From positions 1 to 64,000 of IMG/VR virus record IMGVR_UViG_3300017963_000253: a stretch of 64,000 nt of DNA; one strand, 5' to 3'. Shown in pieces: positions 1 to 64,000 of the stretch. The stretch comes from a virus. Below the pieces are notes generated by a model. That model had not been told where the DNA came from. It saw only the letters and a list, made by a program, of their open reading frames with translations, and made no database searches. Positions within the stretch are counted from its first letter, which is position 1. Each line of letters starts with the position of its first letter. Position numbers and translations under genes: made by a program.

Positions 1-159
1 CTTCCCCCGCGGGAGAAGATCCGGAGGCTGAAGGAGCGGGGGAAGCTCCAGGAGTCCGGTCCGCGGAAGGTGGAACCCCTCCGCGGGAAGGGGAAGAGCA
101 CTCCGGAGAAGCCCTCCCGCGCGCCGGATAAGGCGGAGAAGAAGAAACCCCAGGGCTGA
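1..159 (+). CDS. C-terminal fragment of Lys/Arg-rich hypothetical protein (5' truncated)
   Basis: Frame open from base 1 (LPPREKIRRLKERGK...KKKPQG) to TGA at 157-159; codon style matches the genome. Confidence 0.6.
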   Translation, partial: LPPREKIRRLKERGKLQESGPRKVEPLRGKGKSTPEKPSRAPDKAEKKKPQG

Positions 160-170
160 CCTCTCTCCCC

Positions 171-521
171 GTGATCTACGTCAACCTGAGCGACGGGACC
201 GCCCTCTCCCTGGATCTCCGGACCCGGGAGGGGCGCGGGCGCTGGGAGACCCTCTTCGCGAATCCGGAGTTTCACGCCTCCGTGAGAGGGGTCTCCCTGG
301 CGTACAACGGGACCCGAGTGGACCTCCCCCTCCCGCGGAGATTTTCATCCGTTCGCTACTCCGCGGAACTCATCTCGGACCGGGAGGGGAGCCCGGTAGC
401 GGAGGAGATCTCCGCGGAGGCCGGGGACGTCTACCTCTCCGTGAGGATATTCTACGGGGAGGTGGGGCGTCTCCGGGTGGACTTGGATAGGCGTGGGAAG
501 CGGCGCTTCAATCCGTCATAA
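171..521 (+). CDS. hypothetical protein
   Basis: 116 aa ORF, GTG start, tiles with neighbours. Confidence 0.7.
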   Translation: MIYVNLSDGTALSLDLRTREGRGRWETLFANPEFHASVRGVSLAYNGTRVDLPLPRRFSSVRYSAELISDREGSPVAEEISAEAGDVYLSVRIFYGEVGRLRVDLDRRGKRRFNPS

Positions 522-560
522 CGGTTCAAATTAAGTTAGCTACACCGCTAGGCTTCCCCT

Positions 561-1019
561 ATGCCGTTCTCTCGGATCAGGCAGGACGAGGTACACACGC
601 GGGGATCTCAGATAGACGACGCTCGGGACCCGGTGGATCACGACGCGAACGCGCAGACCCTCCAAGACACGCTGGACTTCGCCCTGAGTCAGATCCGAGA
701 GATCACCGGGGAGTCCAAGTGGTTCTCCCCGGTGAGCAAGAGCCTGAAGGACGTCGAAGCGGGTCTCCCCAGCAAGTCCGGAGTCCTCATCCCGGGGAAC
801 TTCTCCGGGAACCCGAAGCGGGCGACCGTAACCTTCTCCGCTCCCTTTGGGGGGACGAACTACGCCGTGACCCTGACGGTGGAGGCAATTAACGGCAAGA
901 GTTTTGTGGCGACGATGGAGACTAAGACCGCCGCGGGCTTCGACGTGAACCTTGGAGTGAACAACATAGCCAACGTCGTAGAGGTTGGCTGGCACGCAAT
1001 AGAGAACGGAGAGACGTGA
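561..1019 (+). CDS. putative virion decoration/fibre protein with C-terminal beta domain (H-type lectin/gp53-like)
   Basis: C-terminal GNFSGNPKRATVTFSAPF...YAVTLT...VGWHAI resembles fibre-tip domains; paralogous to the C-terminus of the next ORF. Confidence 0.6.
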   Translation: MPFSRIRQDEVHTRGSQIDDARDPVDHDANAQTLQDTLDFALSQIREITGESKWFSPVSKSLKDVEAGLPSKSGVLIPGNFSGNPKRATVTFSAPFGGTNYAVTLTVEAINGKSFVATMETKTAAGFDVNLGVNNIANVVEVGWHAIENGET

Positions 1020-2191
1020 TGGGCTTTCGCATCTACGCCATTGAGTTCGACGAGTTGACCGCGGATCCGGGGAGTCCCGTCGAGGGGCAAATTTGGTATC
1101 ACACCACCGAGAAGAAGCTGAAGCTCTACCGGAACGGGGTTACGGACACGCTCGTGGACAACGTGACGTTCACCGCGCACTCCAACTCGACTGCGAACCC
1201 GCACACGACCACGTTGGAGCAGGCGAGGACCGCCGGGAACCAGCTCTCCGGGGACGTGGACCTGAACGGGAACGACCTCCTGAACGTGGGCGCGGTCGGG
1301 GCCGGGAACAACGCCGCCTCACAGGCGTGGACCACGGAGCAGATCAACAACAAGCTGAAGGGCCTCGACTGGCAGAACTCCGTCCTGGACAAGGATCTGG
1401 CCACGCCGCCGGGGGTTCCCTCTCTGGGTGACCGCTACATTGTGGCGGCGGTAGCCACCGGGGACTGGACCGGGAAGGAGGACCAGATCGCGGAGTGGGA
1501 CGGCTCCGCGTGGGTTTTCACCGTTCCTAACGAGGGCTTCGCCTGCAAAATCGAAGACGAGAATATCTACTACTTCTACAACGGGTCCTCCTGGGGGAGC
1601 TTTGGGAACGCGGTCCAACACTCCGCGCTGATCGGTCTCGGGAACGACGATCACGCCCAATACCTCTTGGTCTCCGGAGCCCGCGCGATGACCGGGGACC
1701 TGAACATGGGGGGGAACTCCGTTTCGAACGTGAATCTCGTGGACGGGGTGGACGTGAGCGCGCACGCCGGAAGGCACGAGAGGGCCGGCGCAGACGAGAT
1801 CGACGGGGATCACCTCGACATCGACTACACTCCAACGAACTACACGCCGGACACAACGCCTCCGGAAGCGGCGAACGTGGACGACTTGGCCGCGCACCTG
1901 GCCGGGATTGACAACGCTCTGGCGGCTCAGGCGCTGGACCAGAAGGCCGGTAGGATAGCGGGAGGAACCTTTGCGGGGAATCCGAAGAAGGCCACGGTGA
2001 CCTTCTCTACTGCCTTCGGGGACGCGGACTACGCGGTGGTGCTGACCGCGGTGGCGCAGAACAATAAGACGTTCGCTCCCGCGGTGGAATCCCAGGTGGC
2101 GGGGTCCTTCGTCGTAAACATGGGGAGCAACAACGTGACGGACCTCCTCTACCTGAACTGGATCGCGATGAAGAGCGGGGAGAGCAGCTAA
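1016..2191 (+). CDS. DUF2793-like virion fibre protein
   Basis: SVLDKDLATPPGVPSLGDRYIVAAVATGDWTGKEDQIAEWDGSAWVFTVPNEG matches the DUF2793 pattern; C-terminal domain shared with 561..1019. Confidence 0.7.
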   Translation: MMGFRIYAIEFDELTADPGSPVEGQIWYHTTEKKLKLYRNGVTDTLVDNVTFTAHSNSTANPHTTTLEQARTAGNQLSGDVDLNGNDLLNVGAVGAGNNAASQAWTTEQINNKLKGLDWQNSVLDKDLATPPGVPSLGDRYIVAAVATGDWTGKEDQIAEWDGSAWVFTVPNEGFACKIEDENIYYFYNGSSWGSFGNAVQHSALIGLGNDDHAQYLLVSGARAMTGDLNMGGNSVSNVNLVDGVDVSAHAGRHERAGADEIDGDHLDIDYTPTNYTPDTTPPEAANVDDLAAHLAGIDNALAAQALDQKAGRIAGGTFAGNPKKATVTFSTAFGDADYAVVLTAVAQNNKTFAPAVESQVAGSFVVNMGSNNVTDLLYLNWIAMKSGESS

Positions 2192-2192
2192 C

Positions 2193-2693
2193 GTGGCTCT
2201 GCGCGTAGATAGCGTCAACATGAACGAGGTGACGACGGATCCCGCGTCTCCGGAGAACGGAGACGTGTGGCTCAACTCCGCGGCCGGGGTGATCCGCGCT
2301 CGCGTCGGGGGATTGACGAAGGCGGTCAACTCGAAGACACTGGAGCTTTCGTTCTGGAGCGAGCTGTCTCCGTGGATAGAGATAGCAAGTATTTCCCCCG
2401 TAGTCGTGGCGCGCTTTGTCTTCCACGGTTCAGACTTCATGGGGCCTATCTGCGCGATCATGGCGCTGATTGAGAACGACTCCGGCGCTACGACGCAGGT
2501 GGGGATTTACGACCTGACGAACGCGAATCAGATCTGCCAGGCAAGCAGCGCCGCGAACGTTCCTACGATTCTGGACCTCGGTACGCCGAGCAACGTGCCG
2601 ACGGGGGAGTCGATCTTCGAGGTGCAGGTTGCCAGGACCGCGGGCCTCGGCGGAAACAAGGCCAAGATTGGATCTCTGAGCGTGTGTTTCTAG
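2193..2693 (+). CDS. putative virion structural protein
   Basis: N-terminal TTDPASPENGDVWLN motif shared with 1016..2191; beta-rich C-terminus. Confidence 0.6.
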   Translation: MALRVDSVNMNEVTTDPASPENGDVWLNSAAGVIRARVGGLTKAVNSKTLELSFWSELSPWIEIASISPVVVARFVFHGSDFMGPICAIMALIENDSGATTQVGIYDLTNANQICQASSAANVPTILDLGTPSNVPTGESIFEVQVARTAGLGGNKAKIGSLSVCF

Positions 2694-2707
2694 GCTAGGA
2701 GTTATCG

Positions 2708-3322
2708 ATGGGTAACATCTGCAAGTGGCGCGTGAGGTGTGAGACGGACTCGAAGTTCGTCTACGCGTGGAGTGCTGAGAAGCCGACGGAGTGTCCGGAA
2801 GACGCTGCGCACTCCATCGACTCGAACGCAACCGTCGCGGTGAAACTGCGGCAGAAGTTGAACGTGATCACAGATCCCTCGATGGAGGCTGTGCTTCCTG
2901 GCGCAGCGATCGTGGTCGCAAACGGGCGACCGGCGCTTGAGGTGCAGGCTGGAGATACTGGCTGGGGCGCAATTCAGGCGCGCTGGCCGCATCCGAACCT
3001 GAACGTCGCCAAGCTGTGCGTTTGCCTGAAGTTCATCCTCAAAGCCACGGGAACGGGTACGGTTGCGCGGATTGCGGCGAGAGCAAAAGCGGAGGGAGCG
3101 GGGGACGACTCCTCAGCGGATTGGGCGGACACGCAGTATCTCGACGTGCCTGTTTCCCACACCACGTTGGGGGAGGTTTTCGAGGGTACAGTGCAACTCG
3201 ACGCGTCAGATTTCGACGAGGACGACGCTTTGGCTCTGCAGATTGGGCGGGACGGTTCACACGTAAACGACACGCTGGATCAGGCGCTCCAAATAATTGG
3301 GGTGAAAGCGGAGGCCTTCTGA
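2708..3322 (+). CDS. hypothetical (probable structural beta-sandwich) protein
   Basis: 204 aa ORF with AGGAG RBS; in the structural cluster. Confidence 0.6.
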   Translation: MGNICKWRVRCETDSKFVYAWSAEKPTECPEDAAHSIDSNATVAVKLRQKLNVITDPSMEAVLPGAAIVVANGRPALEVQAGDTGWGAIQARWPHPNLNVAKLCVCLKFILKATGTGTVARIAARAKAEGAGDDSSADWADTQYLDVPVSHTTLGEVFEGTVQLDASDFDEDDALALQIGRDGSHVNDTLDQALQIIGVKAEAF

Positions 3323-3735
3323 TGCCAGGAAACGAGACCGTAATCAAGAGCCCGCGAGCTTTCCTTCCGACCTCTTGGTTCGCCGTGAACCTCACGGCTG
3401 GGGAGACTACCGGCGTCGAGATGAGTATGACCGGGCTCCCGTTCACCGCGATTCCGCTACCGAGTCAGTGCTCCCTCGTAGCGGTGGGGATAGTCCTCAG
3501 CGCGCCGGTAACCGTCGGACTGATCCGTTTCGAACTGACGAAGAACGGGGTCGGGACCGGGAAGACGGTGGACGTGAATTCTACGACCGGCGTAAAGCGG
3601 ATTTGGGAATTCAAACCCGGGGAGCTGGTTGGAGATAAAGGGGACGAGATTGGCGTGAAGTGGGGTAGCAGCGGATCCTTGCTTCCGAGTGGCAGCATCG
3701 ACGCAGTTGTTTTCCTGGAAGTGCAGGACGCGTAG
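3322..3735 (+). CDS. hypothetical (probable structural) protein
   Basis: ATG at 3322 overlaps the upstream TGA (TGATG); MPGNETVIKSP...; the longer listed ORF from 3016 is a shadow extension. Confidence 0.65.
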   Translation: MPGNETVIKSPRAFLPTSWFAVNLTAGETTGVEMSMTGLPFTAIPLPSQCSLVAVGIVLSAPVTVGLIRFELTKNGVGTGKTVDVNSTTGVKRIWEFKPGELVGDKGDEIGVKWGSSGSLLPSGSIDAVVFLEVQDA

Positions 3736-3957
3736 GTGGAGAAGTTTGTCCAAGCGGTGGGGGTGATTGACGGGGTGAATCGAGATTTCTCCACTCAGAC
3801 CCCCTACGTTTCACTCACGTTGCGGGTTCTCCGGAACGGGTTGGTGGTGAAACGGGAGTTGGAGGACGGGTTCCTGGAGATCTCCTCTAGCGAGTTCCAG
3901 ATGAAGCGGGCTCCGGTTCTCGGGGACACTCTCTTCACCTTCTACGAGGAGGCCTGA
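3736..3957 (+). CDS. small structural protein, paralog of next ORF
   Basis: AVGVIDGxNxDFSTxxPYV..TL.V..NG...GDTLF.[FY]Y pattern shared with 3957..4331. Confidence 0.6.
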   Translation: MEKFVQAVGVIDGVNRDFSTQTPYVSLTLRVLRNGLVVKRELEDGFLEISSSEFQMKRAPVLGDTLFTFYEEA

Positions 3958-4331
3958 TGAGCGGTAGGATCGACGAGGCGGTAGGGGTGATCGATGGATC
4001 GAACTTAGATTTCTCCACTCCTGATCCCTACGTGGCGGGGACATTAGTTGTCTTCCTCAACGGTCGTCAACTAACGGCGGCTCGAGATAACGGGTGGGTC
4101 GAAGTTGACCCGGACGCCGGGACCTTCCGGATGAAGATCCCCCCAAAAGCGGCGCTCCCCGGGGTGGTGGAGGACGGAGGAGACACGCTCTTCGCCTACT
4201 ACAGGACGGAGGAGAGCGTGGGTGGGGCGGACGGCGGGGTTCCCCTGATGACCGGCGCGGAATTGGTTAGACCTATAGCGGCGGGGGCGGTAGAGTTGAG
4301 ACCCGAGATGATCAGCGCGGAGGAGGAGTAG
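3957..4331 (+). CDS. small structural protein, paralog of previous ORF
   Basis: Same repeat domain; TGATG coupling. Confidence 0.65.
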   Translation: MSGRIDEAVGVIDGSNLDFSTPDPYVAGTLVVFLNGRQLTAARDNGWVEVDPDAGTFRMKIPPKAALPGVVEDGGDTLFAYYRTEESVGGADGGVPLMTGAELVRPIAAGAVELRPEMISAEEE

Positions 4332-4333
4332 AC

Positions 4334-5344
4334 ATGAGCGTAATTAAAGTATCCTTCACCGTGGCGAAGTTGAGCAACGTCCTCAGTCTTTTCGACGTGG
4401 TCAAGGTCTACCGCTCCACCACTGGGGTGGGGGGACCGTACTCTGAGATCACCACTCCGGCGACCCGGATCCCGCTGCTGGCGGGGCAGTCCGTCTACGT
4501 CTACGACGACGTGGCGGGGGATCCGGCCTACTACTACAAGACGAGCTACTACAACTCCGTCAACTTCCTGGAGAGTTCCCTCTCCGAGGCGATCCTGGGG
4601 AGTGCCTCCAACTATTACGTCTCGGTGGATGAGATCCGGGCGGAGGGGGTCCTGGTGTCGGTGGCGGACGACGCCCGGGTACTGAGCCTGATTAAGACCT
4701 GGCAGGCGTTCATCGAGCGGGTGACTCGGCAGTGGTTCGTTCCCCGGGCCGGAACCTGGGAGGTGGACGGGAGCGGCTCCACTCTGATGCAGCTCCCGGT
4801 TCCCATAGTCTCCGTCACCGCCCTCTACGTCAACTCCGATTTCGAGACCGCGCTTCCCGCGGACGAGTACGAGGTTTACAACGGGCGGGGGGAGGACGGG
4901 GGACGGGACGACCGGAAGAACCCGCGGATCAAGTTGGTCACTGGGGAGACCTCAATCTTCACCGGGACGGGACCTCTCCGGAACCGGCAGGTGGTCTTCG
5001 AGATCGGGGAGAAGAACCACCGGATCGTGGGGTCCTTCGGCTACGTGGAGGCGGACGGGACTACGCCGGAGCCCATCAAGTACGCGCTTCGAAAGCTGGT
5101 GGTTCGCTCCTCCACCCCAATGGCGGGTGTCAACGGAGGAGGAGCGGGTCCGGCGGGGCCGGTAATCGAGGAGGAGACGGATAGACACCGGAAGCGCTGG
5201 GCGGATCCCCTCGTGGGTTCCAAGGCGTTCTCCACCACGGGGGACCTGGAGTTGGACCAGATCCTGGCGCTCTACAAGTCCCCCTTCTCTATCAAGGCCC
5301 CGCGGACGATGTGGAGGCGACTCACCGGAGGGGCGGTACTCTGA
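4334..5344 (+). CDS. head-tail connector/adaptor-like protein with N-terminal beta domain
   Basis: YVSVDEIRAEG...LIKTWQAFIERVTRQWF...FGY...PEPIKYA pattern typical of gp6/gp15-type adaptors; GGAG RBS; position. Confidence 0.65.
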   Translation: MSVIKVSFTVAKLSNVLSLFDVVKVYRSTTGVGGPYSEITTPATRIPLLAGQSVYVYDDVAGDPAYYYKTSYYNSVNFLESSLSEAILGSASNYYVSVDEIRAEGVLVSVADDARVLSLIKTWQAFIERVTRQWFVPRAGTWEVDGSGSTLMQLPVPIVSVTALYVNSDFETALPADEYEVYNGRGEDGGRDDRKNPRIKLVTGETSIFTGTGPLRNRQVVFEIGEKNHRIVGSFGYVEADGTTPEPIKYALRKLVVRSSTPMAGVNGGGAGPAGPVIEEETDRHRKRWADPLVGSKAFSTTGDLELDQILALYKSPFSIKAPRTMWRRLTGGAVL

Positions 5345-5805
5345 TGCTCCCCAATCTAATTCACCCAATCCCAATCAAGATCCAGCGGGTGAACCCCGGG
5401 GTAACGGTGATAGACCCGGTGGCGCGGGAGCCGGTCCGGCAGCTCTGGAAGGCGGGGCAGGGTCCGGGGACCGGAACGGTCACGGAGTTGGTGGCTCAGG
5501 TCAACTGGAACCAAGGGCACGTGGCGAAGCCGAAGTTCCACCCGGGGGGTCCGGAGGAGGAGAGCATGGGTTACATCCTCTTCCGGGTCTTCGACTTACT
5601 GACAGCGGGAGTAGCCACGGACAACGGGGACGGGACCGTGGAGGTCGGGATCGTTCGCGGGGACCGGATAGTCCAGATCGGGATCCGTCAGACGAACCTC
5701 TACGTTCTCTTCTTCCGGGACGTGGCGGGGTACCCGGACCAGGGAGGGACAACCCTCCTGGAGGCGGACTTCTCCGACCGTCAACCGAGTTCGGTTCCGG
5801 GGTAG
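5344..5805 (+). CDS. head closure/stopper-like protein
   Basis: ATG at 5344 (TGATG overlap); position between adaptor and neck gene; beta-rich with GDRIV motif. Confidence 0.5.
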   Translation: MLPNLIHPIPIKIQRVNPGVTVIDPVAREPVRQLWKAGQGPGTGTVTELVAQVNWNQGHVAKPKFHPGGPEEESMGYILFRVFDLLTAGVATDNGDGTVEVGIVRGDRIVQIGIRQTNLYVLFFRDVAGYPDQGGTTLLEADFSDRQPSSVPG

Positions 5806-5809
5806 CGCG

Positions 5810-6394
5810 GTGGGCTTCAAGCTGAGGTTCAACCGGGGGTGGGGGAAGTTCATCTCCTACTTCTCGGAGCGGCGGAGACGGGACCTCCTATACAGAGAAA
5901 CTCAACGGAAAGTGAAGGAGCAGCTGGTCCTCCTCCGCCGGGACATTGTTCAGTACGTTCAAGACGAGCGGCACGGGGTGGAGAACTCCCCGTTAACCAT
6001 CTTGACCAAGGGTAGCTCCAAGCCGCTGGTGGACCGGGGGGACCTCCGGCAGGGGATCAGCGAGGAGACGGCGGTCAAACCTCGGGGGGTGGACGGGGCG
6101 GTCGGGGTCCTCCGGAGCAAGCGGAGTTCGGACGGTCAGAAGCTCTGGAACGTGGCGGCGGCGCTCCACGAGGGGTACACGGTGAGGGTCACCCCTAAGG
6201 TTAGAGCGGCGGTCTTCGCGGAGATGCGGAAGCGCCGTGGGCGGAGGGTGGAGGTCCCTAGCAGTGGAGCGGCTGGTGCCTCAACTTGGAAAGTCAGGGG
6301 GAGACCGTTCATTCAAGTCCCGTTCGACGACGCGGAGGAACGCATTAAAATGGCCCTGGGGGACGGGGTCCGCCTTACGCTTATGAGGGAATGA
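5810..6394 (+). CDS. neck/tail completion protein (HK97 gp10/virion morphogenesis-like)
   Basis: NSPLTI..KGSSKPLVDRGDLRQGI, ALHEG, RPFI motifs. Confidence 0.65.
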   Translation: MGFKLRFNRGWGKFISYFSERRRRDLLYRETQRKVKEQLVLLRRDIVQYVQDERHGVENSPLTILTKGSSKPLVDRGDLRQGISEETAVKPRGVDGAVGVLRSKRSSDGQKLWNVAAALHEGYTVRVTPKVRAAVFAEMRKRRGRRVEVPSSGAAGASTWKVRGRPFIQVPFDDAEERIKMALGDGVRLTLMRE

Positions 6395-7758
6395 GCTATG
6401 AGTCCCGCGTTATAACGGAGATCTGGTGGGAACCCGGGCAGGGGTTCGACCCGCGGACGGAGACCGTCTTCTCCGACGCCTCGAAGGTCCGTCTGGATCC
6501 GGCGGACTTCAAGCTGAAGCTGAAGCTCCAGTCAAATTCCCGCTACCCCGTAGACCCGAATCTCTCCGCGCGCTCCAAAACCTACAGACTCGCGGCGGTG
6601 AGGCAGCTCCTCATGCTGCAGTTGAACGCGGTCACCCCGGAGGATGAGGACGGAAACGCGGTCACCTCCGTGGGTCTCCGGCTTTACGACGGGACGGACG
6701 AGCGGTTCTGGGACGGGGGAGCCTGGTCTCCCGCGGGACCGGGGGACTGGAACACGGAGGCGGAGGTCAACCAGAACATCGCGGCGTTCGACGTCCTGAC
6801 CTCCCGGGAGTTCGCGGTGGTCCTGAACCTCTCCACCTCGGACGATCGGTTCACGCCGGAGGTGGAGTCCGTCTTCGTTCTCTGGAGGGGTCCGGTGGAT
6901 TGGACTCAGGATGTCCTCATAGACTCCCTGACCGCGACGGTACAGGAGGAGGCGGTTTATCCGGTGGACTTCGCGCTCCCGCCCCTGGAGGCGGACTCCT
7001 CCGTCCTGAACCTCTCCGCTTACCAGGTGGAGGCCAACCTCCAGGTCTCCGGCGCGGAGGCGGTCTTTGACTACGACTCCGACCCGAACCTCTTGAGCAA
7101 CCTCTTCGCCTCCTACAACCCGGGGACCGGGGACGTAACTTTGAGTTCTCCTATATTGGCTGGAAACCGCCCTTATCTCAGGCTCTTGTGTAAAGCCAGC
7201 GTGGCGTGGGATACGAATCAGGACTTCCAGGAGGTGGGGAGACTCCCCCAGGTGGTGCTCCGGGACGCGGAGGCGATGACCTCATCTCCGTACCCGTCCA
7301 GATCCCGCTCCGCTATCTTGCGGAAGGATACGAATGAGGCGGTGGTAACCCCCGCCCCCTATCGGATGACGTACAACGTGACGATGGAAGTGAGAACGGA
7401 CAGGAGCAGGGAGCAAGCGCGGGTGATGGACTCGCTGAGTACCCTCTTGTTTGCGGGACCCTCCTCTGAGGTCGGACCCTTTCTCCGGAGTCGCGCCACG
7501 GATCGAAGGTACCGCCTCTGGTTAACTCAGGAGTTCCGTGCGGAGGCCCCGGACCTGAAGATTGCGGACGTTCGTTCCTATCGTGCGGAGTTCCGACTCG
7601 TAGACGTTGCGCTGAATCTCAAACCGGCGGTGGATACCTTCGGGATCACCGCCTTCAAGGCAGGATTTTCCGCGGTATCCTCGCAGGCCGATGAAGCCGC
7701 TAAGTTGGCGAACGCTCCGGTGAAGCCCACCGAGGCGGAGGTCGTCGAGGTGAACTGA
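6391..7758 (+). CDS. putative tail terminator with N-terminal extension
   Basis: Immediately before the sheath; C-terminal LPQVVL...YNVTMEVRT...EQARVMDSL pattern resembles tail terminators. Confidence 0.45.
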   Translation: MSYESRVITEIWWEPGQGFDPRTETVFSDASKVRLDPADFKLKLKLQSNSRYPVDPNLSARSKTYRLAAVRQLLMLQLNAVTPEDEDGNAVTSVGLRLYDGTDERFWDGGAWSPAGPGDWNTEAEVNQNIAAFDVLTSREFAVVLNLSTSDDRFTPEVESVFVLWRGPVDWTQDVLIDSLTATVQEEAVYPVDFALPPLEADSSVLNLSAYQVEANLQVSGAEAVFDYDSDPNLLSNLFASYNPGTGDVTLSSPILAGNRPYLRLLCKASVAWDTNQDFQEVGRLPQVVLRDAEAMTSSPYPSRSRSAILRKDTNEAVVTPAPYRMTYNVTMEVRTDRSREQARVMDSLSTLLFAGPSSEVGPFLRSRATDRRYRLWLTQEFRAEAPDLKIADVRSYRAEFRLVDVALNLKPAVDTFGITAFKAGFSAVSSQADEAAKLANAPVKPTEAEVVEVN

Positions 7759-7778
7759 ATCCCCAGAGGAGGAAGAGA

Positions 7779-10130
7779 ATGACAGTTCGCAGATTCGGAC
7801 CAGTACAGGGCGCTGGAGTGGCTTTGGAGGAAGAGCAGGGAGACCGCCAAATCATCCCCGCGCCGCTCGGGGTCACCCTCATGGTGGGGGAGTTTCCCAA
7901 GGGTCCGGTTGCCACTCCGGGGTTCCCCGCCGGGAAGATCGATTACAGGAAGCGTTACGGGAAGCGGAGGTTGGAGAACTCCGAAGCCCCGACCGCTGCT
8001 TTCGACTTCTACAAGCTGGGGCGTGGGACGGGGGAGTTGATCCCCTGGCGTGTGACCGCGGGGGACGAGGCGAAGGCTTGGATGTACCTCTACACCCGGC
8101 AGGGGAGCGCGGCGTCTCCTGCTTCCGGAAGGAAGATCCTGGGACGTCTCTTCGCCAAGAACGGTGGGATCTGGGGCGGGCAACGGGACGTCCACGTGGA
8201 CGAGATCACCGGAGCCGGGGACCTGACGGAGACCTCCCTGGACACCGGGGACACGATGATCGAGAACGAGTGGGCGGGTGGGACCCTTCAGCTGAAGAAG
8301 GTCAGCACCAAGACCTACCGGATACTCGGGAATACCGCCGCCGGGGTAGTTCAGCTCGAGGCGGACCAGACGGTCCTCACTGACTGGAACGCCGGGGTCG
8401 GGACACCCGCGAACCGCTACGTCCTCTCCCGAGAGAACGTGGATCGCCTCGGGACGGACCAACACCTCGCGGTGGAGGTACGGGACGGGATCGAAAACCC
8501 CAGCACGGAGTTCGGGATCTACGTCTACGAGGACAACGCGCTGGTCAAGCGCTGGGAGAACCTGAACACAGATCCCACGAAGGCGAACTACTGGGAGAAG
8601 GTGATCAACGACGACAAGGGGAACTTCTGGGTGGAGGCGGAGGACGACTACGTGGGGGACAAGACGGTGGCGACGGTCCGTCCCGCCAACTTCTACGGGG
8701 TCTCCAAGACCCTGACCTCCTTGACTCTGACCCTCCCGGATCCGGACGTGACTATCGACTCCCCGGGGGCGGCGGATCCGACGGTGGCAATTGGTTCCCT
8801 CGGTTCCCTCGTCCTCTCCCAGGTGATCACCGGGACGGTGGAGAACGGCGGGGCGGACATCCGCTGGACCACTACCCTCGGTCCCCTGGAGGTGGTGCAG
8901 GCGGCTTTCACCGGGGTGGCGACGGACCTCGGGGAGGAACTCCTCTCCGTGACCGTGACCAACGGGGGAACCGCTCTCTCGGACGGGGACAAGATCGTCA
9001 TCGACGTCAACGTCATGGTTCCGGACGAGGCGAAGGGTGGGAAGGTCTGGCCGGACAAGGTCAACGAGCCAAACCTCTCCTTCCCGATCGACAGCAACAC
9101 CCGGACGAGCGTCTCAGTCCGGACCGGCGTGGACCTGACGGACGGCGGAAGCATCTCAGCCGGGGAGGAGTTCATGCTCCAGTACCGGCAGGAGTTCGGG
9201 GGCGGTCACAACGGATCCGCGGTCACGGACTCGGACTACCTGGCGGCGTTCGACGCGGTGACCTCCACCATCAACAAGCTCTTCGGGAAGAACAAGGGCC
9301 TGGTGAAGATGGCGGTCCCGGGGGTCACCTCCTCCGTAGTGGTGAAGGCGGGCTTGGAGTACGCCGCGGCGCGGAACTACCAGTTCGGTTACGAGATCCC
9401 GGCCTCCATCCTCGCGGAGGCGGAGGCGGTGGACCACGTCAACTCCACGATCGGTCGCTCGGACTACGGGTTCACCTACTTCCCGAGCTTCGGTTCGGTC
9501 CTGGACCCGGACGCAACTCCGGGGGCGACGGACGTCCCGCTGAAGCAGCAGACGCTCCTCGGGATGATCCTGGGGCGGCACGCCCTGACCGCCTACAACT
9601 TCGACGGGTATCACAAGGCCCCGGCGGACATCGAGACCACCCTCCCGGACGTCCTGGAGCTGACGACCGGGGACGAGGAGACGGCGGTCGCCCTGAACGA
9701 GGAGGTCCTGAACCCGCAGGGCTGCAACGTGGTGAAGTTCCGCCAGGGTGTGGTCATTGTCTTCGGGGATCGGACCACCTCCCCGACCGCGGAGTGGAAG
9801 TGGCTGCATCAGCGTTCCCAGATGAGCCACTACGAGAACCTCCTCCGGGAGAACTACGATTGGATCGTCTTCGCCATCAACGACCGGACCGCCTGGGAGC
9901 GGGTCGGTTCCTCGATCCGGGAGTACTTCTTCGCGGAGTGGGTGAAGGGCGCTCTTCGCGGGGAGACCTTCGAGAAGGCCTTCTCCCTGAAGATCGACGA
10001 GGAGAACAACACGGACGCGACGGCGGCGGCGGGGGACCTGAACGCGGAGATCCGCCTCAGACTCGCGGAGACCGTGGAGCGGTTCAAGATCGTGATCGGG
10101 AAGGCGGGCATCTTCGACAGCGTCGAGTAG
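7779..10130 (+). CDS. contractile tail sheath protein
   Basis: 783 aa; C-terminal HKAPA...LNPQGCNVV..FRQG.VIVFGDRT...WIVFAIND...ENNT...GDLNAEIRL...VERFKI is the sheath C-terminal domain. Confidence 0.93.
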   Translation: MTVRRFGPVQGAGVALEEEQGDRQIIPAPLGVTLMVGEFPKGPVATPGFPAGKIDYRKRYGKRRLENSEAPTAAFDFYKLGRGTGELIPWRVTAGDEAKAWMYLYTRQGSAASPASGRKILGRLFAKNGGIWGGQRDVHVDEITGAGDLTETSLDTGDTMIENEWAGGTLQLKKVSTKTYRILGNTAAGVVQLEADQTVLTDWNAGVGTPANRYVLSRENVDRLGTDQHLAVEVRDGIENPSTEFGIYVYEDNALVKRWENLNTDPTKANYWEKVINDDKGNFWVEAEDDYVGDKTVATVRPANFYGVSKTLTSLTLTLPDPDVTIDSPGAADPTVAIGSLGSLVLSQVITGTVENGGADIRWTTTLGPLEVVQAAFTGVATDLGEELLSVTVTNGGTALSDGDKIVIDVNVMVPDEAKGGKVWPDKVNEPNLSFPIDSNTRTSVSVRTGVDLTDGGSISAGEEFMLQYRQEFGGGHNGSAVTDSDYLAAFDAVTSTINKLFGKNKGLVKMAVPGVTSSVVVKAGLEYAAARNYQFGYEIPASILAEAEAVDHVNSTIGRSDYGFTYFPSFGSVLDPDATPGATDVPLKQQTLLGMILGRHALTAYNFDGYHKAPADIETTLPDVLELTTGDEETAVALNEEVLNPQGCNVVKFRQGVVIVFGDRTTSPTAEWKWLHQRSQMSHYENLLRENYDWIVFAINDRTAWERVGSSIREYFFAEWVKGALRGETFEKAFSLKIDEENNTDATAAAGDLNAEIRLRLAETVERFKIVIGKAGIFDSVE

Positions 10131-10177
10131 GACTCGGCGGTTTTGTAACTCAACTAACCTTTTTCTAGGAGGACGTT

Positions 10178-10492
10178 ATGAGCAGCGGAGTATCAAGGAA
10201 CATCAGCGGGTCCTACGTGGGGACCGGTGTGGCGCAGAACATCGAACTCGACAAGGTGGGCTTCGAGCCCAAGCGGGTCCGGATCTACCGGATGGCGGCG
10301 GGCGCTTACGACGTCGCGGAGCACCTGAAGGGGATGGACGACGACTCCTTCCTCAAGACCAACGGCGCGGACGGCGTCCGCTCCCTGGTGGCGTCGGAGG
10401 GCGTGACCCTGCTGGATACCGGCTTCTCCGTGGGGACGGACGACTCGGTCAACAACGCGGGGGACACCTTCCGGTACTTCTGCGAGGAGTAA
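10178..10492 (+). CDS. small tail-associated protein
   Basis: AGGAGG RBS; GSYVGTG..QNI...GFEPKRV motif seen in fibre/decoration domains; lies between sheath and tube. Confidence 0.6.
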   Translation: MSSGVSRNISGSYVGTGVAQNIELDKVGFEPKRVRIYRMAAGAYDVAEHLKGMDDDSFLKTNGADGVRSLVASEGVTLLDTGFSVGTDDSVNNAGDTFRYFCEE

Positions 10493-10558
10493 GCCCGGAG
10501 GATCTCGCGTAACCCGAACTGACCTCCGGTCAACCGGAGCTGGAAGGAGACGATTCCT

Positions 10559-10996
10559 ATGAAGATGACCCTGTTGCCGGATCATATCCCGGTCAACGAC
10601 TTCGAACTCATCGTTCCCGGTGGACCCCCCATCCTGAACTTCATCACGATGGACGGGTTCGAGAACGAGTTGGAGACCGTCGACCTCCCGGACCGGACAA
10701 CCGCGAGCGGGGGGAACACGAAGCCAATTGAGTTTCCCGCCACGCACCCGAAGCATCACACCGCGGAGGACGTATTCCTCCACGCGTGGCATCAGCAGTC
10801 GGTTGCGGCTCTCCCGGGGTACAAGAAGGCCTGCACTCTGCTCATCCGTTCGGTCTCTGGGCTCAACGTCCGATCCTACAACCTGCTGGGGATGTACCCC
10901 TTCAAGTGGAAGATCGCGGACAAGGACAGTGAGAACGAGGGCGAGATGGACGTCACGGAGTGGACGTTCAAGGCGGACCTTCCCATCGCGCTCTAG
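10559..10996 (+). CDS. tail tube protein (T4 gp19/eCIS tube-like)
   Basis: 145 aa after sheath; FELIV...F..MDG.E.E.ETV...W...KK.CTL....G..VRSYNL.GMYP.KW pattern. Confidence 0.8.
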   Translation: MKMTLLPDHIPVNDFELIVPGGPPILNFITMDGFENELETVDLPDRTTASGGNTKPIEFPATHPKHHTAEDVFLHAWHQQSVAALPGYKKACTLLIRSVSGLNVRSYNLLGMYPFKWKIADKDSENEGEMDVTEWTFKADLPIAL

Positions 10997-11115
10997 CCGG
11001 AGGGCGCGGAAGCGCCGCCAACAGGCCGGGAACCACGGCACCTGGGGCGGGCGCGTACCCCCCGACTAGGTAAACCCTCACAAGGGCGAAGAGCCCACTT
11101 GGAGGAGTCAACTCA

Positions 11116-12045
11116 ATGAGCAACGTAGAAGAGAAACTGGAACCCGGAGCGGACGCGGAGCGGCGCGTCCTGGACCCGATCCTAGGGGAGATCCCCCCGG
11201 ACCTTTTGAAGCTGGACGCGGAGGAGGACGCGGAGGACGCGGAGAAGCTCCCCACTCTAGCGGAGGTGGGGAGGGTTCTTCCGATCGGGTTCGAGGACCA
11301 GAACGGGGAGCGCCACCGGGACTTTGAATTGGTGGAGTGGAACTGGGACCTGGAGGAGGCCCTCGGGGAACTGGCGGAGAACGAGTCAGAGATGCTCCTG
11401 AACCAGTACGTCTCGGAGCTGATCGGTCACGGGGTGAAGCGGATCGGGAGCGTGGACTTCTCCAAACTGAAGCGGAGTCAGCGCCGGACCCTGGTCCGGA
11501 ACCTCTACTTCGCGGACGCCCTCTACCTCTACGTCTGGATCCGCATCGCCGCCCTGGGACACGGGCTCAAGTTCGAGCCCTTCAAGCACTGCCGGGGCAA
11601 GTACATCGAGCGCTACGTCGGGGACCTCCGGACCCTGGAGGTCCGGACGTTCGACGAGGGGGTTCCGACCCGGGAGGTGAAGCTGGAGCACGGGGTTCAG
11701 TACGCCGGGAAGCGGTTGACGGACTTCACGGTGGGGCCGATCCGCTGGGCGTTCATGGAGACGGACGACCCGGGACAGTTGACGAACCAGGCCAAGTACA
11801 AGAAGGCGGTCCTCCGTCAGGGAGTCGTGGGTTTGAAGGGCGCGCCGGAGGGTCCGGTCTACCTGACGCGGGAGCACCTCCGGAGTATGAAGCCGCGGGA
11901 GATCGACCGCCTCGTGGACGAGATCGACCAGTCCAACGGGGGTCTCGTGATGGAGGTCCGGGACAGATGCCCGCACTGCAAGAAGGAGTTTCGCCACCCG
12001 ATCAACTGGAGACACGACGCTTTTTTCGCGCCGTCCTCCCACTGA
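11116..12045 (+). CDS. tail assembly chaperone (G-like)
   Basis: Between tube and tape measure; CPHC zinc motif; ends at a slippery site. Confidence 0.7.
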   Translation: MSNVEEKLEPGADAERRVLDPILGEIPPDLLKLDAEEDAEDAEKLPTLAEVGRVLPIGFEDQNGERHRDFELVEWNWDLEEALGELAENESEMLLNQYVSELIGHGVKRIGSVDFSKLKRSQRRTLVRNLYFADALYLYVWIRIAALGHGLKFEPFKHCRGKYIERYVGDLRTLEVRTFDEGVPTREVKLEHGVQYAGKRLTDFTVGPIRWAFMETDDPGQLTNQAKYKKAVLRQGVVGLKGAPEGPVYLTREHLRSMKPREIDRLVDEIDQSNGGLVMEVRDRCPHCKKEFRHPINWRHDAFFAPSSH

Positions 12046-12218
12046 CCAGTAGGAACCAGCTCTGGGAGGAGGAGTTTGCGATAGTTCTCGGTTCGGAGGG
12101 GGCCTACTCCCCGGCGGACGTTCGGGAGATGACCCCGGAGAAGCGTATTTGGGTGCTACGGAGGATCGGGGACCTGGGGAAGAAGCGGAGGGAGGCGGCT
12201 AAGAAGAAGGGGTTCTAG
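12021..12218 (+). CDS. -1 frameshift extension of tail assembly chaperone (GT-like)
   Basis: T TTT TTC heptamer at 12021-12027; -1 frame reads FFRAVLPLTSRNQLWEEEF...VREMTPEKRIW...KKKGF and ends 20 nt before the tape measure gene. Confidence 0.75.
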   Translation, partial: FFRAVLPLTSRNQLWEEEFAIVLGSEGAYSPADVREMTPEKRIWVLRRIGDLGKKRREAAKKKGF

Positions 12219-12238
12219 AACCCCGGGAGGAGCGGTAG

Positions 12239-14791
12239 ATGAAGAAGTTCGGGATCGCGGCGTACCTCTCCTTCGTGGACAAGGGAGCCACCGCGGCTAT
12301 GGGCCGGGTAGGCCGTGCCGCGACCGTCCTCCAGAGTCGCTTTCGCGGGATAGGAACGGGGGTCTCCCAGGTCGGGACCGGGATGACCGGGTTGGCGATG
12401 ACCCTGGCTCCCGCCGCCGCTGGACTCGGCCTAATGGCCAAGAAGGGGGCGGACTTCCAGCAGAGCGTGGCAAACCTCCGCGCCGTGACCCTGGACGTCA
12501 CAAACAGCACCACCCCGGCGCTTCGGAGCCTGGCTAAGACGCTCGGGGCGACCACGGTCTTCTCCGCGACTCAGTCCGCGAACGCGATGACGGAGTTAGC
12601 GCGCGCCGGTCTGGACACCCAGCAGATCATGGGGGCGGTTCGGGGCACCCTGGACGCGGCAGCGGCGGAGGGGATCGACCTCGCGTCCGCGGCTCGGATG
12701 GTCTCCTCGAACATGAAGGCGTTCAACATGGACGCTTCGGAGGCCTCCAAGATCGCCGGGATGCTCGCGCTCGCCTCCGCCCGTACCAACACGAACATGA
12801 CCCTGCTTCAGGAGTCCCTGAAGCTCGCCGCCCCCGCCGTGAAGGACTTGAAGATCCCGATGGCGGACACCGTGGCGCTCGTGGGGGCGATGGCGGACAT
12901 CGGTCTGCGCGGGACGCTGGGAGCTACGGGGCTCCGGGCCGCGGTGGGTAAGCTCCTGAACCCCACGAAGGACGCCCGGAAGGCGATGTCCGCGATGGGG
13001 GTCTCCTTCGCGAAGGTCCAGGAGATGCTGGACCGGAAGGACTTGGCGGGGGTCTTCAAGATGGTGATGACCCAGCTCCGGGGGATCCCCAGCAACTCGA
13101 AGCGGGCGGCGCTGGCGGTGCGCCTCTTCGGGATCCGCGGTCGCTCGATGGTGGCGGCGATGGACCTCTCCGACACCGCGATGAAGCGGTTCAACGTCAC
13201 GCTGGAGAAGCTCCGTAAGGAGACCGGGCAGACCGCGACGGACATGAAGAACATCCAGCTGAACACCCTCCGCGGTCAGGTGACGCTCCTCTCCTCCGCA
13301 TTCGAGGGTCTCTCCATCGAGATCTTCGACGCCTTCTCCACGGAGATACGGAGCGGGGTTGAGTCGTTGGGAAGTGGGATCCAAAACGTGGCGCTGGCGT
13401 TGCGGGTTATGAGCGGGGAGAAGATAATCGACCCGGACGCGGCGAAGCGGGTCAAGGAGATGAGTCCGGTCTTCTTCGAGATTGCTAGGGGGATCAGGGA
13501 GGGACTTGGGGAGGTTAAGTCCGCGATCCGGAGCGTGGGGGAGTCCGTCGGGTGGTTGGGGGAGAAGTTCGGTCTAACCGGGGATGGGAGCGCGCAGAGC
13601 ACGGCGCGGATAATCACCAAGGTGACCCTACTCGCGGCGGCGTTCGCTCCGGTGGCGCTGGCTATCGGTGGGGTGACCCGTCTCTTCGTCTCCCTAGGAC
13701 AGGTGGCGGCGGGGACCGCGAAGATCGTGGGGAACACCTTGGCGCTCGCCGCGAAGGGGGCCGGGGGACTCCTTGGGGTTGTGGGGAAGCGGGTCCCGAA
13801 GCTGGGGGCGTTCCTCGGGAAGTTCGGCGGACTCCTCGGGAAGGCGGGGCGTTTGACAGAGCAGGTCACGGCGCAGCCGGTCCGCGTGGTGAACTTTGGG
13901 GAGATGGGAATGGGGACCGCGGCGGCGAAGGTCCTCCCGGGGACCTCCTCCGGGGCGCGGGAGCTGGAGTTGGCAGGGAGTAAGGTGAAGGGGGTCCTCT
14001 CCAGGTTCGGGACCGCGGTCAACGGGGTGACCTCCAAGCTGGGTCAGTTCGGACTCCTGGGGGCCGCGGCCGGGTTGGGGGTGGCGATCGGGACTCTGAT
14101 AGACCGGATGACCGGGGCGTCCGATAAGATCTCGGACGCGGCGATGGAAGTCCGGAACTCCATCTCCAAGCCCGCTCAGGACGCCGCGAACTCGATGACT
14201 CGGACCCTGATAGCGGCGGAGTCCATCGAGAAGGCGGTGGCGTTGAGCAGGAGAGGGATCAAGACGGTGGGCGTAGCGGGGACCGACAAGCGGGTGGGGT
14301 TAGACCGGGCGGCGGTCCAGGCGCGTATCGTGGAGGGCTTTCGCCGGAACAACTTGACTCAGAAGCAGATAGCGCTGCAGCTCACGCGCCTCCAGCCATT
14401 CCTAGCGCGTCTACCCGCCGCTCCCACCGGGGTGAAGGTGAGCAAGCCGAAGGTGGCGCGGGACGCCATGATCGAGCGCGGGGGGCTGATCCCGGTCTCC
14501 GCCGGGGACGTGGTCCTGGACCGCGCCAGCCTGGCCAGGGCGGTCGTTTCCCAGATGAGGGGTGGCCTAGTACCCCGCGCCGTTTCGGAGGCCACCGCGG
14601 GCGGATCCGGGGCTCCTAGGGGGTCCGGGGGTGGGGAGACGGTGGTAGCGGTGCCGGTCTCCATAGACGGGCGGGAAGTGGCGCGCGCCGTCGCCCGGGT
14701 GAAGCTGGACGAGCTGGAGCGGAGCGGGGCGCAGATGAGGCCCGGGGATCGAACCAACCTGCTGGAGCGCGGCTTCGAGGGGGTGAAATGA
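12239..14791 (+). CDS. tail tape measure protein (TP901-type core)
   Basis: 850 aa Ala/Gly-rich helical; LGATTVFSATQSANAMTELARAG...LDAAAA...GTLGATGLR motifs. Confidence 0.93.
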   Translation: MKKFGIAAYLSFVDKGATAAMGRVGRAATVLQSRFRGIGTGVSQVGTGMTGLAMTLAPAAAGLGLMAKKGADFQQSVANLRAVTLDVTNSTTPALRSLAKTLGATTVFSATQSANAMTELARAGLDTQQIMGAVRGTLDAAAAEGIDLASAARMVSSNMKAFNMDASEASKIAGMLALASARTNTNMTLLQESLKLAAPAVKDLKIPMADTVALVGAMADIGLRGTLGATGLRAAVGKLLNPTKDARKAMSAMGVSFAKVQEMLDRKDLAGVFKMVMTQLRGIPSNSKRAALAVRLFGIRGRSMVAAMDLSDTAMKRFNVTLEKLRKETGQTATDMKNIQLNTLRGQVTLLSSAFEGLSIEIFDAFSTEIRSGVESLGSGIQNVALALRVMSGEKIIDPDAAKRVKEMSPVFFEIARGIREGLGEVKSAIRSVGESVGWLGEKFGLTGDGSAQSTARIITKVTLLAAAFAPVALAIGGVTRLFVSLGQVAAGTAKIVGNTLALAAKGAGGLLGVVGKRVPKLGAFLGKFGGLLGKAGRLTEQVTAQPVRVVNFGEMGMGTAAAKVLPGTSSGARELELAGSKVKGVLSRFGTAVNGVTSKLGQFGLLGAAAGLGVAIGTLIDRMTGASDKISDAAMEVRNSISKPAQDAANSMTRTLIAAESIEKAVALSRRGIKTVGVAGTDKRVGLDRAAVQARIVEGFRRNNLTQKQIALQLTRLQPFLARLPAAPTGVKVSKPKVARDAMIERGGLIPVSAGDVVLDRASLARAVVSQMRGGLVPRAVSEATAGGSGAPRGSGGGETVVAVPVSIDGREVARAVARVKLDELERSGAQMRPGDRTNLLERGFEGVK

Positions 14792-15594
14792 CCGCTGGAA
14801 TCGGGGGGCACGGGAAGAACCAGAAGCTCTGGAGCCTCTGGGACCAGGACCGGGACGAGGTGATCTACGGTCAGTTCACGGCGGAGGGGGTCCAACGGTT
14901 TCTGGGGGCCAACATCGCGCAGTCCTCCACGATGAACTCCCAGTACCCGATCCTCCAGTGGGTCTCCGGGGACCTTGAGGAGATCTCCTTCGACGCCAGA
15001 CTCTGGGCGAACGACGCGGGGGACTTCACGGTAGAGCAGCGTTTGGACCGCCTGGAGGATCTGATCCGCCGGAACTCGGACCTGGAGCGCCCGCCGGTCT
15101 GCACCTTTGGCTGGGGGGACGTTGCCTCCCTGGTCGTGGACTGCCTGGTTCGCTCAATGAGCGAGGGGTTCGACGAGGTGCGGGACGATGGGACCCTCCG
15201 CGGCGTCTCCATTCGGATCTCCCTCGCGCGGTACGAGGCGGTGGAGTTCTCCCCCACGGACTCCTCTCTCCCGGAGCGGATGACCCGGATCCGGCGCGCC
15301 CGGAAGGGGGACACCTACGAGCGGATCGCCCTCCTGGAGTACGGAGATCCGGAGCTGGGGGTCCTCCTCCGGCAGCTGAACCCCCGCCTCCCCGGGATGC
15401 CCCTCGCGGACCTGAACCCGAAGGACCCGGTCCACGTCTACCCGGAGGACTTCCTCCTGAGCAAGCCGATAGAGCCGGAGTTCCACGCGTTCAAGAGCGG
15501 GCCGGGGTACGAGGCGGCGGAGGAGCGGCGGCGGGAGATCTTCGACGCGCGGGGCGGGGACACCTACTCCACGATCTACCCGAGGAGCGGCTAG
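14788..15594 (+). CDS. tail tube initiator/baseplate hub protein with LysM-like domain
   Basis: LQWVSG..EEISFD...PPVCTFGWG and KGDTYERIALLEYGDP (LysM/gpX-like). Confidence 0.75.
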   Translation: MTAGIGGHGKNQKLWSLWDQDRDEVIYGQFTAEGVQRFLGANIAQSSTMNSQYPILQWVSGDLEEISFDARLWANDAGDFTVEQRLDRLEDLIRRNSDLERPPVCTFGWGDVASLVVDCLVRSMSEGFDEVRDDGTLRGVSIRISLARYEAVEFSPTDSSLPERMTRIRRARKGDTYERIALLEYGDPELGVLLRQLNPRLPGMPLADLNPKDPVHVYPEDFLLSKPIEPEFHAFKSGPGYEAAEERRREIFDARGGDTYSTIYPRSG

Positions 15595-15595
15595 G

Positions 15596-15817
15596 ATGAC
15601 CTCCCTGGAGTTCGACAGGAAGGACTGGGAGGCGCTCCACGAGTTCATCTCGGCGGCGAACGAGGCCCGTTTGGTTATAAAGCGGGCGTGTGACAAGGGG
15701 AAGCAGCAGATCTCGACGAATCAGGAGGCGATCCAGAACCTCCTGAACCAGGACATCCCTCCCGCGGTCTGGCTCAAGCTCGGGGGGATCCTCTCAGACC
15801 GCTTGAAGGGGGACTAG
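15596..15817 (+). CDS. hypothetical protein
   Basis: 73 aa ORF filling the gap between baseplate genes. Confidence 0.55.
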   Translation: MTSLEFDRKDWEALHEFISAANEARLVIKRACDKGKQQISTNQEAIQNLLNQDIPPAVWLKLGGILSDRLKGD

Positions 15818-15818
15818 G

Positions 15819-17018
15819 ATGCGGAAGGTAAACGTCGATCACCTCGCTCCGCGCTACTTGATTCGAGTAGAGGGTACGAAGCTGAAGGCGGACGTTACCC
15901 AGTTCATCCGGGGGGTGGAGTACCACGAGGACGAGGACTCCGCCTCCCGAATCTCCCTGACCGTAGCAAACCCTCGGTTTCGATTCCTAGAGTCCAAGAT
16001 CTTCGCGGAGGGGAACCGGGTGGACCTCTGGATGGGTTACGTGGGGAGACCGCTCCGTTTCCAGAACCGCGGGATCATCGTCCGCCCCAACCCTCTCTTC
16101 CCCCGCGGGGGAATGCCCGTCTTGAACGTGGTCGCCCACGACGTCTCCCGGAAGTTGATGGAACCCGGGGAGGGGGATAAGGGGAAGCTGTACCGGAAGA
16201 AGCGGGACTCGGATATTGCCTCTGAAATCTTCCGGGAGATCGAGGCGGCTCCCTTCGTTTACGAGACCCGGGCGATTCAAACCCGGGTTCGGAAGCGGGG
16301 AGTCTCGAAGTGGGAGTTCCTCCGCCGGTTGGCAAGGCTCCACAACTTCGTGGTCTTCACGCGCTACGACCCGACGCGGAACGTCACCTACGGGTTCTTC
16401 GGACCCCCGGATCAGGAGGACCAGCCGCGGAAGTACTCCTTCGTCTACGGGTCCGGGGAGCCGGACGCGACCTGCCTGGAGTTCTACCCGGACCTCTCTC
16501 TGGCGTCCCAGGAGACGGAGTTGACGCTGGTCTACACGGACCCGAAGAAGCGGAAGACCTACTCCCTCCAGTTGAAGGTCCGGGGGAAGACCGCGGAGGT
16601 GACCAAGTTCTCCGGGGTCTCCGGGACTCGGGAACTGAAGAAGGAGATCCGGAACGGGACGGAGGTCCAGTTGACCGTCTTCGGGCAGCGGGCGGAGGTC
16701 GTCCCGGGGAAGCGGTTCTCCTCCGTCCGGGAGGCCAAGCGTTGGGCCGCGGCGTGGTGGGCGCGCCGGGAGTCCGAGTTCGCCTTCGCCACCGGCACCG
16801 TTCTAGGGGAGGCGGACCTCCGCCGCGGACAGGTCCACGCGTTCAGAGGACTGGGGAATCGCCTCTCAGGGGACTGGCAGTTGACTAGCGTCACCCAGCG
16901 TCAAGACGGGCGAAGCCTCTTCGAGTCCTCCTTCTCCGCGCGGAAGGTGGTACTGGCCAGCGTGGTGGGGGCACCGGACTCCGTGAGCAACGTCCGGAGG
17001 GAGGAGGCGGCGCAGTGA
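15819..17018 (+). CDS. baseplate hub / late control D-like protein
   Basis: VDLWMGY...DSDIA.EI...SKWEFLRRLA...G.LG...LSGDW.LTSV motifs. Confidence 0.8.
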   Translation: MRKVNVDHLAPRYLIRVEGTKLKADVTQFIRGVEYHEDEDSASRISLTVANPRFRFLESKIFAEGNRVDLWMGYVGRPLRFQNRGIIVRPNPLFPRGGMPVLNVVAHDVSRKLMEPGEGDKGKLYRKKRDSDIASEIFREIEAAPFVYETRAIQTRVRKRGVSKWEFLRRLARLHNFVVFTRYDPTRNVTYGFFGPPDQEDQPRKYSFVYGSGEPDATCLEFYPDLSLASQETELTLVYTDPKKRKTYSLQLKVRGKTAEVTKFSGVSGTRELKKEIRNGTEVQLTVFGQRAEVVPGKRFSSVREAKRWAAAWWARRESEFAFATGTVLGEADLRRGQVHAFRGLGNRLSGDWQLTSVTQRQDGRSLFESSFSARKVVLASVVGAPDSVSNVRREEAAQ

Positions 17019-17722
17019 AGCGGGAACTCCAGTTGGGTACGGTCTTGGACTCCGCGGATCCCTCCGCTCAGGGTGGGGCGCAGCTGCAGATAAACGAGAT
17101 CCTGGACGGTGCGGCGCTGGACCTCCCGGACTTCGTCCCCGGACGCTACCCCTTCGCGGGGAACGGGGAGGGCTTCTACTACGCGCCCCAGAGAGGGGCG
17201 CTCCTGGAGGTGGAGGTCGAGGAGGACCCGGAGGACGCGGTGGAGGAGTTGTCCCCCCGCTGGGTCGGGATGCTCTACTCTGACGAGGACCAGATCCCGG
17301 CGGAGTTTCGGAGCGACCCGGTGAATCGCGGGGGAATCAAGTTTGGGGAGGAGGTCTTCCTCCAGGACAAGGTGAAGGCGTTGACGGCGCTCATCTCCGC
17401 GGCGCTCCGCCTAGGGGAGGAAGGTGCGACGGAGGCGGTGATGAGGGGGGACGCCTGGAACTCCGCTTGGGACACCTGGGTCTCCGCCCTGGATCAGTAC
17501 CTTAGCGCGGAGGTCACGTGCGCCAACATAACGGCTACGAACTTCCAGGCCCTGGCGACGGCGTCCGCGGTCCCACCCCTAACGCCCCTCCAACCTCTCT
17601 TCCAGGCGTTGGCCACCGCTTGGACGAACTTCGGGGCGGCTATCCCGGGGTTCCAGACCGCGACCTCGACCCGGAAGGGACAGAAGCAGACGTGGCTCTC
17701 AACCAAGGTGAAGACGGAGTAG
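17015..17722 (+). CDS. baseplate central spike (gpV/gp45-like)
   Basis: N-terminal OB-fold (GTVLDSADP...GFYYAP.RG.L.EV), LGEEGATEAVMRGD, C-terminal LSTKVKTE. Confidence 0.7.
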   Translation: MKRELQLGTVLDSADPSAQGGAQLQINEILDGAALDLPDFVPGRYPFAGNGEGFYYAPQRGALLEVEVEEDPEDAVEELSPRWVGMLYSDEDQIPAEFRSDPVNRGGIKFGEEVFLQDKVKALTALISAALRLGEEGATEAVMRGDAWNSAWDTWVSALDQYLSAEVTCANITATNFQALATASAVPPLTPLQPLFQALATAWTNFGAAIPGFQTATSTRKGQKQTWLSTKVKTE

Positions 17723-17725
17723 AGT

Positions 17726-18157
17726 ATGGCTAGAGGGATGGCAATTCCGGTGAGAACGAATCGGCGGGGCGGAGCCTTCCTGATAGAGGCGTCCCGCTAC
17801 CTCCGGCAGGTGGTCTTCTACGGATTGACCCCAAACTTGAATATGAACCCGTTCCAGGCCGGGGGTGGCGTGGAGATTGGGATCTCCGAGCGGGTGATCT
17901 TCTCCAACCTGACCCCAGTGGCGCGGAGTCTGGCGCGCCGGGGGATAGGTCGGTTCTTCGCCAGGTTGAGGGCGGAGGACATCGCCCGCCTCGTACCCGG
18001 TGCGGAGGGTCTCTCCTTCGAGGACGCGGACGGGGAGCTGATCGCAAACGTCCGGTACCTGGATCTCGAGGCGGACGAGGAGAACGTGGTGAGGACCAAC
18101 ATGATCGGGGCGTTGGGGGGAACCGCTCCGAACAACACCAACCTCTCGGAGGGTTAG
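17726..18157 (+). CDS. baseplate wedge gp25/gpW-like protein
   Basis: Size and position between spike and baseplate J. Confidence 0.55.
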   Translation: MARGMAIPVRTNRRGGAFLIEASRYLRQVVFYGLTPNLNMNPFQAGGGVEIGISERVIFSNLTPVARSLARRGIGRFFARLRAEDIARLVPGAEGLSFEDADGELIANVRYLDLEADEENVVRTNMIGALGGTAPNNTNLSEG

Positions 18158-18161
18158 CGGC

Positions 18162-20618
18162 ATGAGCACGAGCACAATCGTCGTACCGGACTTCCAGTTC
18201 TCCGGTTTCTACTACGGGGAGATCGTCCGGAGGATCCGGATCTTCAACCGGATCAACGCGCCGGAGATCACCGCGGAGGTCCCGGAGGAACCGTTTATCC
18301 AGCTGGAGCGGACCTTCGGCTTGGTGGGGCACTACTGCAACGTCCTCCTGGACCTCGCGGCAAACGAGGTCCTCCTACCGACCGCAAAGCTTCAGGACTC
18401 CGTTCGTCTCCTTCTGGCGCTGATAGACTACCAAATCAAGGACTACGCTCCCGCCTCCGTGGAGCTTCTCCTGAAGTTGGCCCAGGTCCCGACTTCTTTA
18501 GTTCCTGTTCTAGAGGAGGACTCTCTCTTCGAGACGGAGCGGAACGATGACGGGGAGACCGTCCCCTTCGAGGTCGCGGACGCCGTCTCCGTGGGTCCCT
18601 CCAACGTCCTGGACGGGGTCTTCGGACTCCAGCTGGACCGGCAGGGTGCGGATGGCGCTACGGTAGTGGGAGACCCGACGGTCCTCCAGTCTGGAGCAAT
18701 GGCGGTAACCGCCGCGGACCTGAACGCGGAACTGGAGTTGACGGGGAGCGTCCTGGGTAACAACGGGACGTTCAAGATTTCGGAGGTGATAACCACCGGG
18801 GCGACCTCTCGGATCCGTCTCTCCGCCACGTTGGGCGGGGAGGAGCCGCTCTTCCTCTTCGAGACCGGGTTGACCTGGAAGATCCGGAAGTTCACCGCAA
18901 ACGGGGCTAGCGACGTGAACACCGGCGGGGTTCCGTACTTCACTCCCTGGACCGGGCGCGTAGCGGGGGACAAGCTCTATGTCGGCTCCAGCTGGGTGTT
19001 GTGGACCAAGTTGGAGTTGGCGTTCCGGACCCTCGGGGCTAACATGACCGGGGTCTGGGAGTACTACGACCCGGACCTCTCGGACGAGACCCCGGACTCC
19101 GTCTCAAATCAGGGCACGTACTTGAAGGTCCAGGTGGACGGACTCCTGGACCCGGACGGTGCTAGCCTGGACCGGAGCGGGGCGTTGGTTAAAGTGACCT
19201 ACCTCCCAACCGGAGTGAGTGAGACCCTGGTCTCCTACTGGGATGGACCCGGGAACTACGTGGACACCTCCGCGTTCCTGGGTCAGAGCGGAACCCCGAG
19301 CACGGCTCTGGAGGACTACGCGGTGGGGACGGACTGGAATCCCCTGGAGGGTGCGACGGACGGGAGCGCGGACCTCTCCGCGGACGGGGACCTGGAGTAC
19401 ACTCTCCCGCAGACGCTGCTCTCGAACTGGAGCAAGGTGGAGGTGGAGGGAGTGGAAGGCTTTTACCTCCGCTTCCGGGTGATCTCCACCTCCGGAGCTG
19501 GGGATCCTGAGATAGACACTCTCTCCATCGCGGGCGGGGACCAGTACCTCCTGGAGGACGGGGTCCAGGGGGAGACGGTCTCCAGCGAACCGCTCTACTC
19601 CTCCACCGGGACAGCGAAGCAGGAGGTGGAACTTTCCACGACTCCGGGCCTCCGCGATTCCGTTCGGGTCTTCGTGGACGAGGGAGGCGGGGAGATCGAG
19701 TGGACGAACCTGACCGCGATCGGGGAGACCCTCCTGACCTCCGGGAGCAAGGACCGGCACTTCGCGGTGAAGCAGGACTCCACCGGGACCCTAACAGTGA
19801 GATTCGGGGACGGGACCCGGGGGAAGATCCCCCCGATCGGGGTGGAAAACGTCCGGTTCGAGTATCGGGTCAACGCGGTGACGGACGGGAACGTTGGGGC
19901 GGGGACAGTGGTGGTGAACTCCGGGGGAGCCGCGCTGGTCTCGGAGGTGACGAACCCTCGCCCCGCCTTTGGTTGGCGGGAGGCGGAGGGTGCCTCCCCG
20001 GAGTCCCTGGAGTTGGTCAAGGAAGCGGGTCCGGCTTCCCTCCGGACCGGGAACCGAGCGGTGAACCCGAGCGACTACGAGGACCTAGCGCTGGCCTTCA
20101 CCGCCTCGAACGGAACCCGCCCGGTCGTTCGAGCTAAGGCAATCGAGGAGGGCTTCGGTCCGAAGACGATCAAGCTGGTGGTGGTGGGGACCAACGGAGT
20201 GGCGATCTCCGCCACCGTGAAGGCGGAGCTGGAGACCTACTTTAACGGGAACGAGGCGGAGGGGATCGAGGGAGTGGGGCAGAGCAACACGGAGGTGACG
20301 GTGGTCAACTTCACCCCGCGGTTGATCGTTCTCTCCATGACCGTAGAGGCCACCTCCGCCCTAACGGAGACCCTGGTCAAGACGAGGATGGCTACGCTCC
20401 TGAACCCCACCGCCGCGGAGGGGGGAACCTACGTCTGGAAGTTTGGGGGGAGAGCCCCGAACTCCAGGATAGCCTCGGAGGTCTTCAAGATCTCCCCGGG
20501 GAACGTCTTCGACGTGGACATCTCCCTCCCGTCCGCGGACGTCGAGTTGCTGGAGGACGAACTCCCGCTGCTGGACACCGCGGCTCTCAACGTAGCTATC
20601 TACCCCCCGAGCAACTAA
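18162..20618 (+). CDS. baseplate J-like wedge protein with large insertions
   Basis: D..ANE..LPTA...SV..L..LIDY, VRFGDGTRGKIPP, VTNP.PA.G..E...ESL, RAVNPSDYEDLA motifs. Confidence 0.88.
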   Translation: MSTSTIVVPDFQFSGFYYGEIVRRIRIFNRINAPEITAEVPEEPFIQLERTFGLVGHYCNVLLDLAANEVLLPTAKLQDSVRLLLALIDYQIKDYAPASVELLLKLAQVPTSLVPVLEEDSLFETERNDDGETVPFEVADAVSVGPSNVLDGVFGLQLDRQGADGATVVGDPTVLQSGAMAVTAADLNAELELTGSVLGNNGTFKISEVITTGATSRIRLSATLGGEEPLFLFETGLTWKIRKFTANGASDVNTGGVPYFTPWTGRVAGDKLYVGSSWVLWTKLELAFRTLGANMTGVWEYYDPDLSDETPDSVSNQGTYLKVQVDGLLDPDGASLDRSGALVKVTYLPTGVSETLVSYWDGPGNYVDTSAFLGQSGTPSTALEDYAVGTDWNPLEGATDGSADLSADGDLEYTLPQTLLSNWSKVEVEGVEGFYLRFRVISTSGAGDPEIDTLSIAGGDQYLLEDGVQGETVSSEPLYSSTGTAKQEVELSTTPGLRDSVRVFVDEGGGEIEWTNLTAIGETLLTSGSKDRHFAVKQDSTGTLTVRFGDGTRGKIPPIGVENVRFEYRVNAVTDGNVGAGTVVVNSGGAALVSEVTNPRPAFGWREAEGASPESLELVKEAGPASLRTGNRAVNPSDYEDLALAFTASNGTRPVVRAKAIEEGFGPKTIKLVVVGTNGVAISATVKAELETYFNGNEAEGIEGVGQSNTEVTVVNFTPRLIVLSMTVEATSALTETLVKTRMATLLNPTAAEGGTYVWKFGGRAPNSRIASEVFKISPGNVFDVDISLPSADVELLEDELPLLDTAALNVAIYPPSN

Positions 20619-20630
20619 GAGGTCCCTTCT

Positions 20631-21461
20631 ATGCGCTTTGAACTCCTCCCCCTAGACCCCCCGGACGGTTCTCTCCTGGTTCGAAAGGACGCTTGGATCG
20701 CTCTTAGAGTTCTGGGGGATGACCCGAACCTTCGCATCGAGATCTCCCGCGGGGGGAAGTGGGAGAAGGTCTGGGCTCACGGGGCTCCGCAACCCGGTTA
20801 CCCCACGTTTCGCCGGGAGGTCTCCCCGGGGGAGGTGGAGTTTCGGGTGAAACCGGCCCGGGAGTTCTCCGTCGGTAACCTGATCTCCGTTCGAGTTATC
20901 TCTAGAGAGGAGCGAGCGGGGTATGAGTTCGAGATCGGGGACCCCGCCAGCGTCCTGAACGTGGTTCAGACCGGAGCGGAGGAGGTCTCCCTGATCTTCT
21001 CCACGCCCCTGAAGTTGGAGGGTGCCGCCGCGAAGGCCCTCTGGGACCGGGACTCCTACCTCGTAGAGGGCAGCGTTTGTCTCTATCCCACGGAGGTCTC
21101 CGTGGTGAGTCCGACCCTGGTTAGACTCCGGATCTCCGAGATCCCGAACGGGGAAGTGTTCCGCCTCTCCGTTCGCGGGGAACTGGAGACCTGGGAGGGA
21201 CTCCCGCTGAAGGGAGCCTCTCGATATTGGACCTCCAGGATGGAGTCCCCGCGGGTGGCTCGAGTGGAGATGCAGGATCCCTGGACTTTGGACGTCTTCT
21301 TCACCCGGGCAGTGGGAGCGCGGGCAACGGACCCGGAGATCTACAACTTCACAAACGGACTACAAGCGGAACGTGTTCAGAAGCTGGACTCCAACTCCGT
21401 TCGCATGAAGTTGAAGACCGCCACGTTGCCGGGCGTTCAGTACGTCCTCAGCGTCTCGTAG
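20631..21461 (+). CDS. Ig-like repeat protein
   Basis: Repeated beta-sandwich segments (V.L.FS.PL..., LDVFFTRAV...ATDPEIY). Confidence 0.5.
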   Translation: MRFELLPLDPPDGSLLVRKDAWIALRVLGDDPNLRIEISRGGKWEKVWAHGAPQPGYPTFRREVSPGEVEFRVKPAREFSVGNLISVRVISREERAGYEFEIGDPASVLNVVQTGAEEVSLIFSTPLKLEGAAAKALWDRDSYLVEGSVCLYPTEVSVVSPTLVRLRISEIPNGEVFRLSVRGELETWEGLPLKGASRYWTSRMESPRVARVEMQDPWTLDVFFTRAVGARATDPEIYNFTNGLQAERVQKLDSNSVRMKLKTATLPGVQYVLSVS

Positions 21462-21470
21462 GAGGTAGAG

Positions 21471-23492
21471 ATGGCGACTTTGGACCAACCCATAGACCCC
21501 TCCAGCGTCTCCTTTAGAGGGTTCTCCACCAGCAACGCGCCGGTCTTCCCGCACGACACCTACTCCTTCCTGATGGCGTCCCTCCGGGAGCAGGACGCGA
21601 CGGAAGGAGAGGAACTACTCCTCCGCTGGCTTGCCTCAGAGCAGAGCGAGTTCGAGGACACCTACGCGCGGATAAAGACCCTCTTGACGTTTCCGGACCC
21701 GGAGATCTGTCCCGCGGAGGCTCTCCCCTATCTCCGCTGGATAGTGGGCCTGACCGCGAAACTGGACGGGGTGATAGGGGATATCTCGGAGGCGGACCTC
21801 CGACGACTGATCTCCGTAGCGGTCCGGATGTGGAAGTTGAAGGGAACGGAGAAGGGACTTGCAAACACGCTCCGAGCGCTGACCACGCGGACCGCGCGGA
21901 TCCTCAACTGGTTCTTCTTCCGAATCATCCTCGGGGAGGCGGAGCTGGGACGCGCGGAACTCAGCGTGGATCCCTGGCTCCTGGACGAACTTGGGATGCA
22001 GACCTCTATCCTCCCGGACTCCGTGATCACGGGGGGTCCGTACCTCCGCGGGGACGTTCTCCCCTCCGCGGACACTCCCGCCTGGACTTACGTCAGCGAG
22101 GGGGAGTCGGAGGGAACTATCTTCGCGGTCTCCGGAGAGGCTCTATTTCAGTTTCAGAGCTTCGGAAACGCCTTTGGGGGTCGGTACTACCTAGACGCAC
22201 CTTTGGACGCCTCCACGGCTGAAATAGGGGCCATCTGGACGGCATTGGATCTAACCGAGGTGGGGGGTCGTCCGTTCAGGCTCTTTCTGGAGGACGGTTC
22301 CCGTGGTTACGTCTTGAGCTGGTCAGATACGGAGGTGGCGCTGGAGAGCGTCTCCGGTTCCGTGATAGTGAGTCCGCGGAGTCGCGGGTTCTCCGTGGGT
22401 AACTCCTACCGGATGAGACTCTACAAGGACGGGGCGGGATCCGTTCGCGCCTCCGCGGACGGAGTGGACCTCTTCGGGGAGGTGTCCTCCGCACTCTTCC
22501 CGGTTAGTGTAAACTCTCGCTACGGATTTGGGTACCTGAACCTGGGGGAGAACCAAACCTGGACCGTTACTTGGGACGACGTGGGTCCCCTCCCGGAGTT
22601 GACTCTGAACCTGACCACGCTCTTGGGGGCAACGGAGGCGGTTCCCCACCGGATCCGTGTGAAGCACGTCCCGAGCAAGTCGGTCCGGACCGTCTACTCC
22701 TACTGGGACGGGTCCTCCAATCTCTGCCGCGTCTTAGACGCCTTCGGGAACGGAGCGCCGTTCACCGTCTCCCAGAACGACCTCCGGGTGGGGGTGGACC
22801 CGGACGAGTACGTCTCGGATGTTCGGATCGTGGACGACGGGACCGGGACTCTGGACCGGAACTTGATCGAGGGGATTATGTCCACGCTCCGGCCCTCCGG
22901 GGAGCGGTACTTCCTCCGCTACCTGGACTTCTCGGACGAGTTTCGACGGACCTTTGACTGGATTGCCGTTTCGGGGACGGCGGTTCCTAGTCTGGAAGAG
23001 GGACTCGTTACCCTGGGGGACCCCACTTTCGAGACCGTGATCAAGACGGACTACCCGAACGACGCGACGTGGGAGCAACCGCAACTGGTTGCGCAGTTCT
23101 CCCTAAAGGATCCCACTTCCTGGGGGGAGGTGAGGTTCAACTACCAGGACGAGTTCAACTTCTACGCGATGCGGTTGGACGCGGCGGGGAAACAAGTTCT
23201 TCTGGACCGGATGTTGGGAGGGGTCCGGACGAACCTCTCCACCGTGGGGATCCTGGTCTTCCACCCGGAGGTGAACTACTACCTCCACGTTCACGTGGAG
23301 AACTCCGTCACTCCCGGGACTTTGGTGATCAACTTTCACTTAGACGGGAACCTCCTAGGGACCGTGATCGACGCCGGAGGGAGTACCTCCGGGAAGTTGG
23401 CGGTCGCGGCCGGGATAGGGCAGGAACTGAAGTTAACTTTCTCGGAGATGTTCCAGCTTCCGCTGGACTCCGTTAGAATCGGACCACCTTAG
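21471..23492 (+). CDS. baseplate/tail protein I-like with lectin-like domains
   Basis: PDPEICPAEALPYLRWIVG...LRRLI..AV.MWKLKGT.KGL N-terminal tail-I motif. Confidence 0.75.
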   Translation: MATLDQPIDPSSVSFRGFSTSNAPVFPHDTYSFLMASLREQDATEGEELLLRWLASEQSEFEDTYARIKTLLTFPDPEICPAEALPYLRWIVGLTAKLDGVIGDISEADLRRLISVAVRMWKLKGTEKGLANTLRALTTRTARILNWFFFRIILGEAELGRAELSVDPWLLDELGMQTSILPDSVITGGPYLRGDVLPSADTPAWTYVSEGESEGTIFAVSGEALFQFQSFGNAFGGRYYLDAPLDASTAEIGAIWTALDLTEVGGRPFRLFLEDGSRGYVLSWSDTEVALESVSGSVIVSPRSRGFSVGNSYRMRLYKDGAGSVRASADGVDLFGEVSSALFPVSVNSRYGFGYLNLGENQTWTVTWDDVGPLPELTLNLTTLLGATEAVPHRIRVKHVPSKSVRTVYSYWDGSSNLCRVLDAFGNGAPFTVSQNDLRVGVDPDEYVSDVRIVDDGTGTLDRNLIEGIMSTLRPSGERYFLRYLDFSDEFRRTFDWIAVSGTAVPSLEEGLVTLGDPTFETVIKTDYPNDATWEQPQLVAQFSLKDPTSWGEVRFNYQDEFNFYAMRLDAAGKQVLLDRMLGGVRTNLSTVGILVFHPEVNYYLHVHVENSVTPGTLVINFHLDGNLLGTVIDAGGSTSGKLAVAAGIGQELKLTFSEMFQLPLDSVRIGPP

Positions 23493-23505
23493 CGAAGGGG
23501 ACGAG

Positions 23506-26500
23506 ATGAGCAACCGAACTTTCTTCGAGGACAAGCGATTCCTCCCGCAGCAGAGGATCAAGGACACTTTCTTCGACTACCTCCTGGACCGCTTCTTGGA
23601 CCTCGCCTCCCGGGTCTGGGGCGGACAACGCGGGGTCTTCGGATCCCTGAACCTGGTCTCCGGGGGAAACGACAAGTTCTCCGTTCAGACCCTCCCGGCG
23701 GAACTGCTGGACGGGGACGGTAACATCCTGAGCCTGGACGGTGCGGACGGGACGGGGATCCAGTTTGAGAACCTGGCGGCGACGGACTACTACGTGGGGG
23801 CTCGTCACAACTTGATCCCCTCCGGGGTCCTCCGGAATCAGCGTAACAACGTGATCTTCTACGACACGGAGGAGGACCGGATCGGGGAGGTCGGGGACCC
23901 CACCTCCGTGACGGAGGTCGCCGGGACGCTGGAGATCGTGGTCGACTCCGTCTTCGAGGCGGGGGTCTCCCACGCCGGGAGGTTGGTTACGGTCTGGCTC
24001 CGGCGCGCGTTGACCACGGAGGAGTCCGTAGCGATCGAGCGGAACTTGACGGTGGTCTGGACCGGGGGCGTGAACAAGGTCGTTACCTCCGGTCTCCTGG
24101 GACAGGCCGGGGGGAGCGCCTCAACGGATCCTACGGACTACCAGGTCTTCGCTCAGGGGGTCACGGTCCGGAAGGCGGACCTCTCCCTCGTCTCCCCCTA
24201 CGCGTACATCGGGAAAGTGACCGGCGGCGGCGCGGGGAACCCCCCGTCTGCCTTCTCCACCCTGGGACAGATTGACGTCTCGGACGGGATCAACCCGGAT
24301 CTCCAGGAAGCGTACACCGCGGGGCGAGAGATCTCCCCCTCCGGAGCTTACGGGGGCGCGGTGAAGATCGCCTCCGCGGACTCCGGGGACGCCCTGAGTT
24401 CCCTCCTTCACCTGGACCGGAAGGGTGCCACGGAGACAAATCCCGTGGACCTAGCTCTCGTGATGGACGAGGACGGAACCGGGCAGTTGAACGTCTACCC
24501 CCTATCTCACTCGACGGTGCTGCAGCTGGACGAACCGGCTCAAGTCAATGGGGGTACGGACGGACGCCTGGATCTGACCCGCGGCGGTGTGAACGTAGGG
24601 ACCGCTAAGGTCCGCCGGGACTGCGACCTAGTCCTCCTGACCGGGTTCGCCACCGCCGCTGTCAACGGGCTCTACAAGTTCGCGTCTCCCCCCAGCGGAG
24701 CAACGGTTTTCCTTACCCGCTGGGACGACGGAAGCGTGGCGGGTTACTGGAGCGGTGCCGGGGCGGAGGCGGGGAACGCGAGCTTCCTCCGCCTGGGAGT
24801 GGGGATCTCGAAGCGCCCGGAGGGAACCGGGACGGAACTCCAGCCCGGAAGACCTATGGTCGTAAACGGGTCGAACGAGACCGGAGACCCCGCCGCGGTC
24901 AAGCTCTACCCCAGGATGGGGTCCGCCGCGCTGGAGTGTTTCGAGGGAGACTCCGTAGTTCCCAGACTACAGGCGCTCCTTTCGAAGTTCGGGACGTTCG
25001 AGGGGAGAACTACCGGGAGTCCGGGGACCCCGGCGAACGAACTCTACCTCGCGGACCGCCTGGACAACACGGATTACATGCAGCTCGCGTACCTCGCCCT
25101 CTGCGGGGACTCCTCCACCGCGCCGTTCGCGGCGTTGCAGCCGGTTTTAAACTCCCCCTACCTCCTAGCGGAGGAGGACGTAACGCTGGCCGGGGACATC
25201 GTGACCTTCACGCGCGGGGGGAGTTTGGACCTGACCCAGAAAGACGGGCGGATCAACTCGGACCTGAACCTGCTCCTCCTGACGGACGCGGCGAACGAGG
25301 CGGACAACGGGCTCTACCTGATCGGATCACTGGCCAGTACCTTCATCGCGGCGGAGGACATGGACGGGAACACCTCGAGTTTCTTGGGGGCCTCCGCCAA
25401 GGCCAGGTTAGTGATCCCCAAGTTCCTCGTTGGGGGCTCTCAGGCGACGGGCGGGGGGAGCGGAAATTGGCTCCGCGGAAGCACGTTCGTCCTTCGGGAT
25501 CCCTACACTCAGGGCGCGGCACCGCTCAGGATCTTCACGGAGAACCAGGGCGGCGTGGAGGTCTACGACGGGGGTAAGAGCAACGCAACCTCCTACGCGG
25601 CACCGCGGACGTTCTTTGTGCTGGATCCCACGGTGATCGGGAACGACAACGCGCACCCGATCAAACTCCACCGCGCGACGGTGGTCCGAGGCGGAGGGGC
25701 CGGAGGGGGAACGGAGGAGGACTTCCACCTTCGGGACGGCGTTCGGATCTACGACGCGGGCGGCGGCGTGGACACCCGGGATCCGGCCTTTGCCCTCGCG
25801 GTGGACGGGGGCTTCCCGGAGGATCTCCCGACCCTTCACACGAAGCCGGCCTTCGCGGCGGATACGGTCGGGGGCGTCTCCAGGGGTCACAACTTCCGGG
25901 ACGACTTCATGTCCTACGACCCCACCACCGCTTGGACGAACGCTTGGCCGCAACCCCCACACTACTACACGTTCTTCGTGGGTGCCGGGACGATCACCCC
26001 GCGGGACATCTCGAACGGCGCGGGGTACGGGCACGGGTGCGTGGAGTTAGCCACCGGGACGAACGTCAGCGACGTTGCGGAGCTGGGGATCAACTCTATC
26101 TGCTGCAACCTGGACACCGCGAAGGACTTTCGTTGGTCCTTCCGCGGACGCTTGAAGGTGGGCAGCGTCACGAACATGACCTGCCGCTTCGGGTTCTACC
26201 GGGGAACCGGGAGTCAGAGGTACTACTTCGAGTGCAACAACGGGGTCTGGAGATTTGTCTACTGGAACGGAGCCGGGTACGTGGTCTCCGCGGAGAGCTG
26301 CAACGCCACGGTCGGGGAGTACCAGTGGTTTGACATTTACCTGTCGTCTAGCACGGTCGTATTCGTCGTGGAGCGGAAGGATCACGCCGCTGGGAGTTAC
26401 ATGAGCGGAGCTTACTCCATCCCCAACCTGGACGGTCAGGCCGGTGGGATCGGGGTGAACTGCTGGATCCAGACCCAGATCGCCGCGGCCTCCAAGTCTT

Positions 26501-26583
26501 GCGTCTTGGACTACTGGGAGGTCTTCGACACGGAGGTCTTGTACGGTAGGCTTGGAAACTCTCACAACCTGAACCACCCGTAG
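23506..26583 (+). CDS. tail fibre / receptor-binding protein
   Basis: 1025 aa Gly/Thr-rich after the baseplate; internal duplicated module; C-terminal beta-sandwich. Confidence 0.75.
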   Translation: MSNRTFFEDKRFLPQQRIKDTFFDYLLDRFLDLASRVWGGQRGVFGSLNLVSGGNDKFSVQTLPAELLDGDGNILSLDGADGTGIQFENLAATDYYVGARHNLIPSGVLRNQRNNVIFYDTEEDRIGEVGDPTSVTEVAGTLEIVVDSVFEAGVSHAGRLVTVWLRRALTTEESVAIERNLTVVWTGGVNKVVTSGLLGQAGGSASTDPTDYQVFAQGVTVRKADLSLVSPYAYIGKVTGGGAGNPPSAFSTLGQIDVSDGINPDLQEAYTAGREISPSGAYGGAVKIASADSGDALSSLLHLDRKGATETNPVDLALVMDEDGTGQLNVYPLSHSTVLQLDEPAQVNGGTDGRLDLTRGGVNVGTAKVRRDCDLVLLTGFATAAVNGLYKFASPPSGATVFLTRWDDGSVAGYWSGAGAEAGNASFLRLGVGISKRPEGTGTELQPGRPMVVNGSNETGDPAAVKLYPRMGSAALECFEGDSVVPRLQALLSKFGTFEGRTTGSPGTPANELYLADRLDNTDYMQLAYLALCGDSSTAPFAALQPVLNSPYLLAEEDVTLAGDIVTFTRGGSLDLTQKDGRINSDLNLLLLTDAANEADNGLYLIGSLASTFIAAEDMDGNTSSFLGASAKARLVIPKFLVGGSQATGGGSGNWLRGSTFVLRDPYTQGAAPLRIFTENQGGVEVYDGGKSNATSYAAPRTFFVLDPTVIGNDNAHPIKLHRATVVRGGGAGGGTEEDFHLRDGVRIYDAGGGVDTRDPAFALAVDGGFPEDLPTLHTKPAFAADTVGGVSRGHNFRDDFMSYDPTTAWTNAWPQPPHYYTFFVGAGTITPRDISNGAGYGHGCVELATGTNVSDVAELGINSICCNLDTAKDFRWSFRGRLKVGSVTNMTCRFGFYRGTGSQRYYFECNNGVWRFVYWNGAGYVVSAESCNATVGEYQWFDIYLSSSTVVFVVERKDHAAGSYMSGAYSIPNLDGQAGGIGVNCWIQTQIAAASKSCVLDYWEVFDTEVLYGRLGNSHNLNHP

Positions 26584-26593
26584 GAGGATTGGA

Positions 26594-26884
26594 ATGCAAA
26601 TAACCGTGGAGTGCGCGGAGTGCTCGAAGGAATTCGAGTTGACGATCCCCAGGGATCTCCCCGCTCAGATGAGGTTACGGAACGCAGGTACGCTCTCCGG
26701 GGTGACATGCTCTCATTGCGGGGGAGAGTTGGACTTGGAGACTCTGGATCTAAGCGAGACCGTCAACTCGAAGGCGAAGGAGAAGTCCCCCGCGAAGTCG
26801 AAGAAGTGCAAGAAGAAGGCTAGCGAGAGGCTGGCAACCCCTCCGGATCCGAACTTCGAGTACGGGGTGGGAGGTGCGAAATGA
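26594..26884 (+). CDS. zinc-ribbon protein
   Basis: CAEC...CSHC; AGGAGG RBS. Confidence 0.6.
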   Translation: MQITVECAECSKEFELTIPRDLPAQMRLRNAGTLSGVTCSHCGGELDLETLDLSETVNSKAKEKSPAKSKKCKKKASERLATPPDPNFEYGVGGAK

Positions 26885-27147
26885 ACGCCCCGGAACTGGA
26901 TAGCAAGGTCACCGCAACGGAAGCGGACGGTTGGCTCGTGAAGTCCTTCGAGGTTCCGGCGGAAAGACCAGACCCGTCGGTCTTCAAGTTGAAGGGGGTT
27001 CCCCAGGTGGAGGGGTTGGACTTCACTCTGGAGGGGAACGTGGTAACCTGGCGGACCGCAATCTCCCCCTACGCGCGGGTGGAGATCTTCGACTCCGGGG
27101 ACTCCCTGTCCTGGGGTTGGTCCGCGGTGGCTGGGGAAGACAGCTAA
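26881..27147 (+). CDS. hypothetical protein
   Basis: ATGA overlap, GGAGG RBS. Confidence 0.6.
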   Translation: MNAPELDSKVTATEADGWLVKSFEVPAERPDPSVFKLKGVPQVEGLDFTLEGNVVTWRTAISPYARVEIFDSGDSLSWGWSAVAGEDS

Positions 27148-27186
27148 CAACAGACCCCGGAGAGACCGGGGAGAAAGGTGGTTGGG

Positions 27187-27804
27187 ATGAGAAAGTACCT
27201 GATCGCGGCGTTCTTCGCCGCCCTACTTGCGGTTGAGATTGGAGGAGTCTACTCGGACGCGTTCGCAGGCACGGACGCCGCGGTCTCGGGGGTGACCGCT
27301 CCCTCCACTGCCTCCGCGGAAGTGAAGCTCCTGGACTCCTCCGTCGAGGTGAAGAAGGCGGACGCGGGGACCACCGCGGGGAGTTCCAAAGATCCCCCGG
27401 TAGAGAAGAAGGTGGAGGGGACTCAGAGTTGGTGGCAGGCGTTACTCTACGACGTTGTCTTCAACTTTATCCTCCCTGTCTTCACCCCGGTGATCCTTGC
27501 CCTTCTGATGTGGCTACTTCGAAAGTGGGGTCTGAAGATTGAGTACGAACGCCTGGAGAAGGTGGCGGAGTTCGGCTCGAACTACGCGGAGCAGAAGGGA
27601 GCGGAGTGGCTGAAGGAGAAGGGAGCGAAAAGCCCCGGGGCGAAGAAGGAGGAGTGGGCCTGGGAGCTGGTGGAGTCCCTGGACAAGAAACTGAAGGGCT
27701 CCAAGAAGCTCCAGGCGCTGCTCATCTCCAAGATCCCCGGGGCGGAGGCCTCCGTCTCCGAGGCGGCGAGCTACAAACCGGACGCCGCGATAAGGGAGGA
27801 GTAG
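27187..27804 (+). CDS. holin-like membrane protein (LL-H type) with N-terminal signal segment
   Basis: TM segment followed by NYAEQ...PGAKKEEWA, resembling the LL-H holin AEQ...GxEK pattern. Confidence 0.55.
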   Translation: MRKYLIAAFFAALLAVEIGGVYSDAFAGTDAAVSGVTAPSTASAEVKLLDSSVEVKKADAGTTAGSSKDPPVEKKVEGTQSWWQALLYDVVFNFILPVFTPVILALLMWLLRKWGLKIEYERLEKVAEFGSNYAEQKGAEWLKEKGAKSPGAKKEEWAWELVESLDKKLKGSKKLQALLISKIPGAEASVSEAASYKPDAAIREE

Positions 27805-27808
27805 GGAG

Positions 27809-28171
27809 ATGCCCTGGTGGGGTTGGTTGCTCCTGGGAGCCGGGGTCTCCCTCCTCTCCGTCTTGATCCTCTGGCTCATCCTGCGGAAGCGGGGAGGTGG
27901 GGAGGTGGACCGCGCCGCGCTGGCGGACGTGAAGTTTCGTCGCCTCCGGGAGGAGTTGGAGGCGGAGTCCGAGATGCGACGTAAGGCGGAGCGGATTGGA
28001 AGGGACCTCGAACTGGAGCTTCGCGGCGTTGCGGAGCGGAAGAAGAAGAGACTGGAGGAGGTAGATGAAGAGACTCGCAAGCGCTTTTCTGACCTTTCTG
28101 ACGATCCTGACGCTCTCCTCTCCCGGGTGGACGAGATCCTCTCCGGAAAAACCGGAACCGGACCTCCGTAG
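27809..28171 (+). CDS. inner-membrane spanin-like protein (Rz-like)
   Basis: N-terminal TM helix plus long coiled coil. Confidence 0.55.
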   Translation: MPWWGWLLLGAGVSLLSVLILWLILRKRGGGEVDRAALADVKFRRLREELEAESEMRRKAERIGRDLELELRGVAERKKKRLEEVDEETRKRFSDLSDDPDALLSRVDEILSGKTGTGPP

Positions 28172-28526
28172 GGTCAAGGTGGAGGTTGGAAAACCGGCAC
28201 CCTTCTCCGGGATCCTCCTGACCCCGGCGGCGCTGGCGAAGGTGATCACGGAGTTGGAGCGGAAGACGGTAACCTGTCAAACGGAGAGGGACGCGGAGCG
28301 CGCGGAGGCGGAGGCGAAGCGGAACGCGGCGGAGCAGGTCTGCACCGCTCGAGTGGACGCGGAGAGGGCCAAGACCGCGGCGGTAGCAGGTGAGCGGGAT
28401 GCCCAGCGGGTGATCTACGAGAAGGCCCTCTCCAAGTGCTCCGCCTCTCCGCCCTGGTACAAGAGCCGGTACCTGGCGTTTATCGCCGGTGCGGCGGTCG
28501 CGGGTGGGGTCTGCGCCGCCCGTTGA
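28065..28526 (+). CDS. secreted coiled-coil protein, putative outer spanin partner
   Basis: GGAGG RBS, signal peptide, 107 bp overlap with upstream gene, C-terminal hydrophobic segment. Confidence 0.55.
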   Translation: MKRLASAFLTFLTILTLSSPGWTRSSPEKPEPDLRRVKVEVGKPAPFSGILLTPAALAKVITELERKTVTCQTERDAERAEAEAKRNAAEQVCTARVDAERAKTAAVAGERDAQRVIYEKALSKCSASPPWYKSRYLAFIAGAAVAGGVCAAR

Positions 28527-28622
28527 GACATCTGGGAAAGACCGCTAGGAGATGAGCCGCCCCTCCGCTATCCTCTAGGGGAAGAGAGGGATTTTTGTTG
28601 ACCGGCTTGACTGGTGGTTCAG

Positions 28623-28844
28623 ATGACGTCGTCTCTACTGAAAGGACTGCTGGAGACCGGAGCACCGTGGGGTATCCTCTGCGCGGTGCTCCTGGCGGCT
28701 GTGTTCGCGCTCTGGCGACGTTGCAACCTCGTTTCGGACAAACTGTACGCCCTCGGGTTGGCTCAGGTGGAGCACGATAAGGAGATCTGCTTCGTGATGG
28801 AGCGGATCCGCGAGGACGTGAGGGAGATCAGGAGGAACGAATGA
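28623..28844 (+). CDS. small membrane protein (holin/antiholin-like)
   Basis: One TM segment GAPWGILCAVLLAAVFALW plus helical tail. Confidence 0.5.
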   Translation: MTSSLLKGLLETGAPWGILCAVLLAAVFALWRRCNLVSDKLYALGLAQVEHDKEICFVMERIREDVREIRRNE

Positions 28845-29242
28845 GTAGCAATTCCACCGGGGGTAACGGAGTGGGACACAGTATCGGGAGCGTCCTCCTG
28901 CAGATGAAGGTCCTCCGCCCCCGGGAACTGGCCGCGATCCTCAAGATCCAGGAGAAGTTGAGTCCGGAGGAACTCCTCGGGGAGTTACTCGTCTCCCGGG
29001 GGTTCGTCACCCGGGAACAGTTGGAGACCGCTCTGGAGTCCCAGCGGGCGCTCCGCTCCGGGAAGCCTCACGTTAGGGCGCTGGCGGTGGCCAGGGTTGC
29101 GGAGATCTCCGGGGGGAGGGTCCAGCGGTTAATGCGACGAACCAGGGCGGAGTGCGAGGCGGCGCGTCGGAGGGTGACCGGGGAGGATCACCCCGCGGTC
29201 ACCTCCCAGATGTTGGCGGTTGGGGAGGAGGACGGGAGATGA
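28841..29242 (+). CDS. stand-alone MshEN-like domain protein
   Basis: Two 24-aa motifs SIGSVLLQMKVLRPRELAAILKIQ and LLGELLVSRGFVTREQLETALESQ. Confidence 0.75.
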   Translation: MSSNSTGGNGVGHSIGSVLLQMKVLRPRELAAILKIQEKLSPEELLGELLVSRGFVTREQLETALESQRALRSGKPHVRALAVARVAEISGGRVQRLMRRTRAECEAARRRVTGEDHPAVTSQMLAVGEEDGR

Positions 29243-29697
29243 GCGGGGAGAAGCAGACGGACGGGCTGCAGAAGCTGAAGGCTCGAGCTATCAACGCCCT
29301 GATCTACCTCCTGATAGGGTCCCCCGGGGCCTACGCGGCTTACACGAACCAGGACCGGGCCACGGTGGAGATTGTCCGGAAGGTCAACGTGAAGCGCGCG
29401 GACGACATCGAAGGACTTCAGGACTGGACGCGGTCGAACAAGGACCTGATAGAGAAGCTAGCGAAGAGCCTGGAGGAGTTTCGCCGGGAAGTCGCGGAGG
29501 ACCGCCGGGAGACGAACCGGATCCTCTTCCAGCTGGCGAACCGGAGTCGAAGCAAAAGCGGGAGGATCCTCCGGGAGGAGATCCGGGATCGCCGGGAGAA
29601 GCCGGAACCGGTCCCCAGGATCACGGCGCAGATCAAGTCGCAGCGGAGGAAGCTCCCCACCCTGAAGCGCCCCGCCAAGGCGCTAGCGGACCTCTGA
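29239..29697 (+). CDS. membrane-anchored coiled-coil protein
   Basis: ATGA overlap at 29239; hydrophobic AINALIYLLIGSPGAYAAY then coiled coil. Confidence 0.55.
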   Translation: MSGEKQTDGLQKLKARAINALIYLLIGSPGAYAAYTNQDRATVEIVRKVNVKRADDIEGLQDWTRSNKDLIEKLAKSLEEFRREVAEDRRETNRILFQLANRSRSKSGRILREEIRDRREKPEPVPRITAQIKSQRRKLPTLKRPAKALADL

Positions 29698-29708
29698 GAA
29701 AAAATCGC

Positions 29709-29737
29709 TAGACGTCACCCCAAATTTGGAGTATGGT
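29709..29737 (+). promoter_or_regulatory. sigma70-like promoter
   Basis: TAGACG-17 nt-TATGGT preceded by an A-tract. Confidence 0.5.
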
Positions 29738-29743
29738 TCTCCG

Positions 29744-29849
29744 CGTAGATGGGAAACAGCCCGGGGCGGTCGAGACCTCCTCGGTAACGGAATCCCCGGG
29801 ATGGTCTACTTGAGAACCCCGCTCTTCAAAAAGGGCGGGGTTTTCTTTT
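29744..29849 (+). ncRNA. candidate structured small RNA or leader RNA
   Basis: Between promoter and terminator; pairings 29745-50/29804-09 and 29760-66/29794-800 enclose two small hairpins. Confidence 0.4.
29815..29849 (+). terminator. Rho-independent terminator
   Basis: AACCCCGCTCTT-CAAA-AAGGGCGGGGTT stem followed by TTCTTTT. Confidence 0.8.
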
Positions 29850-29893
29850 ATCCGGAGTTAAGTCGAATGACTCATTTTGGGATAGATGAGGGC

Positions 29894-31510
29894 ATGAAGA
29901 CGCTCCCGATCACCGTAGACTCCCACCTGAGGCTGAAGACCCGGGACCTGAAGGCGGCGGGTCTCCGCCTCCGGGACCTCTTAGACGAGTTCGAGTACGA
30001 CAACCCGGAGTACTGGAAGAAGAAGCGGATGGGCTTCTATACCGGGGACACCCCGCGGAAGCTCTCTCTTGTGGTCCGGAGGGGACCGGAGATCGCCCTC
30101 CCCCGCGGGGGCTGGGACCGCCTGAAGGACCTCCTTCCCCGGGACGTCTCCTTGGAGATCCGGGACGAGACGGTCTCCGGGACCTCCCTCGGGATGACCT
30201 ACGCGGAGCCGGCGGACTGGACGCTGGACCCGGACCAACTCTCCGCGGCAAGAGCGGCGCTCCGCCGGAGGCAGGGGTTCCTGATCGGCCCCTGCTCCAG
30301 CGGGAAGACGGAGATCCTCCTCAAGTTCGCCTCGGACGCGGGGGAGCGGACGCTGGTGATCGTTCACACGGAGCGGATCCTCAAGGACTGGGCGGCGAAG
30401 GTCTCCGAGCGCTTCTTCGTCCCGGCGAAGGAGGTAGGTCTCCTCTACGGGAAGGCGAAGCGGGAGCGGACCCTGACGATCGGGATGGTCCGAACCGTCT
30501 TGAACCTGATCGAGAAGGACCCGGATTTTGTCCGGCGCTGGGGGACCGTGATCCTGGACGAGGCCCACCACGCCAGCGCCGCCACGTTCTCGGAGCTGAT
30601 CAACTCCTTCCCCGCGCGGTACCGGATCGCGGCGACCGCGACCCCGAAGCGGAAGGACGGGAAGGAGGTCCTCACATTCGACGCGTTCGGATCCGTCTAC
30701 GCGCGGAAGCAGCGGGGGACGGGCCGGAAGGTGGCCCCGAGGGTCCTCTTCGAGATCACGGACGCAGATCTGGACCGCTACGGGCGGATAATCCCGGTGG
30801 ACGTGGTGGTGGTCCCCACGGAGTTCGACTTCGACCTGAACCACGCCCGGAGGATGGAGGCGGACGGGTGGGAGCAGCGGGCGAAGGGGAGCCAGATCCA
30901 GGCGGCGAAGGACTGGGCCAAGTCCCGGAAGTGGGAGGGACCTCTGAACACCTACGCGGACATGCTGGACGAGATGAGCCGGGACGCCCACCGGCAGGCG
31001 CGGATCCTGGAGTACCTCCTCCCGGAGGTCAGGGACGGGCAGACCTGCGTCCTTCTCGCGGACCGGCGGGAGTTCTGCCTGGACACCCAGGCGTGGCTGA
31101 AGCGCCGGAAGATCCCCTGCGGACGCCTGATGGGAGGGCGGAACTCGAAGGAGCAGGACCGGACCGCGAAGGGGCTCTCCGACGGGTCCCTCCTCTGCGC
31201 GGTGGGGACGACGGTGGCGGACGAGGGGATGGACATCGGGAGACTCTCCCGCGGCTTCGGTTGCACCCCCGCCGCCAAGAACCCGGGGAGGCTGACCCAA
31301 CAGCTGGGGCGCTTCAAGCGCAAGTTCCCGGGGAAGACGGACGCGGTCTACTTCTACTTCTGGGACCGGAGCGTCCCGGACCTCCGGGGGCACGCCCGGG
31401 CTGTCTTCAACGCGGTGAAGGCCCCCCACCGGGTCTGGTTCTCGGAGCGACCGGGGGAGCGGGTCCCGATGACGCGGGAACTCCTTAGGAGGTTGGAAGA
31501 TGAGCGATAG
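29894..31510 (+). CDS. superfamily 2 DEAH helicase
   Basis: GPCSSGKT, ILDEAHH, TATP, DEGMDI, QQLGRFKR motifs; start placed at MKTLP because the listed upstream extension crosses the terminator. Confidence 0.9.
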   Translation: MKTLPITVDSHLRLKTRDLKAAGLRLRDLLDEFEYDNPEYWKKKRMGFYTGDTPRKLSLVVRRGPEIALPRGGWDRLKDLLPRDVSLEIRDETVSGTSLGMTYAEPADWTLDPDQLSAARAALRRRQGFLIGPCSSGKTEILLKFASDAGERTLVIVHTERILKDWAAKVSERFFVPAKEVGLLYGKAKRERTLTIGMVRTVLNLIEKDPDFVRRWGTVILDEAHHASAATFSELINSFPARYRIAATATPKRKDGKEVLTFDAFGSVYARKQRGTGRKVAPRVLFEITDADLDRYGRIIPVDVVVVPTEFDFDLNHARRMEADGWEQRAKGSQIQAAKDWAKSRKWEGPLNTYADMLDEMSRDAHRQARILEYLLPEVRDGQTCVLLADRREFCLDTQAWLKRRKIPCGRLMGGRNSKEQDRTAKGLSDGSLLCAVGTTVADEGMDIGRLSRGFGCTPAAKNPGRLTQQLGRFKRKFPGKTDAVYFYFWDRSVPDLRGHARAVFNAVKAPHRVWFSERPGERVPMTRELLRRLEDER

Positions 31511-31778
31511 CAGACTGATCAACGCCCTGAACTACGAGCTGAAGCTCCCGGGGGAGAACCGGGTCGTAGACCACCTCTCCGCCCTGAAGCTCCGCGCCGC
31601 CGCCTTCTCCGCGGCGGTCCAGCTGCGGTTTGACAAAATCACCACCGCCGTGACGCTCCTGGACTTCGCGGTCCTCCTCCTCTCCCTGAACGAACCCCGG
31701 TACGGACCGGAGCGGGTGGTGGAGGCGTTCCAGGAGAGTGTTCAACGTCACTACAACTTGAAGGGAGTCGGAAGATGA
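31500..31778 (+). CDS. hypothetical protein
   Basis: GGAGG RBS, tiles with neighbours. Confidence 0.6.
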   Translation: MSDSRLINALNYELKLPGENRVVDHLSALKLRAAAFSAAVQLRFDKITTAVTLLDFAVLLLSLNEPRYGPERVVEAFQESVQRHYNLKGVGR

Positions 31779-32107
31779 GAACCGAGACAATGGGAACGGA
31801 CGCGGCGAAGCTGGACAACTTCGCGGAGCTGAAGAGCGGGAACGTAGCGGGGGTCGGTACGTTGGGAAGGGACCTCGTAGTCTTCTTCCACGCCGGGAGC
31901 GCCTACCTATACCCGGAGGCGGCGGATCACTTCCCTCTACTGAAGCAGGCGGTCTCCCCCGGGGGGTACTTCTCCTCCAACGTTCGGAAGCTTAAGTACC
32001 GTAAGATCTGCGCCTTCTCCTCTTGCCTCGAAGCGGTGACCCCGCCGGATATCTACTGCCGGGGCTGTGAGAGGAGTATCTCCGAGGAGGGAGGGGAGGA
32101 TGAGTAA
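31775..32107 (+). CDS. KTSC domain protein with C-terminal Cys4 motif
   Basis: KSGNVAGVG...LVVFFHAGSAYLY...LKQAVSPGGYFSSNVR is the KTSC pattern; tail CAFSSC...YCRGC. Confidence 0.75.
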   Translation: MRTETMGTDAAKLDNFAELKSGNVAGVGTLGRDLVVFFHAGSAYLYPEAADHFPLLKQAVSPGGYFSSNVRKLKYRKICAFSSCLEAVTPPDIYCRGCERSISEEGGEDE

Positions 32108-32333
32108 ACCGGACTTGAAGGTTCACTTCTCCCTAGGTGAGGTAGTTACCACGCTCCTGGAACTGGCGGATGATCAGGGGAGGATCCCGGAGGAATTTGA
32201 AGATAGATACCAAAAGCTAAGAGACGGTGGGACCGCGGACGGGGCTTGCGTCACCCTGGAGCAAGTTGCGGAAGACTGCCTCGCCCTGGGAATTACCTTC
32301 AAGGAGAAGAAGCGTCCCTCCCCCACCTTCTAG
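32100..32333 (+). CDS. hypothetical protein
   Basis: ATG at 32100 with GGAGG RBS. Confidence 0.6.
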   Translation: MSKPDLKVHFSLGEVVTTLLELADDQGRIPEEFEDRYQKLRDGGTADGACVTLEQVAEDCLALGITFKEKKRPSPTF

Positions 32334-32432
32334 AAAACATCCAAGGCGGACCTTTCCCTACATCTGGGGTAAAACCCCCCGGTAGCGAAAATTAGCCCGG
32401 AAGCACCAAACCCCCACCAAGGAGACCGGAAC

Positions 32433-32792
32433 ATGTTTCCCATCTTCGAACTTCCCCTGGCGGTCGCCTGCTCGCGCCGCCTCCTCCCAATATCCAAACT
32501 CGTCTACGCCTCCCTCCACTCCTGGCAGTACCACCGGGAACCCGCGGACTTCGAGGAGATGGCGGACCGCGTGGCTATCTCGAAGCGGGAGTTCATCCAG
32601 ACCCTGGAGTACCTGGAGGAGGAGGGTCTCCTGGAGTACACGACGGAGCCGGAGTGGTACAGTCTGATAGATCCCCCCTGGTTAGAGGAGGAGGCCGCGA
32701 GGCACAAGTGCCCGGAGTGGTTGACCGTACTGGATCCGGACGGAGACCTCCTCCCGGACGAGGAGGAGGAAGGGAAGGAGGCCGCGCTATGA
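32433..32792 (+). CDS. acidic winged-helix protein
   Basis: KLVYASL...EEMADRVAISKREF..TLEYLEEEGLL HTH pattern; AAGGAG RBS. Confidence 0.7.
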   Translation: MFPIFELPLAVACSRRLLPISKLVYASLHSWQYHREPADFEEMADRVAISKREFIQTLEYLEEEGLLEYTTEPEWYSLIDPPWLEEEAARHKCPEWLTVLDPDGDLLPDEEEEGKEAAL

Positions 32793-34024
32793 ACGCCAAC
32801 TGCTACCTCTTCCTGAAGACCCCGCTCCCAATCCAGGCAACTAAGAAGATCTCCCGCGTCGAGAAGGACGTTTGGAGTGCCGTCTTCACCCTCCGGGAGA
32901 TCAACAAGCGGAGGACCCCCACCGTAAAGAGAATAGCCGCGGTGGCAACTAACGGGGACCGGCGAAACGCGAAGCGGGCGCTCCTCAAGCTGGAGTCGCT
33001 TGGTCTCATCTCCGCCCGAAAGAAGAGAACCCCGGGCGGCTACGCCATGGACTACCGCAGCGAGTGGCCGGACTGGATCGAAGAGGAGGGACGGCGCTTC
33101 CTCCTGAAGGAGAAGAACCGATCTGCGGACGTGGAGGGGGAGGAGTACTTCGACGATAAGTACCCCGAGGATGTCCCAATTTCACCCGAAAATGAGGGAG
33201 AGGGGGTGCGTCATAGTGACGCAGGGGGGGTGGGTCAAGGTGACGCAGGGGGGGTGGGTCAAGAGACCCCCCCCTTTAAGACTATAGAGACTAAGGAAGA
33301 GATCTTAAAGCAAACGGGTGTCCCGTTTGCCGACGAAGAAGAAACCTGGGACGACCCGCCGGAGGACGATGAGGAAGAGGATCTGAACCCGGACGGGGAC
33401 TCCAGGACCGGGAAAGAGCGCCTCGCAGCGGAGAGGGACCGCCGGAAGAAGGGGAGGAAGAAGAAGGTTCGGAAGGCCTCCGGGTCAGACCTCGCGGAGA
33501 CTCCCTCGGAGCGGTGGGAGTTCCAGGTCCACCGCGGTAAACCCGTTCGTACTTGGGGCGGGATAGACATCATCGGATACTGGGTAAGTAGGTTTCGGGA
33601 GGTTTGGCGGAAGGAGGACCCAATGTTCTTTGTCTCCGGTGTGGACGCGGTCTACGTTCGGAGGTGCGCCAGGAACTCGAAGCTGTTCGTCAAGAATCAC
33701 CTCGGGGGGGACAACCGGAGGGCGAAGGAGGCCATAGACGGGATCCTGGAACACGCCAATGAGCGGGGTAGGCCGGTCTCCCTGGCTTACTACTTCACTC
33801 CGAAGAGTGACTCCGCGCTCCGGGAGGTCCTCGGGGAGCGCGGGTTGAGTAGACCCCCGCGGGAGAAGACGCTCCGGGAGATGAACAACGAGAGCGGGAG
33901 CAAGGATCTGGACTACTGGCGGGAGGAGTCGGAGCGCTGCAGAAGGAAGCGGATGGCGAAGCGTAAGAGAGAAGAGGCGAAGAAGAGGGCCGCGGGGGAG
34001 AAGAGGGCCGCGAATGGGAACTGA
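32789..34024 (+). CDS. replication initiator (N-terminal wHTH, internal iterons)
   Basis: PTVKRIA...RRNAKRALLKLESLGLI HTH; internal 24-bp repeats; followed by DnaC-like and DnaB genes; ATGA overlap at 32789. Confidence 0.7.
   Translation: MNANCYLFLKTPLPIQATKKISRVEKDVWSAVFTLREINKRRTPTVKRIAAVATNGDRRNAKRALLKLESLGLISARKKRTPGGYAMDYRSEWPDWIEEEGRRFLLKEKNRSADVEGEEYFDDKYPEDVPISPENEGEGVRHSDAGGVGQGDAGGVGQETPPFKTIETKEEILKQTGVPFADEEETWDDPPEDDEEEDLNPDGDSRTGKERLAAERDRRKKGRKKKVRKASGSDLAETPSERWEFQVHRGKPVRTWGGIDIIGYWVSRFREVWRKEDPMFFVSGVDAVYVRRCARNSKLFVKNHLGGDNRRAKEAIDGILEHANERGRPVSLAYYFTPKSDSALREVLGERGLSRPPREKTLREMNNESGSKDLDYWREESERCRRKRMAKRKREEAKKRAAGEKRAANGN
33202..33300. repeat. iteron-like repeats / probable replication origin
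   Basis: GTGACGCAGGGGGGGTGGGTCAAG at 33216-33239 and 33240-33263, partial copies on both sides, then an A/T-richer tract. Confidence 0.6.
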
Positions 34025-34640
34025 GCGCAATCTGATCCGGGAGTTGAAGCTCCGCTGCGGGGTTCCTCGCGCCTTCGCGGAGTTGGAACTCTCTGAGATG
34101 GACTCCGGTGGGGACGAGAAGTACCGGGAGGACCTCCAGGAGTTCCAGAGGATAGCCCGGGAGCGGTTGGACACCGGGAAGTTCCTGGATGATCCCCTCT
34201 CCCTTTACGTCTCCGGCCCGTTCGGGACCGGGAAGACCCGGATCCTAACCGGGCTCCTGAAGCGCGCCTACCAGCACCTCGTTTCCCGTCGCCCGGGACT
34301 GATCGCGCCGCGGACCTCCCCGCTCTTCGTCCGCGCCGCGGACCTCGTTGAACTCCGGTTTCGGAGGTTCGAGGAGGAGGAGGAGATGGAACTTCTCCGG
34401 GAGCGGGTGAAGAGTTCCGTCTTCCTGGCGATAGACGACGTGGGGCGGCTTAACGACTTCCGCGGGGAGATGAACTACCTGGAGCGGGTCGTGGAGGACC
34501 GGGTGGAGGAGGGTCTCTCCGTCCTGATCTCCTCCAACCTCGGGGGGCCGGAGCTGAAGAAGAGCGCTCCTCGCTTCCTGGACTTTCTCTCCTTCTTCGA
34601 CGTCTACTCGCTGACTTGCGCGTCCTGGAGGGGTAGATGA
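34014..34640 (+). CDS. DnaC/IstB-like helicase loader ATPase
   Basis: GPFGTGKT Walker A, LAIDDVG Walker B, ISSNL. Confidence 0.85.
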   Translation: MGTERNLIRELKLRCGVPRAFAELELSEMDSGGDEKYREDLQEFQRIARERLDTGKFLDDPLSLYVSGPFGTGKTRILTGLLKRAYQHLVSRRPGLIAPRTSPLFVRAADLVELRFRRFEEEEEMELLRERVKSSVFLAIDDVGRLNDFRGEMNYLERVVEDRVEEGLSVLISSNLGGPELKKSAPRFLDFLSFFDVYSLTCASWRGR

Positions 34641-35941
34641 GCCTGACCCTGGACGTCAACGTCGAGAACGAGCAGGTCGTAATTGGGGCGCTGATTAACG
34701 ACCCGGAGGCGTTCCGGGACGTCCTTCCGCGCCTGGACCCCGCCCTCTTCGCGGAGGAGAAGCACCGGGCGCTTGTCTCCGCCCTCCGGGAACTCCGGAA
34801 GCGTGGGGCGGGTTACGCGGCGGACACCGTGGTGGAACTGACCGGGGAGGAGGTGAAGTTCAAGTACCTCCGGGACCTGGAAGAGAACTTCGGGGCGCTC
34901 CCGAAGGAGAACCTGAAGGTCCACCTGGAGGTCCTCCGCTCCAGCTCCGCGAAGTACGCCGCCTCTGAAGCCTTCTTCGAACTCTATGGCGCGTTGGATG
35001 ACGCCCACGCCCCGGCGGCGGAGGCGGAGGCCGCGGCGCTCTCCGTCCTCCGGAACCTTCGGGAGCGTACCTCCGGAGGAACGCGCCTTCGCGGGGGGAA
35101 TAAGCTCTTCTCCGACTGGTACGGGAACCTTGCGGACCTAGCCGCGAAGAAGACCCAGAACTTCGTGGGGACTCAGTTCTCGGCGCTGGACGCCCACCTC
35201 TATGAGGGACTCCGTCCCTCCAAGGTGGTGGTCATAGCGGCGCGCCCCGGGATGGGGAAGTCCACCCTGTGCTCCAACCTGACCCTACGCCTGGAGCGGG
35301 TCGGTCTTAACGTCCTCTCCGTGCCGGTGGAGGCGGGGACGGAGAGCGTGGTTGAGCAGATGGCGTGCTGTAAGGCCAAGGTCTCCGCGGAGAAGGTGAT
35401 CAAGACCCCGGACGAGCTGACGCCCGGGGAGTTGATGTCCCTCCAGCGCGCGGGGCGGAAGATCCTGAGCAGCGAGCGGATCCAGTTCGACGACGAGATG
35501 GCGAGTCTGGACGACCTGGAGATGGCGGTGGAGGGGCGGGACTTCGACGTCGTGATCCTGGACCTCTTTGAGTACCTCCTCCAGGGGGAGCTAGACTCCG
35601 CCTTCGTCACGGAGCAGCTCCGGAGGCTGAAGCGGCTCGCGAAGCGGCGGAACTTCTGTGCGGTGGTAGTCCAGCAGATCCGGAGGATTAAGCGGAAGAA
35701 GAACCCCCGCCCTCTCCTTGCGGAGCTGAAGAACTCCGGCGGCTACGAGGAGGTGGCGGACCTGGTGATCCTCCTCCACCGCGCCGCCTACTACAACCCG
35801 GAGACGTGTGAGGAGGACGTCCTGGAGATGAAGATCGCCAAGCAGCGGCGGGGACCCCAGAACGTGACGGTGGGGTTCAAGTTCCACCCGGATATCTGCC
35901 GGGTCGGGGCGCACACGAAGGACTACGATGGGTCGAGCTAG
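34637..35941 (+). CDS. dnaB: replicative DNA helicase
   Basis: EQVVIGALI N-terminus, AARPGMGKS, VVILD, RP.LAELKNSG..EE.AD.V..LHR, IAKQRRGP. Confidence 0.92.
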   Translation: MSLTLDVNVENEQVVIGALINDPEAFRDVLPRLDPALFAEEKHRALVSALRELRKRGAGYAADTVVELTGEEVKFKYLRDLEENFGALPKENLKVHLEVLRSSSAKYAASEAFFELYGALDDAHAPAAEAEAAALSVLRNLRERTSGGTRLRGGNKLFSDWYGNLADLAAKKTQNFVGTQFSALDAHLYEGLRPSKVVVIAARPGMGKSTLCSNLTLRLERVGLNVLSVPVEAGTESVVEQMACCKAKVSAEKVIKTPDELTPGELMSLQRAGRKILSSERIQFDDEMASLDDLEMAVEGRDFDVVILDLFEYLLQGELDSAFVTEQLRRLKRLAKRRNFCAVVVQQIRRIKRKKNPRPLLAELKNSGGYEEVADLVILLHRAAYYNPETCEEDVLEMKIAKQRRGPQNVTVGFKFHPDICRVGAHTKDYDGSS

Positions 35942-37082
35942 GGACCTGGAGCGGACCCAGCGGCTACTCCGACGCCTGGACCTGGAGGAGGTCCTAGAGG
36001 AGGGCCTCGGGATCGACGTCCTCTGGAGGAGCGGGGCGGACGCTTACGCGGAGTGTCCGGACCCGGAGCACGTGGACGAGAATCCGTCTTTCCACGTCTG
36101 CGTGGAGGACGTCGAGGACTCTTCCGGGCGCTCGATGCTGGGGTGGTTTAACTGCTGGAGTCACCCGGATCCGGACGGGATGCGGGGCTTCAACTTCCTA
36201 GACCTCGTTGCCAAGGTCCGGAACGACCTCTGGGGGGAGCGGGAGGACGGGCGGTTGAACTGGCCGAACGACGCGCAGCGGGCGGAGGCCGCGGCCTGGC
36301 TCCGGGAGGAGTTCCTGACCGGGGAGGAGCGGGAATCTCGGGCGGAGCTGGCGATGCGCCGCCGTCGGAGGGTCTCCGCGCCGGAGTGGCGGGAGCTGCT
36401 CTTCCCCCCGAACGTCCCTATTGATCGGGCGGAGCCACGCTTCCGGGAGTACTTGGAACGCCGGGAGATCCCGCTTCAGCGCGCCCGGGAGTTGGACGTC
36501 CGGGTCGTCTACCACGCCGGGGAGGCGCTGAAGGGAGCTATCTCCGGGACGGTCCCGGGGGTCCTCTTCCCCATCCCCTGGGAGGGGCGGGTCGTGAACT
36601 GGTTCCTCCGCGGGGTGAACAAGCGGCTGAAGTCCCGGGACAAGGGGCGGTACTGCCCGGGCCTCCCCCTCGGGAAGGGAGCCGGGGTCCTCTGGGCTCC
36701 GGACGGGCTCCCGCCGGACCGGCCGGTGGTCCTCGTGGAGGGTATCTTCGACGCGGAGCGGGTCCGGGCGTTACTCCGACGGGAGGGTCTGGAGCGCTCC
36801 GTCGCCGCCGTCCTCGGGGGGCGGCTCTACCCGGCCCAGGCGCAGCGCCTCCGGACGGTCCCGTACCTCATCCACTTAGCGGACGGGGACGACGGGGGGT
36901 TAACCTTGGGTAAGACTGTGGATGAACAGGTGGGGAGCTTCACCCGGGCGGAAGTTCGGCAGCTCCCGGAGGGTACGGACCCCGGGGACGCGCCTGAGGA
37001 CGTCCTCCTGAGGTACCTGGAGCCCCCGCGGAGCCGACTCGAGTGCAGAGTTCGGTTCCGGCGGACCCGGAGGTTGAGATGA
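35928..37082 (+). CDS. DNA primase (zinc-binding plus TOPRIM)
   Basis: CPDPEH.D.NPSF...FNCW; VLVEGIFD and DGDDGG TOPRIM motifs; DPGD. Confidence 0.85.
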   Translation: MGRARDLERTQRLLRRLDLEEVLEEGLGIDVLWRSGADAYAECPDPEHVDENPSFHVCVEDVEDSSGRSMLGWFNCWSHPDPDGMRGFNFLDLVAKVRNDLWGEREDGRLNWPNDAQRAEAAAWLREEFLTGEERESRAELAMRRRRRVSAPEWRELLFPPNVPIDRAEPRFREYLERREIPLQRARELDVRVVYHAGEALKGAISGTVPGVLFPIPWEGRVVNWFLRGVNKRLKSRDKGRYCPGLPLGKGAGVLWAPDGLPPDRPVVLVEGIFDAERVRALLRREGLERSVAAVLGGRLYPAQAQRLRTVPYLIHLADGDDGGLTLGKTVDEQVGSFTRAEVRQLPEGTDPGDAPEDVLLRYLEPPRSRLECRVRFRRTRRLR

Positions 37083-37333
37083 GAGAGGAACTGGAAGAAC
37101 TGAAGCGGGAACCGGAGGAGGAGGACACCGCGCAGCGGAGACCGCGGCGGACGTTCGTCACCCTCCCGGAGGTGGCGGAGGCGAAGGGGATCTCCCGGGT
37201 CGCCGTCCTCTACGCGATCCGGAGCGGGAAGCTCCCGGCCACCCGGATCGAGGGGCGGCGGGAGTGGATGATCCACGTCGAGGACGCGCGGAAGTACCTC
37301 TCCCTCCCCGTCCGCTCCCGCGCCGCGGTCTAA
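37079..37333 (+). CDS. excisionase-like HTH DNA-binding protein
   Basis: TLPEVAEAKGISRVAVLYAIRSGKLPATRI...W.I (HTH_17 pattern). Confidence 0.8.
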   Translation: MREELEELKREPEEEDTAQRRPRRTFVTLPEVAEAKGISRVAVLYAIRSGKLPATRIEGRREWMIHVEDARKYLSLPVRSRAAV

Positions 37334-37335
37334 TC

Positions 37336-37947
37336 GTGGGCCTCTGGGAGTTCGTCAAGCGGCACCGTTGGACGTTCGTCGCCGCCGGGGGCGTCCTCCT
37401 CCTGGCGCTCTCGGGTGTGATCTACGCGCTCGCGGTTCGACCGGGGGACCTCGGGTTTTTGGAGCGGGACGGCGCGGAGCTGAGGTGGGACCGGGCGGAC
37501 GTTCCGGTCCCCTGCTTCTACGCACCGGAGGTTCCGGAGGAGTTCCTTCAGGTCTACGATCGGGTCCGGGAGGAGACCACCCTCCCGGGGGGCGCGCTCC
37601 TCTCCCCCTGTATGCCCTGGAGGCTCGAGACGCGCCCGGAGAGCCCGCGGACGGGCTTCCTCTACCTCCGGACCCTCCCTCCTTCTTCGTGGCCCTACGG
37701 GGCGTCTGAGGGCGTCACGGAGCACGCCTACGATAAGAGGACCGGGCAGATCCTGGGGGCTACGGTCTCCGTCCGCGCGGACCTCGTCACGGACTTCCGC
37801 CTCCCCGTCCTCAGGCACGAGCTGGGGCATTCGTTAGGGCTAGCTCACGACCGGGAGCGGTCCTCTGTGATGCACGAGAATGTCTCCTGGAGGGGTGGGT
37901 TTGGGGATCGGGATCTCGAGGCGCTCCGGAAAGCCTACCTAGAGTAA
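37336..37947 (+). CDS. membrane-anchored matrixin-type zinc metallopeptidase
   Basis: N-terminal TM; HELGHSLGLAH zinc motif, SSVM Met-turn, D.EALRKAY. Confidence 0.85.
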   Translation: MGLWEFVKRHRWTFVAAGGVLLLALSGVIYALAVRPGDLGFLERDGAELRWDRADVPVPCFYAPEVPEEFLQVYDRVREETTLPGGALLSPCMPWRLETRPESPRTGFLYLRTLPPSSWPYGASEGVTEHAYDKRTGQILGATVSVRADLVTDFRLPVLRHELGHSLGLAHDRERSSVMHENVSWRGGFGDRDLEALRKAYLE

Positions 37948-38040
37948 CTTTCTTTTAAGTAATTCCAAGAACTTAAAGCTAATAATTTATTTTATATCTG
38001 GATATTTTCTTACTATATATTAAGATATTAATATGAGCCA
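37948..38040. promoter_or_regulatory. very AT-rich region with clustered inverted repeats (promoter and/or recombination site)
   Basis: TTTAAGT-N10-ACTTAAA 37954-37977; ATATC-TG-GATAT 37994-38005; TCTTA-N8-TAAGA 38008-38025. Confidence 0.55.
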
Positions 38041-38053
38041 AGGAGATAAAAAG

Positions 38054-38278
38054 ATGGATACCCTGCTTTTGAAGGTTAAGCTCTCTACCCTGATTTCTAA
38101 CTACGGGACCGCCTCTTCTTGGACCTCCCTTAAGGGCGGTAGGCTAGACCGGATGGTCTCCGCCGTAGTTAAGAACTCTTCCGCCGCGGAGGAGCTTATC
38201 TCTCTGGACGTTAATGATAATCTCTCCGCTTGTTCCTGGTTAGACCGTTACGCCGGTATCCTCCGGAGGGTAGCTTAG
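38054..38278 (+). CDS. small hypothetical protein (probable early gene)
   Basis: AAGGAG RBS upstream of ATG 38054; T-ending codon bias distinct from flanks. Confidence 0.6.
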   Translation: MDTLLLKVKLSTLISNYGTASSWTSLKGGRLDRMVSAVVKNSSAAEELISLDVNDNLSACSWLDRYAGILRRVA

Positions 38279-38303
38279 TTATAGCTCTAGAAAGGGATTA
38301 GAA

Positions 38304-38615
38304 ATGGATATCGAAAAGGCGTTGACCCCTTCTGAGACCTGGGACCTGTTGAAGGCCGGGAAGCTCTACATGGACTTCGAGGGCGACGTTCCCCTCCACG
38401 TTTGGAGCGTGGAGAACGACCGCTTCTTCCGTTACCCCGGGGAGCGGGTCTACGTCGAGAGCGAGGACGGGTGGAAGACCCTTTGGGTCAGGCAAAAGGT
38501 GAGGTCGATCTGCAGAGGTGCCAGCGGAGACGGGGTTGTCTTGAACTTCAAAAACCACAACGGAGCCTCCGGGTGGTACCCGTGGCAGAACGTGCGGCTC
38601 GAGGTGGGAAAGTGA
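38304..38615 (+). CDS. hypothetical protein
   Basis: 103 aa ORF, GTGA overlap with next gene. Confidence 0.6.
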   Translation: MDIEKALTPSETWDLLKAGKLYMDFEGDVPLHVWSVENDRFFRYPGERVYVESEDGWKTLWVRQKVRSICRGASGDGVVLNFKNHNGASGWYPWQNVRLEVGK

Positions 38616-39319
38616 AGTATATCGGGTATATACGCGTATCGACGCTAGACCAAGCCCGGACGGGCGTCTCCCTCGCGGACCAGGAGGAGAAGATCCGTCA
38701 GTACGTGGCGCTCGCGGACGGGGAACTCGTGGACGTTATCCAGGACGGGGGGCGGAGCGGGAAGGACCTCGACCGGGAAGGGGTCCAGGAGGCGTTCTCC
38801 CGGGTCCTGAACGGGGAGGCGGACGTCCTAGTGGTCTACGCCATCGACCGCCTCTCTCGTTCCGCTCTGGACCTCCTGCAGCTGGTCTCGAAGCTTAGGG
38901 ACGGGAAGCGGGGGTTCGCTTCCGTCCGGGAGCAGATGGACTCAACTACGCCCCACGGACGGTTCACGATGACGATCCTCGCGGCGGTCGCGGAGATGGA
39001 GCGGGAGATGATTCGCTCCCGCTGCCGCGACGCCTCCGCGCGCTGCGTTCGGGACGGGCGGGTCTGGGGGAAGGTCCCCTTCGGCTACCAGAGGGACCGG
39101 GGTGGGAAGCGCCTGATCGAGGACCCCGTCGAGATGGAGGTCCTCCGCGGGATCCTGTCTCTCCGGGACGCGGGGTACAGCTACGCGAAGATCGCCGCCC
39201 ACCTGAACCGTCGCGGTCGGGGACCGAAGATCGGCGCGCGCTGGTACCCCTCCTCCGTTCGCTCCGTCGTACTGACCCACCAAAAGTACCGCGAGGTTCG
39301 TAGCTTACGAGAGGGTTGA
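38612..39319 (+). CDS. serine recombinase (resolvase family with short C-terminal DNA-binding part)
   Basis: YIRVST.DQ, D.G.SGK..DR.G, VY.IDRLSRS, AE.ERE.I..R, PFGY motifs. Confidence 0.92.
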   Translation: MKYIGYIRVSTLDQARTGVSLADQEEKIRQYVALADGELVDVIQDGGRSGKDLDREGVQEAFSRVLNGEADVLVVYAIDRLSRSALDLLQLVSKLRDGKRGFASVREQMDSTTPHGRFTMTILAAVAEMEREMIRSRCRDASARCVRDGRVWGKVPFGYQRDRGGKRLIEDPVEMEVLRGILSLRDAGYSYAKIAAHLNRRGRGPKIGARWYPSSVRSVVLTHQKYREVRSLREG

Positions 39320-39328
39320 GATTTACCC

Positions 39329-39357
39329 TTTACAGGAGTTAAAAAAGGAGATTTAAT
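39329..39357 (+). promoter_or_regulatory. sigma70-like promoter
   Basis: TTTACA-17 nt-TTTAAT upstream of GAGGAGG RBS. Confidence 0.5.
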
Positions 39358-39391
39358 CGCCGGTCTGACCAACCGAGGAGGTCTCACCAAA

Positions 39392-40036
39392 ATGGATAGT
39401 CGAGAGCTGGCCCTTCGGGCCTACCGTTCCAATCCCTCCAATTCCACCTTCCGGCGCGTCGAGTCGGAGTACCGCGGCTGGCTGACGACGGTTTCCGGAA
39501 GCGTCCTCCGGAGGTACCCAGGTTTGACCGGGGTCCGGGAGGACGTCTTGAACGAGGGCCTCCTGGCCCTCTCCCGGAGCGTCAGGCGGTTTCTCTGGTT
39601 CTGCGGGCGCTGCGGAGCGCCGTTCCTCGAGTTCTCGGACCTCCGCGCTCACGCCGCGGCGGAGCACCGCGTCCGCGGGGAGGTGGAGCTGGTCTCCCTC
39701 CGGAAGTTCGCGGAGCAGTCCGCCGGGTACGCCATGAAGCGGACCGCGCTCCGGCTCTACCGTCCGGAGGTCCCCAGCGAGTTCTCGGAGCAGGTCCCGG
39801 ACGAGCGCTGGAGCCGGGACGTCCTAGACGTGGAGCTGCTGGTCCGGCGCGCGGAGCTTCGGATGAGCCGGGACGCCCTCCACCTCCTCCACCGCGTTCT
39901 GGGGACGCCGGAGCCGGATCCCCTCGCCCCGGAGGAGCCGGGTCTCCCGGAGCTGAGGGACCTCCTCCGGGACCTCCCTCAGGCTCATCTTGGTTATGAG
40001 TCCCCGAAGGAGGCGACATGTCGGTACCGGAACTAG
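39392..40036 (+). CDS. sigma70-family-like factor with inserted C2H2 zinc finger
   Basis: Region-2-like EDVLNEGLLALSRSVRRF...SLRKFA...AMKR interrupted by CGRCGAPFLEFSDLRAHAAAEH. Confidence 0.6.
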   Translation: MDSRELALRAYRSNPSNSTFRRVESEYRGWLTTVSGSVLRRYPGLTGVREDVLNEGLLALSRSVRRFLWFCGRCGAPFLEFSDLRAHAAAEHRVRGEVELVSLRKFAEQSAGYAMKRTALRLYRPEVPSEFSEQVPDERWSRDVLDVELLVRRAELRMSRDALHLLHRVLGTPEPDPLAPEEPGLPELRDLLRDLPQAHLGYESPKEATCRYRN

Positions 40037-40725
40037 AGGGACCTCGTTTCAAGCAACTGAACCTGAGCACGCTGCGGAAGACGTCCGCGGAGGTCCTGGG
40101 CTTCGAGCCCCAGGGTCGGAAGATCCGGGAGGCTCACGCGGAGGTGATGGCGGAGCTGGACCGCCGGAGGCACGAACTCCCCTACGTCTGCGGGCGGTGC
40201 AACTCCTCCTTGGACGGGGAGATGAGCAAGTGCTGGGCCTGCGGGTCCGTGATCCAGGACGAGGCGGAGGACGCGCCGCGGATGACCACTGAGGAGGTCG
40301 AGAGTCGCGCCGGGAAGCTGGGGATTGACCCTGGGGAGAAGGGGGAGGAGGAACTCCGCGCGGAGGTGGAGGCGGCGGAGAAGCGGAAGCGGAACCGCCG
40401 CGGGGACCTCGGGGGGATGGAGGCGGAGCGCCTGAACGAGCAGTTGACGGAGGCGATGGGGGACGGTTGGCGGAAGGATAGGACAAAGTTGTATATTTCC
40501 TATTTTGATCCAAGTGGTCAGAAGAGAATCGGAGTCTACAATCGTGGGCTTCAAGTACAATTTTCCGTCAATGATGGAGTTTTGGATCACTTCGAAAATT
40601 TGGAATTTTTGGACAAGGATGCACGACGCAGACGGCACACGGGGCGGACTAACTATATCTATGTTGGGGACGTCTCCCGCGAGGCCTTAGAGGTCGCTCT
40701 CTTCGTTCTACGCAAGTACAGCTGA
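40018..40725 (+). CDS. hypothetical zinc-ribbon protein
   Basis: CGRC...CWAC; AGGAGG RBS. Confidence 0.65.
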   Translation: MSVPELEGPRFKQLNLSTLRKTSAEVLGFEPQGRKIREAHAEVMAELDRRRHELPYVCGRCNSSLDGEMSKCWACGSVIQDEAEDAPRMTTEEVESRAGKLGIDPGEKGEEELRAEVEAAEKRKRNRRGDLGGMEAERLNEQLTEAMGDGWRKDRTKLYISYFDPSGQKRIGVYNRGLQVQFSVNDGVLDHFENLEFLDKDARRRRHTGRTNYIYVGDVSREALEVALFVLRKYS

Positions 40726-40736
40726 CGGGGCTTCTG

Positions 40737-41684
40737 ATGAAGCCTGAAGAGACGCTCGTCCTCGGGGCCGGTCCCGTGGGCTTGATTGCGGCGGAGATCC
40801 TGGGGGCGCGCTACGTGGTGGGGAAGGATCCCGGGGGTTCCAAGACCCTTCGCAACCTGGCTCCAACCTACCTCTGGTGGACCCCCTCTGTGGAGCGCTT
40901 CCTCCTGGATCTTGGGCTGAATTGGGGATCTCGCTGGGTTAAGTTTGGGTGGCTTTGCTCGGGTGAGGTTAGGGACGCCCCCTCCGAGGCGGACTTGAAG
41001 AGCTATTACCGGCGTAGCCGCGGGGGCGTCTCCGGGAAAGTACCCTCCTCCGTGGCCTCCTCCGGGAAGCCGGGGGAGATCGAGGTCTCCAGCGTTCCCC
41101 TGGAGCAGATAATCGACCTTCTCTTGGAGAGGAACCTGATTTACGAGATGGAGGTGGAGTCTATCTTCCACTTGGGAACGGTGATCCGGTTCAATCAATC
41201 CCCGACGGTGGAGTTCCCCGCTACTACGTTGGTCAACACGCTCCCGAGGTCGGTCTTCTGTGAGATGATATTCCCGAAGATGGAGTTCCCACCGGAGGCA
41301 AAGGCGGGTTGGAAGACCTTCGTAAGTGGGGACGCCTACACTAGTGCGTTGGACCGGGTATGGGAGGAGCGGGAGCTTGACTTCCTCTACGTAGCGGACG
41401 AATCGCTCCCGTTCGAGCGCGTGAAGTTCCTGCATGATTCCTGGAAGAACGAGAGGTTCGTCTACGAGTTCAACGCGGTGTCAGTCCCGCCGGAATTCCT
41501 GGATCTGGTCCATGGGAAGCAGGTTTACTCCGCGCCGCTGCAGATCTCGGAGGTCTCCACCCGTCCCAGGGTGGAGGAGTTGGGGGGTAGGGTCCGGAAC
41601 GTCGGGCGGTTGGCGCGGTGGGATCACTCTATCCGCCTTCACGACGTGATAGAGGAACTCTATCGCTGGAGGGATGTACGATGA
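40737..41684 (+). CDS. FAD-dependent oxidoreductase (UDP-galactopyranose mutase/HemY superfamily-like)
   Basis: VLGAGPVGL.AA Rossmann motif, LVNTLP, C-terminal GRLARW. Confidence 0.7.
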   Translation: MKPEETLVLGAGPVGLIAAEILGARYVVGKDPGGSKTLRNLAPTYLWWTPSVERFLLDLGLNWGSRWVKFGWLCSGEVRDAPSEADLKSYYRRSRGGVSGKVPSSVASSGKPGEIEVSSVPLEQIIDLLLERNLIYEMEVESIFHLGTVIRFNQSPTVEFPATTLVNTLPRSVFCEMIFPKMEFPPEAKAGWKTFVSGDAYTSALDRVWEERELDFLYVADESLPFERVKFLHDSWKNERFVYEFNAVSVPPEFLDLVHGKQVYSAPLQISEVSTRPRVEELGGRVRNVGRLARWDHSIRLHDVIEELYRWRDVR

Positions 41685-42628
41685 AGGACGCGTTGGAGGA
41701 GATCTTCGAGACCCAGACCGCGTTCAACCGGAGGTTCTTCGCGGATCGTGGCTTGGACCTGGCGGAACTCTCCGGAGCGGACCGGGCGCAGTGGACGAAG
41801 CAATTCGTCCTCCACGTGGAGGGGGAGCTTCACGAGCTACTCCGGGAGACGAACTGGAAGATGCATCGCCTGGAGGGGAAGCGGGTCAACCGGGGGAACG
41901 TTCTGGAGGAGTGGACGGACTGCTTCAAGTTCCTGCTCGGGCTCGCCAACGTCTGGGGGTTCTCCGCCTCCGAGGTCCTGGAGGAGTTCCGCCGGAAGTC
42001 CCGGGTGGTGGACTACCGTTACGGGATGGAGCAGCGTCTCCGGGCGATCTCTCCGGGGAGTCCGGTGGTGGCGGTGGACATCGACGGGGTTCTGAACGAC
42101 TACCCAGGTTGCTTCCTCCGCTGGGTTTCCCCCCCAGCTGAAGAACCGTTCGAGACGCTTGCGGCGCTCCGGGAGAAGGTGGGTCCCAAGCGGTACCGGG
42201 AGATCAAGGACGAGTACCGGAAGAGCGGGGCGAAGCGGGAGCAGGGGGTTCGACCCGGTGCGCGGGAGATGCTCAACGGACTCCGCGCCGCCGGTTACTC
42301 CGTGGTCCTACTATCCAAGCGTCCCTACTGGCGGTTCTACCGGATCTACGCGGATACGCTGGAGTGGCTGGAGCGGAACGGGCTCCGCTGCGACGCGGTC
42401 CTCTTCCACCGGGAGAAGCACCGGAAGATCCTGGAGGACTTCCCTAACCTTATCGCGATGGTGGAGGACGACCCCGCGGTGGCGCGGGAGATCCTCTCCA
42501 TCGGGGTGGAGGTCTTCTTGGTAGAGGGGGAGCTGAACGTAGGGGCGGAGGTACCCGGGGCAAACAGAATTTCCAACGTCGCGGACGTCGTGACGGAACT
42601 GGAGGAGATTGGGTATGAGTCACGATAG
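41681..42628 (+). CDS. dimeric dUTPase/MazG-type dNTP pyrophosphatase fused to HAD nucleotidase
   Basis: ELHELL.E.NWKMH...VLEEWTD.FKFLL; then VAVDIDGVL...LSKR...K...MVEDDP (HAD motifs I-IV). Confidence 0.85.
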   Translation: MKDALEEIFETQTAFNRRFFADRGLDLAELSGADRAQWTKQFVLHVEGELHELLRETNWKMHRLEGKRVNRGNVLEEWTDCFKFLLGLANVWGFSASEVLEEFRRKSRVVDYRYGMEQRLRAISPGSPVVAVDIDGVLNDYPGCFLRWVSPPAEEPFETLAALREKVGPKRYREIKDEYRKSGAKREQGVRPGAREMLNGLRAAGYSVVLLSKRPYWRFYRIYADTLEWLERNGLRCDAVLFHREKHRKILEDFPNLIAMVEDDPAVAREILSIGVEVFLVEGELNVGAEVPGANRISNVADVVTELEEIGYESR

Positions 42629-43736
42629 AGTAGAGGAGATCCGGAAGTTGCGACGCCTGATGGGAACCGCTCCAGAGGCGGAGCCTGAGTTCGAGACGAA
42701 GTTCTACCGCGGGGTAGAGGGGATCCGCGTGAAGCTGGTAGATGGACCTCGGAACCCCTACCGGGCGATGTACGCGATGGGGGTCTCTACCTGGGGGCAT
42801 ATTCACTCTTTAGCTACTGACCGTTGGGAGGATACACCGCCGGAGGCCCGGGAGGCGGTAGTCCGGGCGGTCCTAGGGTTTAACGCCCTCCCGCTAGCGA
42901 TGGAGGCCCCGAAGTTTACGTTCGAGGTCTATAACCTTACGCGGTGGAGCTTCGATCAGATCGCCCGCGCGCGGATCGGGGCGGTCTTCGCTTCCCTCGG
43001 GACGCGGGATAACAACCATTTGGGGATCCCCTTCCGGATGCACGAGGCGACTTGGAGGAACGAGTCGAAGCGAGGTCTCTTTGTGGGCAACGCCAAGAAC
43101 GCCAAGGACGCGTACCGGACGTTGGTGGAGAGTGGGAGGGGGAGTTGGCAGGAGGCGCGGACGTTCCTCCCGATCTCGGTGGTCCATCGCTTCACGATGT
43201 CGATCAACTTCCTTGCCCTCCGGGGGATGTGCGCCCGGAGGATGACCTTCTCGGAGGCGGAGGACACTGTTGCGGTGGCGTGGCTCCTTCGAGACCGTTT
43301 GATGAAGGCGGACGCCTACCCGCTTCTCGCCGCCCATCTTCGACCCGCTTGTGACGGCGCGGGGACCTGCCGGTATCACAAGGCTCACACGATTTCAGAG
43401 GCCTTTGGGTGTCTTTTCAAGAGCTGTGGTCGACACCCGGTGAAGAGCGCCCCCGGGAACCCGGATTTCGATTACGAGTATGCGGACTTTAACGTCAGTT
43501 GTTCGGACCGAAAGACGATTCAGGATCAGCTGCAGATTTCGATCCCGGAGCGGACCATGGATCCTGACAAGGTGGAACTTACTTCCCGCGACCGTTTCCT
43601 CTTAGGATTTCAGGCTCAGAATGAGGAGGAGTTTGAAGATTGGAGGTGGTACGCGCAGGCGGAGAGAGGGGTGGATGCAAACCCGTTCCCCCTCCCGGAT
43701 TCCGGGGCTGCAGTTGAACCGGTGGACCTCCCGTGA
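42615..43736 (+). CDS. thyX: divergent flavin-dependent thymidylate synthase homolog
   Basis: E.PKFTF.V..LTR...DQIARAR, QEARTFLP, C-terminal P.C....TC...CGR; signature residues altered. Confidence 0.8.
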   Translation: MSHDRVEEIRKLRRLMGTAPEAEPEFETKFYRGVEGIRVKLVDGPRNPYRAMYAMGVSTWGHIHSLATDRWEDTPPEAREAVVRAVLGFNALPLAMEAPKFTFEVYNLTRWSFDQIARARIGAVFASLGTRDNNHLGIPFRMHEATWRNESKRGLFVGNAKNAKDAYRTLVESGRGSWQEARTFLPISVVHRFTMSINFLALRGMCARRMTFSEAEDTVAVAWLLRDRLMKADAYPLLAAHLRPACDGAGTCRYHKAHTISEAFGCLFKSCGRHPVKSAPGNPDFDYEYADFNVSCSDRKTIQDQLQISIPERTMDPDKVELTSRDRFLLGFQAQNEEEFEDWRWYAQAERGVDANPFPLPDSGAAVEPVDLP

Positions 43737-44269
43737 TCCGCGCGCTGGAGGGGGTGAACTTCGTCGGGAAAAGTACGGCTACTAATCTTCTCTCTGTGGA
43801 GTTTGGTTTTCCTGTTTATTCGGATCCTGGAAGGCATGGATTGTTTGAAGATTGGTTAGTTCCGTTTTCTCCGCGTGAATGGCAGGTTCAAGGGACTCAA
43901 AATGCATTAGCTAGTACAGTGTTTTCCAACTGGGTAGACGTAATTTTGGATCGCTGGATCCTCTCGAATTTGGTTCACGATGAGGAGCGGGGATTGAAAA
44001 TCCCGGACCGCGTTATCTGGAAAATTTTGGAGTTGACTGATAATGCGAGGGTGTACCTCCTACATGCGGATCTTTCGGTGGTGTTGGAGCGAGCGGAGGA
44101 GCGTGGTGTGGTAGTAACTGATTCGCTCCGGGATACGATATTCAAGCGGGCAGAAGCCTTTCTTCGTTGGGCCACCGTTTTGGATTCTTACTATGGGGTC
44201 GAAGTTTATCTCGTTAACGCAAACTGGAGTAGTGGAGAGGTTTTCGATGCGATATATCGTAACTGGTAG
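43733..44269 (+). CDS. dNMP (thymidylate-like) kinase
   Basis: ALEGVNFVGKST P-loop, VILDRWILSNLV, LERAEER lid. Confidence 0.85.
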   Translation: MIRALEGVNFVGKSTATNLLSVEFGFPVYSDPGRHGLFEDWLVPFSPREWQVQGTQNALASTVFSNWVDVILDRWILSNLVHDEERGLKIPDRVIWKILELTDNARVYLLHADLSVVLERAEERGVVVTDSLRDTIFKRAEAFLRWATVLDSYYGVEVYLVNANWSSGEVFDAIYRNW

Positions 44270-45254
44270 CAGTGGGATGCTGGGTCATGTCTTGGACGAG
44301 ACCCTTCGGTCCCTGGGTCACGAGCGGTTGATCCCGAGCGGTCGGAACTGGAAGAGCCCTTCCACCGGGGAGATAGAGCCGGACTTCCGGGACCCTGTAT
44401 ATCTTCGTTGGCTGGAGGGGGCGAACGTGGACGTCTTCTTCCACGCCGGGGCGTTGGTGGGGACGACGCGATGTGAGGCGCACGCGGAGGATGCCTGGAG
44501 CTGCAACGTCGAGGCGGTCCGGAGGATCGCGGATATCCTCTCCCGGCGACGGATCTACACCGTCTTCTACGCCACTGCTGCGGAGATGGAGCCGGGGGAG
44601 TATGGGTTGGACCGGCCTATCGACGTGGGACGGACCCCCCGGAACCCGCTTACCCGTTACGGGATTACGAAGTTGGCGGGGCGGGAGTTGATGGAGGTCC
44701 TTTTCCGGGAGCGTGGTGTGGAGGAACTCCTTCTCCAGGTCTATCCTAGCTTTGGCTTCGGAGGGGCGCGGGACGGGAACTCCTGTGTGGCCGACCTTCT
44801 GAAGTGTGCCCTCGGGGTTTATGACCGCAGACCCTTCCTCCCGCTCGCCCCGGAGAACATCAAGGAGGTCACACCGCACTCCTACATCGCGGAACTTTCC
44901 GTCCGCGCCGCGGAGCGACGTCTCTCTGGGAAGATTCCTATCGCGTCTGGGGTCTGGACCCGTTACGCGGAGATCGTGGAGATGGTCGAGGATGTCACCG
45001 GGGAGAAGTTGGACCCGGAGTGGCGTGCGGACCTGGACTACAAGGGGGACTTCTTACATGTACGGGAGGACGTCTTCTCCTTGGCAGAGGATCTGGGGGT
45101 TCCGGTCCTGACGCGGGTGGAGATCAAAGCGGCTCTCGTGGATGAGATGAACGGGATCCTGAACGCGGAGGGTGCCGGGGTGATGGCGAATCACGAGTGG
45201 CGGTTCGCGGAGAAGCTTGTGGAGGCGTTCCCGGGTTGGGAGGGACGTAGATGA
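44247..45254 (+). CDS. NAD-dependent nucleotide-sugar epimerase/reductase (extended SDR)
   Basis: IVTGSSGMLG, FHAGALVG, NV, catalytic YGITK. Confidence 0.85.
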   Translation: MRYIVTGSSGMLGHVLDETLRSLGHERLIPSGRNWKSPSTGEIEPDFRDPVYLRWLEGANVDVFFHAGALVGTTRCEAHAEDAWSCNVEAVRRIADILSRRRIYTVFYATAAEMEPGEYGLDRPIDVGRTPRNPLTRYGITKLAGRELMEVLFRERGVEELLLQVYPSFGFGGARDGNSCVADLLKCALGVYDRRPFLPLAPENIKEVTPHSYIAELSVRAAERRLSGKIPIASGVWTRYAEIVEMVEDVTGEKLDPEWRADLDYKGDFLHVREDVFSLAEDLGVPVLTRVEIKAALVDEMNGILNAEGAGVMANHEWRFAEKLVEAFPGWEGRR

Positions 45255-45934
45255 TTAGATATTTGAATAAATTAGTTGAAGTATTGACTAATTTGGATAA
45301 CGAAGAGCGTATTGAGGCTTTGAATTTGGTAAAGACGGAGCTTCATAAAATTTCTCCTTTCAAGGCGGAGCCTGTGGATTGTGTGCTTTGGGAGCGTACT
45401 TCTCGTGTAATTGCTAACGATTACAATCCTAATGCTGTTGCTCCTCCGGAAATGGAGTTACTTCGGATTTCGATAGAGTCGGATGGATTCACCCAACCTG
45501 TTGTGACGGATTTCAGTGACGAGTCTGAGGTGTTTGTGGTGGTGGATGGATTTCACCGTAATCGAGTGGCTCGAGAGTGTGAATCTGTGGTGGATAAGTT
45601 GGGTGGTTACCTTCCGATAGTTCAGATACGTGCTGATCAGAAGGGGCGTTCAGATAGAATTGCTTCGACGATTCGTCACAATCGCGCAAGGGGTAAGCAT
45701 CAAATCGCAAAGATGTCTGATATTGTGATTGAATTGAAGCGGAGAAATTGGTCTGACAAGAAGATAGGTCGTGAACTTGGGATGGATCCTGATGAGGTGT
45801 TGCGATTGGCTCAGATTACTGGGTTAGCAGAAGCGTTTCGGGACAAGGAGTTCACTCGGGCCTGGGAGGCAGATTTGAAGTTGGATGACGAGTTGATCGA
45901 GGGATTGGTCGAAGAGGTCGACTTGGATGAGTAG
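45251..45934 (+). CDS. ibrB: ParB-like N-terminal domain protein (IbrB-like)
   Basis: EPVDCVLW, ANDYNPNAVAPPEM.LL..SI..DGFTQP, VVDGFHR, STIRHNRARGKH, LGMD.DEVLRL.Q. Confidence 0.85.
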   Translation: MIRYLNKLVEVLTNLDNEERIEALNLVKTELHKISPFKAEPVDCVLWERTSRVIANDYNPNAVAPPEMELLRISIESDGFTQPVVTDFSDESEVFVVVDGFHRNRVARECESVVDKLGGYLPIVQIRADQKGRSDRIASTIRHNRARGKHQIAKMSDIVIELKRRNWSDKKIGRELGMDPDEVLRLAQITGLAEAFRDKEFTRAWEADLKLDDELIEGLVEEVDLDE

Positions 45935-46343
45935 GTTGGAAACGATAGATTTTGAGAGAGTTCAACCTGGTAGAGTTTACTTTCATTACTTGGATTTGGA
46001 GGAGTATCACGCCGGGTTTTGGAAGTCTGTTTACAATCGGGATATTAAGGCGCGCTTGACTGCTACTTCGGTTAAGATTTTGCGGGATCGGGATATTTTT
46101 AGTGGTGCAGTTCAACGTGTGATAAAGGAGTGGCCAAACTCTTGTCTAGCGGAATTTACTGCTCCTGGAAATCACAGGGCTTGGTTGGGTCAGGCTGCGT
46201 GCTGTCTCGTTGCTGGTGTTCCGGAGAACCTGACTCGGTTAGCGTGGTGGAAGTTAACTGAGGTCCAAAGAATCGCCGCTAACGATATTGCGGAGATTGC
46301 TATTCGAGATTGGAGGATAAGACGTGTTGAAACGAAGACTTGA
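45927..46343 (+). CDS. hypothetical protein of the IbrAB module
   Basis: Overlaps both neighbours, same low GC; WPNSC...N.RAWLGQAAC...W..L motif. Confidence 0.7.
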   Translation: MSRLETIDFERVQPGRVYFHYLDLEEYHAGFWKSVYNRDIKARLTATSVKILRDRDIFSGAVQRVIKEWPNSCLAEFTAPGNHRAWLGQAACCLVAGVPENLTRLAWWKLTEVQRIAANDIAEIAIRDWRIRRVETKT

Positions 46344-47556
46344 GATCAACGTCTTGGAGGCAGCTCGGGAACGGATAGCGCGGGTTTTCGACGATTTTGA
46401 GAGAATTTATGTGGCGTTTAGTGGGGGTAAGGACTCAACTGTGATGATGCACTTGGCGTGTGAAGAGGCACGCCGTCGGGAGTGTAGAGTTGGGATCTTA
46501 ATGGTGGATTTGGAAGGTTACTTTGAAATCACGGTGAAACACTGCGTTGAAATGTTTGAAATGTACGCGGATGTGATAGAGCCGTTTTGGATTTGTCTTC
46601 CGATTCACCTTCGTAATGCAGTGAGTGTGTTTGAGCCGTTTTGGGTTTGTTGGGATCCTAAAGCAGAAGGGGCTTGGGTTCGACGACCTCCAAAGGAAGC
46701 GATTGTTGATTCAGGGTACTTTCCTTTTTTCCGTGAAGGTATGGAGTTTGAGGAATTTGTGCCGCTATTTGGGGATTGGTACGCAGATGGGAAGCGGTGT
46801 GCGTGTCTTGTGGGTATCCGCACGGACGAGAGTTTGAATCGCTTTCGAACAATTGCGATTTCCCAAAAGGAGAGATTTGAGGGTCTTTCTTGGACGACGA
46901 AGATCACCAAGGATCTCTATAACGTATACCCTATTTACGATTGGTCTGTTGAAGATATTTGGGTATATCACGCGAAGTTTGGAGATAAGCCTCACAATCG
47001 GCTGTACGATTTGATGCACCAAGCGGGTATGACGCCTTCCCAGATGCGAATTTGTCAACCTTATGGAGACGATCAAAGGCGTAACTTGTGGCTATTTCAC
47101 ATTATCGAACCTAAGACTTGGGCCAGGATTGTTGCACGTGTGAATGGTGCTAATGGGGGAGCACTTTATATTCAGGAGTGGGGAAATATTAATGGTTATC
47201 GAAAGATAACTAAACCTGTTGGGCATACTTGGAGAAGTTTCTCAGAACTCCTCGTGGCTTCGATGCCAGAAAAGTCAAAGATTCACTATCGTAACAAGAT
47301 CCTTCTTTTTGAAAAGTGGTGGACAGAGCGTGGTTACCCTGAAGGGATTCCTGATGAGGCGGATCCACGAATGGAGGCTAATCGCAAAGCTCCAAGTTGG
47401 CGGAGAGTATGTAAATCGTTACTTAGAAACGATTATTGGTGTAAGGGACTTGGATTTAGTCAGCAGAAGAGTGCTGCCTACAAGGCTTACTTGGAGTTGA
47501 TGAAGCGGCGGAAGAAATCTTGGGGTGTCAGTGATGTTAAGTTGGGGTTTGTATGA
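46324..47556 (+). CDS. ibrA: PAPS reductase/PP-loop family protein with DUF3440 (IbrA-like)
   Basis: FSGGKDS, LVGIRTDESLNR, YPIYDW...DIW, MRICQPYG, RVNGAN, PSWRR.CK.LL.ND.WC. Confidence 0.88.
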   Translation: MLKRRLEINVLEAARERIARVFDDFERIYVAFSGGKDSTVMMHLACEEARRRECRVGILMVDLEGYFEITVKHCVEMFEMYADVIEPFWICLPIHLRNAVSVFEPFWVCWDPKAEGAWVRRPPKEAIVDSGYFPFFREGMEFEEFVPLFGDWYADGKRCACLVGIRTDESLNRFRTIAISQKERFEGLSWTTKITKDLYNVYPIYDWSVEDIWVYHAKFGDKPHNRLYDLMHQAGMTPSQMRICQPYGDDQRRNLWLFHIIEPKTWARIVARVNGANGGALYIQEWGNINGYRKITKPVGHTWRSFSELLVASMPEKSKIHYRNKILLFEKWWTERGYPEGIPDEADPRMEANRKAPSWRRVCKSLLRNDYWCKGLGFSQQKSAAYKAYLELMKRRKKSWGVSDVKLGFV

Positions 47557-50480
47557 GAAGTCCACGTGTTAAGAGACTTCAAGAGAACGGGTTTCGATCT
47601 GGAGCTTCTCTTGTAGCTGATGCGGACACTCAGGCGTTTGCGGAGGATCAAGTAGAGCACCGCGCGCAGTACCAGCAGACCGCTGCGTCCGTGGAGGAGG
47701 TCAAGGACAAGCGGAGCGTTGAGGACCTCCAGGACGCTACGGACTTCGACGACTTGAAGAAGGCGGCTTGGACCTTCAATCCGGGGACGGAGTACTACCA
47801 CGGGTGGTCGGAGGGAAACGACATAATCTTACTTCGGAGGGATCCGGAGACGGGGCGGCGGATCCGGGAGATTCACCCGTTTGAGTGGTACTTCTACGTC
47901 ACTCGGGAGGACTATGAGAGTGTACCCAAGGATTCCTGGGATTGGCTCTGTAGTTGTGGAACGCTCGCGGAGAAGGTGGTTCCGGACGAGAACTATCCTG
48001 ATTTGTACTATCGGGTTTACGTAAAGAACCCTGTTCCGAAGTTGGATAAGAAGAGGATCTTTTCGAATGTCGGAGATCCGGATCGTGGTGCGAATTGGGC
48101 GATTCCTTTCTATCGAGGTGAGAGTTCAAGATCTATCAGATGGCCACGGGACCGGGAGAAGTGGACGAGAGTTCACAAAGTGATCAATTGGTGTGAGCGA
48201 AAGGGAGTGACACCGTTGGAGGCGGATCTTACGCCGAAGCAGCGGTTTCTCACGGATTACGATATAACGATCACTCCGAAATTTCGGATAGGGTTCTTCG
48301 ATATTGAGACGGATGACTCTGTTGGAGGGTTCGATAAGAAGGAGCAGTGTCGAATTCTCTCAATAGCTTGGGAGGGGGACCGCTTCGAGGAAGATCCAAC
48401 TGATTGTGGATTCTTGTTGCTACAGGAGGAGACGGACGAGGCTGAGAAGAAGTTGCTTTTGGAGTTCAAGCGTAGTTGCGTCAATAAATACGACGTATTG
48501 TCGGCTTGGAATGGGACTGGGTTTGACTTTCCTGTTCTATTCTATCGGTTTTGGAAGCACAAAATTCGAATCGACTGGCGTTATCACCTCTTTGCAGATC
48601 CGCTTCCTATCTTCAAGCGGCACTACGTTAGAGCCGGAGGGGATGCGATTTCCTACTCCCTTGATTCTATCGGGGAGAAGGTTCTGAAGATGAATAAGAT
48701 CGACTGGAGGACGATCTTTCGGAAACGTCACCCTGGGGTGGTCCCGAAGTTCATCAACCTCTACCGGCACGACCCGGAGCTTTTGGAGGAGTACAACCGT
48801 CTGGACGCCACAATCCTCCGGAAGCTGGAGGCGTTCACCGGGTTCGTGGCGATCGAGCAGATCTTCTGCCGGATTGCGAACGGGTTCCCGAACGATTTTC
48901 AGATTTCGACTAAGGTGGACCAGCTCTTACTGAAGAAGGGGTTCAAGGAGGGGCATCACTTCCCGACGAGATACTGGTCTCCTGGTAAGCCGGAGAAGTA
49001 CGAAGGAGCTTACGTATTTCCGCCGGTTCGCGGGATGCACCGGAACGTTGCCGCGTTTGACTTCAAGAGCCTGTACCCCTCGATGATCTCCAGTTTCAAT
49101 ATCTCCCCGGAGACAATCGTGAAGGAGGAGAACAGGGCGGATTTTGAGGAGAAGGACCTTTGCAGGATCCCGGAACTTGATTTGGAGCGGGAGGACGGGG
49201 ACGGGGAGATAGAGGTCTTGCAGAAGGGTGGTTCCACCTTCAGGTTGGACAAGCAGGGGTACCTCTCGCAGATGTTTGAGCGTACTTTGATGAGGAGGAA
49301 GAAGTACCAGGACCTTCAGAAGGAGCGTTTGAAGGTCACCGGGACGACTCAGGACGATCTCTTCCTCCTCTACTATCGCTTGGCTTACTCCTTCAAGCGG
49401 TTGGGGTTATCCTTCTACGGAGATATCGGGAACTCCAGGTCCAGGTTCTACGACACTGAGGTGGCGGAGGCGATCACTCTCTCTGGTCAGTTCTTTATCA
49501 AGGAAACAGCTAAATACGCCCAAGAGTGCGGAATGATTCCACTTTATGGGGACACCGATTCCATCTACGTCCAGTTAGCACCTACTGAACAGGAGTGGGA
49601 TTCGCAGGAGGAGCGGATCGCGGAGTTGAACGAAATTGGGGAACGCTTCGTGGAGTATTGTCAGGAGCGTTATCTGAAGATCCTCAAGGAGCACAATTGC
49701 AACCTGGATTGGAACCTTATCTTCCTGGAGTTCGAGGACACCTACGACCGGATTTTCTTCATCGTCAAGAAGCGGTACGCCGGGAGGATGCTCTCCCACA
49801 AGGGGGGGAAGACGGACCACGTGGAGGTCAAGGGTCTCGAGGTGATGCGGAGCGATTGCTCCGGGAAAACGCGGGCGCTTCAGCAAGCGGTGTTGGACGG
49901 AATTCTCATGACGGGGATGACCGCGGAGCAGCTGGAGCGGGAACTGATAGAGCCGGAGTTCAACAGGTGCGTCTCCGGTGAACTTACCGTGGACGAGGTC
50001 TGCATCGGGAAGGGGATCTCCAAGGAGCCGGAGAAGTACAAGACGACCCCGCTCCACGTGGCTTTGGCACAGGAGATCAAGGACCACGGGCGGGAGTTCT
50101 TCGTTGGGATGAAGGTGGAGTACGTGGTCACCGGGGTGAAGCCGAAGCTCCAGGGCGTGACGCGAGAGGAGTACGAGGACTCGAACGGGGAGTTGGTTTA
50201 CGACCCGGAGTACTACTGGGATCGGGTGGTCTACCCCGCCTCGATGAGGATCCTGGAGGTCTGTTACCCGGAGAAGGACTGGACTCGCTGGAAGGTGGCG
50301 GACAATCGGAGGCGGCGGAAATTGGTGGACCGCTACAAGATCTGGTTAGCTGACCCGAAGCGGGTAGAGAAGGCGCTCCTCCAGATCCGGGAGAATAAGC
50401 GTGGACTCCTAGGACCGCCGGAACTGGCGGAACTCCGGACCGCGCCCCGCGTCCGCATCTTGGATAGGAGTGAGGGATGA
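47553..50480 (+). CDS. family B DNA polymerase with 3'-5' exonuclease
   Basis: FDIETD, WNGTGFDFP, YNRLD; DFKSLYPS, variant KRLGLSFYG, YGDTDS, KKRYAG, KGLE..RSD. Confidence 0.95.
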   Translation: MRSPRVKRLQENGFRSGASLVADADTQAFAEDQVEHRAQYQQTAASVEEVKDKRSVEDLQDATDFDDLKKAAWTFNPGTEYYHGWSEGNDIILLRRDPETGRRIREIHPFEWYFYVTREDYESVPKDSWDWLCSCGTLAEKVVPDENYPDLYYRVYVKNPVPKLDKKRIFSNVGDPDRGANWAIPFYRGESSRSIRWPRDREKWTRVHKVINWCERKGVTPLEADLTPKQRFLTDYDITITPKFRIGFFDIETDDSVGGFDKKEQCRILSIAWEGDRFEEDPTDCGFLLLQEETDEAEKKLLLEFKRSCVNKYDVLSAWNGTGFDFPVLFYRFWKHKIRIDWRYHLFADPLPIFKRHYVRAGGDAISYSLDSIGEKVLKMNKIDWRTIFRKRHPGVVPKFINLYRHDPELLEEYNRLDATILRKLEAFTGFVAIEQIFCRIANGFPNDFQISTKVDQLLLKKGFKEGHHFPTRYWSPGKPEKYEGAYVFPPVRGMHRNVAAFDFKSLYPSMISSFNISPETIVKEENRADFEEKDLCRIPELDLEREDGDGEIEVLQKGGSTFRLDKQGYLSQMFERTLMRRKKYQDLQKERLKVTGTTQDDLFLLYYRLAYSFKRLGLSFYGDIGNSRSRFYDTEVAEAITLSGQFFIKETAKYAQECGMIPLYGDTDSIYVQLAPTEQEWDSQEERIAELNEIGERFVEYCQERYLKILKEHNCNLDWNLIFLEFEDTYDRIFFIVKKRYAGRMLSHKGGKTDHVEVKGLEVMRSDCSGKTRALQQAVLDGILMTGMTAEQLERELIEPEFNRCVSGELTVDEVCIGKGISKEPEKYKTTPLHVALAQEIKDHGREFFVGMKVEYVVTGVKPKLQGVTREEYEDSNGELVYDPEYYWDRVVYPASMRILEVCYPEKDWTRWKVADNRRRRKLVDRYKIWLADPKRVEKALLQIRENKRGLLGPPELAELRTAPRVRILDRSEG

Positions 50481-51076
50481 AGCGCGCAAGGACCAAGAAG
50501 CTCAGCTCTAAGGCGGCGCTGGAGGAGCACCAGAAGCGGGGGGAGCGGTTCGGCTTCCTCCGGCAGCGACTCGCCCGGGTGGACGTGGAGGAGGTCTGGG
50601 AGACCCTGGAGGAGGCCCTCTCCCTGGGGGAGGGGCGGGGGAACGCGGAGCGGATCCTCCGGGCGCTGGATACGACGGAGGCCAACCTCCGGCGGGCCGG
50701 GATGCTCCTCCAGGTCGCGATCGAGGAGCTGGACGAGTTCGACATCCACTGGAGGGCCGCTTACGCGGAGTGGTCCCGGCACGCGCGGGACGCGCTGGAG
50801 CGGGACAAGAAGGAGAAGCGGATGTCCGGTCAGATCACCACGGAGGTGATCGAGAACTGGATCGCGGAGAACCTCCCGGACTACACCCAGTGGAGGCGCG
50901 CTCGCCGGGACCTGGAGCGCAACCGGAACTTGATGAAGCACATGTTCGCCGCGTGGGAGTTCCGCTCCGCCTCTCTTCGGAAGCAGGCGGATCTGGTGGA
51001 GCGGAGACGCGGCGTGGACACTAATATGCTGCCCCGGAGGGGCGAGAGCAAAGGAGAACGACGTGGGACTGAGTAA
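50477..51076 (+). CDS. helical protein, possible UvsY-like recombination mediator
   Basis: Long amphipathic helices; located among polymerase, RecA and SbcCD genes. Confidence 0.4.
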   Translation: MKRARTKKLSSKAALEEHQKRGERFGFLRQRLARVDVEEVWETLEEALSLGEGRGNAERILRALDTTEANLRRAGMLLQVAIEELDEFDIHWRAAYAEWSRHARDALERDKKEKRMSGQITTEVIENWIAENLPDYTQWRRARRDLERNRNLMKHMFAAWEFRSASLRKQADLVERRRGVDTNMLPRRGESKGERRGTE

Positions 51077-52472
51077 AGAGCAGCGCCTGGAGCGGGCGCG
51101 GAAGCGGCACGAGCAGCTCCGGAAGGCGACCAAGACCCGGGGTCTGACGGACCGGATGGACTGGAAGCCGAAGTCGAAGATCGTCCTTCACCCGGATTCA
51201 GACATCGTGGACCGACTCCGCGTCTGGTTCCCCGTCCTCCTGGAGGACGACGAGGAGAAGGAGGAGAAGCGCGGGAAGAAGGGGAAGAAGGGGAAGAAGG
51301 GGAAGAAGAAGCGGAAGAGCAACGTGGTTAACATCCCCTTCAACGTCCCGGACGACCCGGCGCTATGCCCGTTCACTCAACTCCGGGAGAAGCTGGAGGA
51401 GGACGAGGAGATCGACGAGGAGGATACGGTCATCTCCGTTGGGAGCGGGCGGGACAAGGTCGAACTCTGCAAGGGGGAGATCCTCGCCTGGGACGGGTAC
51501 GACTTCCGGAAGAGTTTGAAGCCCCAAGCGGACTTCGTCACCGTTGCCGTGAAGATCGAGGACGCCAAGAAGAATCGCCCGGATACTCTGAAGGCGGAGA
51601 CGCTCGCCGCCGCCAAGTCCCTTGGGAACGAGATCCGGAAGGAGATCGAGAGCGAGGTGGACGAGGGCGGAGAGGAGGCGTCCCCGTTCTTCGTTCCGTA
51701 CCCGTTTCTGATCAAGTTTGATGAGGCGGAGCGCGGGTCTGACATGTACTCCGCGCGGGCGATGTCGAATAAGGTCTCCGAGGTAGAGGAGGACGTGGAA
51801 CTCCAGGAGATCCTGAACGCGGAGCCTCCTTCTCTGGAGTCCGAGTTGGAGTTGGCGGACCTCGAGAAGTGCGTGGAGATGATCAACGATGCCATCGTGA
51901 TAGATGGACTCTCCGTGGAGCTGAAGGGGGAGGGTCGGAAGCGCCGCAAGAAGAAGCAGGAAGAGCAGGAGCAGGAGGAGGAAGAGCCGAAGGAGGAGGA
52001 GGTCGAGGAATCGGAGAAAGAGGAACCGGAGGAGGAAGAGCAGGAGCAGGAGGAGGAAGAACCGGAGGAGGACGAGGAGGAAGAGCAGGAGCAGGAGGAG
52101 GAAGAGCCGAAGGAGGAAGAGGAGGACGAGGTAGCGCGAGCGGAGAGGATGCTTGCGGAGGCTAAGGCAAAGAAGGAGGCCAAGGCAAAGAAGGAGGCCA
52201 AGGCAAAGAAGGAGGCCAAGGCAAAGAAGGACTCCGAGGCAAAGAAGGACTCCGAGGAGAAGCCGAAGAAGACCGCGAAGCGGAAAAAGAAGGTCGAGAA
52301 GAAGAAGGTCGAGAAGAAGGAGGACGGGGAGGAACTTGGTTGGGAGCCGGGGGAGGATGAGGATTTCGACATCTGTCCTAAGTGCCGGAAGAAGGTCCCT
52401 ACGGACGCGATGGAGTGCCCTCACCCCACCTGTGATGCCGTCTACGCCCCGGAAGATGGGGACCCGTTCTAG
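51063..52472 (+). CDS. hypothetical protein with acidic/basic repeats and C-terminal zinc ribbon (possible phage SSB)
   Basis: Globular N-terminus, E-rich and AKKEAK repeats, CPKC...CPHPTC, ends EDGDPF. Confidence 0.6.
   Translation: MGLSKEQRLERARKRHEQLRKATKTRGLTDRMDWKPKSKIVLHPDSDIVDRLRVWFPVLLEDDEEKEEKRGKKGKKGKKGKKKRKSNVVNIPFNVPDDPALCPFTQLREKLEEDEEIDEEDTVISVGSGRDKVELCKGEILAWDGYDFRKSLKPQADFVTVAVKIEDAKKNRPDTLKAETLAAAKSLGNEIRKEIESEVDEGGEEASPFFVPYPFLIKFDEAERGSDMYSARAMSNKVSEVEEDVELQEILNAEPPSLESELELADLEKCVEMINDAIVIDGLSVELKGEGRKRRKKKQEEQEQEEEEPKEEEVEESEKEEPEEEEQEQEEEEPEEDEEEEQEQEEEEPKEEEEDEVARAERMLAEAKAKKEAKAKKEAKAKKEAKAKKDSEAKKDSEEKPKKTAKRKKKVEKKKVEKKEDGEELGWEPGEDEDFDICPKCRKKVPTDAMECPHPTCDAVYAPEDGDPF
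51958..52253 (+). repeat. coding tandem repeats
   Basis: About 32-bp unit AGGAAGAGCAGGAGCAGGAGGAGGAAGARCCG at 51958, 52033, 52078; five 18-bp units (A/G)AGGCAAAGAAGGA(GGCC/CTCC) at 52164-52253. Confidence 0.85.
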
Positions 52473-52474
52473 GG

Positions 52475-53611
52475 ATGGCGGAGAAGAAAACCCGGAGGAC
52501 TAAGGCGGAGGGGGGTTCTCCTCCGTCTAAGTCCCCTCCGGTCTCGAAGAGGAGCAAGCAACTATCCCGGGCGATCCGCTCGATGGAGGGCTTTCAGATC
52601 TGGTCGGAGGTTCCGCCGCCGCTGGTCTGCCCTACCAGGATCACCTCCCTGAACCGCGGGATGAAGTGCGGGGGGATCCCCGGGGGGATGCTCGGGGTCC
52701 TCCACGGACCGTCCCAGGGTGGGAAGACGCTCCTCCTCGCGGAGATCCTCTACTCCGTCTGGGCCTCTGGGGGCTGGGGACTCTTCGGGGACGCGGAGTG
52801 TCGCGGGGTGGACCTGAAGTGGTTCTCCACGATTTGCGGGTCCCTGGACGAGGTGGCGTATTGTAAGCCTAAGACGTTCGAGCAGTTCATCGCGCAGGTT
52901 GAGGAGTTCCGCGGGAAGTTCCGGGTAGCGAAGGAGAAGGGGGAGGTCCCACCCGGGGCGTTTCTGGGGATCGGAATAGACTCCGTCAACCGGCTGACAC
53001 CGCGGACGGAGCTGGAGGAACTTCTGAAGGGGAAGGTGGAGGCGCGGGGGTACCCGCTCCGGGCGCTCCTGACCTCGAAGTGGTTGGACAAGATCATCCC
53101 GACGTTGGAGCGGGACGAGATCCTAGCCTGCGTGATGCGGGAGGGGAAGAAGCTGGACGCGATGCCCGGGCAGAAGACCTACACGGTCAAGGGCGGCGTT
53201 GCGGCGATCTACGACGGGGGTTGGATCCTCCGGGTAACGTCCGCCACTAAGATCCGGGCGGAGGACAAGGGAGAGAAGAAGGGACCTTTGATTGGGGAGA
53301 AGCACGAGATCGAGGTCCTGAAGAACTCCCTGGGGCCGCACCTGGAGGAACTGGCTTATTTCTACTCCTCCGTCGGGGCGAAGAATCAGACCCCGTTGGG
53401 GTTGGACTTCGCGCGGGAGGTCCGGGAGGAGAGTCTGACCCGCGGCTTAGTGAAGTACAAGGCGTCGAAGGGGTACTTCAAGGACGGGGAGGTCATCGCG
53501 GCTAGTAAGAGGGATTACCTCAAGTGGCTCCAGTCTCCGGCGTCGGACGGGGAGCTAAACTGGTACAAGGTATCGGAGGAGCTGAACGGTGAGTTCAACG
53601 AAGAAGGGTAG
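52475..53611 (+). CDS. RecA/UvsX-like recombinase
   Basis: PT.ITSLN....GGIPGG...LHGPSQGGKT, DAE, IDSV..L.P..E, GG.A..Y, V.KN. Confidence 0.85.
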   Translation: MAEKKTRRTKAEGGSPPSKSPPVSKRSKQLSRAIRSMEGFQIWSEVPPPLVCPTRITSLNRGMKCGGIPGGMLGVLHGPSQGGKTLLLAEILYSVWASGGWGLFGDAECRGVDLKWFSTICGSLDEVAYCKPKTFEQFIAQVEEFRGKFRVAKEKGEVPPGAFLGIGIDSVNRLTPRTELEELLKGKVEARGYPLRALLTSKWLDKIIPTLERDEILACVMREGKKLDAMPGQKTYTVKGGVAAIYDGGWILRVTSATKIRAEDKGEKKGPLIGEKHEIEVLKNSLGPHLEELAYFYSSVGAKNQTPLGLDFAREVREESLTRGLVKYKASKGYFKDGEVIAASKRDYLKWLQSPASDGELNWYKVSEELNGEFNEEG

Positions 53612-53900
53612 TACTGCGGCGGGGAGGTTAGCGCTGTTTACCGCGGCGCTGAATTACGCCAAGGACCTGGGAAGGGCGGATCCACTGGACGTGAATCAAA
53701 TTTTGGGGCGTGTAGTCCGGGCGGTCAATGGAGTTGGGGACTTCCCGGAGGACGACCGGAAGCTGGTGAAGCTCTCCGCCGCCGCGGTCGCCTTCTACCG
53801 GGAGGTCCGGCGGATCTGCGCCGGTCCCGTAGAGTTGGATCTCCGGGAGGAGGAGGTCCTTCAGGCGGTCCTCCAGCACCTCCGGGAGGCGGGGAACTGA
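53589..53900 (+). CDS. hypothetical protein
   Basis: 103 aa ORF tiling between RecA and the nuclease. Confidence 0.5.
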   Translation: MSSTKKGSTAAGRLALFTAALNYAKDLGRADPLDVNQILGRVVRAVNGVGDFPEDDRKLVKLSAAAVAFYREVRRICAGPVELDLREEEVLQAVLQHLREAGN

Positions 53901-53901
53901 G

Positions 53902-54663
53902 ATGAGGCTCCTGGTCAGCGGGGACAAACACTTGGGGTTGATCTCGGACGGGATGGAGCGCCTCGAGGAGCAGGCGCGGGTCCTCCGGGGGATAGTCAAG
54001 ACCCTGCTGGAGGAGGACCCGGACGTCTTCGTGGACCTCGGGGACCTCTTCCACGTCCCGAGACCAAGTCCCGCCGTCTACGTCCTGGCGTTGAAGTACT
54101 TCTTCGAGGTGAACTACTGGGCCTCCAGGAAGGGAAGAAGGGCCTTCTTCCTCGCGGGGAACCACGACAAACCGACGCGGGGGGACGTTCACGCCCTCTC
54201 TCCCCTGAAGGAGGTCTCCGAGTTGTTGGACTGGGGGGTCTCCAGTCCCGTGATAGACCTCCCGCTGATGGTGGAGGGGCGGAATTTGAACTTGATCTTC
54301 CTCCCGCACGTGACGGACTTCGAGGCGCTAGTGAACAGTGTTGGGGGGAAGAACGCGGAGGAGTACCTGGAGGAGTTCGCGGAGGTCTCCCTCCGGGATA
54401 CGGGAGTGAAGAAGATCCTGGTCTTCTCCCACCTGGAGGTCCCCGGTGCAACTGCTTCCGTGGACGAGACGGTGCAGCGGGACGTGGGTCTCTCCGTTCC
54501 GCGGTCCCTCTTAGAGGCGGAAAACGTCCTACGGGTCTACGCGGGTCACATCCACCGGTATCAGGAACTGGAGAAGGTGACCGTGGTCGGCTCCTCCATC
54601 TACGTCGACTTCGGGGAGGCGGATGACCCGAAGGGGATGATCCTCTCGGAGGTGCGGACGTGA
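53902..54663 (+). CDS. sbcD: SbcD/Mre11-like metallophosphoesterase (nuclease domain)
   Basis: GDKHLG, LGDLFH, AGNHD, SH, AGHIH motifs. Confidence 0.85.
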   Translation: MRLLVSGDKHLGLISDGMERLEEQARVLRGIVKTLLEEDPDVFVDLGDLFHVPRPSPAVYVLALKYFFEVNYWASRKGRRAFFLAGNHDKPTRGDVHALSPLKEVSELLDWGVSSPVIDLPLMVEGRNLNLIFLPHVTDFEALVNSVGGKNAEEYLEEFAEVSLRDTGVKKILVFSHLEVPGATASVDETVQRDVGLSVPRSLLEAENVLRVYAGHIHRYQELEKVTVVGSSIYVDFGEADDPKGMILSEVRT

Positions 54664-54887
54664 AGAAGCTGGTGGAAGAGAAAGAGACCCAGCCGGACCG
54701 GGTCTGGATGACCCTGGAGCGGAAGTACCGGGTCGCGCAGTACGAGAGCCTTCAGGTCTCCCTCGGTGCTTCCTCCAACGTGGAGCCGGGGGAGAACCTC
54801 TCCGCGGCGCAGAAGCGGGTCTTCTCGCAGCTCCGGGAGGACTTCTACGACGTCGTCGACGTGATGAGGGAGGCGGAGGGGATCTGA
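54660..54887 (+). CDS. hypothetical protein
   Basis: GTGA overlap; ERKYRVAQYESL.V motif. Confidence 0.6.
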   Translation: MKKLVEEKETQPDRVWMTLERKYRVAQYESLQVSLGASSNVEPGENLSAAQKRVFSQLREDFYDVVDVMREAEGI

Positions 54888-55381
54888 TGCCGCGAAAGAA
54901 GAAGCTTCGGAAGACGCGCTCGGAGGTCAAGGTCTCCGGGATGAGAGTTCGGTCCGCCGCGGAGGTGAGCTGCGTCTCCGGGCCGGTCTCCAACCGACTG
55001 ATCCGAACCGGCGCGGACCCGACGGTGGAGGTCACCTTTGAACTTCCCGCGGACTGGGACGGGAAGTTCCCCCTGGACCCCGGGGCGGTGAAGGGGACGC
55101 GGGTCAAGCCGGTAGTGGTCCTCCCGGAGGAGTTGGTCTCTGGGGTAGATAGGCACGCTCTGAGGACCGCCATCCTGGACGCCGGGGCGCTCTACTGCAA
55201 GGTCCCCTTTCTCCGGGTGATCCGGAGGAAGCAGACGCGGGACCGGAGGCACGCCCCGGACCTCCCCCTGGAGGAGTCCCTTCGGATCTTCGCGGAGGAG
55301 ACCAAGACGGAGGATCCGGAGGAGGTCGTAAAGTTCGCGGCGGCGCTGGCCCGGGAGGCGGACGCGGGGGCTACGGAATGA
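54887..55381 (+). CDS. probable separated C-terminal part of SbcD/Mre11
   Basis: Alpha/beta segment plus terminal helix-loop-helix (LEESLRIF...EEVVKFAAAL) directly before SbcC. Confidence 0.45.
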   Translation: MPRKKKLRKTRSEVKVSGMRVRSAAEVSCVSGPVSNRLIRTGADPTVEVTFELPADWDGKFPLDPGAVKGTRVKPVVVLPEELVSGVDRHALRTAILDAGALYCKVPFLRVIRRKQTRDRRHAPDLPLEESLRIFAEETKTEDPEEVVKFAAALAREADAGATE

Positions 55382-57594
55382 TCTATAAGACCGTCAGACT
55401 GAAGAACGCCGGACCCTTCCTCGCGGACTGGGAGGTGGAACTCCCGGAGGGGCCCACCGTGGTGGTGGCCCGGTACGAGGAGAGCGAGGTCCGGAGTAAC
55501 CGGGGAGGCAAGTCCTTCTTCGCGGTGGACTGCCCCCTCTACGCCCTCTTCGGGCGGTTCCGCGGGAGTAAGGTGGACGAGTTCCCCCACCGCCTCGCCC
55601 GCGGGAAGGAGGAGTCCTGGGTGGAGCTGGAGGTCACCTCCAGCGACGGGCGGGACTGGACGGTCAAGCGCGGGAGGACCGCCTCCGGGGACCCGATCCG
55701 GGAGCTTAACGGGAGTCAGATCTCGGAGAAGGACCTCCTCCGGACGGTGGAGGATGAGATCCTGGGTCTGAGTTACGAGGAGTACGTCTCTACCAACGCC
55801 TTCGTTCAGGGGGAGATGCACGCCTTCATGCAGAAGACCCCGGCGGAGAAGCGGAAGCTGGTCTCCCCGTGGTTCAAGACGGATCGCTGGGTCCCCCGGG
55901 TGGAGCTGGCCCGGAAGAGACTGAAGGCGGCTCAGCGGGACCTCCGGGTTCTGGCGGAGCGGGAGGCGGAGGAGCGGGAGGATCTGGACCGCCGCGCCGG
56001 GGCGGAGGAGGTCTGGACCTTGGCCGCGGCGGAGACCGCTGAGCTTCGGGAGGACTTGTCCGCGGTTTTGGAACGCGGAGGCACCCTGAAGGCGGACCTC
56101 GCCGCGCTGGAGGAGAGTCGGAAGAACCGGACCGCCCTGGAGGCGGAGCTGGAGCGCGCCCGGGAAGAGGCCGCGGAGGAGCGGGAGGCCGCGGAGGGCG
56201 CGGTGAGGTCCTCCGGAATGGCCCTAGATCGCTCCAAGGAGGCCCTGAAGGAGGCCCGGGTCCGGGAGGACCGTCGCCGGGTCTTAGAGGGCGAGGTGGA
56301 GCAGCTGGAGGCCCTACGCGCGGACCTGGAGGGGACCCGGGGGGACCTCCGGACCGCGGAGCGGGAGGTGAAGGAACTCTCCGCGCAGCGGGAGGTGCTA
56401 CTGAAGCAGTTCCGGGAGCTGAAGGACTCCCGGACCGGGGTCTGCCCCGTCCTCCGGGAGAGCTGCGACCGGGTGGAACCGGACCCCGCCGTCCTGGACG
56501 GTCTGAAGCGGGAGGGATTGACCGCCCGTCGCGCGATAGAGCGCGGGAAGAACTCGGTCTCGGAGTTGAAGTGGAAGCTGGAGAACGTCCTCGCGGAGGT
56601 GAGCGAGGCGTCTAAGGCGGAGCAAGATCTCTCCCAACTCCGGGAGGAGGTCTCCCTGGCGGAGGCGGAGCGGAACTACGAGGAGGCGTCCCGGAGGTTT
56701 CAGCGGGACAAGACCGCGCTCTCCAAGTTGAAGTCCAAGGGGAGCGCCTCCACCCGCGCGGTGAAGCGGCTCTGCAAGGAACTGGAGAAGCTCTCGGAGG
56801 TGGACGACTCCGGGCTTTTGGAGAAGGCGGCGGCGCTCCGGGAGGAGAAGTCGCTCCTGGAGGTCGAGATCAAGGAGGCGGAGGCGCGGGAGGTGGACGC
56901 CCTGGGTACCCTGAAGCGCTGCGAGCGGGCGGAGGTGGAGCTGGAGAAGATCTCTCAGGAGCGGGAGGAGACGCGCCGGAGGGTGAAGCTCCTCGCCTGG
57001 ACCTCCTACGCCTTCGGGGCCGCGGGGATCCCGAGTCGGGAGCTGGAGAACGCCTTCGGGGCCGCGGAGGACTCGATGAACCGGGTCCTCTCCGGTATCG
57101 GGACCCCGCTCCGGCTCTCCTTCTCCCCCACCCGGGAGTTGAACGACTGGGAACCCGCCTGTCTTGCCTGCGGGGAGACCTTCGAGAAGGGGGAGCGGAC
57201 GCACGTCTGCAAGGAGTGCGGGACCCCGCGGCGGAAGCGGCGGCGGGACGAACTCCGGTTGGAGGTGGAGGACGGGGGACAGGAGTCCTCCTTTGATCTG
57301 GACTCCGGTGGGGGGAAGGTCTTCCTCTCCATCGGGGCGCGCTTGGGGCTCTCCGCCCTCCCCGGTTCTACTAGGGCGGTGCGGTGCGAACATATCCTGA
57401 TAGATGAGCCAGACGGGGCGCTGGACGAGGTGAACCGCGCCGCGCTCCACGAGTTGATCCGGAGTCGGATGGCGGAACTGGGGATCCGGCAGGTGATCCT
57501 GGTCACCCACGCGGACGTCCGCCGGGAGTTCTCCTCGGTGGTCACGGTTCACCGCTGGGAGGAGGAGGACCGCTCTGCGGTCTGGAAGGAGTAG
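55378..57594 (+). CDS. sbcC: SbcC/Rad50-like ATPase
   Basis: SNRGGKS, FVQG Q-loop, long coiled coils with central CPVLRESC, DSGG, ILIDEPDGALD, LVTH. Confidence 0.9.
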   Translation: MIYKTVRLKNAGPFLADWEVELPEGPTVVVARYEESEVRSNRGGKSFFAVDCPLYALFGRFRGSKVDEFPHRLARGKEESWVELEVTSSDGRDWTVKRGRTASGDPIRELNGSQISEKDLLRTVEDEILGLSYEEYVSTNAFVQGEMHAFMQKTPAEKRKLVSPWFKTDRWVPRVELARKRLKAAQRDLRVLAEREAEEREDLDRRAGAEEVWTLAAAETAELREDLSAVLERGGTLKADLAALEESRKNRTALEAELERAREEAAEEREAAEGAVRSSGMALDRSKEALKEARVREDRRRVLEGEVEQLEALRADLEGTRGDLRTAEREVKELSAQREVLLKQFRELKDSRTGVCPVLRESCDRVEPDPAVLDGLKREGLTARRAIERGKNSVSELKWKLENVLAEVSEASKAEQDLSQLREEVSLAEAERNYEEASRRFQRDKTALSKLKSKGSASTRAVKRLCKELEKLSEVDDSGLLEKAAALREEKSLLEVEIKEAEAREVDALGTLKRCERAEVELEKISQEREETRRRVKLLAWTSYAFGAAGIPSRELENAFGAAEDSMNRVLSGIGTPLRLSFSPTRELNDWEPACLACGETFEKGERTHVCKECGTPRRKRRRDELRLEVEDGGQESSFDLDSGGGKVFLSIGARLGLSALPGSTRAVRCEHILIDEPDGALDEVNRAALHELIRSRMAELGIRQVILVTHADVRREFSSVVTVHRWEEEDRSAVWKE

Positions 57595-57600
57595 AGAGAG

Positions 57601-57993
57601 ATGGACGCTTCTGTGAATAAGGTCATTTTGATCGGGCGGCTGGGAACGGACCCGGAACTCCGGTACTTTGACTCCGGGAAGGCGCTCTGTAACTTCTCCC
57701 TGGCGACTAACCGGAGTTGGAAGGACCGAAACGGGGAGAGTCAGGAGCGGACGGACTGGCACCGTATCGTAACCTGGTCGCGACTTGCGGAGAACTGCTC
57801 CAAGTACCTGGAGAAGGGAAGGAAGGTCTTCGTGGAGGGGCGTCTGGAGACCCGGAACTGGGAGGACGAGGAGGGGAAGCGTCACTACATCACGGAGGTG
57901 GTGGCGAGCAATGTACTCTTTCTCGGCGGCGGGAGCGTTAACGAGGGACCTCCTCCGACGCAGGAGGAATTGGACGAGGACCTTCCCTTTTGA
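57601..57993 (+). CDS. ssb: single-stranded DNA-binding protein
   Basis: [17 protein letters not shown]...FSLAT...TDWHRIV...KG..VFVEGRL.TR.W; ends DEDLPF. Confidence 0.95.
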
Positions 57994-58847
57994 GACTGAA
58001 GCAATCCATTTGCCCGGGGTACGTTTGGGAGGACCCGGAGGGTCTGCACCTGATCGCTTGCGGGGACTTCCGGGACCCGGGCCTGCTTCGCGGGCTCCTG
58101 AAGCGGTTCGGGGAGGAGGAGTTCCAACTCACGCTCGCGGATCCTCCCTACGCGGTGGCATCGGAGAAGCAGCGGATCCAGTTGGAGGGGCGTAAGGACC
58201 AGTTCCTGACGGAGAAGTGGGACCTCCTGACACCGGAGGAACTGAGAGACCTCCTCGTTCGTCTGTGTCTGGAGGTCACGCGGGTTACTCCCGCCGGGAA
58301 CGTCTGGATCTGGACCTCCGACTGGTACGTCTCGGAGCTGAAGTGGGAGCTGAAGCGTCTCGGACTCCGGGTCTGGCCCACCTACGTCTGGTGCAAGTCC
58401 AACCCACCTTGGCAGGTCCGGAAGTCGAACCCCGCCTCCGCCTGCGAGTTCCTGGTGATGGCCAGCAAGAAGGGGAACTATTTTGAACTAGACGCCCTCC
58501 CGAAGCAGCGAAACTGGTTCGTTGCCTCCGCGTCCGGGGAGTTGGATTACTCCCCTGCGGTCTCCCCCTACTGGGTGGAGCGCCCGGTGGTTCACGCCGC
58601 GGAGCGCCTCCGGAAGGTGGGGGAGAAGGAGTTCCTGAATCGCGCCCAGAAGCCGCTAGACGTGACGGAGGCCCTTGTTCGCGCCGGGTGTCCGGAGGGT
58701 GGTTTGCTCCTGGACCTCTGCGGGGGGACCGGAACAGGGTTACTCGCAGCGGAGCGGACGGGTCGCCGCTGCGTCTACGTGGAGAAGGACCCAACGCAGG
58801 TGCGGGCGGCGGGACGCCGCCTCCTGGAGGAGCGGAGGAATGGTTAA
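57990..58847 (+). CDS. DNA amino-methyltransferase (m6A/m4C, beta class), orphan
   Basis: ADPPY precedes QKP and [12 protein letters not shown]-binding motif. Confidence 0.88.
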
Positions 58848-59547
58848 GAGACTCAGGGACCCCGGGTACGGTCCCTTCGTGGGGATAGACCAGTCCGCGC
58901 GTGGGACCGCCGCGGTCGCCATCGTGGACGGGAAGATGGCGGGGCTTTTCTTCTACGCGGACACGAAGACGAAGGCGGCGGAGATCCGTAAGTCTTTAGA
59001 CTCTAAGGATATCACCGTATTGGATCCTATAGAGGTGAAGGCCGCTGATGAGTGGGGTCGAGTGGAGCGACTAGCTCATTTACGGGGGTGTCTCCGCGCC
59101 TTTCTTCGAAGATGGAATCCCGTCAACGCTGCCTTGGAGGATTACGCTTTATCTAGGAAGGCATTCGTTCACTTCCTTGGGGAGGTGGGTGGCGTCGTTC
59201 GATTGGAGTTTCGAGCGGCTGAGATCCCGTTCCGGGCTTACGACGTGCAGGCGGTGAAGATGTTCGCCACCGGGAGGGGGGACGCGGAGAAGGCGGACAT
59301 GGTTCTGGCCTGCCGGGACCGCTGGGAGGGTCTGAACTTCCTGGAGTACGGGAAGACGGAGAAGGCCGCGGGGAACGTGGCGGATGCCTACGTCATCGCG
59401 CAGCTCCTCCGGACGGAGATCCTCATTCGCGCCGGGGTGGTGAAGCTGGAGGATATTCGGGAGGAGGAGCGCCGGACCTTCCTCCGGACTACGAAGCAGC
59501 GCCCGGTGAACATCCTGGACACCCCGTTCGCGGTGAGGGCCAGCTGA
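58840..59547 (+). CDS. RuvC-like Holliday junction resolvase
   Basis: VGIDQS, ALEDY, LGEVGGVV, VK.FATG.G.A.K.DM, N.ADAY. Confidence 0.85.
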   Translation: MVKRLRDPGYGPFVGIDQSARGTAAVAIVDGKMAGLFFYADTKTKAAEIRKSLDSKDITVLDPIEVKAADEWGRVERLAHLRGCLRAFLRRWNPVNAALEDYALSRKAFVHFLGEVGGVVRLEFRAAEIPFRAYDVQAVKMFATGRGDAEKADMVLACRDRWEGLNFLEYGKTEKAAGNVADAYVIAQLLRTEILIRAGVVKLEDIREEERRTFLRTTKQRPVNILDTPFAVRAS

Positions 59548-59834
59548 TGACCCGCTACTTCGACATCCCCGGGGGGTTGGTTCTAGAGCTAGAGGACGTC
59601 CTGGAGGGGATCACCGGGGACTTGAACCGGGAGATGGAGAAGAATCTCCGGGAGGTGGTGAAGGACGTCTACCAAGACGGGGCGGCGGACCTCTCCACCG
59701 CGGTGGTCGAGGAGGCGCTGAACGTACTGGACCTCCCGTTGAAGTTGCTTGTGGACGAGCTAGACCGCGCCGGGTGGGATTTACGCAGGCGGCACCGGGG
59801 CGGTAGGATGAGGCGCGTGAAGAAACTCGCTTAG
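59547..59834 (+). CDS. hypothetical protein
   Basis: TGATG coupling. Confidence 0.6.
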   Translation: MTRYFDIPGGLVLELEDVLEGITGDLNREMEKNLREVVKDVYQDGAADLSTAVVEEALNVLDLPLKLLVDELDRAGWDLRRRHRGGRMRRVKKLA

Positions 59835-59849
59835 AGAGGAGGAGATGTT

Positions 59850-60110
59850 ATGTCAGAGTTGCTGCAGGAGGACGCGAATCCGGAGGAGGCGATCGAGTTC
59901 GCTAAGGACCTCCTGGACGACATCGAGATCCTGAGGGAGAAGGAGGACGGAGGGGAACTCCCCTCCTACGCCCGGGACTTCGCGGATGAGGTGGACGAGA
60001 AGGTGGAGGGGATCCTGGACTGGATGGACGTGGAGTCCCACGTGACGGAGAAGCAGATCTCCACCCTGAACGGGATCCGCGGCGGCGTGGACCGTTGGTT
60101 GGGTAGGTGA
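59850..60110 (+). CDS. acidic hypothetical protein
   Basis: GAGGAGG RBS. Confidence 0.65.
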   Translation: MSELLQEDANPEEAIEFAKDLLDDIEILREKEDGGELPSYARDFADEVDEKVEGILDWMDVESHVTEKQISTLNGIRGGVDRWLGR

Positions 60111-60111
60111 G

Positions 60112-60597
60112 ATGCTGGCGGGACTCCTCCTCCGGACCGGACTCCTCCTCTCCCTCCGCGGGGAGGTCCTGGAGTCCGGGCTCCTTTCCTACTACTGGCC
60201 CGGGGACTCGACGGGGACGGGTTCCGTCTTGGCGTGCGACCGTCCGAAGCGGCGGAGGTTCTACCGGAGGGGGAGCGTTCACGTGGCGATGCGGACCTGG
60301 TACCGCCTGGGGTGCGGGACTGAGGTCCTTCTCTGCGCCTCGGACACTTCTCGCTGCGCGCTGGCTCCCGTCCTGGACTCCGGTCCCTGGGGGATCGTCC
60401 GGGGACCGCTCCGGAACGCGCGGGCGGAGGGGCGCTGGAGGCGTCCCCGGAGCGCGGTGGAGGCAAATACCTGGCTCCGCGCCCTCCCGGAGGGGTGGAG
60501 GTTTCGCGGGGTTGCGGACCTCTCCGTAGCGCTCTGGAAGAAGCTCGGGAGACCGTTGCCTCTGACCCAGATCTCGATCTACCGCTTGAGGCGCTGA
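60112..60597 (+). CDS. RlpA-like double-psi beta-barrel protein (putative lytic transglycosylase)
   Basis: SYY, VAMR, CGT.V, VLDSGPW, ADLS.A.W.KLG motifs. Confidence 0.7.
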   Translation: MLAGLLLRTGLLLSLRGEVLESGLLSYYWPGDSTGTGSVLACDRPKRRRFYRRGSVHVAMRTWYRLGCGTEVLLCASDTSRCALAPVLDSGPWGIVRGPLRNARAEGRWRRPRSAVEANTWLRALPEGWRFRGVADLSVALWKKLGRPLPLTQISIYRLRR

Positions 60598-60599
60598 GG

Positions 60600-61010
60600 A
60601 TGTATTGCAAGATGGACCTGGACGACGCCTTTGTCATGGAGCGGATGGAACCGCGGACGCGCGCTTGCGCCTGCAAATCGGTCCCGGTTGCGTCCTCGAC
60701 TTCCTACGGGTGCGTCTGCCCCGTTTGTAGATCTGAATGCCGGGAGTGCCCCGGGTTCGGTTACGCCGCGCCTCCGAAGAAGCGGGTTCATCAGATCCTC
60801 TCCCGGGTCCGGGGGCAGATCCGCCGCCGGATGAGAATTCACGGTAGACCACCGGGGTTCGTCCGTTTAACCTTCCTGGAGATCCGGCAGCTGCTCCGGA
60901 AGCGGAGCGCGGAGGAGGCGGATCACTGGATCCGGGACTTTGTGGAACCGGGTCCACCGCTAAGAGTTTACGACGTGATAGTGGTCACAGATCGGAGAAG
61001 AGAGGAATGA
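60600..61010 (+). CDS. Cys-rich hypothetical protein
   Basis: ATG at 60600; CAC...CVCPVC..EC.EC. Confidence 0.5.
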   Translation: MYCKMDLDDAFVMERMEPRTRACACKSVPVASSTSYGCVCPVCRSECRECPGFGYAAPPKKRVHQILSRVRGQIRRRMRIHGRPPGFVRLTFLEIRQLLRKRSAEEADHWIRDFVEPGPPLRVYDVIVVTDRRREE

Positions 61011-62134
61011 AGCAGGTAACGCAGTATACGACCGCGGAGGCCCGGGACTTCTTCGAGCGCCTCTCCACCTACAGCGCGGAGTACGTCCGGGTCGCTATCC
61101 CGAAGATTCACGCGCACTGGCCCTCGAGCAACTACTACGACGAGTGGAGGTACGATCACCCAATCGGACACGTTCTACACTACACGGCGGGGACCTCCTT
61201 CGCGGGGACGGTCCGTCACTTCGTAACCCAGCACCGCGCCTCCAGTCACTGGGTGATCGGGAAGGCCCTGGACAGACGCTTCGAGCAACTCCGGTTGAAC
61301 CTGGACCTAGACTTGGCGCTCCGCTCGGAGTGCGTCCAGATCGTACCCCCGGACCGACCGGCCTGGCACGCGGGGTGGGTCAACCGAATCCTCGCGGGGA
61401 CGGAGTTGCGGAACGCCGGGATCCTCCGCCCCGTCCCGAAGGGGAAGCCGGTTCACCCCGGGCGGATCTCCCGGGGCGACTTCTTCTCCTGCGGGAAGTA
61501 CGAAGTCGAGGACCTGGATTTCTACTGGTGGCCGGGTGGTTGGAGCACGCCCTTCCGCGGGGAGGTCCTTCGGGTGAAGACCCCGGGCGGCGTTTCCTTT
61601 TGGGAGACCTTCTCCCGGGGGCAGCTCTCCACCCTTGTCACCGTCCTGCGGTACCTGAACTCCCTCTACCCGGAGAAGTTGGACCCGGTCTGGACGCTGG
61701 CTCACCACAACCTCGACCCCGGGAAGAACGACGTGGTCCTACCTCTCCCCCTGAACGAGATCCGGGAGTCCGTCCTCTTCTCCAACGAACACGTCGACGA
61801 GTTGGACTGGCTCGCGGAGTACGACGACTTCGAGGACGACTTCGAGGACTTGGACGATCCGCTCCTCCTCCGGGAGTCGGACGACCGCCAGCGGGACAGA
61901 GCGGAGGAGGACCTGGACGACTTCGACCCGGGGGACATTCGCGGGAAGGTGGACACCCCGGAGGAGACCAAGGAGGCGCTCCGGCGGTTCGCCTTCTGGA
62001 CGGAGGAACCGCAGGACGTGGTTCGCTCTGTTCGGATCTTCCAGCGCGGTCGTCGCCTTCGGGTGGACGGGGACGCGGGACCGGAGACCAACGGACGCCT
62101 GGAGCGGGAGCTGAAGGAGTGGCGGATCCGCTGA
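61007..62134 (+). CDS. N-acetylmuramoyl-L-alanine amidase (Amidase_2) with C-terminal peptidoglycan-binding domain
   Basis: VLHYTAG, ASSHWVI, AWHAG..N...GTE, AHH...GKND; VRIFQ....LRVDG.AGPET. Confidence 0.85.
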   Translation: MKQVTQYTTAEARDFFERLSTYSAEYVRVAIPKIHAHWPSSNYYDEWRYDHPIGHVLHYTAGTSFAGTVRHFVTQHRASSHWVIGKALDRRFEQLRLNLDLDLALRSECVQIVPPDRPAWHAGWVNRILAGTELRNAGILRPVPKGKPVHPGRISRGDFFSCGKYEVEDLDFYWWPGGWSTPFRGEVLRVKTPGGVSFWETFSRGQLSTLVTVLRYLNSLYPEKLDPVWTLAHHNLDPGKNDVVLPLPLNEIRESVLFSNEHVDELDWLAEYDDFEDDFEDLDDPLLLRESDDRQRDRAEEDLDDFDPGDIRGKVDTPEETKEALRRFAFWTEEPQDVVRSVRIFQRGRRLRVDGDAGPETNGRLERELKEWRIR

Positions 62135-62156
62135 CTCATCTCGGTTAGGAGTAGAC

Positions 62157-62768
62157 ATGTCGAGCGAACTCTTCTACGTCCGCGTCTACCGCCCCTCTGA
62201 GGTCTTCGAGTGCGAGGTAGAGGTGGACCCGGACCTGATCGGCCTAGACGACGAGTCGGAGGCGGAGAACACGGACCCGAAGCGGGAGGCGCTCCGGCTC
62301 GCGTTGAAGCAAGCCAAGTCCGGTCGGGGGAAGCAGGTTCCCGGGGCGGGGGAGGAGTTCGTCGCGCTGATCTGGAACGAGGAGAACGTCCTCTCCACCC
62401 ACACCCTCTTACGGTCCTCCGAGAAACTCCGGAGATTAAAGGAGATGACGGAGGATCCCGTCTACGGGCTGATGCCGGACGTGAGATTGAAGTTCCTGGA
62501 GATCTTGAACCCGCTTCTGGGGGAGGTAGAGCGAGATGAATCCGAACACCGGGGGACTATACCCGATAGAGAAGGACGAGAACTGAGTGGAGAGGTTCCG
62601 GAAGCAGTCGGAGAGCCTGAAGGAGGCGCTCCGGCGGGCGCGGGAGTCGGAGGACCGCAGAGCGGCGGACAGCGAACCGCTACCCGGAACCGCCGTCCCC
62701 GCCGAGTGGCCCCGGTTCAACGTCGGAGACGAAGTCGGGCCGGTAAAGGGGTGGCTGATGACGGTTGA
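62157..62768 (+). CDS. hypothetical protein (C-terminal third may be spurious)
   Basis: AGGAG RBS; beyond about 62536 it overlaps a better-looking frame. Confidence 0.5.
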   Translation: MSSELFYVRVYRPSEVFECEVEVDPDLIGLDDESEAENTDPKREALRLALKQAKSGRGKQVPGAGEEFVALIWNEENVLSTHTLLRSSEKLRRLKEMTEDPVYGLMPDVRLKFLEILNPLLGEVERDESEHRGTIPDREGRELSGEVPEAVGEPEGGAPAGAGVGGPQSGGQRTATRNRRPRRVAPVQRRRRSRAGKGVADDG

Positions 62769-62874
62769 GTCCATCGACGTCCTGAAGCAGACGATCACCC
62801 TCCGTCCCTCCCGGAAGGCGGGTCGGAAGAGCAAGCGGGGGAACCGAAGGAAGCGGAAGCGGGGGCGTAAATGA
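62587..62874 (+). CDS. small basic protein with SH3/KOW-like segment; may start at 62536 across a TGA
   Basis: FNVGDEV..KG..MTVESID; basic tail. Confidence 0.5.
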   Translation: MERFRKQSESLKEALRRARESEDRRAADSEPLPGTAVPAEWPRFNVGDEVGPVKGWLMTVESIDVLKQTITLRPSRKAGRKSKRGNRRKRKRGRK

Positions 62875-63065
62875 GTGAAGACCCCAGAGACCCCAGAGAT
62901 CGCTACGTGACGGTTTGCGCAGCGTGTCTCCGTGCTTCCTGCTGGCAAGGTCGCTTCTACTGTGACACCGCGCGGGACGCCGGGACTCGGGAGCTTTCTG
63001 TCTCTCATCTGAAGAGGTTAGACCTGGAAAATCCTGAGTACTGGGAGGAGGATAGAGATGAGTAA
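62871..63065 (+). CDS. small Cys-rich protein
   Basis: VTVCAACLRASCWQG.FYCD; ATGA overlap. Confidence 0.6.
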   Translation: MSEDPRDPRDRYVTVCAACLRASCWQGRFYCDTARDAGTRELSVSHLKRLDLENPEYWEEDRDE

Positions 63066-63732
63066 GCGCGTGATCGTTACGGGCGGGTGCGGATTCCTGG
63101 GTTCCCACGTCGTCGACGAGTTGCTGGAGAGGGGTCACTCCGTGACGGTGGTGGACAACCTTTCCTCCTGCTGGATGGAGGAGTCCGGGGGAAATCCAAC
63201 CCCGAGGTTTCAGCGGGATGAGGCGGAGTACAACTTCTTCTGCATGGAGGAGGGTCGCTGGACGCTTTTGGAGGGCGTGGCGGAGGCGGAGGCGGTTATT
63301 CACCTCTCCAAGCGTCACCCCCTGGAACCGGAGCGCCCGTTGGTCACTTCCGCCTGGAACGGGTACGTCTCCGGGGGGATCTCCCTCCTGAACTTCCTCT
63401 TGGACATCCGCGCGCCGTTGAAGCGCTTCGCGGCGGTGGGGACCGCGGAGGCGTTCGACGCGCGGGGTAGACCCGCCCCGTTCTTCCCGGTAGAGCGCGC
63501 GCTGAGTTCCTGGCTGGAGCACTGGCACCGCCCACCCGCGCTTGGGGCGTACATGGTTAACTTCCAGGAGTTGACCGGGGAGAGAAGACTCCCGGAGGCG
63601 GGGGAGGTGGGTCCGGGGTACTCCGCACCCGTAACTTGGGCCGCTCGAGAACTGGCGGATCTCGCGGACGGGACGCGGAAGCATCAGAAGGCATCGAGAC
63701 TCTTCCCGATATACAAGTTGACGGAGTTATGA
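63058..63732 (+). CDS. degenerate NAD-dependent epimerase/dehydratase (SDR)
   Basis: VIVTGGCGFLGSHVVDELLERGH.VTVVDNLS, VIHL; no YxxxK; short. Confidence 0.7.
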   Translation: MSKRVIVTGGCGFLGSHVVDELLERGHSVTVVDNLSSCWMEESGGNPTPRFQRDEAEYNFFCMEEGRWTLLEGVAEAEAVIHLSKRHPLEPERPLVTSAWNGYVSGGISLLNFLLDIRAPLKRFAAVGTAEAFDARGRPAPFFPVERALSSWLEHWHRPPALGAYMVNFQELTGERRLPEAGEVGPGYSAPVTWAARELADLADGTRKHQKASRLFPIYKLTEL

Positions 63733-64000
63733 GTAAGAACGGGTACGCCATACTCCGGACCTCCACCCTGGCGTGGCTTCTGGAGCAGTCGAAGTCGAAA
63801 GTAGGGGAAGCGCCTCATCAAGTCCTCTCGGAGATTGCGGAGTTGGTGGAGAACCCGAAGGTGGAACCACCTCCGGATCTGGAGTTGGAACTCCGGGGAT
63901 CCGGTCCGCTCCTGACGGTAGAGGAGCACGTCTCGCTCCTGGAGGACGCGGACCTGGGACTCCCGACGGATCGTCACGGTGGAAGCTTCTGGAGGCTGGT
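63729..64000 (+). CDS. hypothetical protein (3' truncated)
   Basis: ATGA overlap, MSKNGYAILRTSTLAWLL..., open to the window end. Confidence 0.55.
   Translation, partial: MSKNGYAILRTSTLAWLLEQSKSKVGEAPHQVLSEIAELVENPKVEPPPDLELELRGSGPLLTVEEHVSLLEDADLGLPTDRHGGSFWRL

Follow-up and report, generated by a model that had tools for sequence, protein, structure and literature searches.

A small phage protein related in sequence to the c-di-GMP-binding N subdomain of MshEN, and its pairing with a gene for a single-pass membrane protein

Among the receptor modules for c-di-GMP, just two are truly widespread, and MshEN is one of them (PMC5013675). In the ATPases MshE, PilB and PilF, the two helix-turn-helix motifs of its N subdomain (MshEN_N) clamp one molecule of c-di-GMP, which is contacted by the residues at positions 2, 3, 17, 21 and 24 of the motifs (PMC5013675). 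MshEN_N alone binds c-di-GMP with a KD of 0.35 uM and is also a weak binder of cGAMP; the mutation of any one of its conserved hydrophobic residues lowers the affinity more than 10-fold, and changes at Arg9, Asp12 or Gln32 lower it less than 5-fold (PMC5013675). The GSPII-B domain of PilF, which has Lys and Leu at position 1 of its motifs and no Arg, binds c-di-GMP with a KD of 6 nM, the consensus at the motif start has been extended to (R/K/L)LG, and GSPII-C retains binding with a Pro at position 1 of motif II (PMC11731258). There are also natural non-binders. In PilF GSPII-A both Gln24 residues have given way to others (His33 and Arg62), motif II begins with a Ser, an N-cap-stabilised helix fills the site, and restoring the consensus does not rescue binding (PMC12002112). 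XpsE has changes at Gly3, Leu17, Leu21 and Gln24 (PMC5013675).

The protein reported here is encoded by an uncultured tailed phage. The window, i.e. the whole 64,000-nucleotide stretch of DNA that was analysed (IMGVR_UViG_3300017963_000253:1-64000), makes up most of a 75-kb IMG/VR record estimated to be 74% complete. All assigned genes of the window lie on the + strand, beginning with those for the tail sheath, the tape measure, the baseplate and the fibres, followed by a group of small genes and finally by helicase, DnaB, family-B polymerase and RecA-like genes. No tRNA genes were found in the window, and the IbrA-like gene, whose relatives are spread over dozens of phyla, gives no pointer to the host. 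After the tail-fibre genes comes a unit of three genes, bracketed in the window by two terminator-like hairpins. The features of this unit are as follows:

28571..28600, + strand: weak terminator-like hairpin followed by a T run, bounding the three-gene unit on its upstream side
28623..28844, + strand: partner gene, encoding a 73-aa single-pass membrane protein (transmembrane segment by hydropathy; alternative GTG start at 28614)
28841..29242, + strand: gene of the MshEN_N-like protein, 133 aa (open ORF; no transmembrane segment, no signal peptide)
28880..28951, + strand: motif I, residues 14-37 (Ser at position 1; Ile2, Gly3, Leu17, Leu21 and Gln24 present)
28952..28972, + strand: spacer of 7 residues between motifs I and II
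28973..29044, + strand: motif II, residues 45-68 (Leu at position 1; Leu2, Gly3, Gly10, Leu17, Leu21 and Gln24 present)
29066..29179, + strand: predicted long helix, residues 76-113, with an Ala-rich face (A80, A82, A84, A87), from the AF2 model and conservation in alignment A1
29177..29215, + strand: C-terminal motif TGxxHPA(I/V)TxxML, residues 113-125, from conservation in A1
29239..29697, + strand: downstream gene, encoding a 152-aa protein (ATGA overlap; alignment A5)
29812..29855, + strand: strong terminator-like hairpin of 15 pairs with a T run, bounding the three-gene unit on its downstream side

The ORF 28841-29242 is a real gene. An AGGAGG box (28830-28835) stands 5 nt ahead of its ATG, the stop codon of the membrane partner (28842-28844) overlaps its start in an ATGA, and its own stop codon (29240-29242) likewise overlaps the start of the 152-aa gene (29239). 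Both ATGA overlaps being real, the translational coupling to small membrane proteins on the two sides, as originally predicted, is borne out, with the limit that the hydrophobic segment of the downstream protein is only weak. The N-terminus of this 152-aa protein is basic, and the protein contains a single segment of weak hydrophobicity and a long coiled region that is charged; the hydrophobic segment falls below the hydropathy threshold used, and the protein may nevertheless be inserted in the membrane. It is conserved in the four lineage-A phages described below (~150 aa; alignment A5), and has neither a Pfam match nor a significant PHROG match.

As for the two hairpins, the upstream one (28571-28590) consists of a 6-pair stem followed by ATTTTTGTTG and is a consensus match only, and the downstream one precedes the probable true start of the helicase gene. 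The helicase ORF as listed (TTG at 29726) traverses the strong hairpin (29812-29845), and the helicase homologues and the PHROG match begin near residue 56-58, hence the true start is probably the ATG at ~29897. Such a start would leave ~200 nt untranslated after the 152-aa gene.

Several lines of evidence relate the first half of the 133-aa protein to MshEN_N. First, NF053729 ('cyclic di-GMP-binding domain, MshE-related'), the curated NCBIfam model of the 53-residue binding domain, matched the protein in two stretches with 41.4 bits versus a cut-off of 38 (E 9e-11). Second, a phmmer search of the PDB with the single sequence returned 13 sequences, of which the top 7, and 11 overall, were MshEN-bearing ATPases, including PilF, MshE and PilB. 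Third, the profile of the family alignment A1 matched PilF (E 4.5e-23), Geobacter PilB (E 1.6e-10, the two motifs and the spacer between them being aligned in register), the c-di-GMP-bound GSPII-B domain of PilF (E 1.5e-7) and the MshEN structure 5htl (E 4.3e-7). Fourth, the relaxed motif (L/I/V/M)G-x2-(LIVM)2-x9-(LIVM)-x3-(LIVM)-x2-Q occurs only twice in the six frames of the window, both times in 28841-29242 and in tandem; 50 codon shuffles gave a mean of 0.04 single matches and 0 tandem matches. The two tandem 24-residue motifs that the original prediction had placed at 28880-29044 were recovered from the ORF at exactly these coordinates, and the replacement of the leading Arg (Ser for motif I, Leu for motif II) and the 7-residue linker are as it had described them. 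From these comparisons, we conclude that the 133-aa protein is, judged by its sequence, homologous to the c-di-GMP-binding N subdomain of MshEN.

This homology does not extend to the whole MshEN domain, so that the stand-alone MshEN protein first proposed has to be narrowed to a protein of the N subdomain type. The check by profile search was split, NF053729 being above its cut-off and Pfam PF05157, though named 'MshEN', giving no match to the 133-aa protein at E up to 1. Knowing that in the relative P0003 PF05157 matches only the region that follows the repeats, we take this model to describe the C-terminal alpha/beta subdomain, which is absent here. Because PF05157 gave no match and AF2 puts a 38-residue helix in the place of MshEN_C, we filed the protein as MshEN_N-only. 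It is worth noting that PF05157 misses proteins with only the 53-residue c-di-GMP-binding motifs, and that in Pfam the MshEN-type repeats attract sub-threshold or spurious matches to DUF4388, FumaraseC_C and NHase_beta_N. Beyond DUF4388, no Pfam or PHROG family matched the 133-aa protein.

The structure predicted by AF2 with the family alignment (mean pLDDT 88.9) comprises four short helices (residues 15-21, 27-39, 42-52 and 58-71), then one of 38 residues (76-113), and at the end another short one. The four short helices stand at the expected places with a pLDDT of ~95, and the N-domain modelled alone gives the same four. In fold searches with the whole model the long helix dominated the matches, none of which was significant. 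Foldseek with the N-domain returned PilF GSPII-A in the first row and GSPII-B with bound c-di-GMP in the fourth, at E 2.2 and 6.1 and with a large rmsd, i.e. no significant fold match, in what is a comparison of a small apo helical model with the ligand-clamped bundles of solved structures. The nearest structural neighbours of the ESM Atlas model were MshEN, PatA_N and T2SSE proteins (TM 0.42-0.47). From the long helix onward, the C-terminal half of the protein has no relative in the PDB or Pfam.

An exhaustive phmmer search of 1.84 billion representatives gave 694 matches at E up to 1e-3. Among the best 150 of these 694, about 60 were single-stretch full-length relatives of 112-144 aa, and the remainder were long multi-repeat bacterial proteins. 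The 133-aa protein and 57 full-length relatives were aligned (A1, 58 sequences), and the family, of proteins of ~125 aa, comprises at least 57 clusters at 50% identity. The homologues are only 40-50% identical, so that synonymous sites would be saturated. All ten relatives that were looked up came from metagenome sources, and six IMG/VR virus records, as well as metagenome contigs, contained full-length members. A tblastn search of 50,697 records of cultured phages gave no match, and the genomes of 401 Myxococcota and 401 Planctomycetota contained no full-length member; the matches in bacterial genomes were confined to the N-terminal 60 positions and lay within large proteins. Within what was searched, the family is limited to viral and metagenome DNA. 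The conservation of the main motif positions in A1 (n=58) is as follows:

Position 1: motif I, Ser 39, Thr 12, never Arg, Lys or Leu; motif II, Leu 31, Met 9, Arg 5, Val 4, Gln 3
Position 2: motif I, Leu/Ile/Val 57/58; motif II, Leu/Ile/Val 56/58 and Phe 2
Position 3: motif I, Gly 56/58; motif II, Gly 57/58
Position 17: motif I, Leu/Val/Ile 57/58; motif II, Leu/Ile/Val 56/58
Position 21: motif I, Leu/Val/Ile/Met 55/58; motif II, Leu/Met/Ile/Val 56/58
Position 24: motif I, Gln 50/58; motif II, Gln 55/58

The five contact positions (2, 3, 17, 21 and 24) of both motifs are thus kept in 50-57 of the 58 sequences each, when Leu, Ile, Val and Met are counted as equivalent. Outside the motifs, L71-R72-S73 is near-invariant directly after motif II, residue 80 on the Ala-rich face of the long helix is an Ala in 57 of the 58 members, and the C-terminal motif shows T113 in 42, G114 in 39, P118 in 49, A119 in 39, Ile or Val at 120 in 56, and L125 in 41 members. 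The family members lack the C-terminal alpha/beta subdomain of MshEN and have the long helix and the TGxxHPA(I/V)TxxML tail instead.

With regard to c-di-GMP binding, the Leu at position 1 of motif II falls within the extended (R/K/L)LG consensus and the Ser of motif I falls outside it, i.e. one half of the position-1 rule is found. A Ser or Thr at this place in motif I implies that the stacking contact on one guanine would be missing. Both motifs of the 133-aa protein retain Gln24. The replaced Arg and the 7-residue linker, which the original prediction had flagged, are less worrying than they seemed, Leu being within the consensus and the same spacer being found in Geobacter PilB. Taking these residues together with the non-binding GSPII-A, the good-looking motifs of which teach that sequence alone does not settle the matter, we give c-di-GMP binding by the 133-aa protein slightly better than an even chance. 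Any c-di-GMP ligand would be made by the host, because no GGDEF or EAL gene was found in the phages carrying the MshEN-like gene; c-di-GMP signalling in this host is assumed.

The genomic contexts of the family were collected via the neighbouring helicase, via one family member, and via a degenerate DNA pattern for TG..HPA(I/V)T..ML. The eight matches of this tail-motif pattern in genome contigs were all chance matches and were discarded, and single-protein locus scans with the 133-aa protein and with P0002 yielded no related loci. In all nine distinct contexts (lineage A, n=4: the window, L002, L003 and L007; lineage B, n=5: L006, L008, L105, L108 and L109), a gene for a single-TM protein of 73-117 aa lies directly upstream of the MshEN-like gene, which it usually overlaps or else precedes by 2 nt. 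This fixed pairing with a small membrane protein is the new fact of this report. In the 73-aa partner of the window, the TM helix is preceded by a conserved GAPW motif and followed by RR, and the tail, ~40 aa long, is charged and helical; similarly, the aligned partners (A4) share a GAPW-type motif before the TM segment, basic residues after it and a charged helical tail. The positive-inside rule predicts a cytoplasmic location for this tail, and the MshEN-like protein would likewise have to be cytoplasmic.

The lineage-A contexts have fibre and helicase neighbours in common, and the neighbours differ in lineage B. In L003 the pair comes directly after the fibre genes, without the other three membrane-protein genes of the window, and hence the pair or triad is a separable module. 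In lineage B, the pair is preceded by a small multi-TM protein, a His/Cys protein, a patatin-like phospholipase and a ~100-aa coiled-coil protein. The patatin-like phospholipase (PF01734, E 1.1e-23; L109:1936-2751, L008:5509-6336, and on the minus strand in L108), encoded two genes upstream of the pair, is possibly an envelope-lipid-degrading lysis enzyme. The His/Cys protein (173-185 aa; L109:1233-1790, L105:272-793, L006:6783-7334), which the small multi-TM protein always precedes, carries SHAW and LMC.E as invariant motifs, and this His/Cys pattern is suggestive of a papain-like hydrolase. Its assignment as a known peptidoglycan hydrolase was rejected, the protein having no Pfam or PDB relative and a sole PHROG match that is uninformatively named. 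The ~100-aa coiled-coil protein (L105:795-1109, L008:6346-6654, L006:7336-7629), encoded just before the membrane partner, has a conserved (R/K)CP(L/M)(L/M/F) motif and a sub-threshold DUF2730 match (23.5 bits vs 24.9).

Several other small genes stand between the tail fibres and the three-gene unit of the window. Directly after the 1025-aa tail fibre, 26594-26884 encodes a 96-aa protein with two CxxC pairs (zinc-ribbon-like), with positional counterparts that also have Cys pairs after the fibre in L002, L007 and L003. The 208-aa protein encoded at 27178-27804, which is hydrophobic near its N-terminus, has a long TM stretch in its centre and ends in a charged tail, is kept in L002 and L007; it has sub-threshold matches to ZorA (E 0.011) and otherwise no family match. 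The ORFs 27809-28171 (120 aa; N-terminal TM helix and charged coiled region) and 28065-28526 (153 aa; signal-like N-terminus and hydrophobic C-terminus) overlap by 107 nt in different frames, a layout that recalls overlapped spanin genes, but the lipobox Cys is absent. This ORF pair has homologues in L002 and L007 and is absent from the same place in L003.

The gene had been assigned to a lysis cassette, a claim that stands only in part. No enzyme domain, lytic or other, was found in 26594-29697, and the sole Amidase_2 gene is located 29-34 kb away in all four lineage-A phages (G000-G003); in lineage B, by contrast, the pair lies near the patatin-like lipase and the His/Cys protein, neighbours that are suggestive, although neither is a defined endolysin. 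The named PHROG matches of the partner are all of the lysis class, and all are weak and below significance: the Rz-like spanin phrog_214 (best E 0.005, in 4 of 11 members), phrog_2429 of the UviB/BhlA type (E 0.0013, in one member of 11) and the holin phrog_4884 (E 0.42). No Pfam match was found among the 11 members, and the only named ESM Atlas cluster was Holin_BhlA, with a feature score of 0.89 that is under the 0.9 line. Together, these weak lysis-class matches and the lipase neighbourhood of lineage B make a late, envelope-directed role plausible.

From the homology, the conserved ligand-contact positions and the pairing, we tentatively propose that the 133-aa protein is a c-di-GMP-responsive cytoplasmic partner of the upstream membrane protein, the most likely of the readings considered, which we rate somewhat below an even chance. 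The phage may read a second messenger of its host at the membrane, because the gene always comes directly after that of a tiny membrane protein. The first 70 residues would act as an MshEN_N-type module, and the second half, with its family-specific long helix and conserved C-terminal peptide, as the part that engages the partner. Because the genes overlap, the two proteins would be made together and in roughly equal amounts. The MshEN_N module would bind the c-di-GMP of the host; binding would alter the way in which the long helix and the C-terminal peptide engage the tail of the membrane partner through physical contact; and a late, membrane-located phage function would thereby be tuned to the c-di-GMP state of the host (sessile vs motile). 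The leading candidate for this function is a control over when lysis occurs, comparable to that exerted by a holin together with a soluble antagonist. In its most specific form, namely that in at least two tailed-phage lineages an MshEN_N protein seated on the tail of a holin-like protein gates lysis or another late envelope event by c-di-GMP, the proposal is unlikely.

The proposal has to be weighed against an MshEN-fold adaptor that binds no nucleotide and serves as an interaction or structural unit of a small membrane complex, formed with the upstream (and, in lineage A, also the downstream) membrane proteins. Such a complex could belong to a holin/spanin-like or a superinfection-exclusion device. 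We regard this adaptor as doubtful, yet deserving of serious attention. First, Arg is absent from position 1 of motif I in 58 of 58 members. Second, the helix bundle and its turns are themselves formed by the conserved Leu and Gly residues (PMC5013675), whose conservation alone is therefore no proof of a ligand site. Third, the natural non-binding relatives PilF GSPII-A (PMC12002112) and XpsE (PMC5013675) exist. Fourth, the predicted three-dimensional arrangement gave no significant match to ligand-bound MshEN_N, and a ligand is not needed to account, just as well, for the strict pairing with the gene of a membrane protein. Against a ligand-free adaptor, Gln24 contacts the ribose-phosphate and has no described structural role, and it is kept in 50 (motif I) and 55 (motif II) of the 58 members, whereas it is replaced in GSPII-A; furthermore, the XpsE-type changes at Gly3, Leu17, Leu21 and Gln24 (PMC5013675) are absent here.

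It is quite improbable that the protein is a cyclic-dinucleotide sponge, which would soak up c-di-GMP, or a CBASS signal such as cGAMP or the c-di-GMP of TIR-STING systems, and so reprogram the host or blunt a nucleotide-based defence. Its small size, its restriction to viral and metagenome DNA in what was searched and its binding module of a high-affinity type would suit a sponge, as would the weak binding of cGAMP by MshEN_N (PMC5013675) and the absence from the phages of enzymes that make or degrade c-di-GMP. Sponges for cyclic nucleotides are moreover an established class of phage proteins, examples being Acb2, Acb4, and also Tad1 and Tad2 (PMC10680739). Against this, the conservation of the long helix and of the C-terminal peptide is indicative of a protein partner, a 1:1 stoichiometric binder would require very high expression, and the absence of Pfam and PHROG matches beyond DUF4388 leaves no link to a sponge family. 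A cytoplasmic sponge is not expected to be paired with a membrane-protein gene or to follow fibre genes. The MshEN-like gene is invariably paired with one and is located after the tail fibres, not among the early genes, and this fixed pairing (9 of 9 contexts) argues against the free c-di-GMP sponge that had been suggested for it.

That the protein is an inhibitor or decoy of host MshE/PilB/GspE-type ATPases, which would mimic their N-terminal module and so block the type IV pilus or the T2SS, for instance to exclude superinfecting pilus-dependent phages, is very improbable and the pilus inhibition of the original prediction finds no support, for although the solved structures closest to it are N-terminal regions of PilF, PilB and MshE, and phage proteins that disable PilB exist, the C subdomain (the PF05157 part) is absent, the N subdomain is not described as mediating hexamer assembly or platform binding, the conserved membrane partner is left unexplained, and any effect could only be an indirect one, through competition for c-di-GMP, so that one is back at the sponge reading.

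Returning to a c-di-GMP-responsive partner of the membrane protein, its interest lies in the fact that c-di-GMP signals to a bacterium biofilm attachment vs free swimming, so that a phage that reads it could time the bursting of its host, or its handling of the envelope, accordingly. The family, with its compact proteins of ~125 aa and an evident candidate partner, lends itself to a direct test by means of two small recombinant proteins, and should binding fail, it would still be a clear case in nature of the MshEN_N fold reused as a protein adaptor. The top-ranked literature that mentions both MshEN and phages reports no virus-encoded MshEN, and the MshEN_N-only architecture with a long helix and tail is absent from the literature found.

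Compared with known systems, the phage pair resembles, in its layout, phage holins and their antagonists, such as LydA and LydB of P1, a holin and a soluble holin antagonist. In both cases the gene of a small membrane protein is followed, in the late region, by that of a soluble cytoplasmic protein; they differ in that there is no sequence relation and the partner here is only a candidate holin. To our knowledge, no described antiholin contains a second-messenger-binding module. Similarly to the sponges Acb2, Acb4, Tad1 and Tad2, which bind cyclic (oligo)nucleotides, the phage protein is small and virus-encoded. The viral sponge families are described as having no common evolutionary origin (10.1101/2025.07.12.664507), and the literature found on viral nucleotide sponges reports none that is based on MshEN.

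With regard to the module itself, the DUF4388/PatA_N (PATAN)-associated proteins of Myxococcota, Planctomycetota and Acidobacteriota (e.g. P0003, P0004 and P0008), the best matches outside the family (33-43% identity over the repeats), have the same type of 24-residue repeat, but are long, bacterial, with 2-10 repeats and other domains, and without the C-terminal half of the phage family. Geobacter PilB (5ZFR, 6OLJ, 5TSG) aligns with the phage protein without gaps over both motifs and the 7-residue spacer, but has Arg at position 1 of both motifs, its module being the N-terminus of a 580-aa hexameric motor. Finally, MshE (V. cholerae, 5HTL) and PilF GSPII-B/C (T. thermophilus, 8PKZ, 8PDK) likewise have two tandem 24-residue motifs with Leu2, Gly3, Gly10, Leu17, Leu21 and Gln24, together with four short helices (predicted by AF2 for the phage protein), and GSPII-B shares with it the Leu at position 1 of motif II. 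The phage protein, a putative binder of c-di-GMP, differs from these ATPase modules by a spacer of 7 residues vs 5 in MshE, by Ser or Thr, not Arg, Lys or Leu, at position 1 of motif I in its family, by being virus-encoded without the MshEN_C alpha/beta subdomain and without an ATPase, and by the addition, throughout the family, of a long helix and a TGxxHPA(I/V)TxxML tail.

Follow-up and report, generated by a model that had tools for sequence, protein, structure and literature searches.

Within the window, which is the 64,000-nt stretch of an uncultured myovirus contig analyzed here (IMGVR_UViG_3300017963_000253, positions 1-64000), nine plus-strand open reading frames occupy positions 40737-50480 (Table 1). 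An earlier sequence-only reading had described them as nine overlapping, translationally coupled genes that form a single pathway for DNA base hypermodification. All nine frames were confirmed, and their junctions overlap by 4 to 23 nt: overlaps of 4 nt lie at 41681/41684, 43733/43736, 45251/45254, 47553/47556, and 50477/50480, and the remaining junctions overlap by 8 to 23 nt. The single pathway did not survive, given that three of the genes are read as a foreign insertion and the polymerase is not specific to the others. The ATG at 41681 was a better start for the MazG-HAD gene than that of the longest frame, the ATG at 42615 was likewise preferred over the longest frame for the ThyX-like gene, and the ATG at 44247, with a Shine-Dalgarno-like GGAGAGG upstream, was preferred for the SDR gene. 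The core module comprises 40737-44269, and the SDR gene, reaching to 45254, is a lineage-specific extra.

Table 1. Genes of the nine-gene run, with the basis of each assignment and its place in the locus.
Feature	Coordinates	Strand	Basis	Place
Small FAD-type flavoprotein, 315 aa, virus-only	40737..41684	+	UGM / PPOX / amine-oxidase fold	core module
MazG/dimeric-dUTPase-type NTP pyrophosphatase (N-terminal) and HAD phosphatase (C-terminal) fusion	41681..42628	+		core module
Divergent ThyX-fold enzyme, 373 aa	42615..43736	+	PF02511, fold match	core module
P-loop dNMP kinase, thymidylate-kinase type	43733..44269	+	phrog_761	module gene
Extended SDR, NDP-sugar epimerase/reductase type	44247..45254	+	PF01370, PF04321	accessory tailoring gene
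IbrB (ParB-like)	45251..45934	+	phrog_2159, 1e-63	foreign cassette
138-aa gene	45927..46343	+	family search without match	foreign cassette
IbrA, PAPS_reduct (PAPS-reductase/PP-loop) and DUF3440	46324..47556	+		foreign cassette
Family B DNA polymerase (PolB) with 3'-5' exonuclease	47553..50480	+		replication gene adjoining module

Genes flanking the ThyX-fold enzyme

The predicted flavoprotein carries an N-terminal GAGPVG motif, and a Pfam search with it gave no match. When its AF2 model (pLDDT 92) was compared with solved structures, the best match was UDP-galactopyranose mutase (UGM; 4dsg_A, Z 20.5, rmsd 3.7, 304 residues aligned), protoporphyrinogen oxidase (PPOX) followed closely (Z 17.7), and the Atlas neighbors were PPOX/amine oxidases. 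The protein shares with these GR2-type FAD enzymes the fold, an N-terminal GxGxxG, and a C-terminal GR(L/Y)AxW/Y, but it is ∼50-150 residues shorter than UGM and PPOX/amine oxidases, and the alignment of its profile with E. coli Glf was limited to the last 29 residues. The family holds ∼150 representative relatives of ∼300 aa each, its Atlas clusters are 95-100% viral, and it is confined to viruses.

The MazG-HAD fusion matched dUTPase_2/MazG (PF08761) at 28.3 bits, the NT5C-like HAD family PF06941 at 21 bits (under the cut-off of 24.8), and both phrog_415 and phrog_173. Its translation contains the acidic MazG motifs ExxE...ExxD and the HAD motif DxDGV, and the C-terminal half is predicted to be a HAD phosphatase of the NT5C/PNKP type. 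The kinase was identified by phrog_761 (6e-10), a weak PF02223 match, and a P-loop GKS; with a GC content of 48.6% and 32-39% identity to the kinases of relatives, it is probably a xenologous replacement. The SDR scored 51 and 32.7 bits against PF01370 and PF04321, respectively, has both TGxxGxxG and YxxxK, and occurs among close relatives in L001 and L002.

The IbrB-unknown-IbrA genes differ in composition from their surroundings, having a GC content of 45.5-46.5% in a genome of 63% and a GC3 of 44-46% compared with 75-90% in their neighbors. None of the 86 related loci has a homologue, and IbrA shares 35-58% identity with genes from unrelated phages spread over many phyla. The gene identities given by the sequence-only reading held up: IbrA matched PF01507 (46.6 bits), PF11922 (115.8 bits), and phrog_2302 (5e-85), and the matches of IbrA and IbrB are annotated as such in E. 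coli and Streptococcus phages. Their inclusion in the pathway is not supported, given the low GC content and the absence from relatives. We read the three genes as a recent, foreign, mobile insertion between the SDR and PolB genes that is unrelated to the module; a UDG-superfamily gene stands at the same place in L001. PolB scored 155 bits against PF00136 and is 66-72% identical to its counterparts in L001-L004 and 26% identical to halovirus PolB. It had been cast as a polymerase adapted to a modified nucleotide, but a DnaE-type polymerase cluster lies beside the module in 51 related loci, and because these distant relatives use DnaE, PolB is not a module-specific partner.

Fold and active-site residues of the ThyX-like enzyme

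The ThyX-like enzyme scored 37.5 bits against Thy1 (PF02511), above the Pfam cut-off of 24.8, and 18.9 bits against the equivalog TIGR02170, which has a cut-off of 87.9. Its AF2 model (pLDDT 92) aligned with Mtb ThyX (3gwc_B) over 208 residues (Z 17.4, rmsd 2.9; Foldseek TM 0.69 by target), and the fold matches included PolB of polyoxin synthesis (4p5b, Z 15.9), a ThyX-fold protein with a changed substrate. The features held in common with ThyX (TM0449, Rv2754c) are the fold (Z 15.9-17.4, ∼205 residues), the elements SR...Q..RxR and EAR..LP, and a late Arg; the features gained are a Cys/His-rich insert of ∼55 residues (∼246-300) and a C-terminal tail.

Residues were mapped by sequence alignment throughout. 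At the RHRx7S/xRY site the enzyme reads RARIGAVFASLGTRD, in which the His is replaced by Ala, the Tyr is replaced by Asp, and the spacing is one residue shorter (RARx6S for RHRx7S); all 54 family members show this RAR-type change. In the alignment to Mtb ThyX, the RHR His, the EH His, Tyr108, and His203 are all replaced, with the EH His aligned to an Ala in the motif ALPLAMEA and SEHAD aligned to SEAED, and R112, Q117, R120, R122, R133, R184, and R211 are kept. The six arginines of this set are invariant in the 54 sequences and align to the dUMP-binding arginines of Mtb ThyX, which we take to be R87, R95, R97, R107, R172, and R199. His53 of T. maritima ThyX, in the GHxSxxEH motif, stacks on folate; it falls outside the HMMER alignment, and its counterpart here, placed by extending the alignment without gaps along the T. 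maritima sequence, is probably not a His. In total, ∼32 residues are invariant across the 54 sequences, which are 45-66% identical. Some of the 205 homologues carry inteins exactly at the RARx6S motif, between x6 and S, and inteins typically sit at functionally important sites. The comparison supports the view that the enzyme no longer resembles a dTMP synthase, and the public-record label "thymidylate synthase ThyX" on this gene is probably wrong.

Conservation of the module and a second ThyX

We compared 86 related loci; 23 of them lay on contigs that reach ≥5 kb beyond the ThyX-like gene in each direction and were counted as well flanked. In these, the neighbors of the ThyX-like gene included the flavoprotein gene in 22/23, the MazG-HAD gene in 22/23, the dNMP kinase gene in 21/23, and the SDR gene in 10/23; the MazG-HAD gene was present in 56 of all 86 loci. 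The order flavoprotein, MazG-HAD, ThyX-like was held down to 41-47% identity of the ThyX-like enzyme, and the module was always found within the replication block, adjoining the polymerase. The co-occurrence in other phages that the sequence-only reading had proposed as a check was thus observed for the core set (21-22 of the 23 well-flanked loci). The SDR is of the extended NDP-sugar type, as that reading had it, and is an accessory to the module rather than a constant member of the pathway. The mutase-like flavoprotein, which had been proposed to make a sugar, is instead a core partner of the ThyX-like enzyme, and a supply of sugar for a transferase is not evident. Searches for a cultured phage carrying this ThyX-like branch found none.

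Unlike ThyX, the ThyX-like enzyme always has a separate flavoprotein alongside, and usually a canonical ThyX is encoded in the same genome. Five related records (G001, G003, G004, G005, and G006) have this second ThyX far from the module (PF02511, 97-163 bits), with GHES..EH and RHRx7SxR[FY] intact in the two copies read (G003 and G005). The occurrence of a canonical ThyX in 5/6 records makes it unlikely that the rewired copy is a plain dTMP synthase. Neither a second ThyX nor ThyA was found in the sixth, the complete relative G002, where dTMP may have to come either from the rewired enzyme or from the host. ThyA was not found in a search of the related phage records, and the 75-kb contig (74% complete) gave no match to PF00303 or to a small-ThyA-like profile. 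Elsewhere in the genome are genes for dCMP deaminase and class II RNR, which could feed dUMP, and in 13 loci a cytosine-type ThyA-fold enzyme (Asn177→Asp) lies beside the ThyX-like gene.

Encoded side by side, dUTPase, ThyX, and thymidylate kinase also match the textbook route to dTTP. If the module were an ordinary dTTP supply, MazG would act as the dUTPase, the ThyX-like protein as a divergent but working dTMP synthase (with the flavoprotein perhaps as its reductase), and the kinase as thymidylate kinase, and the relatives would keep the second ThyX as a paralogue differing in timing or expression. The order of enzymes fits the sequence dUTP, dUMP, dTMP, dTDP, and consistent with this explanation are the retained arginines aligned to those that bind dUMP, the encoded dCMP deaminase, the rewired copy as the sole one found in G002, and the 13 loci with a cytosine-type ThyA-fold neighbor, a T4-like layout with the other synthase making dTMP. 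Nevertheless, we consider it unlikely: the family as a whole has replaced three motif residues (RHR His, EH His, and Tyr) along with the Mtb His203 equivalent, the TIGR02170 score is far below its cut-off, a fully canonical ThyX is also kept in five of the six relatives, and plain dTMP synthesis would not call for a HAD phosphatase or an obligatory extra flavoprotein.

The loss of residues conserved in ThyX also fits a dead enzyme. The ThyX-like protein could be a non-catalytic scaffold, or a nucleotide metabolite could be made or destroyed for purposes other than phage DNA, such as pool sanitation, the countering of a nucleotide-based host defence, or the inhibition of a host enzyme. Degradative functions are indeed represented, by pyrophosphatases and phosphatases and, in more distant loci, by HD 5'-nucleotidases and deoxyribosyltransferase-like genes. 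The ∼32 invariant residues, which include all arginines aligned to nucleotide-binding ones, argue against this explanation, as do the inteins at the altered motif, the dNMP kinase constantly nearby, and the fixed position of the module by the polymerase in the replication block; we judge it very improbable.

A candidate route of nucleotide tailoring

Most likely, as judged from these comparisons of sequences and models, the virus-only module of flavoprotein, MazG-HAD, histidine-less ThyX-fold enzyme, and kinase produces a non-standard thymidine-type building block for DNA. Our main reading, to which we assign a probability of about 0.55, is that 40737-44269, with the SDR as an option, would carry out virus-specific tailoring of nucleotides prior to replication, with the IbrB-unknown-IbrA genes unrelated. 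The ThyX-fold enzyme would still bind a deoxyuridylate-type mononucleotide, would have lost the folate/FAD methyl transfer of ThyX, and together with the flavoprotein would place a non-methyl group on C5. As a guess, we favor for this group an extended and oxygenated carbon chain comparable to the polyhydroxyalkyl-type thymidines of Pbunavirus; a hydroxymethyl-type or similar simpler base is equally allowed. The MazG half may convert dUTP or dTTP, as a competitor or a precursor, to the dNMP, and the HAD half may destroy the competing dNMP or remove a side-chain phosphate. The phage kinase would then take the new dNMP to the diphosphate, a host kinase and the phage polymerase would complete its incorporation, and the SDR would trim the side chain in the lineages that have it.

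To our knowledge, all phage pathways of pyrimidine replacement begin with a ThyA-fold enzyme, and the ThyX fold is known so far only as a methylase. If true, pyrimidine replacement would have been invented a second time, independently, by way of the ThyX fold and a dedicated flavoprotein, and the fold would gain a new reaction type. The predicted trio of a dNTP pyrophosphatase, a C5 modifier of the mononucleotide, and a dNMP kinase, linked in 21-22/23 loci, resembles the parts of the T-even phages (dCTPase gp56, dCMP hydroxymethylase gp42, and dNMP kinase gp1) and of SPO1/PhiW-14 (hmdUMP synthase and dTTPase/dUTPase). Unlike those systems, the modifier here has the ThyX fold in place of the ThyA fold, both a flavoprotein and a HAD phosphatase belong to the obligatory set, and no glycosyltransferase of GT1/GT2 type was matched. 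The T-even-like logic suggested by the sequence-only reading gains comparative support from the tie of the ThyX-like enzyme to a pyrophosphatase/phosphatase and a kinase, and its sugar-transfer step is not supported: PF00534 and PF00535 (GT1/GT2) gave no match in G000-G004, that is, this contig (74% complete) and four related records, three of them complete. That reading had recognized no glycosyltransferase in the window, which is upheld for GT1/GT2 over the whole contig, and the search for a transferase in the rest of the genome, which it had proposed, gave none of these two families.

The same searches bear on a two-stage scheme, in which the module would make a simple nucleotide such as a 5-hydroxymethyl-type dUMP that enzymes from other loci would complete on the DNA, as happens in PhiW-14, M6, and ViI. 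Known thymidine hypermodifications are completed post-replication (PMC8989533), and the 26% of the genome missing from the contig leaves room for such genes. The GT1/GT2 result counts against the scheme, and none of the genes seen as recurrent neighbors of the module pointed to a step on DNA. In Pbunavirus, virion DNA of F8 and 14-1 contains thymidine derivatives of 362 and 390 Da to which no genes have been assigned, and only about a quarter of T is modified, in a TG context (Yee et al. 2025, PMC12191111). Such partial, TG-restricted marking suggests a DNA-level step, so that a pool enzyme alone is insufficient as an explanation there. On balance, we regard the two-stage scheme as quite unlikely for the present module.

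Pbunavirus LBL3 has genes comparable to the module (gp63, gp57, and gp55) beside the polymerase, also in a myovirus. LBL3 gp57 reads RTR, lacks the EH His, and has the same LxPxC...C insert; gp63 matched the flavoprotein profile (3e-8), and gp55 includes a HAD phosphatase domain of PNKP type. In Pbunavirus the HAD is not part of a MazG fusion, the polymerase is of another type, and tblastn between the module and the Pbunavirus genes gave no connection. The link is a distant one because gp57 scored higher on canonical Thy1 (110 bits, compared with 37.5 for the enzyme here) than on the ThyX-like family profile (47.9 bits, 4e-16). By arithmetic, the 362-Da nucleoside fits dU plus a C5H11O4 chain. 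A doubtful but specific proposal is that the ThyX-fold enzyme and flavoprotein would link C5 of dUMP through a C-C bond to an aldehyde or iminium, either sugar-derived or another multi-carbon one, and then reduce the product, the chemistry being of ThyX type but the donor not methylene-folate. If true, this would provide the missing synthase for the polyhydroxyalkyl-uracil bases of F8 and 14-1 and may also account for SP-15 and YerA41, whose long C5 linkers would be made at the nucleotide stage and free of glycosyltransferases.

The module is widespread, with >200 protein relatives in metagenomes, and its distant cousins occur in therapeutic Pseudomonas phages and restriction-resistant coliphages. 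Once assigned, its product would explain orphan DNA modifications and allow better prediction of restriction escape or sensitivity to modification-dependent nucleases among phages, and the module could supply enzymes for modified DNA synthesis. SP-15, a Bacillus phage with a five-carbon chain on C5 of uracil, likewise has a second, aberrant ThyX-family gene, gp130, proposed to be a hydroxymethyluridylate synthase (Kropinski et al. 2018, PMC5977210). SP-15 gp130 did not match the ThyX-like family profile, and none of eleven SP-15 genes tested matched the flavoprotein. Adjacent to gp130 is the SDR gp129, and nearby are the dNMP kinase-like gp134 (2e-11) and the HAD protein gp135 (2e-11).

Gene array and linkage across relatives

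The nine translationally coupled genes that the sequence-only reading took for one pathway are all present, packed with overlaps of 4 to 23 nt, and its domain calls agree with our domain and profile searches. Catalytic motifs are visible in both the MazG half and the HAD half of the fusion; a P-loop is present in the dNMP kinase, as are TGxxGxxG and YxxxK in the SDR. The first gene, originally called an FAD oxidoreductase, encodes a flavoprotein that belongs to no Pfam family; its model (pLDDT 92) has a fold of the UDP-galactopyranose mutase (UGM), protoporphyrinogen oxidase (PPOX), and amine-oxidase type, with Z scores of 20.5 to UGM and 17.7 to PPOX, and E. coli Glf aligned to the flavoprotein profile over short stretches only. 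The ThyX-like protein served to collect 86 non-redundant loci of relatives from the IMG/VR and JGI/ENA metagenomes, and linkage was examined in them with profiles made from the window's proteins. In 23 of these loci the flanks extend for at least 5 kb on either side; 22 of the 23 hold the flavoprotein, 22 the MazG-HAD fusion, 21 a dNMP kinase, and 10 the SDR. Homologues of IbrB, the 138-aa gene, and IbrA were found in none of the 86 loci by profile search, and unbiased clustering of neighbours revealed a DnaE-type polymerase in 51 loci, so PolB is not a specific partner of the module. We conclude that the nine genes do not form a single unit: the co-occurrence of flavoprotein, MazG-HAD fusion, ThyX-like enzyme, and kinase held, and that of the IbrAB cassette and of PolB did not. 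The proposal of a polymerase specially adapted to a modified nucleotide was rejected on this synteny. The best GenBank relatives of PolB, in haloarchaeal viruses, share only 26% identity with it. The window thereby adds an uncultured, high-GC branch of the module and a clear demonstration that IbrAB and PolB fall outside it.

Coordinates of the module, its neighbours, and features of related loci (L numbers are metagenomic relatives; L012 is genome 63000-75133 of the present record)
Sequence	Coordinates	Feature	Remarks
Window	37264-37947	227-aa protein, matrixin-type zinc-metallopeptidase motif	between primase and recombinase-like gene
Window	38402-39319	serine-recombinase-like gene, 305 aa	Resolvase N-terminal domain and Recombinase
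Window	39392-40036	first gene of tandem pair	
Window	40018-40725	second gene of tandem pair	
Window	40737-41684	flavoprotein	
Window	41681-42628	MazG-HAD fusion	true start likely 41681
Window	42615-43736	ThyX-like enzyme	true start likely 42615
Window	43733-44269	dNMP kinase	GC 48.6%, GC3 51%
Window	44247-45254	SDR	true start likely 44247
Window	45251-47556	IbrB, 138-aa gene, IbrA	GC 45.5-46.5%, GC3 44-46%
Window	47553-50480	PolB	
Window	57990-58847	N6/N4 DNA methyltransferase	
Window	63058-63732	short second SDR-like gene, 224 aa	
L001	12594-13763	389-aa protein, C-terminal UDG-superfamily domain	between SDR and PolB
L012	2556-5231	class II ribonucleotide reductase	beyond window
L012	6163-6717	Ogg-like HhH DNA glycosylase	beyond window
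L012	6728-7576	dCMP deaminase, 282 aa	beyond window
L008	9327-9983	small ThyA-fold protein	
L054	2981-3634	small ThyA-fold protein	
L062	8894-9586	small ThyA-fold protein	
L065	8909-9601	small ThyA-fold protein	

The eight most divergent loci (L071, L077, L078, L080, L083, L085, L086, and L089) lack the flavoprotein and MazG-HAD fusion nearby; in their place lie genes for a YfbR-type HD 5'-deoxynucleotidase and a nucleoside-deoxyribosyltransferase-like protein, with the kinase retained. Bacillus phage SP-15 also has these two gene types (gp90 and gp127). In thirteen loci (the four in the table and nine others), a small ThyA-fold protein of ∼230 aa adjoins the ThyX-like gene; its catalytic Cys is kept and an invariant Asp stands where E. 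coli has Asn177, the residue whose exchange confers cytosine specificity on dCMP hydroxymethylase. The phages of the thirteen loci may modify cytosine too. A constant core surrounded by changing pool-editing and tailoring genes would be the usual look of hypermodification loci.

The ThyX-like enzyme and a second ThyX

The ThyX-like protein is a weak match to Pfam Thy1, above the cut-off at 37.5 bits, and on the ThyX equivalog model it reaches 18.9, well short of the required 87.9. More than 200 metagenome relatives, typically of 317-390 aa, were found, several of them (P0116, P0117, P0119, and P0121) with inteins exactly between Ala and Ser of RARx6/S; tblastn against GenBank phages returned canonical ThyX only, at 24-29% identity, and we found no paper assigning a function to the family. 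An AF2 model (pLDDT 92) has the ThyX fold, with Z scores of 17.4 to M. tuberculosis (Mtb) ThyX, 15.9 to T. maritima ThyX, and 15.9 to a UMP methylase of this fold from the polyoxin pathway (also named PolB, but distinct from the phage polymerase). Because the profile aligned to a single canonical ThyX over short stretches only, the fine residue mapping rests on a HMMER alignment to Mtb ThyX and a conservation table, that is, on sequence rather than active-site superposition. The arginines aligned to the nucleotide-binding ones (R112, R120, R122, R133, R184, and R211) and the preceding Gln (Q117) are invariant, and the changes relative to Mtb ThyX are RHR to RAR, LEH to MEA, SQRY to TRD, and SEHAD to SEAED. 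The position of the folate-stacking His53, which we placed by ungapped extension of the alignment with the T. maritima sequence, probably lacks His as well. A Cys/His-rich insert (C248, C254, H257, and C273) ahead of the last ThyX helix is a putative metal site. The nucleotide pocket thus appears conserved and the cofactor side appears rebuilt.

The presence of a canonical ThyX was judged in relatives, about a quarter of the genome being missing from the present contig. A PF02511 search of the full records from which the related loci come gave two matches each in five phages (G001 and G003 to G006): the module copy, weak at 44-62 bits, and a second copy elsewhere in the genome at 97-163 bits. 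The strong copies read in G003 and G005 have GHES..EH and RHRx7SxR[FY] intact, and no ThyA was found in G001 to G005. A further complete relative, G002, has the rewired copy only. That the relatives keep a second, canonical ThyX is a further contribution of the window, and the fact that most genomes retain the two speaks against a plain dTMP synthase as the role of the rewired copy. Ordinary dTTP supply, which would match the order of the enzymes and the conserved pocket, is accordingly an unlikely role for the module.

Proposed chemistry and known modified phages

We favor, with a probability of about 0.55, a pre-replicative module yielding a C5-substituted dUMP other than dTMP; its chemical steps we infer from gene content, linkage, residue changes, and paralogy, which are themselves observed. 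The flavoprotein would provide redox or iminium chemistry, the MazG-HAD fusion would edit the pool or trim a phosphate, the kinase would activate the modified nucleotide, and the SDR could tailor the product in some lineages. A non-DNA or non-catalytic role, for which the loss of ThyX motif residues might speak and against which the invariant arginines aligned to nucleotide-binding ones are to be set, is very improbable; PADLOC returned nothing for the module. No match to PF00534 or PF00535 was found in the present contig or among four records of relatives, of which three are complete, in agreement with the earlier statement that the window has no recognisable glycosyltransferase. A sugar-like group, if attached, would not be added by a standard GT-A or GT-B enzyme, and installation at the nucleotide stage fits better than T4-like glycosylation of DNA.

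A distant counterpart occurs in Pbunavirus LBL3, whose gp57, annotated as an FAD-dependent thymidylate synthase, resembles the ThyX-like enzyme in having RTR for RHR, no EH His, and the same LxPxC...C insert. It matches the family profile at 4e-16, LBL3 gp63 matches the flavoprotein profile at 3e-8, and gp55 includes a HAD domain of the PNKP type; on Thy1, gp57 reaches 110 bits, and tblastn makes no connection between the two families. Yee et al. (PMC12191111) found that roughly one thymidine in four in Pbunavirus F8 and 14-1, always in TG context, gives way to a nucleoside of 362 or 390 Da; they described these nucleosides as sugar-alcohol and aldopentose derivatives and assigned no genes. 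By arithmetic, 362 Da is deoxyuridine with a C5H11O4 chain at C5. A pool enzyme leaves the TG-specific marking in Pbunavirus unexplained, a point at which a simple precursor finished on DNA by further enzymes would do better; given the glycosyltransferase search, we hold that alternative to be quite improbable. Homologues of gp57 occur in phages of Pantoea and Erwinia and in Escherichia virus TH32 (69 kb), which we read as a Wifcevirus; Wifcevirus, related to Pbunavirus, is restriction-resistant (PMC11990801). In SP-15, which contains dihydroxypentyl-uracil, an aberrant gene of the Thy1 family likewise has SDR, kinase, and HAD genes as neighbours (PMC5977210). The same module in SP-15 was considered and dropped, as the family profiles matched neither gp130 nor gp131, and the failure of gp130 to match that of the ThyX-like enzyme makes the parallel loose. 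The ThyA homologues of RB69 and DLP3 make 5-hydroxy-dCMP, as described in a 2026 paper whose methods also analyse flavin bound to the RB69 homologue (PMC13326640); thymidylate-synthase folds are thus readily repurposed.

Low-GC genes and genomic setting

The native neighbours of the IbrAB cassette have 60-69% GC and 74-90% GC3, and IbrA shares as much as 58% identity with genes from unrelated phages of Chlorobi, cyanobacteria (Microcystis), Pseudomonas, E. coli, and Firmicutes; every other gene of the region that was compared with GenBank phages stayed at ∼32% identity or below. The low GC, the absence from relatives, and the likeness to unrelated phages mark IbrAB as a recently acquired and highly mobile phage cassette outside the module. 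For IbrA, PADLOC gave only weak DndC/BrxP-like matches, and we found no paper giving IbrAB in phages a function. The UDG-domain protein of the close relative L001 occupies the site of the IbrAB insertion; a recent report describes polymerase-linked UDG domains in phages whose DNA carries modified T (PMC13697223). The kinase shares only 32-39% identity with its counterparts in relatives, whereas flanking genes there reach 60-66%; together with its low GC this resembles xenologous replacement, and the gene looks like a foreign one swapped in with its function kept.

The source is a single IMG/VR virus record of 75,133 bp, estimated to be 74% complete, of which the window is the first 64 kb; a contig of about 98.6 kb carries an identical ThyX-like protein. 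All genes lie on the + strand, the GC content is 63%, and tail sheath and tape-measure genes identify a myovirus. Against GenBank phages, Megablast of the region gave no DNA-level match and tblastn with the flavoprotein no match. A replication and recombination block at ∼29.7-59.5 kb comprises an SNF2-type helicase, a loader, DnaB, primase, the nine genes, RecA-like and Mre11/Rad50-like proteins, a methylase, and RuvC. The tandem pair, apparent paralogues of one similarity cluster with no Pfam or PHROG family found and a weak zinc-ribbon match in one, is kept directly upstream of the flavoprotein in close relatives. A flap endonuclease also lies beyond the window. The serine-recombinase-like gene, odd for an apparently lytic myovirus, is within the replication block and has ∼61% identity in close relatives L001-L005, and the metallopeptidase-motif protein is kept in L002 and L004.

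Follow-up and report, generated by a model that had tools for sequence, protein, structure and literature searches.

A ThyX-fold paralogue whose active-site signature is rewired, in a conserved phage nucleotide cassette: a candidate for unusual DNA pyrimidine synthesis

In phages SPO1 and SP8, thymidine is replaced by the combined work of a dTTPase-dUTPase, a dTMP nucleotidase, a dUMP hydroxymethylase and an hmdUMP kinase, and the T4 gp56/gp42/gp1 pathway is likewise composed of a dNTPase, a modifying enzyme and a dNMP kinase. The hydroxymethylase in these systems has the ThyA fold. To our knowledge, all known pre-replicative pyrimidine changes in phages (T4 hmC, SPO1 hmU, XP12 5mC and the hmU-based hypermodifications) begin with a ThyA-fold enzyme. 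A ThyX-fold paralogue in such a cassette would mean that DNA base modification can begin with another kind of enzyme. Modified DNA bears on restriction and defence evasion, on sequencing and on phage therapy.

The catalytic residues of ThyX (FDTS; T. maritima TM0449 and M. tuberculosis ThyX; EC 2.1.1.148) have been described. H53 is stacked against both folate and reduced flavin, with Y91 as its pairing partner (PMC11940539), and both S88 and Y91 aid methylene transfer from the flavin carbinolamine (PMC11940539, PMC8316439). Methylene transfer is more than 100-fold slower in the Y91A variant, and flavin oxidation is about 1000-fold slower when Y91 is mutated (PMC8316439, PMC11940539). The Pbunaviruses F8 and 14-1 contain hypermodified thymidine (nucleosides of 362 and 390 Da) at about one quarter of T, for which no responsible genes are known (PMC12191111).

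The locus described here lies in a window of 64,000 nucleotides, the whole stretch of DNA analysed, from an uncultured marine-sediment phage. Its ThyX-like gene occupies positions 42615-43736 of the plus strand and encodes 373 aa from an ATG at 42615; the frame is open from a TTG at 42609 (375 aa), and residues are numbered below from this TTG. The start at 42615 chosen in the initial annotation agrees with the database protein P0151 (ATG 42615, 373 aa). A sequencing-run search listed no RNA run and two DNA runs, from sediment and seawater metagenomes, which may represent the samples of origin.

The protein matched Pfam Thy1 (PF02511) with an E value of 2.8e-9 and 37.5 bits, above the cut-off of 24.8, and it reached 18.9 bits with the NCBIfam equivalog TIGR02170, below the cut-off of 87.9. 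When the single protein was compared with PDB sequences by phmmer no match was obtained; only the profile of the ThyX-like family succeeded, matching PDB ThyX chains at an E value of 7e-12. An AF2 model was obtained with a pLDDT of 89.6 and a pTM of 0.90, and its best PDB matches in Foldseek were all ThyX or PolB, with target TM values of 0.62-0.75. Homology to ThyX is far above chance, and the earlier call of a ThyX homolog is borne out by a confident ThyX fold. PolB, the UMP/dUMP C5-methylase of polyoxin biosynthesis in Streptomyces cacaoi (4P5A/4P5B), is also a ThyX-fold paralogue with a non-housekeeping job and was among the top fold matches; it is likened to the phage protein by fold. PolB differs in being still a C5-methylase, according to its PDB title, and in belonging to an antibiotic gene cluster, whereas the phage gene belongs to a replication module.

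Direct translation placed LPLAMEA at 42888-42908 and the loop RARIGAVFASLGTRD at 42966-43010, the latter exactly where it had been read before, and gave LPLAMEAPKFTFEVYNLTRWSFDQIARARIGAVFASLGTRD for the whole of 42888-43010. The scaffold motifs named with them were found as well, FTF at residues 103-105 and QEARTFLP at 181-188. The original alignment had been made by eye, and it was upheld both by HMMER against M. tuberculosis and T. maritima ThyX and by MAFFT with the canonical paralogues of sister phages. LPLAMEA (plus strand) is the counterpart of H53-E-T-P-F-E58-H59 in T. maritima ThyX, as judged from translation, HMMER alignment to 4gtf and MAFFT. In this segment L94 replaces H53 and A100 replaces H59, while E58 is kept as the invariant E99; the position of L94 is Leu in at least 90% of the ThyX-like family.

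A similar pattern was observed in the active-site loop DQIARARIGAVFASLGTRDN (42954-43013, plus strand; translation, HMMER and MAFFT). R78 and R80 of T. maritima ThyX are retained as R120 and R122, and R90 as R133, while H79 is replaced by A121, S88 by G131 and Y91 by D134/N135. The protein reads R-A-R-I-G-A-V-F-A-S-L-G-T-R-D and so departs from the ThyX motif RHRxxSxxxxSxR(Y/F). G124 is a one-residue insertion in this loop, because of which R133 aligns with R90 and the final Arg of the motif is retained. Of the motif residues first listed as lost, H79, S88 and Y91 are indeed gone; S83 is a poor example, since it is not universal in canonical ThyX either, and the position is Ala in the canonical ThyX paralogues of the sister phages. 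Besides H79, the residues at the positions of R165 and H178, assigned by positional counting in the T. maritima alignment, differ too, a point against the predicted flavin binding.

The nucleotide-binding part of the site is preserved. R184 (43158-43160, plus strand; HMMER plus the family and MAFFT alignments) is the equivalent of the dUMP-binding R147, and R211, which is followed by MTFS and E216 (43239-43256, plus strand; alignments), is the equivalent of R174, the dUMP-activating Arg. Both are invariant in the family alignment and in the alignment that includes canonical ThyX. With canonical ThyX included, E99, R112, R120, R122, R133, R184 and R211 are all invariant or nearly so in MAFFT. 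On the other side, D116, D134, N135 and E216 are newly conserved polar residues relative to canonical ThyX; E216 is a clade-specific invariant Glu aligned to A179, and S215 is aligned to H178. The rewired protein is like ThyX in its fold, in its phage-replication-module context and in the residues E58, the SR Arg, R78, R80, R90, R147 and R174. It is unlike ThyX in the replacement of H53, H59, H79, S88 and Y91, in the loop insertion, in D116, D134-N135 and E216, and in a C-terminal extension of about 130 aa with three co-varying Cys.

This extension has a Cys-rich start (C248, C254 and C273; 43350-43427, plus strand; family alignments) with the motif RPxCD..C.YH...FGxLFxxCGR. Across the family the three Cys either co-occur or are jointly missing, a pattern in the alignments that suggests a metal site. 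A catalytic Fe-S site was considered and set aside, as the trio is missing in one whole subclade and a similar Cys motif is present in P0142, which has a canonical-type loop. For the same two reasons a structural metal site is likelier.

The family search returned 169 cluster representatives at E<1e-3. The rewired clade is marked by the signature DQIARxRIGxxFxSxGxRDN together with the new invariant Glu and comprises at least 46 clusters at 50% identity; the pattern DQ..RxRIG..F.S.G.RDN occurs in at least 37 representatives. In the tree, the clade (46 rows) received 99% SH-like support and was nested in a wider viral G(G)RDN radiation, with canonical ThyX placed outside this radiation. Inteins are known to favour essential active-site motifs. 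In this family they are inserted at no fewer than four sites inside the signature motifs, with Pfam intein domains present, and in P0005, P0010 and P0053 they split the sequence between F and C-E-Q-x-D-T, exactly at the E216 region. Judged from the alignments, the new residues are under selection. Pseudogenisation or decay was rejected in view of an unbroken reading frame, a large family and conservation at the replaced positions.

Between 40737 and 43736 of the window, three genes of the replication module adjoin in the order flavoprotein, fusion gene, ThyX-like gene. The first (40737-41684, plus strand; AF2, Foldseek and ESM Atlas) encodes a small FAD-type flavoprotein with the motif GAGPVG...GRLARWDH and the fold of amine oxidases, UDP-galactopyranose mutase and renalase (Foldseek E about 1e-10; AF2 pLDDT 82.8). 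It belongs to a phage-only family, and its position directly upstream of the fusion gene is conserved. The fusion gene (41681-42628, plus strand; Pfam and PDB profile matches) joins an all-alpha NTP pyrophosphatase to a HAD phosphatase; its reading frame extends upstream to a GTG at 41618, and its last 14 nt are shared with the start of the ThyX-like gene. The pyrophosphatase domain scored 28.3 bits with Pfam dUTPase_2 and is nearest to the dimeric dUTPases, and the PDB profile matches of the gene were the Leishmania and Campylobacter dUTPases (E about 1e-5). The HAD domain carries a DIDGVL motif, in which DxDG is intact, and is NT5C-like at 21 bits, below the Pfam cut-off.

Downstream, a P-loop dNMP kinase of thymidylate type (43733-44269, plus strand) was recognized through PHROG 761 thymidylate kinase (E 6e-10), with 20 bits for Pfam Thymidylate_kin, below the cut-off. 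Its start overlaps the ThyX-like stop (GTGA), and a small kinase-like gene was also found in distant relatives. It is followed by an extended SDR of the NAD-dependent epimerase or RmlD-like type (44193-45254, plus strand; Pfam Epimerase 51 bits), which was found again in nine loci of the rewired clade, and a family B DNA polymerase lies directly downstream of the nucleotide module (47553-50480, plus strand; Pfam DNA_pol_B 155 bits).

The arrangement is widely conserved. The NTP-pyrophosphatase-HAD gene adjoins the ThyX-like gene in 16 of the 17 loci of the clade, and among the 51 sister-group loci whose upstream DNA extends far enough, 38 show the order flavoprotein, fusion gene, ThyX-like gene, even where identity has fallen to about 25-30%. 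Two of the sister-group loci (L068 and L070) have the same cassette with a canonical-like ..QQSSRY loop, so the cassette is not strictly tied to the RDN rewiring. A complex prediction for the flavoprotein and the ThyX-like protein gave 0.00 against a mark of 0.32, which speaks neither for nor against an interaction.

When compared with SPO1/SP8 and T4, this locus likewise has a predicted NTP pyrophosphatase, a putative nucleotidase, a candidate base modifier and a predicted dNMP kinase beside the polymerase, and as in SPO1/SP8 the kinase (43733-44269) adjoins the candidate modifying enzyme. Unlike these systems, the candidate modifier here is of the ThyX fold, no ThyA-fold gene occurs in this genome and the 25 related records, and there are two extra redox proteins, the flavoprotein and the SDR. 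Since some relatives keep a canonical ThyX, any thymidine replacement may be only partial. The Pbunavirus module (Pseudomonas phage F8 gp065, gp059 and gp057; R12 gp30, gp24 and gp22) is a second point of comparison. Its genes are all beside the DNA polymerase. One codes for a protein homologous to the small flavoprotein (HMM E 2e-11), another for a ThyX in which H53, H79 and Y91 are missing, and a third for a fusion protein with a HAD domain. However, the Pbunavirus ThyX is far nearer to the canonical enzyme (Pfam 108 bits) and reads RTR...QQETSRA where the rewired clade has the RDN loop. The fusion protein carries its HAD domain at the N-terminus, and the genes stand in another order. The tree put the Pbunavirus ThyX on a long branch that does not belong to the RDN clade. 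Because it is near-canonical and outside the clade, this parallel is only suggestive.

Other genes for dTMP supply were surveyed in the same genomes. A search for ThyA (PF00303) found none in the 26 records, that is, this genome and the 25 related ones. Of 15 related phage records, five (three of the five complete ones) encode a fully canonical ThyX in addition to the rewired enzyme; these coexisting enzymes score 132-163 bits and have the motifs GH..EH and RHR..QES.R[YF]. The rewired gene is the sole thymidylate-synthase-like gene in all 16 sister-group records (nine complete) and in two of the five complete genomes of its own clade. This genome and four relatives have a dCMP deaminase gene; in two of these relatives (G001 and G003) it is found no more than about 2 kb from the canonical ThyX and apart from the cassette.

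Taken from sequence and gene context, the ThyX-like protein would best be read as a flavoenzyme that modifies C5 of a uracil nucleotide and whose product is not plain dTMP, with hydroxymethylation as the leading guess; we give this reading a probability of roughly one half. The initial annotation had proposed a changed substrate, such as dCMP, or a changed chemistry instead of dTMP synthesis. A function other than ordinary dTMP synthesis is partly supported: the lost residues are those experimentally shown to handle folate and methylene transfer, their replacements are conserved, a canonical ThyX occurs in 5 of 15 records, and the conserved cassette holds a second flavoprotein, the NTP-pyrophosphatase-HAD fusion and a dNMP kinase. 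The dCMP part of that proposal is disfavoured, and hydroxymethylation stays a reasonable guess. As the ThyX-like gene sits in a widely conserved phage cassette, the enzyme probably makes an unusual DNA pyrimidine.

Several other explanations have to be weighed. A dUTPase beside ThyX is a normal layout for dTMP synthesis, and as no second thymidylate-synthase-like gene accompanies the rewired one in the sister-group records and in two complete genomes of its clade, it could simply be the thymidylate synthase of the phage, a divergent one with a rebuilt loop. Such an enzyme might obtain its one-carbon unit or its electrons differently, from formaldehyde that is free or channelled, say, or through reduction by the adjacent flavoprotein in place of direct NADPH and folate binding. 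Every nucleotide-binding or activating Arg is retained, a dUTPase-type domain lies directly upstream, the databases name the family ThyX, and T. maritima ThyX makes dTMP from formaldehyde without folate (PMC8316439). However, both S88 and Y91 speed methylene transfer in that formaldehyde route (PMC8316439) and both are gone here; the fused HAD domain of dUMP/dTMP-phosphatase type would waste substrate or product, and 5 of 15 records hold a fully canonical ThyX as well. We regard this explanation as less likely than C5 modification. The coexisting enzyme would be accounted for as dTMP supplier if dTMP itself were the substrate, with oxidised flavin taking a hydride from the methyl group (the last ThyX step reversed) and water or another nucleophile trapping the methylene to give 5-hydroxymethyl-dUMP or a derivative without folate. 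By chemical reasoning only, such a reaction would also fit the loss of folate and methylene-transfer residues with the R174 equivalent retained and the new conserved acids D134 and E216. Yet no ThyX enzyme is known to do this, canonical ThyX is missing from two complete genomes (though the host could supply dTMP) and no sequence feature tells dTMP from dUMP, which makes it improbable.

Modification of dCMP by methylation, hydroxymethylation or hydroxylation, on the model of cytosine replacement in T4 and with the pyrophosphatase acting as a dCTPase, would match the resemblance of the module to T4 gp56/gp42/gp1 and the presence of a canonical ThyX for dTMP. It is disfavoured by the uracil-binding and uracil-activating residues: the invariant R174 equivalent activates dUMP via N3/O4 and should repel cytosine, and the R90 equivalent is retained as well. 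In addition, the fused pyrophosphatase and HAD domains look like dUTPases and dUMP/dTMP nucleotidases, and the dCMP deaminase of these phages yields dUMP, so that a dCMP substrate seems quite improbable. The loss of several ThyX catalytic residues might also point to a catalytically dead nucleotide binder, for instance one that regulates the nucleotide module or serves as its scaffold. We find this very improbable, as the replaced positions are strongly conserved polar residues (D116, D134, N135 and E216), the binding Arg are invariant, inteins lie inside the motifs at several sites, and the large family is maintained at full length.

Fold, retained and replaced residues, conservation, paralogy with a canonical ThyX and gene linkage are shown by the results above; for the preferred C5-modifying enzyme, we infer flavin binding, substrate, product and step order as follows. 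The enzyme would be active and flavin-dependent and would bind and activate a uracil-type dNMP, most likely dUMP, having abandoned the standard folate-dependent reductive methylation. The NTP-pyrophosphatase domain would provide the monophosphate and, together with the HAD nucleotidase, may drain the dTTP/dTMP pool. The ThyX-like enzyme would then add a non-methyl substituent at C5 of the base; the leading guess is a one-carbon transfer in which the exocyclic methylene is captured and not reduced, which would yield 5-hydroxymethyl-dUMP or a similar nucleotide. The adjacent dNMP kinase would phosphorylate this product on its way to a triphosphate that the phage polymerase can use, and the flavoprotein of amine-oxidase/UGM fold and the SDR would give redox or tailoring steps. 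More tentatively, the rewired clade may represent the first ThyX-fold enzyme to open a pre-replicative thymidine modification, in which dUMP or dTMP would be converted to 5-hydroxymethyl-dUMP or a bulkier C5-alkyl/alkoxymethyl nucleotide, passed to the kinase and then to DNA, while the flavoprotein, HAD and SDR proteins tailor or supply the side chain.

If this is true, modified thymidine could be reached by a second route that needs no ThyA and is spread widely among uncultured phages, and the cassette would be a candidate for the genes behind the modification in Pbunaviruses. Because Pbunaviruses are cultured and have modified thymidine (PMC12191111), they offer direct experimental access to the question. 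Automatic annotation labels all such proteins as ThyX, and the proposed pathway is consequently hidden in current phage annotation. When 50,697 cultured-phage records were searched with tblastn, no close relative came up, the rewired clade being absent from this collection; there were nine weak matches, at 24-29% identity, all of them annotated as ThyX or thymidylate synthase.

The window covers positions 1 to 64,000 of an IMG/VR virus record of 75 kb that is about 74% complete, and all long ORFs of the window are on the plus strand. The ThyX-like ORF runs from 42609 to 43736. The database copy of the protein (P0151) begins at the ATG at 42615 and is 373 aa long; residues are numbered here from 42609. 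Pfam Thy1 matched the protein at 37.5 bits (E = 2.8e-9; gathering score 24.8), and the ThyX equivalog model TIGR02170 gave only 18.9 bits against a cut-off of 87.9. The AlphaFold2 model built from 30 relatives was confident (pLDDT 89.6, pTM 0.90), and every one of its best Foldseek matches among solved structures was a ThyX or PolB, a ThyX-like methylase (E ~1e-8, target TM 0.62-0.75). As the Thy1 score, the model and the structural matches agree, the label "ThyX homolog" in the initial annotation was correct. Databases name these proteins "thymidylate synthase ThyX". No close relative was found among cultured phages in the cultured-phage collection searched, and literature searches returned no description of the rewired clade.

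Direct translation of 42888-43010 gave LPLAMEAPKFTFEVYNLTRWSFDQIARARIGAVFASLGTRD, letter for letter as the signature had been read initially. Residues were placed by three independent alignments, namely HMMER profile alignments against the M. tuberculosis and T. maritima ThyX and a MAFFT alignment including the canonical ThyX of sister phages. Relative to T. maritima ThyX, the changed residues are H53 (L94), H59 (A100), H79 (A121), S88 (G131) and Y91 (D134/N135). E58 (E99), Q75 (Q117), R78 (R120), R80 (R122), R90 (R133), R147 (R184) and R174 (R211) are unchanged, and the active-site loop has a one-residue insertion, G124. The signature losses listed in the initial annotation were thus borne out by the HMMER and MAFFT alignments with one correction: given the G124 insertion, the final Arg of the motif is retained as R133.

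The MAFFT columns of E99, R112, R120, R122, Y169, R184 and R211 are invariant in the canonical and rewired sequences combined and that of R133 is nearly so; hence every nucleotide-binding and activating residue is retained. Four histidines, together with S88 and Y91, have been lost. In ThyX, R174 activates dUMP, and the conserved S88 and Y91 have been proposed to help when dUMP attacks the flavin N5-carbinolamine in an SN2 step. The conserved H53 pi-stacks on the folate pteridine in the oxidised ternary complex and, once the flavin is reduced, on the flavin's isoalloxazine; Y91 and N85 hold this histidine (PMC11940539). With H53, S88 and Y91 replaced and the R174 equivalent kept, the half of the ThyX machinery that activates the substrate is still present in the protein, and the half serving folate and methylene transfer has been lost.

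An exhaustive HMMER search returned 169 cluster representatives at E < 1e-3, 96 of them at E < 1e-10. The close relatives share the consensus ALPLALE.P.FTF...SR.AFDQIAR.RIG..F.S.G.RDN ... WQ.AR..LP ... RR..F.EQEDTVA, in which R81, E99, R112, R122, R184, R211 and E216 are invariant, and the substituted positions L94, D116, G131 and D134 are themselves nearly invariant. The rewired signature is thus a family trait rather than decay. In a tree of 114 sequences (FastTree, without bootstrap, so that the deep branching order is indicative only), the "DQ...RDN" group formed one clade of 46 rows with 99% SH-like support. It is nested within a wider viral radiation with the loop THQLVRTRIGAGF.Q.GGRDNDW, and canonical ThyX lies outside both.

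Several family members are interrupted by inteins with recognisable Pfam intein domains, at no fewer than four different sites: in or beside the signature loop, at the FDQ motif, and at F|CEQxDT right after R211. Every one of these sites is in or beside a conserved active-site motif. Inteins usually sit in functionally critical motifs, and this placement argues for an active enzyme. They are about 150-380 aa long, some with homing-endonuclease-sized inserts (P0004, P0005, P0010, P0038, P0043, P0053 and P0069). A GIY-YIG/NUMOD3 homing endonuclease gene immediately 3' of the ThyX-like gene in L008 (8964-9704), a 195-kb record classed as a provirus, is a further sign of mobile elements targeting this locus. 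The C-terminal extension of about 130 aa carries three cysteines (C248, C254 and C273) that occur, or are missing, as a set across the family. As a similar Cys motif also occurs in P0142, a ThyX with a canonical-type loop, we read the triad as a probable structural metal site inherited from a phage ThyX lineage.

The ThyX-like gene overlaps both of its neighbours. Upstream are the genes of a 315-aa flavoprotein (40737-41684, +) and an NTP-pyrophosphatase-HAD fusion (41681-42628, +), and downstream those of a P-loop dNMP kinase (43733-44269, +) and an extended SDR (44193-45254, +). The flavoprotein, whose family is confined to phages, has an amine-oxidase/UDP-galactopyranose-mutase/renalase fold. 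The pyrophosphatase domain of the fusion is nearest to dimeric dUTPases (Pfam dUTPase_2; PDB dUTPases at E ~1e-5), and in the HAD domain the DIDGVL motif is intact and NT5C matches below threshold. The fusion gene adjoins the ThyX-like gene in 16 of 17 related IMG/VR loci, and wherever enough upstream sequence is available a member of the flavoprotein family stands before the fusion. The same three-gene order recurs in 38 of the 51 sister-group ("GGRDNDW") loci scored; of 67 loci in all, these 51 are the ones whose upstream DNA is 1.2 kb or longer. The cassette is mostly absent from loci of ThyX relatives with other loop types. It is also present in two loci whose loop is more canonical (..QQSSRY), so cassette and rewiring are strongly, though not absolutely, linked. 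The adjoining polymerase is of family B here (47553-50480, +) and of family A in L011 (10718-12703) and L056 (11269-13383), and thus the cassette moves without regard to the type of polymerase. Among more distant members the polymerase is of family A, and a small kinase is added. In two distant loci from relatives of about 110 kb (L009, 5297-7899, and L010), two further genes stand between the fusion and the ThyX-like gene. They encode a radical-SAM/SPASM protein and an aldo-keto reductase that may have an Fe-S tail, and both could be add-on tailoring enzymes.

We read the rewired protein as a ThyX-fold enzyme that is probably active and takes a uracil-type dNMP, since the R174, R147, R90, R78 and R80 equivalents are retained. 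Its partner domains are of the kind found in dUTPases and dUMP/dTMP nucleotidases, and a dCMP deaminase is encoded by the phages (70012-70479 of this genome, outside the window, and in four relatives). The retained R174 equivalent also disfavours dCMP, which the initial annotation had given as one example of a changed substrate. We give a probability of about 0.5 to a product other than dTMP. The strongest single argument is that a second Thy1 protein is encoded in five of the clade's 15 other records (G001, G003, G004, G006 and G007), among them three of the five complete genomes. This protein scores 132-163 bits and has all the canonical features, WGHESILEH or SGHEAMIEH followed by SHQLVRHRIAAYTQESQRF or THEIVRHRIASYAQESTRY, AREVLPNA and NLREWRH...R; in G001 and G003 its gene is at most about 2 kb from the dCMP deaminase and distant from the cassette. 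That a 100-kb genome keeps two copies whose active sites differ so much suggests that the rewired one does something else. However, the rewired copy is the sole thymidylate-synthase-like gene in two complete genomes of this clade and in all 16 sister-group records tested (nine complete). That the protein is still a thymidylate synthase is a serious, if less probable, reading, and the remaining probability is spread over other rivals. No ThyA-fold gene was found in the 26 phage records searched. In the available 75 kb of this genome, a second Thy1 gene was not found.

For a product other than dTMP, the most economical route would transfer a one-carbon unit and capture the exocyclic-methylene intermediate instead of reducing it, giving 5-hydroxymethyl-dUMP or a related handle. 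Alternatively, dTMP might be oxidised by the last ThyX step in reverse. The SPO1/SP8 phages combine dTTPase-dUTPase, dTMP nucleotidase, hydroxymethylase and kinase activities, and the module would parallel this set on a different fold. With the folate-stacking His lost, more than one carbon source is conceivable. T. maritima ThyX is able to use free formaldehyde (PMC8316439), and, speculatively, such a unit might be supplied or processed by the flavoprotein of amine-oxidase fold encoded next door. If the chemistry turns out to lead to modified thymidine independently of ThyA, the enzyme would be more than a variant of ThyX.

Like the window phage, the cultured Pbunaviruses have a small flavoprotein homologue, a non-canonical ThyX (RTR, without H53 and Y91) and a HAD fusion. 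In Pseudomonas phages R12 (L091, 1840-6190) and F8 (L092, 25772-30174), the flavoprotein homologues are R12 gp30 and F8 gp065 (HMM E = 7e-11 and 2e-11, respectively) and the HAD-containing fusion is F8 gp057, these genes lying beside the polymerase. Their ThyX reads ..IRSPFEF.. and THQLVRTRTGAYQQETSRA, with H53, H79 and Y91 absent; it is nevertheless much nearer to canonical ThyX (108 bits) and falls on a long branch outside the RDN clade. In the DNA of F8 and 14-1, about a quarter of T is replaced by new thymidine-derived nucleosides (362 and 390 Da), and none of the known modification genes is present (PMC12191111, a 2025 preprint). We take this possible link to the Pbunavirus modification as a lead that can be tested and do not count it as support.

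Between the SDR and polymerase genes lies a lower-GC insert (45251-47556, +; GC about 0.49-0.55 versus 0.60-0.68 across the rest of the window) with a ParB-like (IbrB-type) gene, a 138-aa gene of no assigned function and a PAPS-reductase/DUF3440 (IbrA-type) gene. All three genes are absent from the 17 related loci, which suggests that the segment was inserted recently. The late part of the replication/repair module includes a DNA methyltransferase gene (57990-58847, +; PHROG 67 and 498). Just upstream of the nucleotide module is a serine-recombinase-type integrase/invertase gene (38402-39319, +; PHROG 95, E = 1e-62), about 60% identical in the five closest relatives.
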